NCBI GenBank assembly: GCA_976551045.1
Contig: CDPCPM010000015.1
Coordinates: forward strand, 5,208,001-5,272,000
DNA: 64,000 bases
Reading direction: 5' to 3'
DNA from: Glaucostegus cemiculus
Taxonomy: Eukaryota
How positions within the stretch are numbered: the stretch's first letter is position 1; each line of letters starts with the position of its first letter. The notes below the pieces were generated by a model, which was not told the DNA's origin, ran no database searches, and saw only the letters and a list, made by a program, of their open reading frames with translations. The translations under genes were made by a program, and so were the position numbers. Shown here one piece after another: positions 1-64,000 of the stretch.

Positions 1-59
1 TAATCTGTTCAAGACTGGAGGTATCCTGTGCTATATAATAAATTTTGAAGCATTTGTTA

Positions 60-345
60 TATAATGTAAATTTTGCTGTGTAAGATGCATGGCAACCAGT
101 TTAGGCACAACAAACTTCCACAAATAGTGATTTGATAGTAAACAATCAGTTATAGTAATAATCAGGACACCCCTGCTTTTTGCAATATTACCAATCTGCA
201 TTCATTTTGAAGGGAATACATTGTCTTAGTTCAACATTTCATCTGAAAGGCAATACTTCAGAAAGCCATTTCAGCACTGCAGTATTGGATTAAATTTGCA
301 TCCCCAAATTCTGTACGATGAGACTTGAAACTACAGCTTTGACTT
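60..345 (-). mobile_element. Degenerate DeuSINE (SacSINE1-like) fragment
   Basis: Reverse complement resembles the 63010-63390 copy (tRNA-like head plus Deu-domain-like body); family named from memory. Confidence 0.4.
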
Positions 346-360
346 GTTGCATTGGTGTAG

Positions 361-1860
361 AACATAAGAATGTAGATAGAAGTAGGTGTTGTCCCTCCAG
401 TTCCTTAAGACAGCCTTGGCTCCAGTGCCTGTGTGTCTTTCTTAATTAAGAGAACTAAAGCGCTTGATTCTAGGTGTGGCCTCACTGATCACCATATTTC
501 TTGGTTAACAGTGCCTAATATTGCTCTCAAGCTTGAATATACTCAACCACAAAACATCCAAAGCTCCTTGGAGTAAGAAATTTCTCATAATCTGAGAACT
601 CCTTACCTCAGAACAGTGGTCACTAATTCTATATTCTTTAGCTTGAGCAATCAACCTCTTAAAATCTATTTCATGAATCCTCTCCAAACCTTGCTTTCTC
701 CGTGAGATCACCTGTCATTCTCCTAAACACAACTAAGTATAGGTAAATCTTATTCAGTCTCTCCTTATCAGACAATCTACTTATCCCAGGAATTAGCCTA
801 GTGAACGTGCACTGCATCACAGCATAGGCAAGTCATTCGTTCCCTGGAAATGAAAACAAAAAAATTAGCTGTGACAGGACTGGTTAGATGCAGAGTAAAG
901 CTCTCTCTACACTGTCACGTATGGGGGAAAGAAAACAAAATGAGAAATAATCTCGCACCATGCTGTTCCATCATGTTCCTAGTCCAAGTGAAATAGAGAA
1001 TCCTCACTGGTAAGCTAACCAGCGGCTTCAGAAACAAACGTATTTATTCATTGCTGTTTGTTTGGCTTCCCTGTATGCAAATTGACAGTTTTACAAAGTG
1101 CAGATCATACTTCAGGTGTTGTCTCATCAACTCTGCATAATTGCGTGGAGATTCCCCTACTCATGGCGTCCAAACCCTGTCTGTGTAATTAAGGCCAATG
1201 TGCAATTTGTCTTCCTAATTGCTAGTTGTATCCACATGTTTAGTTGCTACTTTTTTTATATGGGCTAATGCAGTGCTCATTCTATACACCAATGGTTACT
1301 AGTCTTCCCTGTTTATTAAAGGATTCTGATTTTCTGTTCCTGCTACCCAAGTAGAATACCTCACATTTTCCCCACATCAATATCTACCTTGCCAATACTT
1401 TGTCCAATTTGTACAAACACCTTTGCAGACTCTTTGCATTCTCTTCATAGCTCACTTTCTTGCCAATTTTTGTACAGTTGGAAAGCTTGTATTTATAAGT
1501 GAATTTTCAACCTAACTGTTCACAACTTGTAATTTATGGGCTGGGTACTGATTCTTATGGCAACCTGCCAAAATGATAAAGATCTTTCTTTTTCCTACTT
1601 TGTATTTTACTCCTTAACAAATCTTTTTTCTATGCTAATATCTTAATCCTGTAGAGCCCTAATTACTCTTAACTACCTGGTTGGTTATATTCTCAAAAAA
1701 AACCTTGCATTTGCAAAATCTAATTTTCTGTTCATAAAACCATGTTGCCTCAGTATTATCAAATCATGATTTTCTAAAAGCACTGTTTTCATGTCTTTAC
1801 TGACAAATTTCTGCAGTCTTTCCACAGCTAATGTCAGACCAACTAGTCTTTTGTTCTACA
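361..1860 (-). mobile_element. Degenerate CR1-clade LINE 3'/RT fragments, interrupted by small SINE pieces
   Basis: aacataagaa...agaagtagg is the reverse complement of a CR1-type tail; cacattttccccacat and similar RT-region motifs recur in other copies. Confidence 0.55.
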
Positions 1861-2865
1861 TAAATTATTAAGAACATAGCAACAGAAGTAGAGAATTCTG
1901 ACCATTGCTGGAGGAAGTTATTTGCTGAAATTAATTGAAATATGCAGGGATTATAGGCCATGGGAATGTTAATTTTATAAGCAAAGTACTTAGTTGGCAG
2001 ATAGCATATCTTGCTCTGGTTTCATATCTGTGGATTGGCTCTCTGACATAGATAGTCCAATATTGTAACAAGGAATGGTCAGAGGCTGAAGAGATAACTA
2101 TTTGATTGTAAGTTAATTTTTTTGTTAATAAATATTAACATTTCCTGATCCTTTGGTAACAGGGGGGTCAATTTACATAATAAATACTCTTGTAAGATTT
2201 CCTAAAATGTTTGTGTTCTGTTTCCAACCATTCCTTTTATAAATTTCTGTCTTGGATTTTATTTGTTGGGATGGAGTTATGACTTAATGAATTAATGGAA
2301 ATGCTTGTTTTTATTACTTGAAACTTCCTTTAATGATTTTTAATTTTTTTTTGCTGCTTGTGTATAACTTTTTTAGATCAAGTTTTAATGGATATTGAAT
2401 GTTTGCTTCTGATAATTGTTAATACCTCTTTGTTAATAAAATTTATGTAATTTTCAAATCAAATACATGGTTCTTGATATCTGTGCATCGGAGCCTTTTC
2501 CTGTTCTATTTTCTGTGGAAGAGCCTTAAACTGCCTTGGTCCCTTTCTTTGGAGTTCTTATCTTGACAGTACTTCCCTACTTTCTTCTCAATTTTTAAGG
2601 TATTCTTAAATGGTATCTTTTGAATTTGGTCAGCACTTAAGATGCTTGCTATTGCTTTGTAGTTGCTGTTCTCCTGAGAGGCACTGTACTATAGGCCCTT
2701 AAATGCAGGTCATTTTACTTTACAGAAAGTAAAGTAAAAGGTTTAAAAACCAAGTCTAACTATTTTTATTTACAACCATATTATATCCTTTTTGGGTTGT
2801 ACTTTTGAAGAAAGTGAATGCTTTGAGTTGTAAAACTTTGTATGCATTCCCTCAGGCTCAAGAAT

Positions 2866-3130
2866 GACTAGCTTCTAGTCTTGTTTTGAGGTGACTGATA
2901 AAATCAATGTGGGAACGGCAGATTCTTCCACAAATGAAAGAAGTGCCTGATAGGACTGTTTACACTGGGCTTCTGTGTTCTCTTGATGCATAGCCTCTGT
3001 TCTCGATATTATCCCTAAATGATCCTCTGTAACTATAGAATTGGCATGGGGTTCCCAAAAGCCAGTGGGCATGTTGCAGTCTTTCAAGGATCTTTTAAGG
3101 ACATCCTTGAATCTTTTCTTCTGGCTGCTT
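2866..3130 (-). mobile_element. RTE-clade LINE 3' fragment
   Basis: Minus-strand peptide QKKRFKDVLKRSLKDCNMPTGFWE is typical of the RTE ORF C-terminus; homologous to 53005-53350 and 62260-62610. Confidence 0.65.
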
Positions 3131-6100
3131 ATAATCGTTCCTATGATAGAGTTCAGAAATAGAATATCTAGTTCAAGAGGCTGTTGCTGGGCATGGGGCA
3201 ACATGGCTCTAATGGCCTTTTTCTTGTTGGACTGGATTAGATAGCAGTTTTGTGAAATTTAATGTTGACCATTGTTGGAAGGCTAGAAATATCTAGAACA
3301 GGAAGTTTGCTAAGAGCCACCAGAGAAGAGTGGATGGACTGTAAATGCTCCCCAGGTACATATGCATTTTGATGAGGACAACATTTTGCCTGACTTAAGT
3401 GGTATCTCCATTGTCAGTTTCTATTCCACAATATTCAAAAGTATGTATACCAAACAAAAACAGAATTGCAGATGGTGGAAACTTGAGGCAACAATAACAA
3501 AATGCTAAAGCATTTGGTAAATTGAGTAGCATCTGTTGAGAGATGACATTTTGAACCTTTTGTCCTTGTTGATGTTCCCTGTGGAGATGTTGCAGTGAAA
3601 GAAATAGTGCCCCATGGTGAAAACCAAAGGAAATTGGGTATTTGGAATCTGAGTGATCAGGGCAAGTATTCATGTATATGATTACCAATCAGTTTGATGA
3701 GTAAGTAGCACAAAGACAGAAGTGCAAATTAAAGTGGTGAATTTGAATGCAAATCAGGTGCAGCAATTTAAATGTAAATGGAAAATAATGATTGGATGTA
3801 GGGAAGCTATGGAAAAGTTTAAAATATTTTTTAAAAATTGCTCAATGTATTTAAAAAATCAAAATTCAATTCAATGCTAAAGGAAATCTATAAATTCTCT
3901 GCCCCCAAGTAAATGACACTTTGATAAAATAATCCCTTAAATATTAAAAATGTGTGGACATTAAAAACCTTCAAAATATATCTATGTGTCTATTTCAAAG
4001 TGAATCTAACTTTGTGGGGGCTTTAATGTGTATTTACTTAACTAGCTTGCCCGAATGAATCCATTTGAGTGTTGAGCGAAAGACTAGAGCGCTGCTACTG
4101 GCAGAGAAGTCTGATATTCATGAATTTACTGTCACTAGAAGATGCTACATAAATAGCAATGGTGCTCCCAAACCTGCCCTTGATTTGACAATAGGTTATG
4201 AGCCGTTTAAATAGTAATGAAACTTTCTTCCAGCAACATTTTTGTTCTTTTCTCGGGTTTCTTTTTGTTGGCAAAATATGTATGTAATAAGCCCCTACAA
4301 CCCAAGTTGCTGGGAACAAAGCTGTGGGAATAATGTCAAAGGCTTTAGGAATGTTTTTCAGATGGGTGGGATAGGCTGTAGTCTATGGCTACTGTCCAAA
4401 TATTCACTGAAGTGAAGATTACTGAGTGGAATTATTGTACGAGGAGGCTAGTACTTGGAGTTTGGGTAGTGGGGTGCACAGGTGTTGGGAGGAGGTGATG
4501 TTGCATGGAGAAAAGGGCCAAGAAGTTGCTTTATTTTGTTAAGTACTGAAGGAAGGTACAAAGATATAATGCTGCGTGGATGGCTGACTTGAGCCAAGAA
4601 GCTAGAGGACACAGGCATCTAGAGCACAGCAGAAGTGGAAAAAGGGGAGTTGCGATGTTCGAGACCAGAGAGCATTACATTCATTGTCAGATGAATCTGA
4701 GGCTGGGTGGGTAGTGAATAGGTTCTACTGAATGGACTGTTAAGGGTCTGCAGTCTTGTTTTGGATATCAAAGGCAAGGCAACAGATTGACCTTCCCAGA
4801 GGTGGCAGGTAACAGCTAATTCGAGACTCTGGTAGTAAGGCTGGCAGTTTATTAGAGTGTTCCTGCATTGAAAGTAGGTTGAGGATAATAATACAACATG
4901 AGGTAGTTCAGAAGAGTTTAAAGGACATTATTTTTCAAGTTACTTTTTAAAGAAATTATCTTGCCTTACCTTTATTTATAGGATTGGCTCTCACAATACT
5001 AATTCAGTAATGTAGATTATATAAAGTGCAACACAGAAATATTTGACATTGTTACTCAGTGGCTTGAACTGGCATTGCAAGCTGACTATTTTCTATAATG
5101 CAGTTTTAACTTTCACAATAACAGTGGTATTTGCCTTGCATAATATATACAATATTGACAAACCTCACACAGATGTATAGCGGATTGTTTACTTGTTCAC
5201 TGCTTTAAATGATTTTGCTGTAAAATTTGAGGAAGGGTTTTTAAATATATTTGGAAATATATTTAAATAGGTTTTTTAGCCAATCAAAAGGCATAATATG
5301 TTATTAGCTTGTAGAATGTACGATTGAACATTGAGCACTCACCCCATGCTATTGGAGAAACCCTTGGCTAATTGTGATTTGCTTGCTTTAAGTACTTTGG
5401 AACAGAATTAGCAAGATGCAAGGTATTAACCAAAATATTTTCAATATAAAATTGCTGTTGTCTGTAGTTCTGTTGTGCTGTTGTGTGCATGGATAGTCTG
5501 CAGTCAGACTACTGTTGTTTGTGTCTTGCCTCGTGACGGATAAGCTGGTTTTATGTGGTACAAGGGAAAGGCTTATTATAGCTGAGAGCTGCTTAGAAAT
5601 GGGGCAGTGATGTTCTGTCAATTCATGGCAAATCTGTTATGCAATCTGCTGACTTTTCACATGGAGAAACGAGAAGTAGTTCTCCTGATTCTATACTCCT
5701 GGAAACTCTATAGAGTATTGGACATCTGGACTAAATCATTCAGAAAGCATAAATGCAGCAAACTGGGGCTGTGGTTTCTTGCCATCCTTGTTGACACTAT
5801 TTAATTTTGTGCTTGAATCAACTAATGAATAAACATCTTAGTTTTTGTTCTACTTAATATGACAGTTTTACTTCAACATAATATGATATTATAAACCTTG
5901 AAGAAAGCAAATTTGTCTTGAAGCACTTTGGGGAAAAGAATGGTGCCCAAATTCAGCTTGTAATTCCAGTACACTGAATTTGCACAAATACAAAAGCAAA
6001 GTCTAATAATGATTTTATATTCTTTGGACTGATGCTAAAAGATTCCATTGTCTTATCCAATTAGATGTTTAATATAATGTTAATATCTTACTTCTTTCCA

Positions 6101-6179
6101 ATGGCAAATTTACTTTTCTCGAAGTTGAAGAGGTATAGCTCTGTGGAATCCAATTTTAGGGAAAAGTACTTGTCAAGAT

Positions 6180-7125
6180 ATTGTTCGTGTATGAACTTTG
6201 GAAAGCTATTTATTCATGAAGTTATCACGGAAAATACATTTTTACTGTATTCCACATGTATGCACTTCCCACTACTGTTGGATAAAGATTTTGGAGTCTC
6301 ACCAGAAGCATCAAAATTTAAAAAGACCTCCCATCCCAGGAATCAATTCAGTGAACCATCACAAGTATATCCTCCCCTAGGCAGACAAATCAGAGCTGCA
6401 CACAGTATTCCAGATGGTGATTCACTAGAGGCCTACATAATTGGAGCAACTCATCCCTATTTCTCTGCTCAAATCTTCTTTTAATAAAGGCCAAAATACC
6501 ATTTGCCTTCCAAACTGCTTGCTGTACCCTTCATGTTAGCTCTGTCATTCATGAACAGGGACACCAACACCTATCAAACTCGAAAATTAAAACAGAAAAT
6601 AATGGAAGTACACAGCAGGTCAGGTTGCAGAGTGAAGGGTCTTTGACCTGAAACATTAATGCTGTTTCTCTTCCCACAGATATGGTCTAACCTGTTAAGC
6701 AGTTCTGGCATATTCTGTTTTAATTTTTAGATATCCAGCATCTACAGTTTTGATTTTCGCCTGTCAAACTCCCATTGATTTAAAACAAAATCTCTGCTTT
6801 TCAACTTTATTCCACTAAAGTGGATGATGTCATATTTTTCCACATTATATTCTGTTTGGTATGTCCTTGCCCATTCACTTAATCTGTCTATAAGTCTTTG
6901 AAGTCGGTCTGCACTCTTATCACAGCCCACACTGCTACCCAGTTGTGGGTCATCAGCAACTTGGATATATTGAATTCAATTCTCTCATCCATATGATTGA
7001 CATAGGTTGTGAACAGCTGGGACCCCAGCACCAATACCCTCAGTACCCCATCAGTCACAGTATCCCAACCCAAAAATGACTTTTTAAAACTCTTATTGTT
7101 TTCTGTCCATTAGTCAGTCCTTAAT
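6180..7125 (-). mobile_element. CR1-clade LINE RT fragment interrupted by a Penelope-associated repeat
   Basis: Peptides LQRLIDRLSEWARTYQTEYNVEK and VTDGVLRVLVLGSQLFTTYVN (decayed GVPQGSVLGP..F.IYIND). Confidence 0.75.
6575..6760. mobile_element. Penelope-associated short repeat with inverted arms
   Basis: aaaacagaaaat...cagcaggtcagg and inverted ...cctgttaagcagttctggcatattctgttt. Related copies near 3470, 12850, 18200, 29030, 31035, 43460, 54015 and 58405, the last attached to a GIY-YIG fragment. Confidence 0.55.
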
Positions 7126-9289
7126 CTATTTCTTTCCACAGAACAGTGCTGGACCAGCTGAGGATGTCCAGCACTTTCTTGTGTATGTGTGTTTGTATTT
7201 TCAGTAAGGAAAAACATATAGTTGATATTAAATATTTATTCTGGTGACCTCTTTTTGCATTCAGTTGTGTTCGGGCAAGAACGCTGTTTGTTTACTTTCT
7301 CTTTGTTTTGCTGCCATTCAGTTATATCCAGGCTTTTAAAATCTATGACTTGCGTGATATTCTCTGCTGAGTTATCTGACTGCTTTCATTTATTCTTTCT
7401 ACCCATAGTCTTGTTTTCTGCAATAGGACTTGCATTCCTTTGGTTATTACCTGGGTTTGAGAGGAACTTTTGAAGGCAAATACAGTGCATGTCATGTCTG
7501 TACTGGACCAAAATGACACCCAATTGTGTGTTATTGAAATGTGTGTTATTGAAATGTTATGTGTCAACTGCGGCTGTTTCAGATAAACATTCTTGCTGTA
7601 CTTATCCAGTGATCCTGGTGGAAAATGCAAAGGCAAAAATATCTGTAGAGTACTGGGCCTGTCTTGACACTTGGTAGTTCTCTTTCTTCACATCACCACA
7701 TCATTCCTCTCCCAATCTAAGTGGAACAATCTTGTTATAATTTTCTTTAAAGTCATGGAATACAGGCATCACTGGCAAGGTTACAATTTATTGCCCATCC
7801 CTACTTTTCTTTAAAAACGTGATGGTGAGCTCCTGTCTTTAACCACAGTGGTGTTTCAGAAGCAAAAATACTGAAAACAGGAAGCACATGAACCATGATA
7901 AAAGTACTGCCACATGGCTGTTGCATAATGAGACAAGCAACAGTGAAGCAATAACAATTTATTTCCTAGTCAAAATAGTGTTTAACTTTAGGAGGAGCTT
8001 GTGTAATTAATTAAATTACATTTTAATTAATTCATTAAAATGTAATGAATTAATTTTACTTGATTTCTTGAAGCCATATTTGGGAAAAATGCTGCATTAT
8101 TGGTAAGGGCACTTTCATATATCTTCCCAAAATTAGCTTTTGTGATCTTGTTCGAATTAAATCTGTGGTGAAGCCCGAGGTTGAGTAGTCCTAGCAAAAC
8201 CTAAACTGCATCAATACGCAGTTTATTGATGAACATGTGCCAGTTGATAGTTGAGTCAAAGATACCTTACGTAACTTAGCTGATGAGTAGAATAACGTGG
8301 CAATAATTGCCTCGATTGGATTTGGGGTGGTTTTTTGTGTAGACAAGGTGTAACTGGGCTATTTTCCACTTTCTTGGCTTATTAGATACATCTCATTAGG
8401 TCAGGTTGTTTAATGATTCAATCAGTTCTGAAGCACAGGAATTGATAGCCAGGCTGCTGTTGTGATTGGAGCTTTTGGTGTATTCATTGTTCTAATTTTT
8501 TTATTCTGGGTGTTTGCAAGCATGTTTGATTTTATGTACTGGTACCATGTGTTTTATTTTAGCACCTATTGTTGCTTTCATGAGGAAAGATTAAACATTG
8601 ACAGCAGTAAAGCTGCTTGTTCAGAAACAAAATCATTTTAGATAGCTTAATAACGCTGACCTCTGATATGGCTAACCATTAGACTGGAAATGATTGAATA
8701 ATCGAAATAGGTAGAATCTATTAACATTTATATTTTGCTGACTATAAGCATACACTGGTTTGTTGAAGTTTTCTGGGAAGTATTTTGCAAAAAAAAATCC
8801 TGACTATTCAGTACTAAATAAAACAAGAAACTATAACCAGTGTGGTACCAGATTTCCTGGCTGAAAGATGGGAATGTGTTCTTGGGAGTCCATAACATTG
8901 ATTCCAGTCCTTGTGAGAGAACCTACTGAAAGGAAATAATCACTAATCTCAGTTGAAGGTGCGTCTGTTGATGATGGTATTAGTAGAAGTGATCACTACG
9001 CAGTTCTTACAGATTCATAATTCTGTTTTCACCCTAAGGACACACTTCATTGTGTTATATGGAGCCATTCTGCTAAGTGAGATAAAAGTTGCCAAAATCT
9101 GTTCTAAATTTTTCTCAAAACCAGGCCATCAGCAGAAGCTCATTCCATCACAACCTGTGACCTTGAAGATTGGTATATTCCTTCTCTCCACCATTGCTTT
9201 CAAACCATGGGAGCAAACTTGGGTTCAGTTAGGAGTGTGTGGGAATATGCTGGGGTAGTATCATGCTTGCCTCCAATTGAGATGATGAC

Positions 9290-9800
9290 CTAGAAAAGCC
9301 ACAGTACAGGACAGCATGTATACTAATCGTTGGAAGCAGATGCTTTTGATAAAAACTAGCAATTTCATAGGTAGAGGATCTGAACAAAGCCCTATTATAG
9401 TACTGCCATGAATAGTGGAAAACTATTAAAGAACTAGTGTGAGAAAAAGGTTACATTCATATAGCAGATATTCACATTCACATAACCTCAAAGACAGCAG
9501 AACTAGCACTTTAGTGGAAAAGACAAAGCTGAAATGTTTATAACCACCTTTGGCCAGAGTTGTCAAATGGATGAACCTTCTGAGATTACCACCATCACAA
9601 GCCAATATGTAGTTAATTTAATTCGCTCCACATATGGATGAATGCACCTGATGTAGAGAATGTTTTTGACAACATTCTGGGTGTAGTGTTGAATGCTTGT
9701 GTTTCAGAACTGGCCACACCTCTAGCCAAGCTGCTTCAGGACAGCTGCAATACCTGTGGAAAATTGTTCAGGCGCATCTGTAAAGAGCAGGACAAATGCA
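9290..9800 (+). mobile_element. Degenerate CR1/L2-group LINE ORF2 fragment
   Basis: Peptide DNILGVVLNACVSELATPLAKLLQDSCNT resembles the pre-RT region (D.IP..VLK.CAPELA.PLAKLFQ.S..TG). Confidence 0.6.
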
Positions 9801-11001
9801 GTTTAACTATTGCCAATAAATGTGTGCTTGAATATAAAAGTAAAATTAGATCTGATTGTGGCTGATCCATACTAAACCTGAGTATTCAAATTATTTTCCC
9901 AGCAGCTTGAGTTTGCAGATCATCATACCCTTACACTGACGCAGAGTCCTACTTGGACTTCCATATTCAAAAATGGATATGGATGAAGTCACTTGTCCAT
10001 GCCCCTATCGTGAGATACCACTGCCTGACTCTGGCATTGAGGTAACTTGATGCCTTTGCCCAAGAGTGTGCTCCCTAACTACTGTTTAGTATTTAGTGTC
10101 CAATCTCTGGGTGGACTTCACCCAGTTATGGCACTGAGGCAAACTAAACATGGATGTCGGACAGTCGCTCTCCTGTTCCAGGTCAGGTCCCTGACCAGCT
10201 TCCAGAATGAGTATCCTGCACAGCCAGTAACCATTGACAGCATGCCAAACTCCAGAATGAAGTACTGAGCTGGGCTAAACTGTCCTGGCATGACCTTATG
10301 ACCCAACCTGAACTCTGTCTCAGCAGAATATATACCCAACTGGACCTGAATCTGACACACATGGTTGCATCCACTTGAGCTTGGGTAAGGATTTAATTGT
10401 CATCCTAATCTATTCGTGATGGTTAGTAAGTAAAGGTAGTTGAGTTTGGCAGGACCATTAAGAGTTGCTTACTTAACAATAACATGCTTACCAATGCTTA
10501 GTTTGGACTTTTGACAGGAGCATTTGGTCACAAGTCTCATTATCTTCAATACAAAAAACACAAAGAAATAAGATGAATTACAGCAGTGACTGCCCATGGA
10601 TTCTAATGTAGCATCTGACTATGTAAAACTCAATTTGGTGGAACTAGGGGAAATATCTCCATTTGGCCAGTCATACTTGGCAGAAAGGATGGTTGTGATT
10701 GTTGAAATTCAATTAATTTAGAATGCATCACTGCAGGATTTCCCTCCAACATAATATCGGAAGTAGGGATATTCAGCTCTGCCCACATGAATAAACAGAA
10801 AATCCCCATGAGAAAATTGGCATAAAGCAAAGGTGGGCATGTAGAGGTGCAGAACAAGTTAATTATGATATACTTTAATGTTGCAACAGGTGTGAGGGAC
10901 TAAGTAACCTCCTCCTGTTCCTATTTCTATGTTAGTCTTAGCTTTTGTTCAAAATTGATGTTGCCACTTTTAAATTCTTTTATCTTTCTCTTCACTTACA
11001 G

Positions 11002-11033
11002 AATCTTTCAGTAAAAAATCAGGCTTGGCTGAG
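11002..11033 (+). CDS. PIP5K1C: PIP5K1C exon 2 (32 nt; xSFSKKSGLAE)
   Basis: ttcacttacag|AATCTTTC...GCTGAG|gtgagc; phase 1 to 0, in frame with the next exon; the mammalian exon 2 is, from memory, also 32 nt with a KK motif. Confidence 0.8.
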
Positions 11034-11145
11034 GTGAGCAAATTTTGCAGTTATATATTTTTCACAACCAAATGCTGTGGGATGATTGGTGCTTGATACA
11101 AGTTTGTAATTAACATATTCAATATCCCTTGCATTTACTTCCAAG

Positions 11146-11238
11146 ATGCCCTCTTCTTCTGGAAATACATATGCACCTACAGGCAAAAAGATTGGACATA
11201 GGGGAGTGGATGCTTCTGGAGAAACTACATACAAAAAG
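11146..11238 (+). CDS. PIP5K1C: PIP5K1C exon 3 (MPSSSGNTYAPTGKKIGHRGVDASGETTYKK)
   Basis: ttccaag|ATGCCC...AAAAAG|gtattc; 93 nt; conserved KKIGHRGVDASGETTYKK motif. Confidence 0.95.
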
Positions 11239-12418
11239 GTATTCTGTCTTAAGGTCATATACAAATTTAATTAAAATTCTTACCTACAAACAGATTTTCC
11301 TAATGATTTTGTTTTTATTTTACTTTGTGATGCTCATCATTGTAATGACACAGACAAATAAGCAAGACTTTAATCTGTTTAGAGTGGATGGCTCTATCTG
11401 TAAATTAAAAAGCAATAAAATGTAACCATTTAAAAAAAAATCACTAGTACAGTTTTTATAGTTCCCACTTCCCAAAGTAACATTTTGAAACTGAACATCC
11501 GGCACATTACTAAATCTGAAATTTTAAATTGGTGATAAAAAGAAAAACTTTCAATGTCAAATGATAAAAACAGAAGAAGCTGATTGTTGCATTTTTCATC
11601 AGTGTCTGAAAGAAGGAGAAAGGTTAAAATTTCAAAAGGATTGTTGTGGGATTTACTCAGTAAACTGGATTCTGTCATTTTGATTGTTTAATTGAAGTCT
11701 AATGATCCAGCTGCAAGTTCTGATTTTCTGCAATTAATTAGTAGATCGTGTTTTCCCCAATGATCTTAATCTGTTGAGTTTCAAACTTGGGTTTAGGAGT
11801 GTAAAGTAAGCATTCTTCTTTAAACTATTTAAGTGGTACACAGCAATTATTTTTTGGTTAGATGACTTCATGTGTCCAATTTAACCTTCCTTATGCCTTA
11901 ATTTCTAATATTAAAACATGCTTGAAATGTTACGGTGTTATTAAATTGGAGTGCTGATCAGCTTGTTACATGATTTTCTTTCTACTGCTCCCATTACATA
12001 ATCCTAGTAAGCAAGTAAAGTCAAGGTTGTTAGATGGTTGTGTTTAACCTTGCCTTTAAAATGTAGCATTAATGACCAAGACAATTATTATGGTGAGAAC
12101 TGTTCATTGTACAAAAATATCTCGGGCCATATGATTTTTCAATGGAAATACAATGTTGTTAACACTTAGCTCAGTTCTCTTAAAGATAATATGGATATGT
12201 GTCCAGTTGAGATGTTTGTACTAACATGATAAGCAGTTTCTGATAAAATTATCTATTATTTTTACCTCTGGTGAAATTCTCAATAATAAGATCAAGTGGT
12301 ATTTTTTAACCTTTTAATCTTTGTTGACATGGCTCAAAATGCATTCAAACTCCAGGGCACAAACTGATCCCAGCTCTGGTGCAGAGAAAAATATAATTTG
12401 ATTCTGCTTATGCTGCAG

Positions 12419-12549
12419 ACAAGCTCATCTACTCTCAAAGGAGCCATTCAGCTGGGGATTGGATACACAGTAGGAAATCTCAGCTCGAAGCCCGAAAGAG
12501 ATGTGCTGATGCAAGATTTCTATGTGGTTGAAAGTATATTCTTTCCTAG
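12419..12549 (+). CDS. PIP5K1C: PIP5K1C exon 4 ([44 protein letters not shown])
   Basis: tgctgcag|ACAAGC...CCTAG|gcaagt; 131 nt; GC donor. Confidence 0.95.
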
Positions 12550-12934
12550 GCAAGTCTGTCTTTTCTCCAAGTAAATTTTTGGGATTGTAATATTTTGTTG
12601 CTTTTTTAATTGTTAATCATTTTATGATTTTCTCCTTAATTAATGTGGTGTCTAATGTTGGATAATTGTTAAAGTATATTTTGTATTCTCAAAAACTACA
12701 CCAAGAGATAAAAATGGACCTCAGTATTTGTATCACACCTTGTGTCTACAGGACATTTTGAAGTGTTTAACAGCCTGAGAATAACTTTTGAAATGCAGTC
12801 ACTGTTATGTAGGCAGGTGATAATCAAGAGAGTGAAAATTTCAAAAAAATAACTGCAGATGCTGGAAATCTAAGGTAAAAACAGATGCCAGAAATACTCA
12901 ACAAGTCAAACAACATCATGGAAAGATAATTTTT

Positions 12935-13030
12935 AAAAAATTTTATTTACAGTGTGATAACAGGCTCTTTCGGCCCAACGAGTCCACACCGCCCATTTTA
13001 AACCCCCAAATTAACCTAGCTGTACGTCTT
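12935..13030 (-). mobile_element. 5'-truncated V-SINE/HE1-like copy inserted in a Penelope-associated repeat
   Basis: Close reverse complement of the 3' part of the SINE at 37086-37362. Confidence 0.8.
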
Positions 13031-13409
13031 TTAAATAGAGTTAATATTTCAGGTTGAAGGCATTATGGGTAATTGGTTGTGTAATTATTGGGAGAACAGT
13101 GATAACAAGAGGAGGAACTTTTCGAATGAAACAAAGGAATCGTTAAATTCCCTGAAAGGCAGAAATGCCTCCATTTAATGTCTGATTCAAAAAATGACAC
13201 TTAGCAAAACACTTCTCCCTTTGGCCTACAGTGAAGTGTCAGCCTAGGTTGTAGTCAAGCTTAAATTCTGACAATCTGATTCAGCATTAAGAGTGTTGTC
13301 ATACTGACATAATAGATCGCAATAATTATTTACCTGTCTCATGGCAAAAGACGAGTTAGTCCTGCTTCTCACTCTTTGCATGAACTTGTGTGTAATTTGG
13401 CTGCTACAT

Positions 13410-15200
13410 TTAAGAAAACAGAAGCAGGAGTTGCCATTCAATAAGATCATGGCTTATCTTTTACCTCAATGCCACTTTCCTGCACTAACCCTATATTCCA
13501 GCTTTGGTTCATAGTCTTGTAATTATGACTCCAAGTTCTCAACTAGAACCTCCTAAATCTTTTGAAGTTTCTGCATCCACTATCCATTTGAGGAGTGAGT
13601 TCTATTCATGATGAAAAAAATATTTTCTTGATTCCCTTCCAATTCTTTCACCTGACCTAAATTTATGTCCCCTTGTTATTAACCCCATGTGGACAGAAAT
13701 AGATCCATCCTGTTCACCCTGATTAGGACTCCTAATTTTGCACACCACAATTAAATCTCTTTTAGGTTACTCACATTACCATGGTGCTCCAGACATTGCA
13801 GCATCCTTGTAAATCTCCTCTGCATCCTCTGATATTATATCCTTCTTGCAATGTGGTGATCAGAGCAATTCATATAGACTATTCTGACAATCCCTTTCTT
13901 ATTTTTTCTTAAAGGAAGATGGTTGTGGTTCTTGGCAGTCAATCACTCCAGCTCCAGGACATCACTGCTGAAGTTCCTTAGGGGAGTGGCCTCTGCCTAA
14001 CCATCTTTAGCTGCTTCAGGTCTGAAGTTGGGACTTTTGCTGATGATTGCTCTTGCATAATGCTTAGTTGCATCTGCAACTTCTCAGCAAATGAAGCAGT
14101 CTATGTCTGTATGCAGCAACACTAGGACAACATTTCAGCTTGGTCTGTTATGTGGCAGGTAACATTTGCACAAAAGAAGTGCTACATATTGACATCTCCA
14201 TCAAGAGAGAGAGTCTAACCCCAATCTACACCATTCATTCACTCCACCACTGATGCACAGTAGCAGCAGTTTGTACCATATACAGGATGCAGAGCAACAA
14301 ATCACTGAGATTCCTTAGATAGCACCTTCCAAACACGTGATCTCTATCAGCTAGAAGGACAAGGGAAGCAAAAGCATAAGAACACCACCACTTGGAGATT
14401 TCCCTCCAAGCCACACACTGTCCTGACTTGGAAATATATTGCTGTTTCTTCATCACTCAGTCAAAATCCTGGCACTCTCTCCCAAACAGCACTATGGGTA
14501 TACCCACACCTCAAGCAATTAAATGCTGGCTCAGCCTCTGTCCTAAGAAAATCAATACTCTTGTATTTAATTGTATCACTGTTATCTATAGAGAGATACA
14601 GCAGAGAAACAGGCCCTTCGGCTGATCAAATCTGTGCTGACCATCAGTCACCCATTTAAGTAATGTTAATTCTTTTTTATTCCCCTCAAATTCTCATCAA
14701 ACCACCCCTCTCCTTCAGATTCTACTACTCACCTACATACTAGGGGCAATTTACAGTGGCCAATTAACCAACCAACTTGCACGTCTTTGGAATGTTGGAG
14801 GAAAACCTGCGCACCGGGGAAAACCCTGCAGTCACAGGGAGAACATGCAGACTCCACACAGGACTGTCTCTGCTGCTGTGAGACAGCAGCTCTGCTATCT
14901 GCACCACTATGCCCAATGATCAACTTCCTAGGTGTCACTGATGACCAGAAGCTCAACTGAACCAGGTTAATGTGTATTGTGACCTTGAGTAGATCAGGGG
15001 CTTTGGTACTCTGCAGTGAAAGTCTCACCTCCTGACGCCCCAAAACCTTTTCATCATTAACGAGGCAAGTCAAGACTGATGGAATACTCTTCACTTGCAT
15101 GGGTTAGAGCAGCTCAACAGCACTTAAGGAGCTATAGGAGTCTGCTTGATTAGCACCACATCCAACACCTTAAGCATCCATTCCCTTCACTAATGGTGCG
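13410..15200. mobile_element. Cluster of degenerate CR1-clade LINE fragments in both orientations
   Basis: CR1 tail motif on the minus strand near 13410; plus-strand RT remnants (gaagttccttaggggagtggc, tttgctgatgattgc = FADD). Confidence 0.6.
14590..14915 (-). mobile_element. V-SINE/HE1-like SINE
   Basis: Reverse strand reads gtggagtctgcatgttctccctgtgactgcagggttttccccggtgcgcaggttttcctccaacattccaaagacgtgc, a V-domain like that of the 37086 copy. Confidence 0.75.
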
Positions 15201-15588
15201 CTACATCAGCAGCAAGAAGATGGTCACCACCTCCTTAATTTGAGTTTAAAAAAAAACAAGCATTAAGATATAATGATGTGGGAATTTGTTATGTTATCAT
15301 ATTTTCAAGCATCCATGTATGTATGTAGCATCTTTAGTGTTGTAAACATGTAGATTAGCTGTGTTAAGATATTGGTACTGTGTACCACCATTTTTATTTT
15401 GGACTGCCTCTCATTCTTAGTGGGTTTAAATATAAGGAGGTAAGCTGATCACTGGTGCTCTGTTAGACCATGAAGAGATGGGGACATTTGGCTGCATGCA
15501 ATTATGCAGTTTTTTTTACAAAATTGATGGTGAATATTTCCAGCTAATTTTGGTATAACTGATACTCAAGTTTTCTTTTAATTTACAG

Positions 15589-15706
15589 TGAAGGTAGTAA
15601 CTTGACTCCAGCGCATCATTTTCCTGACTTCAGATTCAAGACATATGCTCCAGTGGCATTTCGTTACTTTAGGGAACTCTTTGGCATTCGACCAGATGAC
15701 TATCTG
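15589..15706 (+). CDS. PIP5K1C: PIP5K1C exon 5 ([39 protein letters not shown])
   Basis: tttacag|TGAAGG...TATCTG|gtgagt; 118 nt; FKTYAP motif at the start of the PIPK domain. Confidence 0.97.
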
Positions 15707-18517
15707 GTGAGTGTAGTTAAGTGCTGGGTATTCTTGTGCACTGTGTGCCATGATTTTTAGTCAGTTGAGTTATGTTTGCTGTGAAACTGGAAAATCTCTT
15801 TTGATGAATTACATGCAATGATGCTCTGAAATTTTGCTGGTGAGTGGATCAATGAGTGGGTCTGTGATGTTTTTTATTTGTATAGTTTGTAAGATATACA
15901 CCAGCAGAATTGCAGATCTTCTCTTTCAAAGTTGGGCTATGTCTGGAGAAAGCAATTCGACAAGGAATCTAATTGGCAGTCTTTAGCAGATGAAGAATGA
16001 AATTTGTATGGATGTCATAGAACTTAAAAGTACACTTTTTTTTAATGTAATTTTTCTGTAATGCTTTCTAATGGTATTAGTATGCCACCTCTAGAAATTT
16101 GATATTTATACAATGGTGGCACAATAGTTAAACTACTGGTGTAGTTATCCCGAGGTCTGGGATAGTAATTTGGAGACCCAAGTTCAGATCTCACCTTAAT
16201 TAAATTAATGTAGAAATTAAAAGAAACTAGCCATAGTAATGGTGACCACAAAACTATCAGATTGTCATAAAAGCTGGGCTAATGTCCTTTGGGGAAGAAA
16301 TCTGGTGTCGGTACCCATTCTAGCCAATAAGTGACTCTAGACCTACGGCAATATGGTTAACTAACTGCCCTTCAAAGAGACTTGGTTGTATTATAACTGT
16401 CGTGACAAAACAGAACAATTCCTGAATAACTACTGTGGTTCAAGAAGATGGATCACTACTACCACTTTGAGGGCAATCAGAGATGGGCAATAAATGGTGA
16501 TAACACCCGCATTCCAAAAAATGAATTTATATATTTAAACAAAACATCCCTTAACGTGTCCTTTTCTACAAAAGGAATTAACATTTGTCATGCCCAACAA
16601 ATAGGATGACTTTGTCATTTTTAATACATTTCAAGTTTGACAGGTGAATTTTGTGCTTTCCATTATGCTTAATGTCACTTGTTCTGAGCTAATCACTTGT
16701 GTCTTAATATGATGTGTACCATGTTTGGGCAGGTGGTTAAATGGACTGAAACTTGTAAACTAACTGTTAAAAATTTCAGCTATTGGATCCTGGTGGTCCA
16801 GGCCTGTTTAGTTTAGAATTTTTAAAAATTTTTAGCAAGTACTTACGCATCGATAATTTAAATATAGTAAAAAGATGCACTGATTGGAAGTAATTCTTTA
16901 GTTAATCTTATAAGCTAAACACTATGAAAAATATCTGATCTTTTTCTGAATTAATGACATGCAGAAAACTGGCACATGATTGAAACCTGAAATGCACTGC
17001 CTGCAGATGAGGCAAAGGCAGTACCCATTGTGGCCCTCAAGATGGAACAGGATAAATGTATGGTGGAAAAAAAATTGCACAACTATGGAGAAAGGGCTGA
17101 TGGGTGGCATTAGAGAGCTGTTTGGGTACAGAGCTGATGTGGACATGCTGTGCCAAATTTTTCTGTGGTCAAACCATTGATTATGTAATTTTCTTCCCCC
17201 AGTAATTAACAGATCATGAATGTATCTCATTCTTCTAATAGATCCTCTAATCACTTCAGAATTACCACAATTCTTTCTTCTGTGGAGCTAGAAAAATAAC
17301 TTCTTAAATCTCAAGTTGTCCTGTGCAATTGTTTTTGGCACAACTAAGTTTTTCTTCAGTGTGTTTTTTACTGTTGAGCCTGGGAGAAGCAAATCAATGT
17401 TTCTAATTGATATCCAGTGCCCTCTGCTGGAAAGTGTGGCTTTTGGTTCAGGTTATGGGGTAGGATTATGTTTGGCTGTGATGCTGTCAGTTGGCCCATT
17501 GACACTTGCTTTCTAAGGTCACAGATAAAGGATAGCCATCTGGTTAGTCTCATAGGCCCCAATTCTGATGAAATTCTATCCCAGTGTAAGTTACCAGTTG
17601 CAAGAAAAGATTGTAAGACGTACATCATAATCAAAGGTAATAACTCCAAGAAGGGAGAGTGAATAATTTAGTGTTTGAAATATCTTGTTATTTCTGACTG
17701 GATGGATGGAAGTTGGGTGGGGGAGGAATTATGTGTAAGGTGCAATAAAATAACATCAAGCACAATGGCTAGTGGTGTTCTTTGCATTAGATTGTACCAT
17801 TGTATTTATTTAAAGTGTTCATGTTGGTTGGATTTAATTTCATCGTGGCAATGTATAAATGGAAATAATTCCTGACAACTATTGATATCAGGTTGGGTTA
17901 ATCAGACAGTGTGTACAGATGATTGAGTTTCACTAAGGGTCACTAGATGAGCATTGGCTCTAGGGCTCTGAATGATTTTTCTCCATTATCATTTACTTCC
18001 CCAACCCAGCAGAGGATTGCTGTAGTTAGTTCCATTTTATAATCATTTGGCTTATAATCATGAAATTCAAAGTGTGGGACCACCCTGTTCTGTGCAACAC
18101 AAAATCATAACAGACATTTCAATTACCAACCAAGTTACATTTTATTTTAAATAGACACGTGGTGCATATATTTAGTGGCAAGGAACTTCCTTGTTAATTG
18201 CAAACAACTGCAAATTCTGGAAATCTGAAATAAAAATAGAAAACATTAGAGATACTTAGTAATGCAGGCAGCTTCTGTGGAAAGAGAAATGAAGTTAACA
18301 CTTCAATTTGATGGCTTTTCATTAGAACTGAATTTGCACCATTTTCTGCTTTCATTATTAACAGTTTGTTTCTTTTTAATATTAATATTTTTGTCTGTTT
18401 TCCTTGAATTATTCAGGTTTATATGTCAGAAAATGCCCTTGGTTAATCATATCCTATCTATCAAGAAAGCTTCTTCACAGTCTGCAACTCTACCAGTTTT
18501 TGTGTTGTCTGCTTACT

Positions 18518-20070
18518 AACCAGCCCATGGCGAGCCAGTTCTGAACCCAAACTACCAAGTCACCGTGGATCCCATGCATCTTAATCTTCTGGATCAACCT
18601 ACCATGAGGGACTTTGTCAAATTCCATACTAAAGTCCATGTAGACATCATCCACTGTCCTACCCTCATCAATCACCTTCGTCAGCTCCTCAAAAAAAACT
18701 CAATCAAGTTTGTAAGATGTGACCTGCCTTGCACAAAGCTATGCTGACTGTCCCTAATTAGCCTATGCTTTTTCCAAATGTGCATAAATTCTGACCCTAA
18801 GAATCTTCTCCAATAGTTTCCCTACCACTGATGTGAGGCTCACCAGCTTGTAACTCACTGGATTATCCCTGTTTCCCTTCTTAAACAAATAAACAACATT
18901 GGCTATTCTCCAGTCCTCCAGGACCTTGCCTGTGGCTAGAGAGGATACAGAGATCTTTGTGAAAATTCCAGTAGTCTCCTCTCTTGCCTCTCTCAATAAC
19001 CTAGGATAGATCCCACCACCTTGATCTCAGAATATCCTAGCATATTAGTATATCTCACACTATCCTCCATTCCCTTCTTCTTGGTGAGGACCGATACAAA
19101 GTACCTGTTTAGTACCTCGCCTACATCCTCTAACTGCAAGCATAAATTCTGTCCTTTACCCTTGAGTGACTCTACCCTCTTCCTACTTATCCTCTTGTTA
19201 ATGTATATATAAAATGCTAAGGGATTTTCTTTAATCCTACTTGCCAACGACATTTCATGAGCCCTTTTGGCCCTTCTAATTCCTTGCTTGAGTTCTTTCC
19301 TGCTTTCGTTATATTCCTCAAAGGCCCTGTCTGATTTCAGTTTACTAATCCTTGGATAAGCTTCCTTTTACCTTTTTGACTAAATTTACAACCTCTTTCA
19401 TCATCCAGAGTTCCTTCACCTTGCCATCCTTGTCCTTCCTCCTTCCTGGAACATGTCCTGAACTCTGACCAGCTAATCTTCAAATGACTCCCACATGTCA
19501 GCTGTGGACTTGCCCAATAACAGCTGCTCCTAATTTACTCTCCCTAGGTCTTGCCTAATAATGTTATAATTTACCCTCCTCCAATTTTGTACTTTCCCTT
19601 TGGTCCACACATCCTTATTCAAAACTTAAGGAGTTGTAATCACTGTTCCCAAAGCAAATTCCAGTATGGTCCCTCCTCTAGTTGGAATATCCCCATAATG
19701 TTTCAAGAAACCCTCTTGGATGCACCTAATAAATTCTGCCTCATCTAAACCCCTTGCACTAAAGAAGTCCAGTTAACATTGGGGAAGTTAAAGTCACCCA
19801 ATACAACAATCCTGTTGCCTTTACATTTTTTCATAATCTGTTTAACATATCAGTTCCTACATCTCCCACTATTGGGAGGTCTATGGTGTAATCCCATCAG
19901 AGTGATTGCACTTCTCTTATTTTTGAGCTCTACCCATATTGCCTTAGTGGGTGAGCCCTCCAGTATGTCCACTGAGTGCAGCTGTGACATTCTCCATGAT
20001 TAGTAATCCAGCGCCTCCACCCCTTTTATCTCACTTTCCATCACATCTGAAAAACAAGGCTGGATTGTTA
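18518..20070 (-). mobile_element. CR1-clade LINE ORF2 remnant (endonuclease to RT), frameshifted
   Basis: Peptides EDWRIANVVYLFKKGNRDNPVSYKLVSLTSVVGKLLEKIL, VDDVYMDFSMEFDKVPHGRL and the endonuclease motif GDFNFP. Confidence 0.9.
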
Positions 20071-21705
20071 GCTTTATTTTTTTTTGAGAGTTGCTTGCTT
20101 CCTTTTCACCTTTTCCATTGAGTGTTAACTGCAGGCTGGACAATAGATGTGATAATCTCCCATAGAGTCTTAAGTGATAGATGGAGTATAATGGTTCAGC
20201 AGGAAATGAAGTGAGGAATGGAACAGGGAATTGGAGAATATTTGTTAACTTCAGTGTGTAAAGCAGTTTTAGTATTTTTAAAATACGCATTTATGCAATG
20301 TTCAGGAATGGACCAGACAACAAAACCAACAATTCCAATGTGGAAATTTCTATCCTATGAAATTAAAGTTGCCTTATTTTCCAGAGCCTAAACTAAACTG
20401 GGATTTTGAATGGAAGAGTATTGTTGAAGCTGCACTCATCCAGTCAAGTGAGGGATATTTCATTATATTTCTAAATTGTGCTTTGCAGATGCTGGAAAGA
20501 CTATTCAGAGTAGAGAGGGAAATTAGCTGCCATAGGATATCAGGTTTCCCATTTGTTTAGTAACCATGGTGTTTATCATTCTAATGTTGACAGACTATTA
20601 AAATCTATTGAAATAATAAATAGTTTCTTCACAAAAACGAAGTGCTTATGACCTGCTTGGATTCTGGATTAGCTATTTTAAAAATTTGCAGATAGCCCAC
20701 TCTAGTGGTCTGTATCAATGCTTGATCAATGCAAGCAAAGATCAGAGAACTTCTCTGTGTCCATCAAGTGATTATTTCTTCAGTGACATTAATGAATAAA
20801 AATTGACAGGATAAACTGTTCTCAACTTTCTTATTTATTTATGAGATAGAAAGAGGCCTTTTGGCCCATTGAGTGTTTGCCAGTTCTTGGAGCAATCTTA
20901 TCAGTCCCATTCCCCCACTTATTTCTTGGTAATCCATTCTGTCTCTCATGTCTTTTGACTGGTTATCCATTTCAGAGTTTGACTATCTAATGAAAGCCCA
21001 AGGATGGGACTATATAACATTTGAATCATTTAAAGTTGCTCATTCTTCTGAAAAAGTCTCTTTCGGTATCATATATTGAGTTATTGGTTAACTGTTAGGA
21101 CTTTATTGTAAAAGCAAGCAAAACAAAAAACCTCACTTTGTGTTTGACTCCCCATTGTTTCCTGAGTGGCAAACTGTGGACAAGGACCAATAATGTAAAT
21201 AATGCCACACAATTACTCTACTAAGTCTCTATCAGTTACTCTTGTACATGAATGCTGTTACTGAACTGTTACGAAATTGTGTATTTAATATGCAAATTAA
21301 AGCTAATGTGGACAAAATGGTTTGTATATTTTAAAACATTGAAAAAAAAGTAATTAACAAAAAATGGTTATATTTAATCAACAAGCTGATTCCCTTGGAT
21401 ATGGCTTGCAATTTTGAGCAGCTGTTAGCATCCATGTTGCAACCCCCATTGTCTTCTCTGCAGGATTCATTCCATCTGTGTCATTATGTGTTGTGTTCTA
21501 CGTGGGGAATTTGCCAGAGTTGGACATTGAGGGAAATTTGTTTTGCAAGAAAACTCTAAAAACTCTAAAAATACCTTATGCAAAAATACTAATCAGATCA
21601 TTTGAATTTAAAAAAAAAAAGGAGAGTTTATGGTAAATGTATCAGAAAAGATGATGAAATGTTCACTGAATAAGAGTGTTTGCATTGTGATTTGTTCTCT
21701 CATAG

Positions 21706-21858
21706 TATTCATTATGCAATGAACCCTTGATTGAACTCTCCAACCCTGGCGCCAGTGGATCTCTCTTTTATGTGACAAGTGACGATGAGTTTATTATAAA
21801 GACTGTGATAAACAAAGAAGCAGAATTTCTACAAAAGTTGCTTCCAGGTTATTACATG
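21706..21858 (+). CDS. PIP5K1C: PIP5K1C exon 6 ([51 protein letters not shown])
   Basis: ctcatag|TATTCA...TACATG|gtgagt; 153 nt; GASGS glycine loop and IIK ATP-binding lysine. Confidence 0.97.
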
Positions 21859-22277
21859 GTGAGTGATTTTTCTCCATCCCCAATCCCCTCCATTTTTGTC
21901 TACTTTTTTGAAATCATTAATTTATCCTGGAATATAGATCTACATCCATCTGGTGACCTTTGATACCTTACGTAAGTAGCTATTCCTATGTGGGTGGAAA
22001 CGGTGAATGATGCAAACTAACACCACCTACTGTATATGTGATAATTGTCAGCTGGTTACTTCAGGAGAAGCATATAATTTTTGCTGATGTGCATGCATTT
22101 TCCCATTCCACTTATAGACTCTGAACATAACGTTAAAAATACAAACAAAATCACATCCTGTTTGATTCAATGTCTCGACATCTAGCACACAATACTGTAC
22201 TGCATTTATTTGAATGATTGCTACCGGTTCATTTGTTACATTAATACATGGAAAACACTTTCTCTATTTTGTTCCAG

Positions 22278-22577
22278 AACCTGAATCAGAACCCACGGAC
22301 ACTCTTGCCAAAGTTTTATGGACTCTACTGCGTTCAGTCTGGCGGCAAAAACATTCGAGTGGCAGTGATGAATAATGTGTTGCCGCGCGTGGTGAAAATG
22401 CACCTCAAGTATGATTTAAAAGGTTCAACCTACAAAAGGAGGGCTTCAAGAAAAGAACGTGAGAAATCCAGACCAACATTTAAAGACTTGGACTTCATGC
22501 AGGATTTCTCAGATGGATTGTTACTAGACGCGGACACAAACTGTGCCCTGATTAAAACCCTGCAGAGAGATTGCCTG
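22278..22577 (+). CDS. PIP5K1C: PIP5K1C exon 7 ([15 protein letters not shown]...[13 protein letters not shown]...KDLDF...LQRDCL)
   Basis: gttccag|AACCTG...TGCCTG|gtaaga; 300 nt; DLKGS motif. Confidence 0.97.
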
Positions 22578-22764
22578 GTAAGAAGAGAGTCAGGAATTCA
22601 TTTAGAGGGAAAATAGTTTAAGAAAACAATATTAATAATATTCTGGTCATGCCATACTACATGAAATAAGGAACAGAAAAGTGTCTTGGACAGTAATTAT
22701 TGATTTTTGCATGTATTAGTCAGGAGTGTGAGGAGCAACTGTATTCTGTGCACAGAATAAGTGC

Positions 22765-23045
22765 AAGCATCTTTTCCCCAGGGTGGCAATGGCCAATACT
22801 AGAGGTCACCCATTTAAGGTGCATGGAGGAAAGAGGTTTTTTTTACGCAGAGTGGTGGGTGCCTGAATGCAGTGCTGGGGGTGGTGGTAGGGACTGATAC
22901 AATGGAGTTGTTTAAGAGACTATTAGATAGGCATGTGGATGAAAGAAAAATAGAGGATTATGGAAAGTGATTGGGTATAAAGCTTATATAGGTCAGCACA
23001 ACATCATGGGTTGAAGGGCCTCTACAGTGCTGTACTGTTTTATGT
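22765..23045 (+). mobile_element. CR1 3'-end fragment
   Basis: ttttacgcagagtggtgggtgcctgaatg...gaagggcctctacagtgctgtactgttttatgtt tail. Confidence 0.7.
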
Positions 23046-23249
23046 TTAAACTTCATTATAGAATGTAGCTCCTTTTGGAGAAATAGCAGAACCACAAGTT
23101 GTCATCAGAATGACTGTATGAGCATGGAATGTATTTTGATTTTCTTTTGGAATGGGAAGGGAACAATCATAGAACCACTGAAATTTCTAGTGCTAAAAGG
23201 AAAGCTGTTAAGTGCAAAGAGTTTTTGTTACCCAAACCCCTGTTCCCAT

Positions 23250-25070
23250 TCCTAGCCCTGCAGGTTATGGCACTGTGCACATTATGATACTTTATAAATG
23301 TAATAATTGTTTCTACCACCACCAACTTTTCAAGATATTGAGTTCCAAAACCCCAGGAATTATTGGGTGAAAAAACAACTTTCTCAACTTTTTTCAAAAC
23401 TTTCTCCATTTACTTTAGATCTTTGTTCCCTAGTAGTTGTCCTTTCTGCTGCTTGTTCACCTTGTCAAGACCTCACAATTTTGTACACCTTGATTAAATC
23501 TCACTTCAGCTCCCTTTGTTTCAAAAGGAAACAACATGCCCAAGCTAGTCTCCTCATAATTAGCTAGTCTCTTGACTAGCAACATCCTTTGCATGCTCTC
23601 TAGTCCTATTACATCTTTTGTGTAATGTGGTGGCCACAGTTCTAGCTGTGGCTCTTCAAGCATTTTGTACAGATCCAGCAGACCAAGTTTTATTCTGTGT
23701 TTTGCTAATAAAAACAAGTATCCCATCGGTTCTAACCACCTTTATCTACTTGTCCTGGTAGCATCAGAGATCTGTAGGCATGTCTTCCAAGATTGCCTTG
23801 CTCTCTAACTCTTTTTAGCATCCTACTATTTATCTTATTTTAGCTTGCCTTGTTTGCCTTCCATTAAATTCATTATATGGTGCACCTTTGGAATTCCATT
23901 TGCCACTTGTTTGCCCACCCACCAGACCAGTCTACTGTCAATCAACAGCAAAATGATGGAAGATTCAAATGTGGATGAAAGAGCAGAATTTCAGAAGTGG
24001 GGTGAGAATGACTGTCCTTGACATTAAGGCAGCATTTAACCAAGTGTGGCATTGACTCCTGATGAAACTGTGGTCAGTGGGCATCAAATTGAAAACATTC
24101 CAATAGTTAGGATCATACCTTACACTAAGGAAAATTGTTGTGATGGCTGGGTGTCAGTTGTCCCAGTCTAAGAATGCCACTGCAGGAGTTCCTTAGAGTT
24201 TTATTCTAGGCCCAGCTAACTTCAGCTGTGTTATCAATAATAATCCTTCCGTTATGCAGTCAGAGGTGGAAATGTTCACTGATTTGTGCATTTTTCAATG
24301 CCATTTGAATCTCCTCAGGAAATGAAGCAGTAATTGCATGTATTAAGATGTTCCAGTTTGGGCTGATTAATTGTTATTTAACATTCACACCACACACATG
24401 CCAGGCAATGACCATCTCCAACAAGTCAGATCTTCAAATTTTCACTTAGCAAGGATAAAGTTAATGAATATCAAGGATAAGTTTCTCCACCATCAGTATC
24501 CTGGAGGTCACTGTTGACCAGAAACTCAATTGGACCAGCCACACACACATTGTGGCTGCAAGTGCAGTTCAGATGCTAGATGTCCTGCAGCAGGTGATTT
24601 GCCATCTGACATGTCAAAGTTTTTCCATTATATACAACTTGGAAGCATGATGGAATACTGTCCAATTACCTGCAGTTCCAACTCGGTACCATTCATGGTA
24701 AAGCAGGCTGCTTGATAGGTGCCCTATCTATCACTCTAAACATTAATTCCAGCCACCAACACCATACCATACCTATGATGTGTGCACCCTAGCAAGTACA
24801 AAATACATTGCACTAATTTGCCTAATTACTACAGCAGAACAATCTGAAGCTTGTAACCTCTGGCATCTAGAATAACAAGGGAACCAAGTACATGAACACC
24901 TGTAGGTTCCCTTCAAGTTGCTCACCATCCTGACTTCTTTGTCACTAGATTTACATCCTGGAACCCCCTTATCCAACAATCTCACCATAAAGATTGTAAT
25001 ATCTTAAGAAGATGGCTAATCATTGCCTTTTCCAGGGCAGTATGGATGGATGATAACTGCAGGCCCACAT
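23250..25070. mobile_element. Degenerate CR1-clade fragments (minus about 23250-23930; plus about 23960-25070)
   Basis: WPPHYTKDVIGLESMQR (CR1 C-terminus) on minus; cttgacattaaggcagcattt and ggagttccttag RT motifs on plus. Confidence 0.65.
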
Positions 25071-25537
25071 CCTGAAAAATGAATGAATAAAGAAATCTTC
25101 CTGCTTTGCAAGAGCAACAAAACAATCAATTTTGGTATCACTTACAAACTTTGAAAATAAGTCTAAGTGAATGAAAAGCAGGTTCATGGAATTGAGCTCA
25201 ACAGAATCTCATTGGATGCAGCATTCCAAGCATTAAAATTCACTTTGGTCAGTGTAAATGTTACCCACTTCTCCTGCCACTTCATTTTTTTTTTGATCTT
25301 CTCTCTATCTACTTTGAAAATCAGGAATGTGGAGCTAAGCTTGAAGCTATATTTAAGAAATATATTAATCTTTTGAGAAGCTTTGTTCACTTTAATCTTT
25401 TGGATCATATTTTTTTTCAGTGGTTTCTCGTGTGTGATGTCAAACAAGCTTTCATGCTAGATGATTTGATATCTCCTAGTTACTGACTTGTGTGCAGACT
25501 AATTGTTATGTTATTTCTCCTTGTGCAATTTCAATAG

Positions 25538-25743
25538 GTGCTAGAGAGCTTTAAAATCATGGATTACAGTTTGTTGTTAGGAGTTCACAATTTGGACCAA
25601 GCAGAGCGCGAGAGGCAGTTGGAGGGGTCACTAAGTACCTCTGATGAGAAACGACCCATTGCACAGAAAGCCCTCTATTCCACGGCCATGGAATCTATTC
25701 AAGGTGGAACTTCACGGGGCGAGTCCATTGACACAGATGATAC
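25538..25743 (+). CDS. PIP5K1C: PIP5K1C exon 8 ([18 protein letters not shown]...[12 protein letters not shown]...DTDDT)
   Basis: tcaatag|GTGCTA...GATAC|gtatgt; 206 nt; catalytic MDYSL motif and kinase insert. Confidence 0.97.
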
Positions 25744-25874
25744 GTATGTAGATATATTTTTACAAAACATTTTACTTTTGCTATGTTCAAGTGCTATGAC
25801 TTAAAGAAAATGAAAAAAGTGCTGTTGGCATCTGAAGATTTGCTTTGCAATGAGGATATTTAGTCTTTGCAATA

Positions 25875-26662
25875 GAAAACAGATATGTTAAGTGAGCAAA
25901 AGTTTGGCAAATGGAGTACAATGTGGGAAATTGTGAGGTCATGCACTTCAGTAGGAGGAATCAAAATGAAGACTAACATCTAAATGAGACTGGAAGTGAG
26001 TGGAGTACAGAAGACACAAAGTGTTCTTGTGCATAAAATGCAAAAAGTTAGCCTGTCACTACAGCAGGTAATATGGAGACATATGGTACATTAGCCTTTA
26101 TTGCTGGTGGTTTAGAGTTTAAAAATAGAGAAGTATTATTACAATTGTACAAGGTGTTGATGAGGCTGCATGTGACAGAGCTTTGGTTTCTTATTCAAGA
26201 AAGGATATACTAGCATTGAAGGCAATCCAGAAGACATTCACTTGGCTAATTTCTGAGATGAGAGGTTGTCCTGTCTCAGTCAAAAATTTAGACCTTTATT
26301 TTAGTTTAGAAGAATGAGGTGGTGACCTTATTGAAACATGCAAGATGTTTAATGGGGCATAAAAGGTACATGTTAAGATAATTCCACGAATGGGAGAGTC
26401 TTGAATGAGAAGATGTAGTTACAAAATAAGGGAGGTGGTCATTTAAAACTGAAATGCATAGGAATTTTCTCTTACAAGAGGTACTGAATCTCTGGAATTT
26501 TCTACCCCAGAGGTTGTGGAGGCTGGAACATTGGAGGTATTAAAAGAGGAAGCAGATAATTATTTGAGAGGTCAGAAAATTGAGGACCATGTAGAACTTG
26601 CACAGAAAAAGAGTTGAAGCTTGGGGTCAGGAAGCCTATTCCTTCTCCTATTTTCCTGTGTT
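25875..26662 (+). mobile_element. CR1 3' fragment filling most of intron 8
   Basis: tggcaaatggagtacaatgtgggaaattgtgaggtcatgcac (WQMEYNVGNCEVMH) through a cctattccttctcctattttcctgtgttc tail. Confidence 0.8.
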
Positions 26663-26732
26663 CGTGACCTTTTTTAACTGCAGACTGTTACATTTTCAGG
26701 TTATGAAATGACATTTACTTTTCTTTTTTTAG

Positions 26733-26816
26733 GATGGGCGGTATTCCAGCAGTGAATGGGAAAGGAGAGAGGCTCCTCTTGTACATTGGTATTATTGACA
26801 TTTTGCAGTCTTACAG
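26733..26816 (+). CDS. PIP5K1C: PIP5K1C exon 9 ([28 protein letters not shown])
   Basis: ttttttag|GATGGG...TTACAG|gtaggc; 84 nt; IID motif. Confidence 0.97.
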
Positions 26817-27877
26817 GTAGGCTTTTGTTCATGCTATAACAAAGTGCTTGAAAGAGTTTTAACTTGACCTTTGTACATGGGAAGAATTATAATAGCGAGA
26901 TAGATTGCAGTGGCTTAAGGAGACCACTTTATCATCAACTCTCAAACAATTAGAGGTATATGATATATGCTGAATTTAACAGTGATACCCACATCTCATA
27001 AGATTTAAGTTTGTTACTTAGGCACAGTTTCAAAAGTGGCTTCTGGTAATTGACCAAGTAGCTAATTACATGAATATCACAGTTTAAAATTGTACAGGCT
27101 GTTTGCCTTGGGAGTATTGCACCTTAGCCAAGTTCTGTCTGTTGATGCTGCCTGTCCATTTCAAATTGCAGTTATTTGAATAGCAGCCAGGAGGTGGAAA
27201 CAATTATGTTTAACTCGGGTAACCTAATTGTAATTTGTAGGATGTAGCAGCTACCTTGCTGGTGATCAGCTGGCATGGCTTAAATCAGTGATAGGAGACC
27301 AGAACATTTTTGATCTGTGCAACTTGGTCCCTCACTGCTTTACAATTTTTTGTGTATTTTTTCGGTTGATACTCTTTCTAGAATGTGTTTTGGTGATACA
27401 CCAGATCTAATGTTGAACTAAATCCAAAGGTTCCTAGCACACAGGATGTCCTGATTGGACATTGTACTTGGTCAAACGTGGCAGCAGTTTTTCCAACAGC
27501 AAGATTTTTCTAAGAGTAGTGAGATTAATAACCTGATGATCTTTAAGAATGCTGCTCAAGGGACAGATATTGATAATAATAGGAGAAATCTCTTCAGATT
27601 GTGCTGTGGAATTTATTATATGTACTTAAGAGTGCAACAGAGGCCACAATTTAATGAGTCATTCAATAAAAGCTTTCTCCCAACAATACAACATAATTTT
27701 AGTTTTATAGTACTGCAGTTTAGCCTTAATTATGTGCTAAAGTCTCTGGAGTGGGGATTAAACCTTATGATTTGAGTGAAAGTGCTAAAGTTTATATCAG
27801 TGTTGAAGCAAGGCCTTATCTTGGCTTAAATAAGTGATTTACAAGATTAATCAAAACTAACTAATGTTTATGTTCAG

Positions 27878-27926
27878 GTTGATCAAGAAACTGGAACATA
27901 CTTGGAAAGCACTTGTTCATGATGGT
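27878..27926 (+). CDS. PIP5K1C: PIP5K1C exon 10 (LIKKLEHTWKALVHDG)
   Basis: tgttcag|GTTGATC...GATGGT|gtaagt; 49 nt; activation loop with the type I (PI4P-selecting) Glu in KKLEH; CTAAC branch-point-like motif just upstream. Confidence 0.96.
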
Positions 27927-29171
27927 GTAAGTTTTCATTTTAAAGTGATATAACCAATTAAGAAATATCTACCAATTTACCATATACAGTTACATTTCAA
28001 AAAAGCAAATGCCACTGTAATAGTCCACACAGCCTGTTTTCCATGTGTAGCCTCCAACTGAAATGTTGTCAAAGATTTCATTTTCTAGCTTCCCTTATTT
28101 TATGGTTAGTTTCAGAACTAAAGAAATCTGCAGCCTCCTTTTTAATTCCAAGAGATTGTAAAATGAAAAGGTTCAGGGATAGATGTGATCACATCCTTGG
28201 TTGATCTGAAGTTGTGGGTTATATGTTGGAAGTACATAGGATGTATATTACATCACAAGAGCCAGTTCTACTCTAATGACATCCCTGTAATGTGAAAGTT
28301 GCATTTATTGTACAGCATTCATGTGGTTTAGTGCACTGCACCATTTGCATGAGTTATAGTTAAGTAAAACGTGAGGAGTTCTGTATTGACAAAGATAATA
28401 TATTCCAGGATATTTTAGTTTGGTGGAGGAAGTTCCACAATGTCCACTGAGTGACCTGTTCATATTGAGTTTTATGTAATGACTTTGAATGTTGATCTAT
28501 CCTAATAAAGAAATGTGTGAAGCAAGTCTATCAGGGCACTTAAAGAGAAATGAACAAGAAGGTGAAGGAAAAGCAGGGCAAAGCTTTCCTTTACACTGAA
28601 TGTATTAGATTTGGGCAGAGTTCTATGGTTCCATTTAACTTGTACTTCCATAGTTACTGTTAACATGAGCAAAACGTAAGGATACCAATCTTTCTTTACT
28701 CAATGCAAGATTGAACATCAGTGTTTTGGTAAGTTAGGGAAATATCTGAGCTAGATACAGCTGGTCAGCAGTTCAGTTCTTCCAGGAAACAGAGTAATTC
28801 AATATCTTGGTAGAATTGCATGCTGTTAAGGTTATCTTTAGCTCTTTTGTGAGATTTGGGCAACAGTGGCAAGGCTAACACTTAATGCTCATCCCTACTT
28901 AACCTTAAAGGTGTTGCTGAGCTGCTGCCTTGAATTGCTTCAGTGCTTGTTGGCAGTAGAACTTGCCTCGTGTTAAATAATTCTCCAGTGATGTAGGTGG
29001 AATTCAGCATTTGACTTTAACTTCAAAAAAAACAATCTGCTAGGGGAGTTCAGTGGGTCAGGCAGCATACGTGGAAGCTGAGAAATGTCCACTAATTGAC
29101 CTATTCATATAGAGTTTTATATAATGACATTAAATGTTGATTTATCCTAATAAAGAAATGTGTGAAACAAG

Positions 29172-29471
29172 CAGGGACATGGCCTCAAGATTCAGGGAAA
29201 TAGATTTAGGACAGAGGTGAGGAGAAACTGCTTTTCCCAGAGAGTAGTAAATCTGTGGAATTCTCTGCTCAAGGAAGCAGTAGAGGCTACCTCATGAAAT
29301 AACTTTAAGACATAGTTAGAGAGAGATTTTTGCATTGTAAGGGAATTAAGGGTTATGGGGAAAAGTTGGGTAGGTGGAGCTGAGTCCATGGCCAGGTCAG
29401 CCATGATCTTACTGAATGGCAGAGCAGGCTCGATGGGCCAGATGGCCTACTCCTGGTCCTATTTCTTATGT
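29172..29471 (+). mobile_element. Relatively young CR1 3'-end fragment
   Basis: agagagtagtaaatctgtggaattctctg...gatggcctactcctggtcctatttcttatg tail. Confidence 0.85.
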
Positions 29472-30107
29472 TGATGGTTTGGATCAAGACCTTGCATTAG
29501 GACTTTTGTGTCAGCATTTTACTTGACTTGTATGTTATTAATGCAGTAATTAAGTCAGACTTCTTTTAAACCTATTTCTTTCATTCCCCTTTCAGCTTTG
29601 GATCCTTTTCACCCAGGGCATAGCTGTGGTACTCTTTAATACCTCCCTAGAGCACCTGTGGATCCTGGGCAGTGAGAATGACCAGGTTATTTGATTGTAA
29701 AGTGATCACTTGGTCTGCACCTGTACTAAATTGATGACGCAAACAACCACTCTTGCGTTAAGATCAGAATCATGAATCCCTCTGTGGCTCACGTGTATTG
29801 AAGTCAATTACTACGCTGACTAAAATCAGCTAACACTGAGTCAATTTTAGAAACACATTTCTGAATGTTTAAATATTTTCATTAATCAAGGTAATTTCTA
29901 GTTAGACAAGATTCATTATTTTGCCCCATGCAAGCCTTTAACAGCTTCGATAAAATTCAGTGTTCAAAACTTATGGGTATCCTGCTGTCTGGCAGTTAAA
30001 ATTTTGATATTTGACTGGATTTAACTACATGTTAATTTTAGATTTTCTAAAACAATTTCTTTACACACTGTGAGTAACATTGTTTTTCCTTGGAATTTTT
30101 TTTACAG

Positions 30108-30192
30108 GACACTGTGTCAGTGCATAGGCCAAGTTTCTATGCTGAAAGATTTTATAAATTTATGAGCAGCACTGTCTTCAGAAAGTCTTCAT
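30108..30192 (+). CDS. PIP5K1C: PIP5K1C exon 11 ([28 protein letters not shown])
   Basis: tttacag|GACACT...TTCAT|gtaagt; 85 nt; end of kinase domain. Confidence 0.96.
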
Positions 30193-30585
30193 GTAAGTAA
30201 CCATTGAGTCTTCTTTGGAAGCTATTTGGAATATTACAAGGACTGAATGTTTTTATGTCTTTGCACTGTACTGCTGCTGCAAAACAACACATTTCACATC
30301 ATATGTTAGTTGATAATAACTGATTCTAATTTGGATTATTGGAACAAAACTCTCACGTCAGTCCCTATGTAGTCTGTTGGAACAGCAGTTCTACAGTAAC
30401 TCAGCCAAATGATAATTTGTCATACATTGTCAGAGTATTGCATCCCATCTTTAGCCAAGGGTTCATTGAAACTAATGTAGTATTCTACTGATTTTTGGTT
30501 TCTATCTTTAACCTTGTTTGAGATTAATGTTAATTGAAGTTATTAATTAAGATGTTCATTTAGCACTTGTTTCATTATTTCACAG

Positions 30586-30747
30586 CATTGAAATCGTCCC
30601 CATCCAAGAAAGGACGAGCCTCTCTACCAGTTCCTAAATATGTTGGCCCAGGACAAGCCTTTTCAGCCAGTCAGATTCCGACAGAAGATGAAGAGAAGCG
30701 ATATGACCTGCGGGGAGCCAGGAGCTTCCCAACTCTTGAAGATGAAG
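30586..30747 (+). CDS. PIP5K1C: PIP5K1C exon 12 ([10 protein letters not shown]...FSASQIP...[15 protein letters not shown])
   Basis: ttcacag|CATTG...GATGAAG|gtaatt; 162 nt; phase 1 to 1. Confidence 0.94.
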
Positions 30748-32794
30748 GTAATTTTCATGTAAATGTCTTGCCCTTCTTTTAGAATTAGGAATATTCCTTT
30801 ATCTCTTCCAAGAATACTGATTTCAGAGAAAATTGAATATTTTCTTTGGTGTATCATGGTATTAGTCTCAGATGGACCAGTTTATTTGATACAAAAAAAC
30901 TCCAAAAATATTGAGGTTGTTTTTGACTAAAGCATTTCAGCAGGGAACACTGGTTTACAGTGCCTTACGGTCCTGATGGCTGAAACATTTTGATTAGATT
31001 TCCTTTATCCAAGTGCACTTGTGTATTCAAAATGAAAATGCTGGTAATACTCAGCAGGACAGGCAGCATTTGTGGAAAGAGAAACTGAATTAACTTGTTA
31101 TATTGATCGTTCATCAAAAAATTTTTTTGACAGATGTTGCCTGACCACCTGAGTATTTGCAGAATTTTATGTTTCTATTTCACATTTTCATCATTTATAG
31201 CTTTTGGAATAGCACTATAAACCACTGGATGTGTTTTAAATATTCAAGGACAAATTAGATAGGGGTGAGAGCAGGGCAATATCTAGAAAGTTCCCCTTTG
31301 ATATCCTTGTTGAATTGAAATTAGTTTAGCAGGTCATTTTGACCATACTTGCATTTCTCTCTTCACTCTAACATGTGATCTTTCTCAGCCTAGAGTTAGT
31401 CTAACTTAAGTATCCAGAGGCTCAATGCTCAGTGGCATGAGCTGGTAATTTGTTCCATAACTTCATTGTCCATTGGTAAAATAATTCATTAATATCTAAA
31501 CTAGTCCTTGCATTTTGTAACTTAAATATATCACTCTGAGATAATATATCAAATGAAGATAATCCATCAATGTCACCATTCATTATTTTATATACTTCTA
31601 TCAAATAGCGATTTTACCTTTAAATTGAATGGACCCACTGCCTTAAGCTGCCTTCAAGCTGGAAACATTCTTTAAATCTTCGGAACATTTTTAAAAGCCT
31701 TTTCCATCTATTGGGCTTGAAGGACTTCTTAATCAACATGTAGTCTTACCACTATTATGCGAGGCTAAATTGACATGTTTTGTTTTACATTGAATTCCTG
31801 AGTAAATATTCTATTTTCTTTGGTATTGGCCAAGAAGCTGTAGGTAGTAATGAACTGTAATGCCAAGATACTTTTTATGCTCTCAACCAACTGTTATGGT
31901 TGAATGAATTACAACTATACTTGTATAATTGCATAGTATTGCATTGACCAATGTCAATTATTGTTTACCAGTTTGAACCTTTCTTGAATGTGTAAATCTA
32001 CTTGCTGAAATTAGTTCTCCTCCAGCCTCACATTTACACAATTTTCTTTAATTTCTATTAAACTCGTGCACTGTAACCGTAAAGCCAAGATTAGTTAATC
32101 TTAGTATGTTAAACAGCAGTTGTTTTGGTGTTGCTTTAAGCAAATCCACATTCATTACACAAAAAATGTTCCATTTGCATAAATTGCAAACATTGCTTAC
32201 AACACATTGTAGCAGCTTCCTATTATTTGCACAAGGTTCAGGTGACACGATAATCTACAGTGTACAAGGTTCCAGGCTATCTCATCCTTGCTTCTCTGCT
32301 CAAGGTGGCTGGGTAGTGGCAGCTGGTATCCTAAGGGTTCTGGGCTGAGCAAGGATAGTGAGCATGCGAGGGGCAGATGTATCCCCCGAGCTGTACATTC
32401 TGTACCATGGTATTACACTAAGTGGCCTGAAGTTTCCCGGACCAATGTCTCTGTTTTTGAAAGCTGGAAGTATTTAAGTGTTCTTCCAAACTAACTATCC
32501 CAGATCCTGGTAAGATGTTAAATATTTTGTTAAGAAGTTTGTAAACTGCATATCCCATTTCTTTAATCATATTAAGTGGAAAATATCTGGGCCAGCTGTA
32601 GCATTTTACAGTTCTTCTGCACAATTGATAAAGAATAACCAATTAAAAACAGGTAACAGGTAACATAGCATTCAGGTGAATACTGTTCCTCATCATTCTA
32701 TTTTACTTTAGATACAAAAACCATATGCTTCTTGGTAAAGAACTTTTCTTCCTTTTGTTTGTTGGTTTTTATAACCTCTGAAATTTTCTTTTAG

Positions 32795-32948
32795 GGTTAT
32801 TAGGCCGACCAGATCTCCTTCCTTGTACCCCACCTTCATTTGAAGAAGCAACAACAGCTTCAATAGCAACAACTCTGTCATCAACAACATCTTTGTCAAT
32901 AACAGAGCAGTCAGCATCAGAAGGCTCAGAACATCATCACCGTTACAG
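32795..32948 (+). CDS. PIP5K1C: PIP5K1C exon 13 ([GLL][27 protein letters not shown]...EHHHRY); alternative start at 32804
   Basis: ttttag|GGTTATTAG|GCCGACC gives two in-frame acceptors 9 nt apart; donor TACAG|gtatga. Confidence 0.92.
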
Positions 32949-33224
32949 GTATGAAGCATTGTTCATTTCATCTATTGTTATTTCAATATTTCTCTCTCCT
33001 CCTTAATCTCCTGATTGTTTAAAAATACCTTCAGACAAGCATTTGGATATTCTTCTAATTATCACATTACGGTCTCTTCCACTCTTACCCTATATCGGGA
33101 CCCTGATAGAAAGGAGATAAACTTTCTTGATGCCAATTGTGAAATTTTTTTCTGCTTCTAAACTGGAGCTAGTCATAAGAACCCAAGGCTGCTGCATTAA
33201 GCAACTAAAAATCGGGGCAGCTGT

Positions 33225-33226
<2 letters not shown>

Positions 33227-33258
<32 letters not shown>

Positions 33259-33263
33259 TGTGT
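33227..33263. repeat. (GT)n microsatellite
   Basis: About 15 uninterrupted GT units plus a short imperfect extension. Confidence 0.95.
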
Positions 33264-36200
33264 AACCTATTTATTTGAAAGTATCCTTTTTTCTTAGGCT
33301 TTTATTGGTTAACATTTATCAAAAGAAGAAAAGTTTCTCTAATGTGTATGCTGCTACATTTGACATTTTATGAGATAGAAAAAGTTAGTGAACAGGTTTT
33401 CCCTACTAAAGAAAAATGTGTATTTTTGAAGAGAATGTTAGTTTCTTGAGTGTTTTTTTTTAGAAGAGAACATCTTTCCAGGCACATTCATACTGAACAA
33501 AATTGCTGAGGCACCTCCGTTCAAGTTGCTTCATTGTCCTTCAGCCATGCTATAAAAATACATGGCAGAACGAAATGTCTGGAAAGAGAAGGCCAATCAC
33601 AATTTCTGTTTATGAATTTTCAGCCTTCATAAAGTTTGAACTATAATATTTTTGCTCTCAATTATTTGGATCCAAATAAAGTAAAAGTGGATAAATGGCT
33701 GTCAATACCGAGATGTTAGTCCTGCAATGGGTGATGTTAAGAGGCCATTATTATTTACATCATAATAAATTACTCAGTATTGATGTCAGGGTATTGGTCT
33801 GCATGTTTGAAGTTTATAAGAAAATTTGTACAATTGTTAAGATTGTGGAGGGCAACAAACCTCTGCAAATCAGTTTAGATGTGTTGAATCGGATGAAGTG
33901 GTAAAGAGCATTTGATAAACCCAATGTACTATATTTGGGCAGATCTACCAAATCCAAATATACCCTTAATGTAGATCAGAACAGAATTTGGTTGAGAGAA
34001 GAAAGGATCTTTGCATTATTCAAAGTTCACTATTTAGTTTTCTTACAAGTGGTGAGAAGTTACTGCCAGAGTAAATGGACAATGCATTAATAGGTCTGTC
34101 AGGTGACCAGTAAAGGACATCAATTTGGTCTTGTATAAGATGATGGTTAGAAGACAGACAATACTGAACCCAGTTTGGTCCCTTTCTGCCAGGAATCTTT
34201 GTGATACGAAGATTCCTGGCAGAAAGTGTATTGATGGAATGCTGGCTGAGGTCTAAGTTGACCTAATTTGTGAATGTTGCCCTTGGTTAATTAGCCTACT
34301 GTTATTATCTGTATATTGAGGAATTTTTTGGACCAGATTCTAGCAAGTCAAGCTCTCTGTAGAAGAGAAGAGGGACATAATTAATGTTTTTCTTAATCTG
34401 TAAAATTTGACTTGTTTTACTGTTTTAAGCAATATAATGTGACAAACCATGTATAATTCAAATGATGGTTTCTCCAAAGAATTTGCCTGCTCTGAGTAGC
34501 TTCAGAATTGATGACAGAAGCTGAAATGTTCTTAATTCTCCCAGTTTTAATCACACATGTATCTGAATCTAAAGGTTTTTTTTACTAGTCTAAGATATAC
34601 CAACGAGCTCTGTTTATTTATGAACATACACACAGACATCCCCATGTTTTCTAATACTCTGACCTAGAATTAGTTTCAGAGGATCAAATTGTTTTATGCT
34701 TCATATTGCAAGGCACATGCTTTCAGCAGGTGTCCTGGCAGAATCATTTAACTGTTTGGTATCTAGTTACTGGATTTTGCTTTCGATTTCAGCAGTCTGG
34801 CCAGATTATTTCACATTTCATTGATCAATGGGGGGGAAAAAAACTGTTGTTCTATTTTCATCCCTTTCTTATGTGCTGATTCTTCTTATCGGGGACTGCA
34901 CCAAATGTTTCATGGTGGCTGCTGAGGTGGGCTAGACAGAACATTTAGGGATTTCCACAATACATATGGCCAATCAATCATTCATTTTTTGACTATTGCT
35001 ATTTTAAGCATATATTTTATCTTTACCATCTCCAAAAGGTATATAAAGATTTATATAGTATGAAAATACATTGGTAATTTAAAACTTTTGTGGCAGCTCA
35101 CTAGTGCAACAATTATAGAAAAGTAATAAGGCAATGAATAATAATAAATGCAAACTTCAAAAATAAATTCTGGTTAAGTAATAGCTTATTACTAATTACC
35201 TTCTATAGAATAACTTTCTGAATAATGTTTTAAAATTTACCAATTGCTCATATAAAAACAATGGTACAAGGTAAACTATTATTTAATGCAAATTAGATAA
35301 TCAACCAGAACACTAAGAGCATAATTTCCCGAACTGATCAAACATATATTTTAATTCCAGGCAAACAAAAATTTAAGGTTTGCTTCCAACACTTAATAGA
35401 TTTTAAGAATTGAAACTAAATTTTGAAAAACAATAATATAGTTATGTTGTATGAAAAAAAGTCCAGAACCTCAACCAGTTTACTAAATTAAATCTAAAGA
35501 AAACTTCCATTTGCTGTTTCTCTTCACACATCCCTCACTTCAATAACTTCCACAATATTCTTCCAAGCCCTTCTCTCACCCCCTCCCAGTCCATCCTACC
35601 TTATACATTCCTTCTCTTGCCCAACCACTTCCATGTAAGGTGCTCCCTTCCCACTCTCACAAAACAATTTGCCTATTTCTCTATGAACACACGTATATAC
35701 ACCTGTTCTTCGCCCTTCCTGTCATCCAAATAAGCTGACTGTGAGGTACAGTGGACTGGACGTTAACAAGTTAGCCTTTACCTCCACTCTTCACTGCAAT
35801 GGACAGCTAATGTAGCTGAGAGCATACTGCATCTGTGTGAGGGCTTGGGTTTCTGTGTGTCAACTCTCTCCTTTTTCCTATCCCTCTTCTCCCAGCAGCA
35901 CCCTGTCGAGGATCCTGTTCACTCCTGTATGGTCAGCTTGGAGGATGGAGGAACAATGGCTATGGCTGTGAGGGCTGGGGTTCTAAGCTGAGTTTTTTGG
36001 TTGGCTGTAGATGCGATACCCAACCCCCCCCCCCCAATTACCTTATTACCTTATTAGTAAATATTTGCCTTATTGACAAGTTTCTTGTGCCTTGTCAGCT
36101 AGCCACTGCCAGTAGGTTAATATGTCATGGAGGCACTCTGCTGATCACAGTCTTCCCACTTTCTAGTAGCTATCATTTCCAGTGCTTGAACATTTTGGTT

Positions 36201-36596
36201 TTTTTATTTTTGATTCAATATGAGTTGCTTTCTCATTTTTTTCTTAGTGTTCTATTCATATTTTGATTATTTAAAAGTAAGTTTTCATCTCCATGATTCA
36301 ACTAAATTGAGTTAAGTAATAACATGTACACATTTAAGATCATGTTACCTTATTAAAATTTAATTGTGCATGCCTAGTTATTACCATCTGCCACTAATCA
36401 ATCCATCTCAAAAACAAACGGTCTACATTTCAAAAGCCACATGCAGCATTTTCAAGTCAATGAATAAAAGTGTGAATCCTGCACATAAAACAGTACCGCA
36501 CAATATGGGCCCTTCAGCCCACGATGTTGTGCCAACCTATAAAAACCCACTCTGTGATCAATCCTACGTAGCCCAAAACCCTCCATTTTTCTTGCT

Positions 36597-36735
36597 TCTC
36601 AGAATCAGTTTTATTGTCACTTCCATATACACATTCAGCATGCATAGGAGCAAAATACTGTACTCCACAGATCAAGGTGCTCGTCACATTAAAAAAAAAC
36701 AATGAGAGACACAGACAGAAATACATTAACAACAC
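36597..36735 (-). mobile_element. 3' end of a non-LTR retroelement with gtgacaataaaactgattctga tail (copy 1 of 3)
   Basis: cagaatcagttttattgtcac...catgcataggagc...ctccacag, shared with 41761-41900 and 48265-48392. Confidence 0.7.
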
Positions 36736-37085
36736 TGGAACCACAAAAATGTGCCTATCTAAGAGTCTTTTAAATGTCCCTATTGTATCAGCCTCTACCA
36801 CCATCTCTGGCAGTACGTTCCAGGCACCCACCACACTCTGTGCAAAATAAAAAAGCCCACCTCTGCCCTATCTAAATCTTTTGCACTAAGGAGGTGGCAA
36901 TCAATATTAGGGAAGTTGAAATCACCCAGGACAACAACGTTATTTTTGTACCTTTCCAAAATCTGCCTACTTACCTGCTCCTCAGTGTCCTGGTGGCTGT
37001 TGGGGCCTACAGAATACTCCCAACAGAGCAATCATTCCCTTCCTGTTTCTGACTTCAACCCACCCTTTAGACGATTCCTCCATGA

Positions 37086-37362
37086 GGGATTGGGCGGCAC
37101 GATAGTGTAGCGGTTAGCGCGATGCTGTTACAGCGCCAGCGATTGGGGTTCGATTCCCGTCGCTGACTGGAAGGAGTTTGTACATTCTCCCGTATCTGCT
37201 TGGGTTTCCTCTGGGTGCTCCGGTTTCCTCCCACATTCTGAAAGATGTACAGGTAGGTTAATTTGGGGGGTTAAAATGGGCGGCGCGGACTCGTTGGGCT
37301 GAAAGGGCCTGTTACCGTGCTGTAAAATTTAAAATCTAAAAATTTAAATTTAATTTAAATTT
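37086..37362 (+). mobile_element. Full-length tRNA-derived V-SINE/HE1-like element nested in CR1
   Basis: A-box-like TAGTGTAGCGG, B-box GGTTCGATTCC, V-domain gggtttcctctgggtgctccggtttcctcccaca, AT-rich tail, CpGs retained, ATGA on both flanks. Confidence 0.9.
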
Positions 37363-37682
37363 ATGATGTCCTCCTTTTCTACAGCTGTGATACTATCCCT
37401 GATTAGCAATGCCACTCTTTTCCATCCCCCCCAGATCTTTTACCTCCCTCCCTATCCCTGTTACCACGCTGTAAATAAAACTTAATAACAAACATCTAAA
37501 CCCTAAAACATCAAGCAGCCAATCCTGCCCTCATAATGATCACAACGTTGTAATTCCACATGCTGATCTATGCTCTTAAGTTCATCACCTTTATTCTTAA
37601 TACTCCTTGCATTAAACACATTTCAACCCATCCAACTGACTGCGTTTGTACCCTATCCACTGCCTATCCTTCTTCACTGTCT

Positions 37683-37807
37683 CCCTGCACATCACATCTA
37701 CATTTAACCAACTGCTCCATCATCTGACCTAACACTCTGGTCCCCTGCACATCACATCTACATTTAACCAACTGCTCCATCATCTGACCTAACACTCTGG
37801 CCCCCTG
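37683..37807. repeat. Tandem duplication, 60-bp period, 2 copies
   Basis: 37683-37740 is identical to 37743-37800. Confidence 0.95.
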
Positions 37808-38649
37808 CCAACCTAGTTTAAACCCCCCGCCCAACAGCTCCAGCAAATCTGCCCACAAGGATATTGGTCCCCCTCAAATTCAGGTTTAACCCATCCCTTT
37901 GTACAGGTCATACCTTTACCAGAAGAGATTGCAGTGATCTGAAATCTGAAACCCTGCCTCCTGCACCAATTCTTCAGCTACGCATTCGTCTGCCATAGCT
38001 TCCTATTCTTACCCTTACTGGCGCATGGTACAGGCAGAAACCCAGAGATTACCACCTTGAGGTCCTGTTCTTTAGCTTCCTCCTTAATCCCTATATTCCC
38101 TCTTCAGGACCTCCTCCCTTTTCCTATGTCGTTGGTACCAATGTGTACTCTGGCTGCTCCCTCTCCCCCTTAAGAATGATGTGGACTCAATCCAAGATGT
38201 CTCTGACTCTGGCACCTGGGAGGCAACATTCCATCTGGGAGTCTCATTCTTGTCCATAGAATCTCATCCAATGAATCCCCTATCACTACCGCACTCCTCT
38301 TCTCTCCCCCTTCCCTTCTGAGTCACAGAGCTGGTCTTGGTGCCAGAGACATGGCTGCAGTGGCTTTCCCCTGGTATGGTAGGTCATTCCTCTCCACTGC
38401 CTCCCCAGCAGTATCCAATACGATATGCTTGTTATTGAGAGGAACAGTTGATATTTATTACATTTTTCACCAATAATATTCTATATTGGCAATATGTTTT
38501 ATTTAAGCAGATCTTTGGGCATTTTTCCCTATTTTCTTGGTCTAAACTGAAATGTATATTGCAGCAGCCAGTGACATGATTACTTGCTGATTATATATCT
38601 TCTTTTCCACCCACTACACCAATCGTTCTTTTGAAGTCAATAGTAATAA

Positions 38650-38705
38650 CAGATGTCTGGACACCGTGAAAATGCAATCAGATGTCTGGACACCGTGAAA
38701 ATGCA
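38650..38705. repeat. Tandem duplication, 29-bp period, 2 copies
   Basis: cagatgtctggacaccgtgaaaatgca occurs twice, separated by AT. Confidence 0.95.
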
Positions 38706-39659
38706 TAGATTATTGAATATTTAAGTTTGTACCATATTTTCCCATTTCAAGTTTATTTGAATCGACTCAGCATAATTCAAAATTTGATGTATTATTTGTT
38801 CATTATAAAGCCATCAATGTCACAGTAGCCTTGGCAGTAATTGCATTGTAGACTAACATCAATTTTAAGACTGCTTTACATGCACATTGAGCAGCATGCT
38901 ATTATAAATATAAAAATATTCTACATGTCTGAGACAAGATTTGACCATTAGAGTCTTGTGTTTCTTAAAGTCTGACATGATTGCAAGAAGCTTACAGGTT
39001 TCTAGGCTGTCTATCTGTAAGGAGCAGGTCCTGGCCAAATTCTGCATTATCATGACTCAAATCTGGCAATGTTCCATTCCTACCTAACGTTATATGTAAT
39101 ACACTGATGCATTTTCTGCAGTACTGGTTAATGTTTTTTTTTACTTAAAATAAAACTCCCAGTTATATACTGCATTCATTCAGTAAGTCATCCTACGATG
39201 CTTCACAAAAGCGTTACCAAGTAAAATTTTGATTGAGCCAAAGTAGGGGATATGATAAAATTTTTGAAGAGATAGGTTTTATGGAGCATCAGTAGAGAAA
39301 CTGAAGGCAAAAGAGGAGAGGTTTTGAGAGGAAATGAAAGAACTTGAGGATAAAGGTGGTAATTTCAGTCTTTTATCAAATTTAAATACTTATCTTTCCT
39401 CTTTTCCACCATCCTTAAAAGAATCATATCCAACACCCCACTGGTTAATTTTATTTCTGTAATGCTAAATGTAAATTTAGGATATATAATGCAGCATTCT
39501 CTCAAAATGTAACATTATTTTGCATGACATCAGATCATTTTGTAAAAACAGCATTGCATGTTTATGTTGCAGCCTTGTCCTCATCCTTGGCTTGTATTAT
39601 TATTTTTATTGTTCACGGCTGATCTATTATAGTTATTGTTCTTTTTTAAATCTGTTTAG

Positions 39660-39692
39660 GAAAACTACACTTTCATCAGTGCAGGATATTGG
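39660..39692 (+). CDS. PIP5K1C: PIP5K1C microexon 14 (33 nt; RKTTLSSVQDIG)
   Basis: tctgtttag|GAAAACT...GATATTGG|gtgaga; phase 2 to 2; resembles the mammalian RRRTQSSGQDGR segment at the same position. Confidence 0.8.
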
Positions 39693-41760
39693 GTGAGAAT
39701 CAAACTTGCTCATTTTCTTTCTACAAGTAGCCTTGTATTTTTTTTAATTTTATCTGTTAAGTTGCTAATTTATGGACCTGTCTGGGCATTGTTTTGCTAG
39801 GTATTTGAATGATTGGCTGCATCGAATTAGGCAGATGCAGTGTTTAGTTGAGTACAGTGTGGGCACATTAAGAATTACTTAATCAGTTACAATAGCCAAG
39901 TGGTAAAATTACTTGATCAGTGTTCCAGGGGCGTGGGTTATAATAGAGGATATAATTTAAAATCCCTTCACTCAGTTAAATAAATCTAGAATAAAAATGT
40001 AGTATTTGTAATAATATTTGATTAAGAGCCCACTTGGTTCACTGATGAGAATGAAATTTTGGCATCCTTATTTACGTGAGATTTCAGATCTATAACAAAG
40101 TGGCCGACTGAACTGCCTTTTGAAGTGGATAATGCTGGGCATCACTGTTGACCAGTAATCTACTTGAGCAGCTATCTAAATAATATGATTTTATGAGCAG
40201 GTCAGAGGCTCATTCATCCCCTAATTCTCCATATCTTTCACTTTTTGCAGAGCACAAATGAAACATTGTAGAATTCTCTGTACTTTCCCTTGAATGTATA
40301 CTTCCCCTGACACAGGCTTGAAGCTTGATATTCTCCAGGAGAAAGGTCCAAGTACATAGGCATAGTTGTCTTGCATGCTATCCTGTTTGGAAATTTGTTG
40401 CTTATCCTTTATTTTTGGTGAGTCTAAATTCTGGAATTCCCACAAAATAAGACCTGGAATCAATAGCAATATACAGACACCATTGGTTTAAGAAGATTAT
40501 CAATACCACCAGTATCCACAATCACACGAAATCTGGAAAAAAGTTGTTGCATATTATATAGCCGTGCTGGCTATTCAGAGTGCATGTCATTTAGTTTATG
40601 TCTGATAGCCTGAGCTTTGGGTGTTATCATCCAGCACAGGAAAAAGGTCATTAGGTATCTGTTTATCTTTGTAAATTGTTTTCCTTTGGAAGTAGCTATT
40701 AAAGATCTTCCAGCACTCTTTGAGGTAGCACATTACCAAGTTCTACTTAAAAGTATTTTTAAAAAAACCCTCTTCTTATCAGATTAGGTTCTTTAAATCA
40801 CCTTAAATTTGTATTCCTCAGTTGCTGACCTTTCTGCCACAAGGATATAATTTATTTAGATCAGTTGGCTATTGTACAATTGGATGATTTCAATTTTGTA
40901 GGGAGCTTATTTATGAAGCATATGGTCATCGTATGTGCCAGGGTGAAATTTATTAAGTTAGTGCCTATTTTCTGCTGAATTGTTATTAGATTTTGCTATG
41001 AACCTGCAGCCGGTGGAAAATTAACTTTTTAGATAAAGGAAAGGCAGGTTAAAAACCATTTAGTTTATTAAATCCATTTAATGCTTATGTAGTGCAATTT
41101 CTGTATATCATTGTGCCCCCACCGCCCAAGTCTAGAATCTCAGAGAGAGGCAATAAAGGAAAACCTCAATTTTCTTCTGCTGTCCATTGGTTGCCAAGTG
41201 TGGAAACTCCTGATGCTGCATATTCTTTCAATACACATAGATGTTAGCCACACTTGGGAACTCATCTAGATTTTCTGTTTTAAATGCTTGTATTGAGTCT
41301 GTAATTTTGTTGTGCATACACTGAATCTGCATTGACTGCATATGCCAGCAATGATTCCAGAGTTCTTTCTGGGGTGGGGGGGGGGGGCAGGATGAAATAT
41401 CTCTTACCATCTAACATTAATCTTTGCTTTTCTATCTCAAGTTTGTTTCCCTAAATCCATTGTATTATATCCAGTTTGTATGGTTTAACAACCAGCCACT
41501 ATAATTACATTATTTTATAAGATTAAAAATATATACTTTTCTAAACTAAAACACTTGCATGCTTGATAGTTATTATATGTAAATTAGGTATCAGTCTAGT
41601 GATCCGTCTTAAACCTGTTCCAGGACTTCCATGTTCCATGCCTTGGCAGGTGTAAAATTGCCCAAGGACTCGAAAGCAACAAGGCTAATATTTCTCGTAC
41701 ACAATGAATTATCCTGACCAAATATCCTGCTTGCCTTTTAGGAATTTTACAGCATTAGTT

Positions 41761-41900
41761 ATCAGAATCAGAATCAGTTTTATTGTCACAACCATATACA
41801 TACATGGTACGCATAGGAGCGAGATACCGTCCTCCACAGGAACACGTCTCATAGAAAAGAATAACATAACAACCAACAGAGAGACACATACACACTTGGC
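41761..41900 (-). mobile_element. 3' end of a non-LTR retroelement with (TTCTGA)n tail (copy 2 of 3)
   Basis: atcagaatcagaatcagttttattgtcac...gcataggagcgagatacc. Confidence 0.7.
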
Positions 41901-43139
41901 AGAATACACAGTACAAAACATTACCCATTAGTTCTTACATAAATAGATCTTAAAGTGAACGGGCTGGTGTCAGGCATTTAAAGTGCTGGTGCATTTCTGT
42001 GCACCTAGCATCTCCTAGTGTTAACAAAGGAAGATGGAGGGATGACATTCTGTAATCTCTAAGCTTTCTTGGCAGGCTTGAGCATGCAACCATGCATCGT
42101 GTATTATTGCTTACTGTTATTGCGCATGCCCAAGTGTATTTTTGTACATTAAAAGCCAAATAAATGTCCATTTCTTAAACCATCTGAAATCTGTTTTTAG
42201 TGATCTAAAGACCCTTCACTTATCTTTATGCCATCTGTGAACTTGTAGATAATTTTCCTGATGCTTTCATCCAGATAATTGGCAAAATTAGAGAAATGTC
42301 TTTAACAACTTGATAGTAAATGTTTATCTTCGTAGAAGCACTACCATTAAAAATCCTTTTGATAGAAATGCAGCCACATCTTTTATCCAGTCCAAAATCT
42401 GTTTTCCCCATCCCAAGAGAATCAATTGTAGTATGTTTTAAACTTGTAAATTGTTGTATTTTTGCGCGAGAATGTGATGTCCTTCACAGTTCAGGACACT
42501 TCACCTAGCACATCTTGCTGTGATGTGTGCAAGGGCTTGCCACTCCTTTGATGTTGAGGAAGCAGCTGTAATAATATCAATGCAATCATTTATGTGGTTG
42601 GCAACTGAAATTAGATACCTAACTTGAGGATTCTCATCTTCCAAAGGTTTAGGAAGTAATAGACAACACTTGCATAGTGCAATATGTTCTCCTTTAGAAC
42701 CTAGAACTCAGAAGTCCAACTTGTGGTTGACCATGAATCTGTTATTCTTAAGCACCCTGCATTGTCTGCAATCTTTTGCCTACTGCTCTGCCCGAGACTG
42801 GGTCCTGAGGATTGAGTGTAATTCCCAACTTGCTTGGTTTTTGAATCCTATCCATGCTACACCTAATGCAGCTCAAGTGCTTTAATAAAGCTAGCTAAGA
42901 GACTGTTGGGATTCTTGTGATTGCTTTTGGAGTATTGAGGATGCAGTTTAACTGTCTTCCTCGCTTTGGAGGCACCCTGCTTTACCCTCCAAAGAGGGTT
43001 GGATATTTGGTCCTTATCTGCTATAACCATACCAGTAAAGAGAGGTGAAGATGGTTAGCGAGGAGGAGCTTATGAGTTTAGTTTGTGTTGCAATTGCCTT
43101 TCATTTAATTCTTCATCACACTTCTACTCAGATGTATTT

Positions 43140-43555
43140 GTCCTTGGCATCCTACAATGTTTCATGAAAGTAAATTCAAGAAGATGACACCTTATCTTCT
43201 GATAAGACACTAACCATACAGACTCAACCTTTATTGTCTAAGATTATTGAAAGCAGCATTCCAGCATTCTCTGCACCTTCCTCTTTGTGCATTTATACTT
43301 ACTTCATCCTGACCTTTTGTTCTACCTGTACCTTCAATTATCATCTTTTTTCACTTTCTTTCCTTTAGTTCTTATGCACTTCTGCCTTCCACTTCTTCAT
43401 CACAGATCTTTTTTCATTCTTCCCATCTCCTAACCAACACTTACTATATTTCTCATTCTTTCCAATTCTCATCAAAGGTTATTGACCTGAAACTCTGTTT
43501 CTCTCATAGAGTCAGGCAGACTCTGTTCTACTTCCATTATTTTCCATTTTTTATT
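43140..43555 (+). mobile_element. Highly degenerate Penelope-like 3' fragment
   Basis: caccttatcttc (HLIF), followed by a pyrimidine-rich spacer and the Penelope-associated terminal repeat; same order as at 58405-59060. Confidence 0.45.
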
Positions 43556-44970
43556 TGCTGTGGTGGTATGATTATTAGAGTTAAATTGTGACTGCCTGTG
43601 TGTGTATGTCTCTCAGTTGTGTTGCTTAAAAAAATCTAAAGCTGTGAGGAGTGAAAAAGGGTTTCTGTCATTGTGCAATAGGTTGTGTGAAAGAGTTTTG
43701 GTCTGAGGGGTATGACTGGTGCAAGTTTGTCTATTTAAAGACAGCATAAGTGAGGCACACTTTTAAGTGTATCAGTCATTCTGAATTTGTTCATGTGGTG
43801 TTCCAAGGTACATTGTGATTCACTTCAGGTCTTCATCTCTACAACCAATTCCTACCATCTCCTCATTATTTCTGTTGCAGAGGAGTTGCCTCCTCGGCTC
43901 CACCTCATCCTTCAGGATATGCATATTGGAATCTGTAAAGCGAGTATATACGCCATCCCCTGCATATCCTTTCACCCAGTCATTTTATCAGGGATATAGT
44001 ACCAAGACTTGTAGTGATGCTGTGGAGCGTGCCCTTTCAGGGCTGGGCTGCTGGTGCCAATTAGCACAGGAATGGATTGGGAAGTACATGATATAAAACC
44101 ATTATTGATTGTTACCCTTACGTTAACAAGTTAAGGGCAGCACTGCTCTCAAAACGTGCCTAGATAGATTCACACAGATTGGCTATTCAATACCACATGT
44201 GATCTTCACAAAGGTACTTTGTCTAGCCTAGATGTCATCCAGACACTGTCATTGTTTAAAAAGGAAATGGGAAGTTCCTACTTCCTAAAATAATGTAAGT
44301 TGAAGAATGAAGATTTCAATCCATAATTTCGCTTTCTGCTCTTTGAATAATACAATTTCACAGTACAAAGGAACAGGCCATTCATCTGCCTCACTTTAGC
44401 ATGTGGGTAGTGACACTTTCCTCTTTCTACTGTGAGCAGAGCAGAAAGAAATAAAAAGCAAGAATTATTTACAGTTTTTTATTTGGCAGAGTGACCATTT
44501 AAACATACAAGTAGTCTTTTTACTGTTGTATACACCTCGGCAGTATGTTCTTGTGGTGTGGTGACAAAGCAATGAAGTAGTTACTGTTTTACATGTCCCC
44601 CTCTTACAAAGGCCTTGGTTGACATTGAGGTGGCTTCACAGTATCTAATGCTACTTGTGCAAGTGTCAATAGATGATTTGTTCCATGCATTCACTTTTCA
44701 GTAGGAGTTGTTGGTTAGTTATGGGAAAAAGATCCCAAAGTGCACTCCTTAACCCAGTGCTCTATCCTGCTTCCAGAAGCTAAAGATTCATTGACTTCTG
44801 TAGCATTGTTCCAGTTTTGTACCAGCTCAGCTGGTACAAGAGAGAGGGATGCAAGAATACATTCTTAATCAAATATGGTCTTTTGTAAATATTCACATAT
44901 TCTTGTGTTAAGTAATCCAGCAAAATTCTGTTGCAAATTTTCCTATTTTAAGTGAATTGTCTACCCCTAG

Positions 44971-45093
44971 ATCCTATGATGAGGCGGCAGTGGAAGCCAA
45001 CTTGCAGCAGGTCACTGTTGAACTGGAAGCCAAGTCCAGCATTGAGTCTGAAACTACATTGGAGGAAGGAACAGAAGAAGAGGAGGAAAAAAC
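44971..45093 (+). CDS. PIP5K1C: PIP5K1C exon 15 (SYDEAAVEANLQQVTVELEAKSSIESETTLEEGTEEEEEK)
   Basis: cccctag|ATCCTAT...AAAAAC|gttagt; 123 nt; LQQVTVELE matches mammalian LQQITVQVE. Confidence 0.88.
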
Positions 45094-46024
45094 GTTAGTC
45101 TTTTGTTACTCAGCATATCGGGGTGTAATATTTGATTATAATTGTGCCATTCATAACAAAATTAACAATAAGGTTAGTAGAAATGGGTTTTCCATTTTGT
45201 AGCAAACATGGAATGATCTCTAAGCTCTTCAACATCTTCCCAGAGGAAGCAGATAAGTATCTTTAGAAAGTTATGAGTATGGATTCTTTTCCACATGAAA
45301 TAATGAATAGTGCAATGTTTTTTCCCTGTGGACACTAGCATAGACTAAAGTGATCAAGGATAGTATGTTTAAAAAAAAAAGGAAGCCTCTTCACTTTGGT
45401 CAGAAAGCAACAAATGGACTAACTATCCTTTCTTAATTCAGGTCATGCTATACAGTTGCTGCATCATGTGACAGAAATGCTTCTCATAAAATGGTAGTAT
45501 GAAGCACCTTGCCACAGAAATCTTCATTAGATCAAAGATGTTTTACCATTCAGCTATTATCATGTTGCTTTTACTAAGTTTTATTAAAATAATTATGAAT
45601 AAGAAATTTTTGGAACAATGTTTTTGAAGATGATTCTTTTCAAATTGTATAACTGGATGAAAATTACTTCATTCTAAGTTGTAAGAAATAAATCTACTTT
45701 TTTGTATTCCTTTCAAAATGTGAGATACAATACATTGGAGATTATTCCCTAAATCTGATGATGTAACATGCATTTTAGGTTGCTCATTTGCATTCTCTCT
45801 GTGCCTAATATTAAATTATTGTGTTGAGAATGTTGCTGTAAAGGGATGGGCTATTTTAGTTGCTTGTTTGTAAACTTAGCTCAACTTCAGTAAATTTGTT
45901 TAATTCCGTACTTGTGAATTTAAAAGCTTTTAATGTGATTGTAAATGGAAGCATGTCCAATTTCTTGAAGCAGTACAATTTAAACATCTTTAAGAAATGA
46001 GTAGAAAATAGCAACGTCTAAAAA

Positions 46025-46235
46025 GTTTTCTGAAGATTTCCTCCTACATGCAAAAGATGTTCTGGTTGGTGGGTTAATTGGCTACTGTGGAAATTGCCCC
46101 ATGTAGATTAGTGGCAGGAGAATGGGAGAAGAGTTGATGGGGATGTAAGAGGAAAAATGGGTTTAGTCTAGCTGTGTGTTTGATGTAGATGGGGACACAG
46201 GCAGAAGGACTTGTTTCTGTACTGTATGACTCTGT
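46025..46235 (+). mobile_element. Degenerate V-SINE fragment
   Basis: tttcctcctacatgcaaaagatg...gggttaattggctactg...gaaggacttgtttctgtactgtatgactct. Confidence 0.6.
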
Positions 46236-46591
46236 CATTGTTTAAAGTTCCATACATTTCATAGTGTGCTATCTATGTATTAATGCTCTGCTTCCAGTAT
46301 TGAGGTTATATGTATCAGCCCATTATCACCACTTCATATTGTGTGTTCAGTTACACACTTGCGTGTTAGCCCACTGTGACTGGTATTGCAACTATAAATT
46401 TATATTGAGACACTGTCCCAATAATTGAGTATGTACACATGTACAGCACTAATGTGTTTCTCATTGGTTGAAGTTATACTCAGTAATATTCACTGTTTTT
46501 AATTAATCCATAATATTTTGGGTGGCATTGAAATTCGTACGTGTTTTCATATTGGAGGACTTCTGAAACCTGTATAAATCTTTGCTTTTAG

Positions 46592-46742
46592 TGAAGTTCC
46601 TTCAGCATCTGCACGTACAAGTTCTACTATCACTTTGGAAGCAGACACTGTGAGCCAGATCTCTGAGGGAGCCAGCCATGCTTCTGAGGAGGCAGAAGAT
46701 GATGAAGAAGATGAGGAGGTTCCAGTTACAGACATATACTTT
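46592..46742 (+). CDS. PIP5K1C: PIP5K1C exon 16 (EVPSASAR...EEAEDDEEDEEVPVTDIYF)
   Basis: gcttttag|TGAAGTT...TACTTT|gtgagt; 151 nt; ends in TDIYF, the common C-terminal end of gamma isoforms. Confidence 0.93.
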
Positions 46743-48264
46743 GTGAGTAACAATTAGCAATTCTGCATGATTTGTAGCAAAGTATGTCAAGACTGTGTAA
46801 AGCAATTTGATAGTTATATTTATAGTTGCACACAAAGTACTTGAGCAGTATTATTGCACAGATAGCTTCATAAACCTGGAAACTACCAGAAGCAACAAAT
46901 CTTACGATGTGAAACCTCCCCAGAAGACATCCTGCTTAAATCCAGTATCTAACACCACTAGTCTAAGGTGGTTAGGCCTAGTTTCTCCTTGCAGTTAGGT
47001 TAACATTAAGTAAGCATCAGCAAAATTTGAAGTCTTTCCCTAAAATTAGTCATGGATGGTGGCTTTGTCAGTTCTACAAAATTGAAACTCATTCTGTGTA
47101 TATAGTCATTGAGTGTTCCAGAATTATTGGGAATTGGATGGTGTGTGTTATTTTTTAAAAATTAAAATTGATGTGAAAGATTACAAATAATTTAAATTTA
47201 GAAAATCTGCTTACCTTTTTTAAGTCCACAGTTATAAAGTATGAGTTTCTACTGTGGCATTACATTATCTTTTACTTAGGATGTGCACCTCTTACATTAT
47301 CTACTCATTGTGGCTCTTAATCCACCAATATGGTGCTCAGCAATGCTTACATTTTATGAGTAGCTGCGTTTCTCACAGTATTACATTTGTGAAGTTCTAA
47401 CGTGTATAAGCTACTGAATAAAGATTGACACCTGTGCATGTTTATTAGATCACAACCATTTTCTGTCTTCCCTACTTGGAGGGAGAGAAGATAAGCCAAA
47501 ATTTCCTTGGGAGCATAATGGCTCCGAGGTGACATGCCTGATGATTGAAATTTGGAATTAATGTGGAAGGAACCTTCTGGCATACTTAACATCATGCTAT
47601 CTTTTGAGCCAGCCATGTTTCAAGGATACCCAGCATTTGTTGCTTGACTGGCCTCTTTGGTGCTGAGAAGGATACACCTGTTATCAGATGCTAAATAAAG
47701 TGTTTATTATACTATTCCAATATAATAAATGTTAGCATGATTGTAATGTGACAAGTAATGCAAATTCCACCAGAAGATAGTGGTTGACAGGTTAGCTCTG
47801 ATTAAATTGAAACATCTTTGTGTATTTGATCATGGACTTTTCTGGCATCTTTCAACTTGAAAAGTAGGATGTATTCCCAGGTAGAAAGCGTACCCGTCTC
47901 ACATTGGAGAGTATAAAGTACATCTGTGTATTTTCATATTTTGTGAAAGAAAGTTAAGCTTTTACTACCAGAATAAATGTGTTGCCAAATATTCAAATAA
48001 ACCGGTAGGATTTGGAGTGCCTGTGATAGTAGATCCAGTTTCCTTAAACAAAAATGTTCATACATTTAGAGGATATCGCAATAAACTATTGCATTGCATT
48101 GGTAAAAGTAAAATAACAGTGGATATGAAGAATCAAAAATTAAAAAGTAATATTAATAGTAGATACAGATTTGTAGCTTATTATAACGAAAGGTATCAAT
48201 TGAATTAGGCCAGTGTTGAGCTGTTTGATTTTTAACATTTTCTGATTCAAATCTTGCCACTATT

Positions 48265-48392
48265 ATCAGAATCAGTGTTATTGTCACTTCTATGTACACA
48301 TACAGTATGCATAGGAGCGAAATACCATTCTCCACAGGTCAAGGTGCTCATCACATTAAAAAAAACAAACACCGAGAGACAAAGACAGACAC
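48265..48392 (-). mobile_element. 3' end of a non-LTR retroelement with (TTCTGA)n tail (copy 3 of 3)
   Basis: atcagaatcagtgttattgtcac...tcaaggtgctcatcacattaaaaaaaac, close to the 36597 copy. Confidence 0.7.
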
Positions 48393-49344
48393 TAAATTTT
48401 GACATGAGTAACATTCTTAAGTGAGTCATTTCCTTAGGTCATATTTCACCAGCTGACAATCTCACTGCTATCCAGTGGGAGTTTCACACTCCTTCTCTTG
48501 AGCCGATATGAAAGCGATGAGTACATTTATTTGATTGCCTTTGATTAGGAGTCCATTGCAAGCAGCTTGAACAAGCGAAGCCCAGAGAAGGGGTAATGAA
48601 GATTTATAAAGTTCCACTGTTGCAGATGTTCCAAGTCTTTCTTACAAAGAAGTTAAAGAGTGTATTCTTGATTATACAGTTTCCTACTTGTGGACCCTAA
48701 AGATAATATCTTGATATCTCCATGAAACTTAGAGGTATAGCTTTTAAAAATTACCATCAGCTTGCCACTGGTGATGACACAGTAGAAATAAGACAAATCC
48801 CAAATAACTTTCTTTCTATTTATTAAATAAACTCAACCAGGGCAGCAGTAGAGATGCCACAATTGGCATGAGGACCATTGAGCTCTTCATCTTTTTGTTG
48901 CAAAAAGTCACCTCCATTTGATTGCATTGAACCAGCTGGATATGGATATCCTGTAAAGAGAGGATTGAGCTCTGTTTTTAGTTTCTAATGCTGAATAGTC
49001 GGCTGGCACAACCTCCTAATTATATTTGCACATGAAGATTAGTCGCTTGGAAAAAAAACCAGGAGTGCTGCTGCTTATAGATCTGTCCTTGACACAAGAT
49101 AACATGGGGAATATAGTTGTCATACCTGTTGAGATTGACCTGAAGCTGGCTGATTTGCCTTGATTAGATGAAAGTTGTATGTAGCTTTCGATTCAAAACC
49201 CACAGCCTTTGAACAGAGTAACTCTCCCTGTTTTTAATTTTGTGGGTTCCTAGAATTATGCTGCATCCTGAAAACCATGAATGTTAAAAATACCTGAAAA
49301 TTCATAACTTCCCAACCAGCCTCTTAGGTCAACCTTACTCCTTC

Positions 49345-49544
49345 CTTCCCACTAAATCATATACCTCAAAAACTTCCCACTAAATCATATACCTCAAAAA
49401 CTTCCCACTAAATCATATACCTCAAAAACTTCCCACTAAATCATATACCTCAAAAACTTCCCACTAAATCATATACCTCAAAAACTTCCCACTAAATCAT
49501 ATACCTCAAAAACTTCCCACTAAATCATATACCTCAAAAACTTC
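49345..49544. repeat. Minisatellite: 7 identical copies of CTTCCCACTAAATCATATACCTCAAAAA (28 bp)
   Basis: Units start at 49345, 49373, 49401, 49429, 49457, 49485 and 49513; no spacers. Confidence 0.97.
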
Positions 49545-49879
49545 TCATTTTTGACAAGCCTCCAGTGGCTTTCTGGAGATTGTCCTTCATTGGTAATGTC
49601 CCACAACTCATTACCCTTGACCAGTTAGAGCACGACTATTATAGTCCCAATCTGAATAGAAAAGTGTGCAATGTCAAATAGGGCTCGATATTGATTTATT
49701 GTTCAACTTGTTCTTGCTCCTTGTGACTAATTTCTTCCTGGTATGACTCTTATAGATGTGATCAATAGTGTTGAGTTCACAGTATATTGGCAAGAAGAGG
49801 CATGTGGGAATTAGGATAATAGTCTGAAAAATTAGACATTGAGATTAGTTTTGCACCGGGTAGAATATTTTTGTAAGAG

Positions 49880-50150
49880 ACTACTCCTTACAGCTGAGTT
49901 GTCGAAGACTGGAGGGCATTGGTGTAAAGTAAGGAGTAGGAGGTTTAGAGGGGATCTGGAAAATAATTTTTTCATCCAGAGAATGGCTGCAATCTGGAAC
50001 ACACTGCCTGAGAAAATGGTGGAGGCAAATACTTTTGCAACATTTAAGAAGCATCTGGACAAACACTTGAATCGTCAAGGCATAATAGGATATGGACCAA
50101 GTGCTGGTAAATAGAATAGAAATAGTCGGCTAAGAGGCTACTCCTGTGAC
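49880..50150 (+). mobile_element. CR1 3'-end fragment
   Basis: Peptide NFFIQRMAAIWNTLPEKMVEANTFATFKKHLDKHL. Confidence 0.8.
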
Positions 50151-52748
50151 TCTGGGGCTTTTGGCAAGTTTCTAATTTGCCACAGCACTTTCTGTCTGGC
50201 ACAGAACTCTCAACTGACATTAACAGTGGTGTAATATGTGAAACCACCTGCTGATTTACAACCTCATTGATTCTTGCTTCCTCCAAGAATGACAAGGTTT
50301 CGCTAGCCTGTTTTCCTTGGAACCATGCTACTTTAAAGGCCAATGTATATTTTGCATTCTTTTTCCTCACTGAGATTCATGACCTCTTGCAACCTCGCAA
50401 ACAACCTAGTTGGTGTATTGGCTGATTTGCCCTTTGAGGTCAAGGACATAGTCAATCTCAGAGTTCTAGATTCTGGGTCATTCTAGGCTGTTGCTACTGC
50501 AGGCTACCCTAAAATGTTAGCATTCATAGACTGCAGTATGTCCTCACAGGCACCTTGCTGGCACCTCCTGCCAGTAGTGACTGGCTGTATTTTTGGAGAT
50601 ATTTGTGACCCGTAAACACAAAGAACATGTCTCTTGCAGGTATTTTTTCTTCACCAGTCAGTCCAGACCACCTTCATCACGTGAGCACACTGTCCCACCC
50701 TCTTCTGATTATCATTTGCAGAATCTATTCATTCAGTAGCAACACTCCCTTCTGCCTGGGAGGGTTGCTTGGGATATGTTCCTTTCGGAGCTGGCTGGAG
50801 GGATTGGGCTGTTCTGCTTAATGTTAGCAGCCGCAAGAACTTCCAATATATCAGTAAGGAACACCATGTTGAAAATGGCATGGGATTGCAAAGGGAAATT
50901 TGACAAGAATTCCATCATTGAAGATCTTGGTCTTAATGTGACAAGTGTAATTGTGGTGACTAACATTGCAGACTAACAGTGACTAATGGCATTAAGAGGT
51001 ATTAAAGCAATTTTTACTCGTGTGCGAAAATCACTTTCTTAAAGTGGAATGTAACTTAAGAACAAAAGTAAAAGTACACTTACTGAAAGTATAGAAGTTA
51101 ATCTATTCCCAGATTCCAGGAAACATATGGAGAGCACACTGCCTATGGAGTCTCACCAGATGATCTGGCAAATTTTCAATCTAGTTATGTAGGGAATTAT
51201 TCTGGGATTCTGGATTGACAGTTCTATTTTCCCTCACCGGCTCTCAGCACAGAAATATTGTTCATTTTATATTTATAGGATTAAAGCTGACTTTGTCTTC
51301 AAATGGGAAACATGTTTACACCTAGACTTCCTACAAGTGGGTCTCCATTCTAGGAACTGAATTCCTACTAACCCTGCCACTCTGGATCCTTGGTGAAAAC
51401 TTCCTCATTGAGCCCAGCTCTAACCCATCAGCAAGATCTTGCATAGTGTATGTCCTGCCATTTATAACTCCCAGTAGAAATGCTTTGCCAGCAGGTTAAG
51501 GCATATCTGGCAGAACTGCTGACAAAAATATAAATATCTCTGATATTCACAAACATTCAAAAGCAATTAGTTATTACATATACAATTTAAAAAGTTTTAA
51601 ATTACTTTTTAAAAAAGTAAAATACAAATACATAAGCTGATAGGAAAACACTTAAAAAAACAATTAAATACCTTTAAACTAACGTATCAAAAAATGTAAA
51701 TTACCTGAAACTTGCCTTTGTCTCTTGCAGCTGTCAATGTCCATTGAAGTGGTTCAGGTTGCTGAACCTCCATCATTTAACTTGACACAGGTTTAGCAAG
51801 TGTAAGTGCAAGGAAACTTATGACATTTGTGCTGTACTGATATTTAGGAATGCAGTCAATAAGTGAGAAAATTTGGGACTTCTGGTTTTGCACGTATTTA
51901 CACAAGAGTTCCAAAGTGCCTTAGAGTTGTGGTGATAGATGCCTGAGACCCGGCATGGGACTGCTGGTGCTGAAAATTTGAGCAGTGGTTTATAATCTAA
52001 ATGTGAATATGAAACTATAGTTCTCCGGCATTGAATGCAGAACCAGTTTTTGCAGAAGTGGTGTCTATTGCCTTGGGATCTGGAACAAATCAACTAGTTT
52101 AGTAAATGGTTTATAATGGGGCTAATTTTTCTTATAACTCACTGTTAAGGGGTCAATCATTTGTGTAAAGCAATTGATTACCCTGGTTTACATGTTTTTA
52201 TATTGGATAAAATGATCAATCCTTGCGTGAACGCAGTATGGTGTCAGTCCTTTACGGAGGACTTTGCTTTAAAATCATTTATATTCCTTCCTCCTTTTTG
52301 TCTTCTCCATTTCACCATTTCTCAGTCCACTTCATCTAATTACCATATAGTAGTCAGCCCCCAAAAGATCTTGGTTCCTGCTTTAGTCTTGTGTCTGCCT
52401 GACTTAATTAAACATTAAATGAACAGCTTTTTACGACAATGCAACACCTTCTGGAGACATCTGGGCCAGACAGCAAACAGTGTTTGGAAAGCATAGAGCA
52501 GTGCCATTTGTATGAGAAGCCATAGTTCCTAAACGTTCAGGTTTGCAATCGTTTTAAAAATTGGGTAATTGGACTGATGATAAAGCTTTGATTGCAGCTA
52601 TGTTTTAGCATTAGGTTGAGCAGGATCAGGATAGTGCCATTATCATTTTACATGTTTTTCTTTGATTTCTTCACATATTGTTTTAATTCTTTTCACCATC
52701 ACTTTCTCCTTTCCTATTTGTGTGCCGTGGTTTTCTCTCACCATCCAG

Positions 52749-52823
52749 TTTACGGATGGAATGTACTGGATTTATTCTCCACAACGCAGTCGTTCCCAAG
52801 CCACATCAGTTTCTGATGAGAGT
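52749..52823 (+). CDS. PIP5K1C: PIP5K1C alternative exon (75 nt; FTDGMYWIYSPQRSRSQATSVSDES), counterpart of the mammalian i3/i5 FTDGRYWIYSP exon
   Basis: ccatccag|TTTACG...GAGAGT|gtaagt; phase 0 to 0; long pyrimidine tract upstream. Confidence 0.88.
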
Positions 52824-53004
52824 GTAAGTTGGTTCTTTTTATTTAAATCTCAATGTTCTATGTTCAATGTCTCTATTTTAATTTTAGTTTCAGCCATTGT
52901 TGACCATACCATCTTTGTAAAAGTTCTAAACTAGTCTATGTGAGAGCACATGAATTAGGAGTGGAAACATAGAACAAAGCAAAATGCTGTGGAAAATAGT
53001 TCCT

Positions 53005-53350
53005 CTTCCATACAGTAATGCAGCAAAGATGTTTTCAAAGCCTTCATGAAAAAAATGTAACATCCCCTCTGAATCTTTGGAATCCCTCGCCCGTAACTGC
53101 TCAAAATGGGGAAGGAACTTTCAGGATGGCACTGAGAATCTTGAGTCTGTCTGTTCATCTGGAACAAACTGAAGACCAACAAAAATAGCAGAAGGAATGG
53201 ACCATTTCTTACCACCCACCCGGTCAAGAATCTCCTGCACCTGTGATAAAGTCTGCAGATTCCACATTAGCCTCATCAGCTTCCTTGGAATCCAAAGAAC
53301 TAGAATGGAAGCAAATCATTCTCAACTCCAAGGGACTGCTTAAGAAGAAG
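53005..53350 (+). mobile_element. RTE-clade LINE 3' fragment
   Basis: ttcaaagccttcatgaaaaaaatgtaacatccc...tgggaatc-like core, decayed C2H2 finger and aagaagaag tail; homologous to the 2866 and 62260 copies. Confidence 0.65.
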
Positions 53351-55264
53351 AAAGGGATTTCTGCTTCACCAGTGCTAAAATTGGTGTATCAACGAATTTA
53401 GATCCTAAAATTCAGCTGCTTAGTCTCATAAGGTGAAGAAAGGTGCACATTTTACCCCAGAGTTCATATTGATGCAATATACCATAGTTTTTCATACACT
53501 CGGTTGTGTACATTGACCTGCATTTATTTTACAAGACATAAATAGAATCATTGGCAGATTCAAATTTTGATAATATGAAGGGGTGGTGAAATATGATTTG
53601 AATTCCTTCTTGGCTAAGCTTGAAAGCTGATTGGATTTCTCAATCCACTATTTTATTCACAAACAGTTGATCTAGATATATAGAATCATGGTTACCAAAG
53701 AACTTTCTTATTTGTTATATTGTTCTCCTTATCTGTTTCAATTTGATCTAGACAAAAGTTTACAACTTCTACAATCATTACAATGCTTTTACCTGAAGGT
53801 CACAGACTAATGTTCAGTTTTGTTCAAAAACAAATGAGTTTATTTTTCAAAATATACTTTTACATTCTTAAAAAGATATTATGTGATGGACAAACTGTCA
53901 ATACACCATTGTTTAAAAGTTATTACACTTGAAGAACAAAATGTCCATCCTGGATCTGATAACACATGATCTGAGGACCAGATAAATCTGTTTCAGAAAT
54001 AGAAATACAAAACAAATTGCAGATATTGGAAATCTGAAATAAAAATAGAAAATGCTGGAGATACTTAGAGGTCAGGCAGTATTTGTGAAGATGCAGTTTT
54101 TTTAAAGTAATGTTGAGTGAAGGTCCAGGACATTAAAGCCAGAGGTACTCCACTAGTCTCCAAAATATTGGTGGTATATTTTCTCTTGATAACATTAATA
54201 CTTTGATTCAGAGGAGCCCCTCTTGAGACATTTGGATCAAGAAAATGCTACCGTTGATGCTTTTGCTTGAAGAGGAATAAACAGGATTAAACTTGCCCTG
54301 GCTATGTATTTGTATGCAAATGTTGACACTGACCACTCATAGGATACTTGACTGTTCAGCAGGCAGATAAGCTATGGTGGTTGATGCTGTTCCTGTGTGG
54401 TGAGCATTTATCTACTCAAGTGTACACAAACACTCACTCACTCTCTCCCAACTCACTTGCTCATTCACTCTGTCCCTTCCAATAAATGTCATTTGATAGT
54501 GATTAGAACTGCATTTATTCACATACCTCTGTCTCAGATCCAAGGCACAAATGGACCAATTGTAACACCCAGTTGTAGCACTCCGATTAGTCTGGGTGAG
54601 ATCAGCTAATTGAACACAGCCATGATAGTAAGATTGGAATATTTTGTTCTAATTGCCTTTTGTACTGACAAGAAGTTTTGTAAGTCTTTATTGTCCAAAA
54701 ATAGATACAGCCGTGTAGTAAACTTCTGTATGTAGCAGTATTATATTCCAATCAAACATTATTAATGCAAAATATTGAGCAATCTTTTAAAACTGCAGCA
54801 ACACCATTTAATAGTTTCATAGCACAGGTAATTTACTTTTGAAGGATAATTTTCTTTTACTAATATTAGAGAATAGCAAAGGACAAAGTAGTAATTAGCC
54901 AGCATCTTGAATGGAAAATGCAGATTATTTTCAACTTGAATGCAGACCATTTTTAATGTCTTTTTACATTTAAGTTTGATGTGGTAAAATGAGACAAAAT
55001 ATACATTTTAAGAAAAGTTTACATGAGCTACAATTTTCTCATGGTTAAATCACATGCTAGTCACTGCACCAAAATAAAAGGTTTACATCACTTTCTGCAG
55101 TTCTGCTGGTATATTTGTTTGGCCTTCCTTTAAACATACTCTGTCTGGAAATTCACATAATATATAACTTGTTTCTCACCTGCAGTTACTTTCTTTCTTC
55201 TTTCCCATTTTTGTTGCTTTCCATGGTTTCTATTTTGTGTCTCCTGTTGATTCCGGTTATTCAG

Positions 55265-55348
55265 TGTACAGAAGAGAGGGCCTGGATTTACTCTCCTCTT
55301 CACTATGGTTCTCACGTCCGTTCAGTTTCAGATGGAGAGAGTGAAACT
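55265..55348 (+). CDS. PIP5K1C: PIP5K1C exon 17 (84 nt; CTEERAWIYSPLHYGSHVRSVSDGESET), talin/AP-2-binding tail of PIPKIgamma90/i2
   Basis: ttattcag|TGTACA...GAAACT|gtaagt; aligns with mammalian PTDERSWVYSPLHYSA..ASDGESDT. Confidence 0.94.
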
Positions 55349-57719
55349 GTAAGTGTATTGTCCCGTTCCTTTCTGAGCTTGGTTTAAGTGTAGGTGCCTT
55401 GGCAGGTGTGGTATTATGTAGAATTAGTACTGAGTCGAATATATACCACAGTTGGTAATCTATTTATTCATTAACATTTTCTTTTTGCCTTTCTCTTAAT
55501 ATAACTTAATACTGAGTTAACAGCAATTTGTAATATATTGCTGAACTCTGAATAACCCTTGTTCTCTTTCATTGAGTCTGTGGAGGATCTATTTCTAAAC
55601 AGAGAAAGTGCATGTATCACATATTTGGTATGCGATGAATATTCAACTCAGCACTAACATAGGATGCATGGCTTTGGATATGAGACATGTTAATAATGGT
55701 GTTTTACTATGCCATTATTATTGTACAGCAAAATATACAAAAGCTTTGTGATCTCAGTTTTTATCATTCTAAATCAAATGGGCTTTCTGGTTAAGTGTCA
55801 GAGAGGAAAGCTGTATTTAATATTTGAGTGTTATTCCAGCTTTGGTATTTTGTAATTACAATATATTTATGTGTTTTTTCTCTTGTCAGATCAAAAGGAG
55901 TGATTGCTTATTTTTAAATTGGGCCTTTATATGTGGTAGTTGTTGACCAATTTTTTTCTTTGTGAAAAGAACTGTTGTCTGGTGAAAGTCCTGAATCCAT
56001 TGTGCCTGTACTATCCCTGATCTTTACATATAGGCAATGTCCTCTGGGAAACTTTGAGCAGAAATATTTGGCAGAACTATTCAGCAATCATGCAAAGAAG
56101 TTCAAAAGGTTATTATGTTTGGGGATAAAAAAAAACTTGCATGAATTGAACCTCCATATTTTCTTAGTTATCTCTATCATTGTACCTTCTCTTCAGAAAT
56201 GTATCTATTACACAATGGGTTCACTTACATTATCCACACAACTAGACTACCCTTTTTTAAAGTAATTCTCCTTTGCTTTGTAATCATGATGTTTGAACTG
56301 TCATTTAAGCACTTTAAAATAGTGATCAATTTGCCTTAATTGGTTTTGGCATTATTTTGAAAGCCATAATCAGAACACCTTGATATCCCTTTAACAGAAA
56401 CCAAATTCGAACTCCAAGCCAATGTTTTCAAGGTTTTTAAACATTTTCTTACACCATTGTAATCAGGGCATATATCCCATTCAGAAACATGGGGACTTAA
56501 TCTGTGCTATTCAATTCTGGCTGTTGGAAACTACATGTGTGTTCATGATGGATCATCCCACCAACACCCTCCCAAATCCACCAGTTTCCCTTGCCCTATG
56601 ACCATTCAAAGCTAAGCTCTCATTGATTTGTGGTAGAAAGTCTGAGATCATGCAGCTTTGAAATGCCTAGTGTATGCATTGCAGTAATAACTGAAGGAAT
56701 TAATCTGAAATATTGAATGTATTATAAAGATATTTATTACTTTTAATACTATCAAACAATATGGTCTCAAGTTTCCAGCCTTCAGCAGAACCCTTGAAAT
56801 CACAGAGTATCCTGAAAAACTAACTTATACAATTGTCACAGATGACCTCCTTTGATGCCTATTTTAATGACCCATGTATTCACATTATGCTGTGAGACCA
56901 AGTATTCAGACAATTTGAGTATTTTAAGGCTGGTTGCTTGTGTTTTTATTTTCCCATAAATTTCATTTTGTATATGTTTGTGGCAAACTTTCAGCCATTC
57001 AGATATTGCTTCCTGAAAACCTCAATGGTGAATTTCTATTGTCTTTTTCACACCATATTTTTCATGTTTACAAGGTAGCAAAATTTGAACTGCATTTAAT
57101 AGGCATTTTTGTCAAAAAAATTAATATTAGTTATGTCTCACACTGCCAATTGTCCCAGCTGTTTTTAAATTGTATTGAGCTGTGGGTTATATTGCCATAA
57201 TAACCACACCCTCTTGTCTTTATTGCACACAAAGGTCAACCAGATCTGAAAGTACTGTGTAATTGAAGTTAACTTTCTCAAGTAATTGGCTTTCCAAAAC
57301 ATTGTCATTTGGGAGCAGGTGCAGTGTATTGAAGTGGGGATGAGATCTCGTAGAAGTTCAGTACAATGTGCTTGGGCAATTTCAAACTTAGCAAGCATGG
57401 AGTCCCAAGTCAGTCCCAATTTACTGCTAAGAAAACAGGAAATGGAAGTATAATGCATTGGTTCTGATAGACACCTAGTTTGATTTGAGGCCCGAGGTGC
57501 GTTATTGAAAGACTAGAGGGAGCTTTACTCACTACTTGACTAATGCTGTACTAATGTCATCTGAGGTAGTTTTCTATCTATAGGACTTGAGGTTTAATGG
57601 TTGTCAATGAGCTTTAGCTAAAACTGATCCCAATTTAACTTAAATCTGAAGGTGCTCTAAATACTACGATAGGAAGACAAAGAGAGTACAAATCTAAAAA
57701 TCAATCAAAAGATAAGATT

Positions 57720-59470
57720 AGAGGTTACAAAAACAATAAAAGGACAAAACCAAAGGCTTTGTATCTCAATGCACACAGCATTCAAAACAGATTAACTCTG
57801 AGCACAAATAGAAATAATTACCATTATAGAGACTTGGCTACAGGGTGACACAGATTGGGTTCTGAATATTAAAACCCACATGATATTTAGGTGGAGCAGG
57901 AAACTTGAAAAAGGTGAGTTCGATGAAGACAAGGAAGGTTATTCCTAAATTTGTTGCTGATTTGCTGATTATAATAACAAATTAGTTGTGAAATGGAAAA
58001 AAGGAGGTTACAAAAGGACAGTGGGTGAGCAAAGATATAGCAAAAGGAATAAGATGTAGGAAAATGTGAAATTGTCCATTTTTTGTAGGAAAAATAAAAA
58101 TGTATATTCAAATGCTGGGAAATTGCAGAGCTTTAAGGTGCCGAAAGATTGTGGTGTCTTTGTACATGATTTGCAAAAGGCTTGTATGTACACACAACAA
58201 ATAATTAAGAATGCTAACAATGTTATTGTTTATTGTGAAGGGAATTTAATACAAAAGCAGAGAGGTTATGCTTTATTTAGATCAAGCTTTGCTGAGGCAA
58301 CATCTAGAAGTTCCCTGTCCTTGTATAAGGTAGGATGTTAACAGACTGGAAGTATTTCAGAGAAGGTTTATTTGAACTAATACTGGAACAGGCAGCAAAA
58401 AATAAACATAATCTGCTGAAAGCATCTGTGCAGACAAAAGAAATATGTTGACATTTTGGGTCTAAATCTGGGGGGTGGAGGTGGCCAGATGGAGCCAGGT
58501 GGGGAGGGGGAGAGGGGGTGGAAAAGGTAAACGAAGGGAGAGAGAAATCCTGGGTACACTGGTGAGAGTGGGAATGGAACATTGGGTGTGGGTTACCTGG
58601 ATTTGGAAAATTCAATAGTCATGCTATTGGGTTGTAACTACTCGAGCAGAATATGAGGTGGCGTTCTTCCAGTTTGTGTTTGGCCTCATTGTGGCAGTGG
58701 AGAAGGCAGAGGATAGACAGGTTGGTTTGAGAATGGGAAGGGGGATTGAAATGACATGAAACTGGACCTTCAAGATAACCATTGTGGTCAGTGCACATGT
58801 GCTCTGCAAATATTCGCCTAGTCTATTCTTGGTCTCGCTGATGTACAGGAAGCCACATCATGAGCACTAAATGTAGTAGACCAGGTTGGAGGAGGTGCAC
58901 ATGAATCTCTGCCTCACCTGGAAGAGCTGTTTAGGTCGTAGATGGTGGTGAGGGTGGAGGTGAAGGGACAAACGTTGCACCTCCTACGGTTGCAGGAAGA
59001 GTGCCTGGGGACAGGGAGGAGTGGGTAGACCAGAGAGCCCTGGAGAGAGTCAAATAGTTGTCCTTTGAAGCTTGCTTTGAATTTACCAGAAATTGGAAGA
59101 GTGAGAAGGGACTTGTTGAAACATAAAAATTTCTGAGGCGTCTTGAAAGGTGGATGTCAAGAGGATGTTTATTTTGGGAGAATCTAGAATTAGGGGTCAA
59201 TACTTAAAAATAACGAGATGCCCTTTTAAGGCAAAGCTGACATGGAAATTTTTGAGGGTTGTGACCCTTTAGACCATTCTTTTTGAGAGGGCAGTGGAAA
59301 TAAAGTCTGAATATTTTTAAGGCAGAAGTAGTTAGGTTCTTGATAAGCCCGGGGGTGAATGGTTATCATGGGTAGACTTTGATGCAGAGTTGAGATTACA
59401 ATCCTGTCCGCCATGATTTCATTATTAGAGAGTGAGCAGTCTTGTGGGGCTGAGTGGGCTACTCCTGTGT
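57720..59470 (+). mobile_element. Degenerate CR1 fragments interrupted by a Penelope-like element
   Basis: ctttgtatctcaatgcacacagcatt (LYLNAHSI) and gagacttggcta (ETWL) endonuclease motifs; RT C-terminal remnants resume after about 59060. Confidence 0.65.
58405..59060 (-). mobile_element. Penelope-like element 3' fragment with GIY-YIG endonuclease remnant
   Basis: Minus strand translates as FQVRQRFMCTSSNLVYYI*CS*CGFLYISETKNRLGE and LLHCHNEAKHKLEERHLIF, matching the Penelope endonuclease pattern (CTS.N..Y.I.C..C...YIGET). Confidence 0.85.
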
Positions 59471-60211
59471 ATTTGAGGTCAAGCAGCAAAGAGGAACAGA
59501 GTTAACATTTCAATGACCATTCATCATAATAATGCCAACCAATATGTAACATATAGAAATATACATTTTATCACTGGCAATAAATCAACCATTGTATTTG
59601 AAACTAATACTGCCATTGCCTTCATATTTTTGTGGTGAAGGAATACCAGTCAAGTTTTGATCATTGTGCTGAATAAGTGAGTAAATTCCCCCTTATTCGT
59701 ACCCCAAGGCAGTGCAATGGGCGATGTGACGTAAAGTTACCTTCTTTCCTTAAAAAAAATTAGCTGAAAAGACTTCTTCTTTATCTGGTTACATCGAAAA
59801 TGGTTTAATGGCTTAATAAGGAATTGTATCATGATGGTCTTAAATTTGATCATTTCCCAGTGCTGCATTAACTGACCCCAAGTTGGGCAGTAGTAACGAT
59901 GTCATATTGACTACAGAACTCTTGAATAGGGGAAGGTGGGGGGAGGAATATAGTCATTTATCTTTATTGCTGTTGAACTGTATGTGTTGTGGTGTGGGGC
60001 TGGCTGGTGATGGCTAGAACAAGATCGCTCTTTTGATGACCATCCATAATTGTGTAGTCTACTGTTTCTTAATGATTCACATGACAAATGGTTACTAAGA
60101 ATGCTAGGGTCTATATAATCAAGAGTCAGCATCCCTCAGGAACTGTAATGAATACATGTTCATTTTGAAGCTTACAGTTCAGCTTTATAACTCTCTTTTG
60201 TTTTCAATCAG

Positions 60212-60214
60212 TAA
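60212..60214 (+). CDS. PIP5K1C: PIP5K1C terminal exon coding part: the TAA stop codon only
   Basis: ctctcttttgttttcaatcag|TAAATCTATGCAG; phase 0, compatible with exon 16, the alternative exon and exon 17. Confidence 0.82.
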   Translation, partial: 

Positions 60215-62250
60215 ATCTATGCAGATCGTTTTTGAAGAATAAAGAAGGAAGTTCTTCCAGAGGAACAACTTAACTTGGTCAGAAGCAGTGTCACTCCATT
60301 GGATCAGAATGACACAATATCATCGCTTATTGCAGCTGGGTTCTGTGTATGACGTGCAGAATATGAAACTCAAGCAAAGGAAACTGCTGGGACAGAGATC
60401 AATTTGGTAGAAGGGGATCTATGAATCTTCCTGGGGGGCATTGGGGAGTTTGGGACAGTGGTATTTGTTTGATAGTGTAAACAATGTTTCTGCACAGCTC
60501 TGCTCACACAGCAACTGTATCTTGTGGTTCTATGTGGTCATTGTTTGTCAGTGACAGATCACTGTTCTTTAGTCCATGTCCTACTGAAGTCTGATTGATT
60601 AGATTCTTTCCTGACACAAATGAATTGCAGAGTGCCACAATCGATCTCGCAGTGAATGTATGTTATTTTGTTAATATCCAAGATCAGTGCAGCTTTTGGC
60701 AATGTTTCCAGTTGCGTAAATCACTTGTAAGCAATCAAGCTTATCTTCTTGTGCTGAGGTTATTTTCCCTTTGGTGTTAATCTACCAAAAGTTCTTTTGC
60801 ATAAAATAAATAGGAAGCTGAGTTGTACTTAAACATTGGTAGCTATAAACATAGAAGCACAATGCAAAACTGAACATGCCTCAGATGATAGAGGTACATT
60901 TTCCTTAACTACAATTAATATGTAGTTCTTATCTATTTTACATATATTTTTCATGGACTGGGGCAGTGGGTTAAGGGTCATTATGGGGGTGTTCTGGAAA
61001 GCAAAACAGTATTGTGATTTGAGCTAAAATTCAAAAACCCCATATGTATTTAAACCAATTTTATTTTTAAAGCTGCATGTATTTTTTGTAATTGTGATTA
61101 TTTTTTGACGAGGGCTGTGTTCTGTGTGCAGTGCAAAACTTCCCCAAGGAATCAGACACTGTCTGAATCAGCAAAGATTAGGTGCAAAGTAATGATTCCT
61201 AAATATAGCTTAAGCACTTGTATCATGTACAGCATAAGCTAGATGTGGGGTACAGATTACTTTATACAAACCCCAATAATGCCACCTCATCACCAAACCA
61301 AGGAGCAAACTATCCTATGAAATGTACATTTCCAAAGTATGTGTATTGAGGCAGTTATGTTTTCTTAACAAACTATACTAGATGTGTTTCTAGTTGGGTT
61401 TCAAAATTGCAAGTTATGAAGTTTTTATATTTTGAAATATTTAGAAAACTATATGGCTACAATCCAAACATTTAATCTGTGCATTGTATGATAAATTGCA
61501 ATATCTATATACGACAAATTCTCCTTCAATTATAAATATTGCATTGAAGTGGCTATAAAATAGGCTGCTGCAATAGTCAGGCTCTTTTTTTGAAAACTGC
61601 ATGTTTCTTTCCTACTAGTGCAATTATTCAGGTGTTTATTTTGTAATGTGTATTACATCCCTAATGCTGATTACAAAGTAGATACAGGTAGGTATGATTT
61701 AACTGGCACCTCTCAACTTGTACATCATAAAAGACCCTGCATTACCTGTTTTTTTTTAACTGTGAACCCACCCCTGCCACTCCCAACATGACATTCCCTT
61801 ATTAATTTAGGGATGTTAATACTACCTCCCTATTAGCCCTGGGACCTCAGCTCTTTATGTGGTGGTAACTGAGTACCATTTGTACATAATTCTTTTGTAC
61901 ATAATTCACTGGTTCTGCTTGATATTTTGTCTGAATGTTTGGAATTGTCTGATGTTAGTAATGCTATCTTATTGGTGTACATTCTAATTTCCAGATCTCT
62001 TGATACAAGCAGAATATGAGTGGATGGACTTAAATTTTTAATTGACTCTAAGGTCTGTGCCACGCAGCAAAATGTTAAGATTTGTAAATGACTTGAATAT
62101 GTGGATTCCTGGAATCTGAGGCTAGTAACTGGAAATACGCAAGCATCATGAGATTGACCATAATAGCAGAATTATATAAATGGTTATTTTTTTATACTTT
62201 GTGAGCAAGTTAACTCAAATTTTACCTTGCCTAGAATTGTATAGACTCTT
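60215..62250 (+). other. PIP5K1C: Putative PIP5K1C 3' UTR (3' end undetermined)
   Basis: About 2 kb without recognisable repeats after the stop; AU-rich; AATAAA at 60238-60243 and 60805-60810. Confidence 0.55.
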
Positions 62251-62259
62251 GGATTACCA

Positions 62260-62610
62260 GGTGGATGGAGAAAGGGTTCCAGGATATTCTCCAAACCTCC
62301 TTGGAAAAGGTGAAACACATCCACCAACTCCTAGGAATCCCTGACCCATGATTGCTCAAGGTGGGGAAGGAGCATTCATGATGCTATTGAGAACCATGAG
62401 TCCATGTGTTGGGAGTGCGCACTAAAAGCCCAGAGTAAAAAGCAGGAGGAGCGCACTACCTCTCAAATCACCCACTCGCATATCCCATCAAGCACCATCT
62501 GCCCCATCTGTGGTAGAATCTGCGGGTCCCACATTGGCCATCACCTCAGAACCCACAGAACTGGAATGGAAGCCAGTCATCTTGGATCCTGAGGGACTTC
62601 CTCAGAAGAG
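62260..62610 (+). mobile_element. RTE-clade LINE 3' fragment with C2H2 finger remnant
   Basis: Peptide CPICGRICGSHIGHHLRTH; gagggacttcctcagaagag tail. Confidence 0.7.
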
Positions 62611-63009
62611 ACTTTTGGAGTTAACCATACTGCATTACTGAATTTTTTCAAGATCAAGAAAAGCCTGTCTGCACCTAGCCAAATTATAGATTTGGTTGTA
62701 CCTCATGAAATTTTTAATTAAAATAATCTGCTACACAGTTATATTATCATACCAGTTCATACACATTGAACCTTGCAGTGCATTGCAATGTTACAGATTC
62801 CATGGAAAGGAGGTAGAATGGCAGGAAGATGTATGTAGAAATACTAATAGGTTGTAGCCAAACCACTGGTCTTAATGAAAATATAAAATGAACTGTGGCA
62901 TCTAATTCCAAAACTATTGGATGAAACTAATTTCAATCCATGTTGTGATCAAGATGTAGTTTGTTCAACTACCGTAAACCAGTCATCCTGGCTATAACAT
63001 AGCATTTTG

Positions 63010-63390
63010 ATATTCAGTTGGAACATTGTAGGTTCGAGTCTATTCCACAGTTTTAGCATTTAGTCAAGGCAGTCATTTCAGTGTGATAATAAAGGAGCGC
63101 TGCAATGTCAGAAGTACATTTTTTTTCAGATGATGTATTGTCTCCTTTTGTGGGCATAAGAGATCCTATAGCCATGTGAAGAGGAGCTTTTGCTTCTGTC
63201 CTGGCTAATGTTAATTATTCAACCAATATTTCTATAAGCAGACTAATATTTCATTTGTCTCATTGTTGCTTTTGAGACCCTGTATGGAACATATTGTTGT
63301 ATTTGCTTAAACAGCAGTGACTACACTTAGGAGAAAAAGCAGCTCTTTCGGTTGAGCTCTTTCGGGGACATTCAAGGAAATGATTCATAG
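63010..63390 (+). mobile_element. DeuSINE (SacSINE1-like) copy
   Basis: B-box-like GGTTCGAGTC, then tgtcctggctaat...tcaaccaa and acagcagtgactacactt, resembling the Deu domain; related minus-strand copies near 60-345, 13060-13310 and 27480-27790. Confidence 0.55.
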
Positions 63391-64000
63391 AATCTAATAG
63401 TATAGGGAAAGGCTGTTCAGTCTGTTGTGCTAATGCCAGACCTTTTGAAAGAGCTATCAAATTAGTTTGTTCACTTATTCTATTACCTGTAGTACTGATT
63501 TTTATTTTCATTTTCAATTCCCTTTTGAAAGAAACCATTACATTTGCTTTTGCCACCCTTTTCTGTCAAGTCAACTGAACTCAAATATTTTTGAAATATA
63601 ATTAAGAAAAAATCTCATCTTGCCCTTAGGACTTTTTCCAGTTACCTCACGTCTGGGTGTCCCCAAGTTTACTGATCCACCTTCCACTCGAAATAGTTTC
63701 TCTATAAAACTCCACAATCTTGAATACTTCTATTAAATTCCTCTCTGCTCAACTCTAAGGAAAGCAGTCTTGACCCCTCTGCTCCATTTGGTTGATGTTC
63801 CTCATCCTATAGAAATGCAAGATTTGCATTTGCTTCTGCCTGTTGTTGCAAGTCCAGAGTTAAATTCATCAGGAAGTGTACAGCTTTTATGTGCATCCAC
63901 TGTAAAAATGCTTGCTGTTCCCAGTACAAACTATCTTTCAATTTATATTAAAAAAAACATAAAATAGAAGATAATTCTTCTGATACTCACTCAGGTTGGA

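Follow-up and report, generated by a model that had tools for sequence, protein, structure and literature searches.

Exons 16c and 17 of a ray PIP5K1C gene are sister copies, most likely of one tandem duplication older than the split of cartilaginous and bony fish

Two cassette exons near the 3' end of the PIP5K1C gene of Glaucostegus cemiculus, called 16c and 17 here, are sister copies that most likely go back to one tandem duplication before cartilaginous and bony fish separated, and they likely act as separate cassettes, each providing the kinase with a docking tail of its own. We put the probability of this reading at about 0.9. The two exons have homologous sequences in equal register and phase, their counterparts in other species form separate ortholog groups, and they share an ancestral block at their 3' ends. 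Between them, they decide on the destination of the main PI(4,5)P2-making kinase, which lies either at focal adhesions and synapses or at septins and endosomes. The duplication as such is already in print, and moving it further back in time corrects the record slightly. The new findings are modest: this greater age, an ancestral block at the 3' end, a talin motif retained in fish 16c, and a related exon in PIP5K1A. Their worth lies in the evolution of the gene, where they raise the minimum age of the event and provide, in the PIP5K1A exon, a possible means to order the events.

The window, that is, the whole stretch of 64,000 nucleotides that was analysed, contains most of the PIP5K1C gene on its plus strand. 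The gene is identified as the PIP5K1C ortholog by the presence of both the PIP5K kinase core and the gamma-specific tail exons. Its similarity to gamma proteins is 83-87 per 100, compared with 76-83 for the two paralogs in the same genome, and the best matches of the exon at 32803-32946 carry the name type-1 gamma. The protein encoded by exons 16c and 17 is identical to that of RefSeq manta ray models, for example XP_072100553.1. The features that are needed below are the following.

11140..30192, plus strand: PIP5K1C kinase-domain exons, placed by splice sites and by tblastn with P0292, a manta ray model of PIP5K1C, to which most exons are 85-96% identical
46592..46742, plus strand: exon 16a, the last shared coding exon, which ends in TDIYF and has a phase-0 donor GTGAGT
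52669..52748, plus strand: pyrimidine tract and acceptor of exon 16c, with 60/80 pyrimidines and a weak likeness to the tract of exon 17
52749..52823, plus strand: cassette exon 16c (the i3/i5/i6 insert), 75 nt, 25 codons, with the YW dyad retained and Q at the Phi position
55185..55264, plus strand: pyrimidine tract and acceptor of exon 17, with an 11-nt word at 55215-55225 inside
55265..55348, plus strand: cassette exon 17 (the i2 tail), 84 nt, 28 codons, with WIYSPL, a talin/AP-2-type motif
60212..60214, plus strand: start of the terminal exon, an acceptor followed at once by a TAA stop and then by the 3' UTR, arranged like human exon 18

Exons 16c and 17 are both preceded by a CAG acceptor and followed by a GTAAGT donor, with phase 0 at both ends, and all of the 3'-end junctions (16a, 16c, 17 and the terminal exon) are in phase 0. 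The initial annotation, made from the letters alone, had given the same exon coordinates, phases, donors and long pyrimidine tracts, and both of the DNA blocks that it named are present. It had also assigned the gene to PIP5K1C, the upstream exon to the i3/i5 type and the downstream one to the talin/AP-2 type, and these identities are supported. The layout agrees with that of the PIPKI-gamma isoforms i1, i2, i3, i5 and i6 (PMC2782315; Xia et al. 2011, PMC3176900), which use 16a, 16c, 17 and a stop-bearing exon 18, and a GTAAGT donor with a read-through option. The ray 16c, however, has 25 codons and ends in SVSDES, whereas that of mammals has 26 codons. Reading through the donor of 16c leaves an open, i5-like extension of 36 more codons (window 52824-52930), and reading through that of exon 17 one of 12 more codons (window 55349-55385); models P0309, P0027 and P0313 of other sharks and skates have annotated ends of this kind. 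One kinase-domain exon has a GC donor (GCAAGT, at 12550-12551) instead of GT.

Aligned without gaps, 16c and 17 are identical at 11 of 25 residues and at 47 of 75 nucleotides, and none of 200,000 residue shuffles reached the protein value. Only the final ES requires a one-codon gap to be aligned. It was on this likeness that a tandem exon duplication had been proposed, and similarity outside WIYSP had been set beforehand as the test that could refute it. With WIYSP left out, the residues still agree at 6 of 20 positions (p 0.003) and the bases at 34 of 60, the latter against a codon-shuffle mean of 16.3 (p 3e-5), and the 3' part alone gives 5/14 residues (p 0.005) and 24/42 bases (p 1.5e-4). 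The local DNA score of the pair is 34, while the maximum among 1,512 other 84-nt windows is 25. The tandem duplication is thus supported by both the identities and the shuffle tests.

The likeness would need another explanation if two unrelated exons had independently gained W-x-Y-S-P and a serine/acidic end under similar selection for binding or phosphorylation. Serine-rich ends are indeed common in disordered tails. In a harsher null, built from 10,548 non-independent 14-aa windows of PIP5K1C tails, the observed score of the 3' block is reached by 2.2% of the windows when compared with exon 16c, and by 0.15% when compared with exon 17, and by itself the serine-rich 3' block is only moderately rare in disordered tails. 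Convergence does not, however, account for the WxYSP motif beginning at codon 7 in both exons, which are also of equal phase, or for DNA identity that extends to non-identical codons outside the core. Nor does it account for the fact that all four serines standing in register are written with TCN codons in both exons. Furthermore, the human exons bind different partners, which leaves no common selection for a single motif. Convergence is largely refuted, and we give it hardly any credence.

The intron flanks add little to the homology of the two exons. Their pyrimidine tracts are long, with 60 and 61 pyrimidines in 80 positions for 16c and 17, respectively, compared with 37-54 at the remaining 14 acceptors of PIP5K1C. 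Among 120 pairs, the two acceptor flanks rank top when 80 or 120 nt are compared and fifth at 200 nt, with a block-shuffle p of 0.006, while the donor flanks have no likeness (ranks 101 and 47 of 120). The likeness of the acceptor flanks is largely one of pyrimidine content, and the support that it lends to homology is weak. No third copy of the exon was found in the window, where a 25-column profile rises above threshold only at 16c and 17, and a low-sensitivity search of the ray's own genome with exon 17 returned one candidate, exon 17 itself. Among PDB entries, exon 17 has a weak match to the integrin/PIP-kinase chimera 2H7D (E 0.086), and 16c has none.

The comparison across vertebrates is based on about 400 proteins, from which 50 models with both exons were picked by hand, one per species or paralog; together with the window this gives 51 pairs, without additional isoforms or near relatives. 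The panel is without 16c from cyclostomes, coelacanth, gar, bichir or sturgeon, and chimaera is seen only in the form of exon-17 models. The mean identity of 16c and 17, out of 25 positions, is 9.8 in elasmobranchs (n=8), 9.6 in mammals (n=12), 9.0 in sauropsids (n=11), 8.0 in frogs (n=6), 7.2 in teleost copies (n=13) and 7 in the lungfish. The 3' block is more alike in elasmobranchs (4.6 of 14 versus 2.7 in mammals) and the 5' block in mammals (2.9 of 6 versus 0.4 in elasmobranchs). Mammals are equally alike overall because they have retained the 5' block. The earlier suggestion that the 3' block was eroded in mammals is thereby borne out, while as a statement about the whole exon an erosion in mammals is ruled out. 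The similarity outside the core is significant within mammals alone (p ~0.001) as well as gnathostome-wide. In cross tests, bony 16c against elasmobranch 17 gives p 0.004, and lungfish 16c against elasmobranch 17 gives 0.0015 by score and 0.013 by identity.

The pattern [ST][VI]S[DN]ES is found in 9 of the 51 copies of 16c in the panel, namely in all eight elasmobranchs and in the lungfish Protopterus, where it reads TISDES. Amniote 16c copies have a basic RRLR run, and elasmobranchs a serine-rich run in its place. Judging by this distribution, the 3' block S[VI]S[DN]ES is ancestral. In a tree of 44 rows and 25 columns, taken from 22 of the 51 pairs and with 17 of its 40 inner branches open, 16c and 17 fall on the two sides of one branch (support 100/99). 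The block shared by elasmobranchs and the lungfish and the split of 16c and 17 at one branch mean that the duplication is older than the divergence of sharks and bony fish, as the initial annotation had supposed. The pair also shows two marks of a tandem exon duplication-derived substitution in the sense of PMC8373072: two adjacent exons of one gene have measurable homology, and, as expected of common ancestry, each is closer to its counterparts in other species than to its twin, the splice sites being those of this genome only.

The duplication might be old and the 3' likeness of the ray still recent, if cartilaginous fish later underwent gene conversion between the two exons or a separate duplication. 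The DNA identity of 63% is high for an old event, and elasmobranchs have I in the cores of both exons, which would fit such a history. It is contradicted by TISDES, which is retained in the lungfish 16c, by the AU test, which rejects a clade joining both elasmobranch exons (p-AU 0.016), and by the codons, which differ for 5 of the 11 shared residues. We consider a recent origin of the 3' likeness improbable, and an old tandem duplication remains our preferred reading.

A 38-position tail profile was also run against 1.84 billion representatives in search of cyclostome and invertebrate forms. It gave 61 matches, with no cyclostome recognised; the 15 that were looked up were jawed vertebrates where named, about 12 matches were repeat-driven noise, and the rest had gnathostome-type 16c/17 text. 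This result is no evidence of absence. In Heterodontus, models P0006-P0012 and P0431 have several other cassette ends after 16a, and none with 16c among those examined; its 16c may be unannotated or lost.

It is important to relate these results to the existing record. Schill and Anderson (2009, PMC2782315) called WIYSPRH the "sister" of WVYSPLH, and the word "duplicat" is absent from that paper. The human pair is listed as tandem exon duplication event 159, with Euteleostomi as the last common ancestor, by Martinez Gomez et al. (2021, PMC8373072). That catalogue has the identical two exons and classes them as a tandem duplication of the C-terminal type; it differs from the present work in its Euteleostomi date and in the 67-aa i5 form that it uses, while the date here is at least gnathostome-old and the evidence is at the level of DNA and of the 3' block. 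In the same catalogue, 84.3% of the events go back at least to the ancestor of human and shark, and the older date of 16c and 17 is therefore the usual one. The idea that the ray exposes a hidden duplication has to be given up, given the likeness noted in 2009, the entry of 2021 and mammals that are as alike overall. The 2022 follow-up of the catalogue does not list PIP5K1C, either in the main text or in the supplement examined. No main text found in the literature pairs PIP5K1C with exon duplication; the event sits in a supplement, so other supplements may hold an older date or the PIP5K1A exon.

We now turn to the motifs that the two exons carry. The ligand consensus of the talin-1 PTB domain is [WF]xx[SN]x[ILV] (PMC12102759). 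Exon 17 fits it in all 51 pairs, with WIYSPL in the ray. The ray 16c, with WIYSPQ, fails it; among 16c copies the consensus is found in 0/8 elasmobranchs, 0/29 tetrapods, 1/1 lungfish and 10/13 teleost copies. The YxxPhi adaptor signal is Y-x-x-[LIFMV], and the ray 16c (YSPQ) fails this as well, while 8 of the 13 teleost copies fit. The loss of YxxPhi that had been claimed for the upstream copy therefore holds for the ray but is not general. Position 12 of 16c is Q in seven and R in one of the eight elasmobranchs. R also stands there in 25 of 29 tetrapods, whereas the lungfish has V, and all 13 teleost copies have one of V, I, L and F. The lungfish and teleost copies that keep V, I or L there and fit the talin consensus include P0394, P0265, P0326, P0251-P0254, P0334, P0340, P0049 and P0097. 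In the five 'a'-type teleost copies sampled, both tyrosines are lost. With exon 17 (L) as the outgroup, two separate losses of Phi in 16c take 2 steps, as opposed to 3 for the alternatives, and would thus be favoured by a thin margin. The natural variants at this position (L, V, I, F, Q, R) allow a direct test of whether talin binding was lost.

The YW dyad (positions 6-7) is present in 46 of the 51 copies of 16c, that of the ray included, and exon 17 never has Y at that position. Human i3 and i5 bind septins through this dyad, Y646/W647 (PMC12886786). The ray 16c shares the dyad with the septin-binding insert; it differs in that elasmobranchs have the serine-rich run in place of the amniote RRLR, and septin binding in fish is putative. 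Human i5 binds neither talin nor alpha-adaptin (PMC2782315), and the suggestion that the upstream exon has different partners thus has a published counterpart in human, from which it may carry over to the ray. The Y and S of exon 17, which are phosphorylated by Src and Cdk5 (PMC2171813), are both retained, and the tail of this exon has been linked to AP-2 (PMC3437557). By analogy with the mammalian work, WIYSPL of the ray exon 17 would bring the kinase to talin and to AP complexes, with phosphorylation of its Y and S acting as a switch of the recruitment. The ray 16c, having the YW dyad without the talin consensus or YxxPhi, would instead be expected to lead to septin and endosomal partners. 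The inclusion of neither, one or both exons could in this way set the site of PI(4,5)P2 production.

The two paralogs in the genome were also located, and 160 kb around each was examined. One of them, on contig C682, is PIP5K1A: it has an ITH signature in common with zebrafish alpha structures that is absent from the window gene, and motifs downstream of it belong to what we take to be PSMD4, the neighbour of PIP5K1A in human. In this gene, a 16c-like exon follows directly after a 16a-like exon that ends in ETEICF with a GTAAGT donor.

G000:C682:232885-232790 (L021:5790-5885), minus strand: PIP5K1A 16c-like exon, 96 nt, phase 0-0, with an AG acceptor and a GTAAGT donor

This exon starts with FLEGRYWICSSPI and is proline-rich thereafter. 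Among 19,092 AG-started frames scored with the 16c profile it comes second, at 37.8 compared with 34.4 for exon 17 and 19.9 for the best background. Its first 12 codons are identical to those of the ray 16c at 23 of 36 nucleotides, which 0/50,000 shuffles reach, and 8 of 12 residues are identical to the lungfish 16c. Over these 12 residues it is closer to 16c than to 17 in all 51 pairs. The exon is known from one genome, and its splicing into mRNA is putative; among the literature matches listed, a weak check, PIP5K1A is without mention. A counterpart of exon 17 was not found in the 100 kb of PIP5K1A scanned, up to the next gene. The intron flank of the PIP5K1A exon is closest to that of exon 17 (block-shuffle p 0.045, compared with 0.15 for the flank of 16c). 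The 11-nt word at 55215-55225, which occurs once in the window, also stands in the pyrimidine tract of the PIP5K1A exon, 62 nt upstream of it, which is its one occurrence in the 160 kb of C682. It is possibly an old splicing element, its significance being marginal.

The other paralog, on contig C54, is PIP5K1B by elimination and by a neighbour that is presumably frataxin. It has no 16c- or 17-like exon in the 100 kb downstream, a range that extends into the next gene. Its last coding exon (L012:6190-6315, minus strand, ~G000:C54:15852312-15852190) ends in DIRL directly before GT, parallel to DIYF before GT in PIP5K1C, and the 16a-type exon end is therefore common to all three paralogs.

Since an exon of the 16c type stands at the corresponding position of the ray PIP5K1A, this exon likely predates the duplication that separated PIP5K1A from PIP5K1C; in a published tree, alpha and gamma come out tentatively as sisters (PMC6523245). 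The question is then whether both exons existed before that gene duplication, with exon 17 later lost from PIP5K1A, or whether exon 17 arose later in PIP5K1C alone. That the PIP5K1A exon is clearly of the 16c type speaks for the presence of both beforehand, as does the known loss of one twin exon after a gene duplication in PGM1/PGM5 (PMC9741552). There, as here, one gene has two exons and the other one (PIP5K1C and the ray PIP5K1A, respectively); for PIP5K1, however, both orders are viable, duplication after the gene split or loss after it. In addition, lamprey talin co-precipitates a PIP kinase, and a WVYSPL peptide blocks this (PMC2172527), but the result is equally compatible with a single ancestral exon that had the talin motif. 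An early presence of both exons further requires one extra loss, and the closeness of the PIP5K1A flank to that of exon 17, 11-nt word included, is what a single forerunner would leave. We rate the early presence of both exons as a serious possibility, a little short of even odds.

The talin-binding exon 17 could also be the younger copy. A 16c-like ancestor exon with both the YW dyad and a talin-type W-x-x-S-x-Phi, already present in the gene from which PIP5K1A and PIP5K1C descend, would then survive in the ray PIP5K1A, and the tandem duplication in PIP5K1C would have split its jobs. Exon 17 would have lost the Y of YW, and Phi would have disappeared from 16c twice, once in sharks and once in tetrapods. 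We regard this as rather unlikely. If it were true, the 16c of lungfish and teleosts would still bind talin, giving two talin sites in their i3 isoform, and a septin-binding isoform of PIP5K1A, so far undescribed, would exist in elasmobranchs.

Finally, we consider how the two exons are spliced. Among 76 predicted chondrichthyan models, with several per species, 24 have both exons, 19 have 17 only and 16 have neither, while 2 read through 16c and 15 have other ends. The human and rodent v3 isoform likewise contains both exons (PMC3176900). Strict mutual exclusivity is ruled out by these models and by v3, and the two exons are not either/or alternatives; 16c and 17 are likely spliced as independent cassettes. 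The RNA that was examined over 44800-64000 (three raw-read runs and one contig run) covers coding exons at a depth below 0.5x, which is too shallow for junctions, and no junction into 52749 was seen. The RNA joints listed in this region are between repeats. Most of its RNA reads are attracted by fragments of abundant repeats at window 54020-54065, 58890-58935, 59490-59510 and 62400-62500. Further downstream, stranded sense RNA reads are present in most bins of window 60184-64000, with a stranded depth of 1-3x in the bin 60184-60824, which suggests a long 3' UTR.
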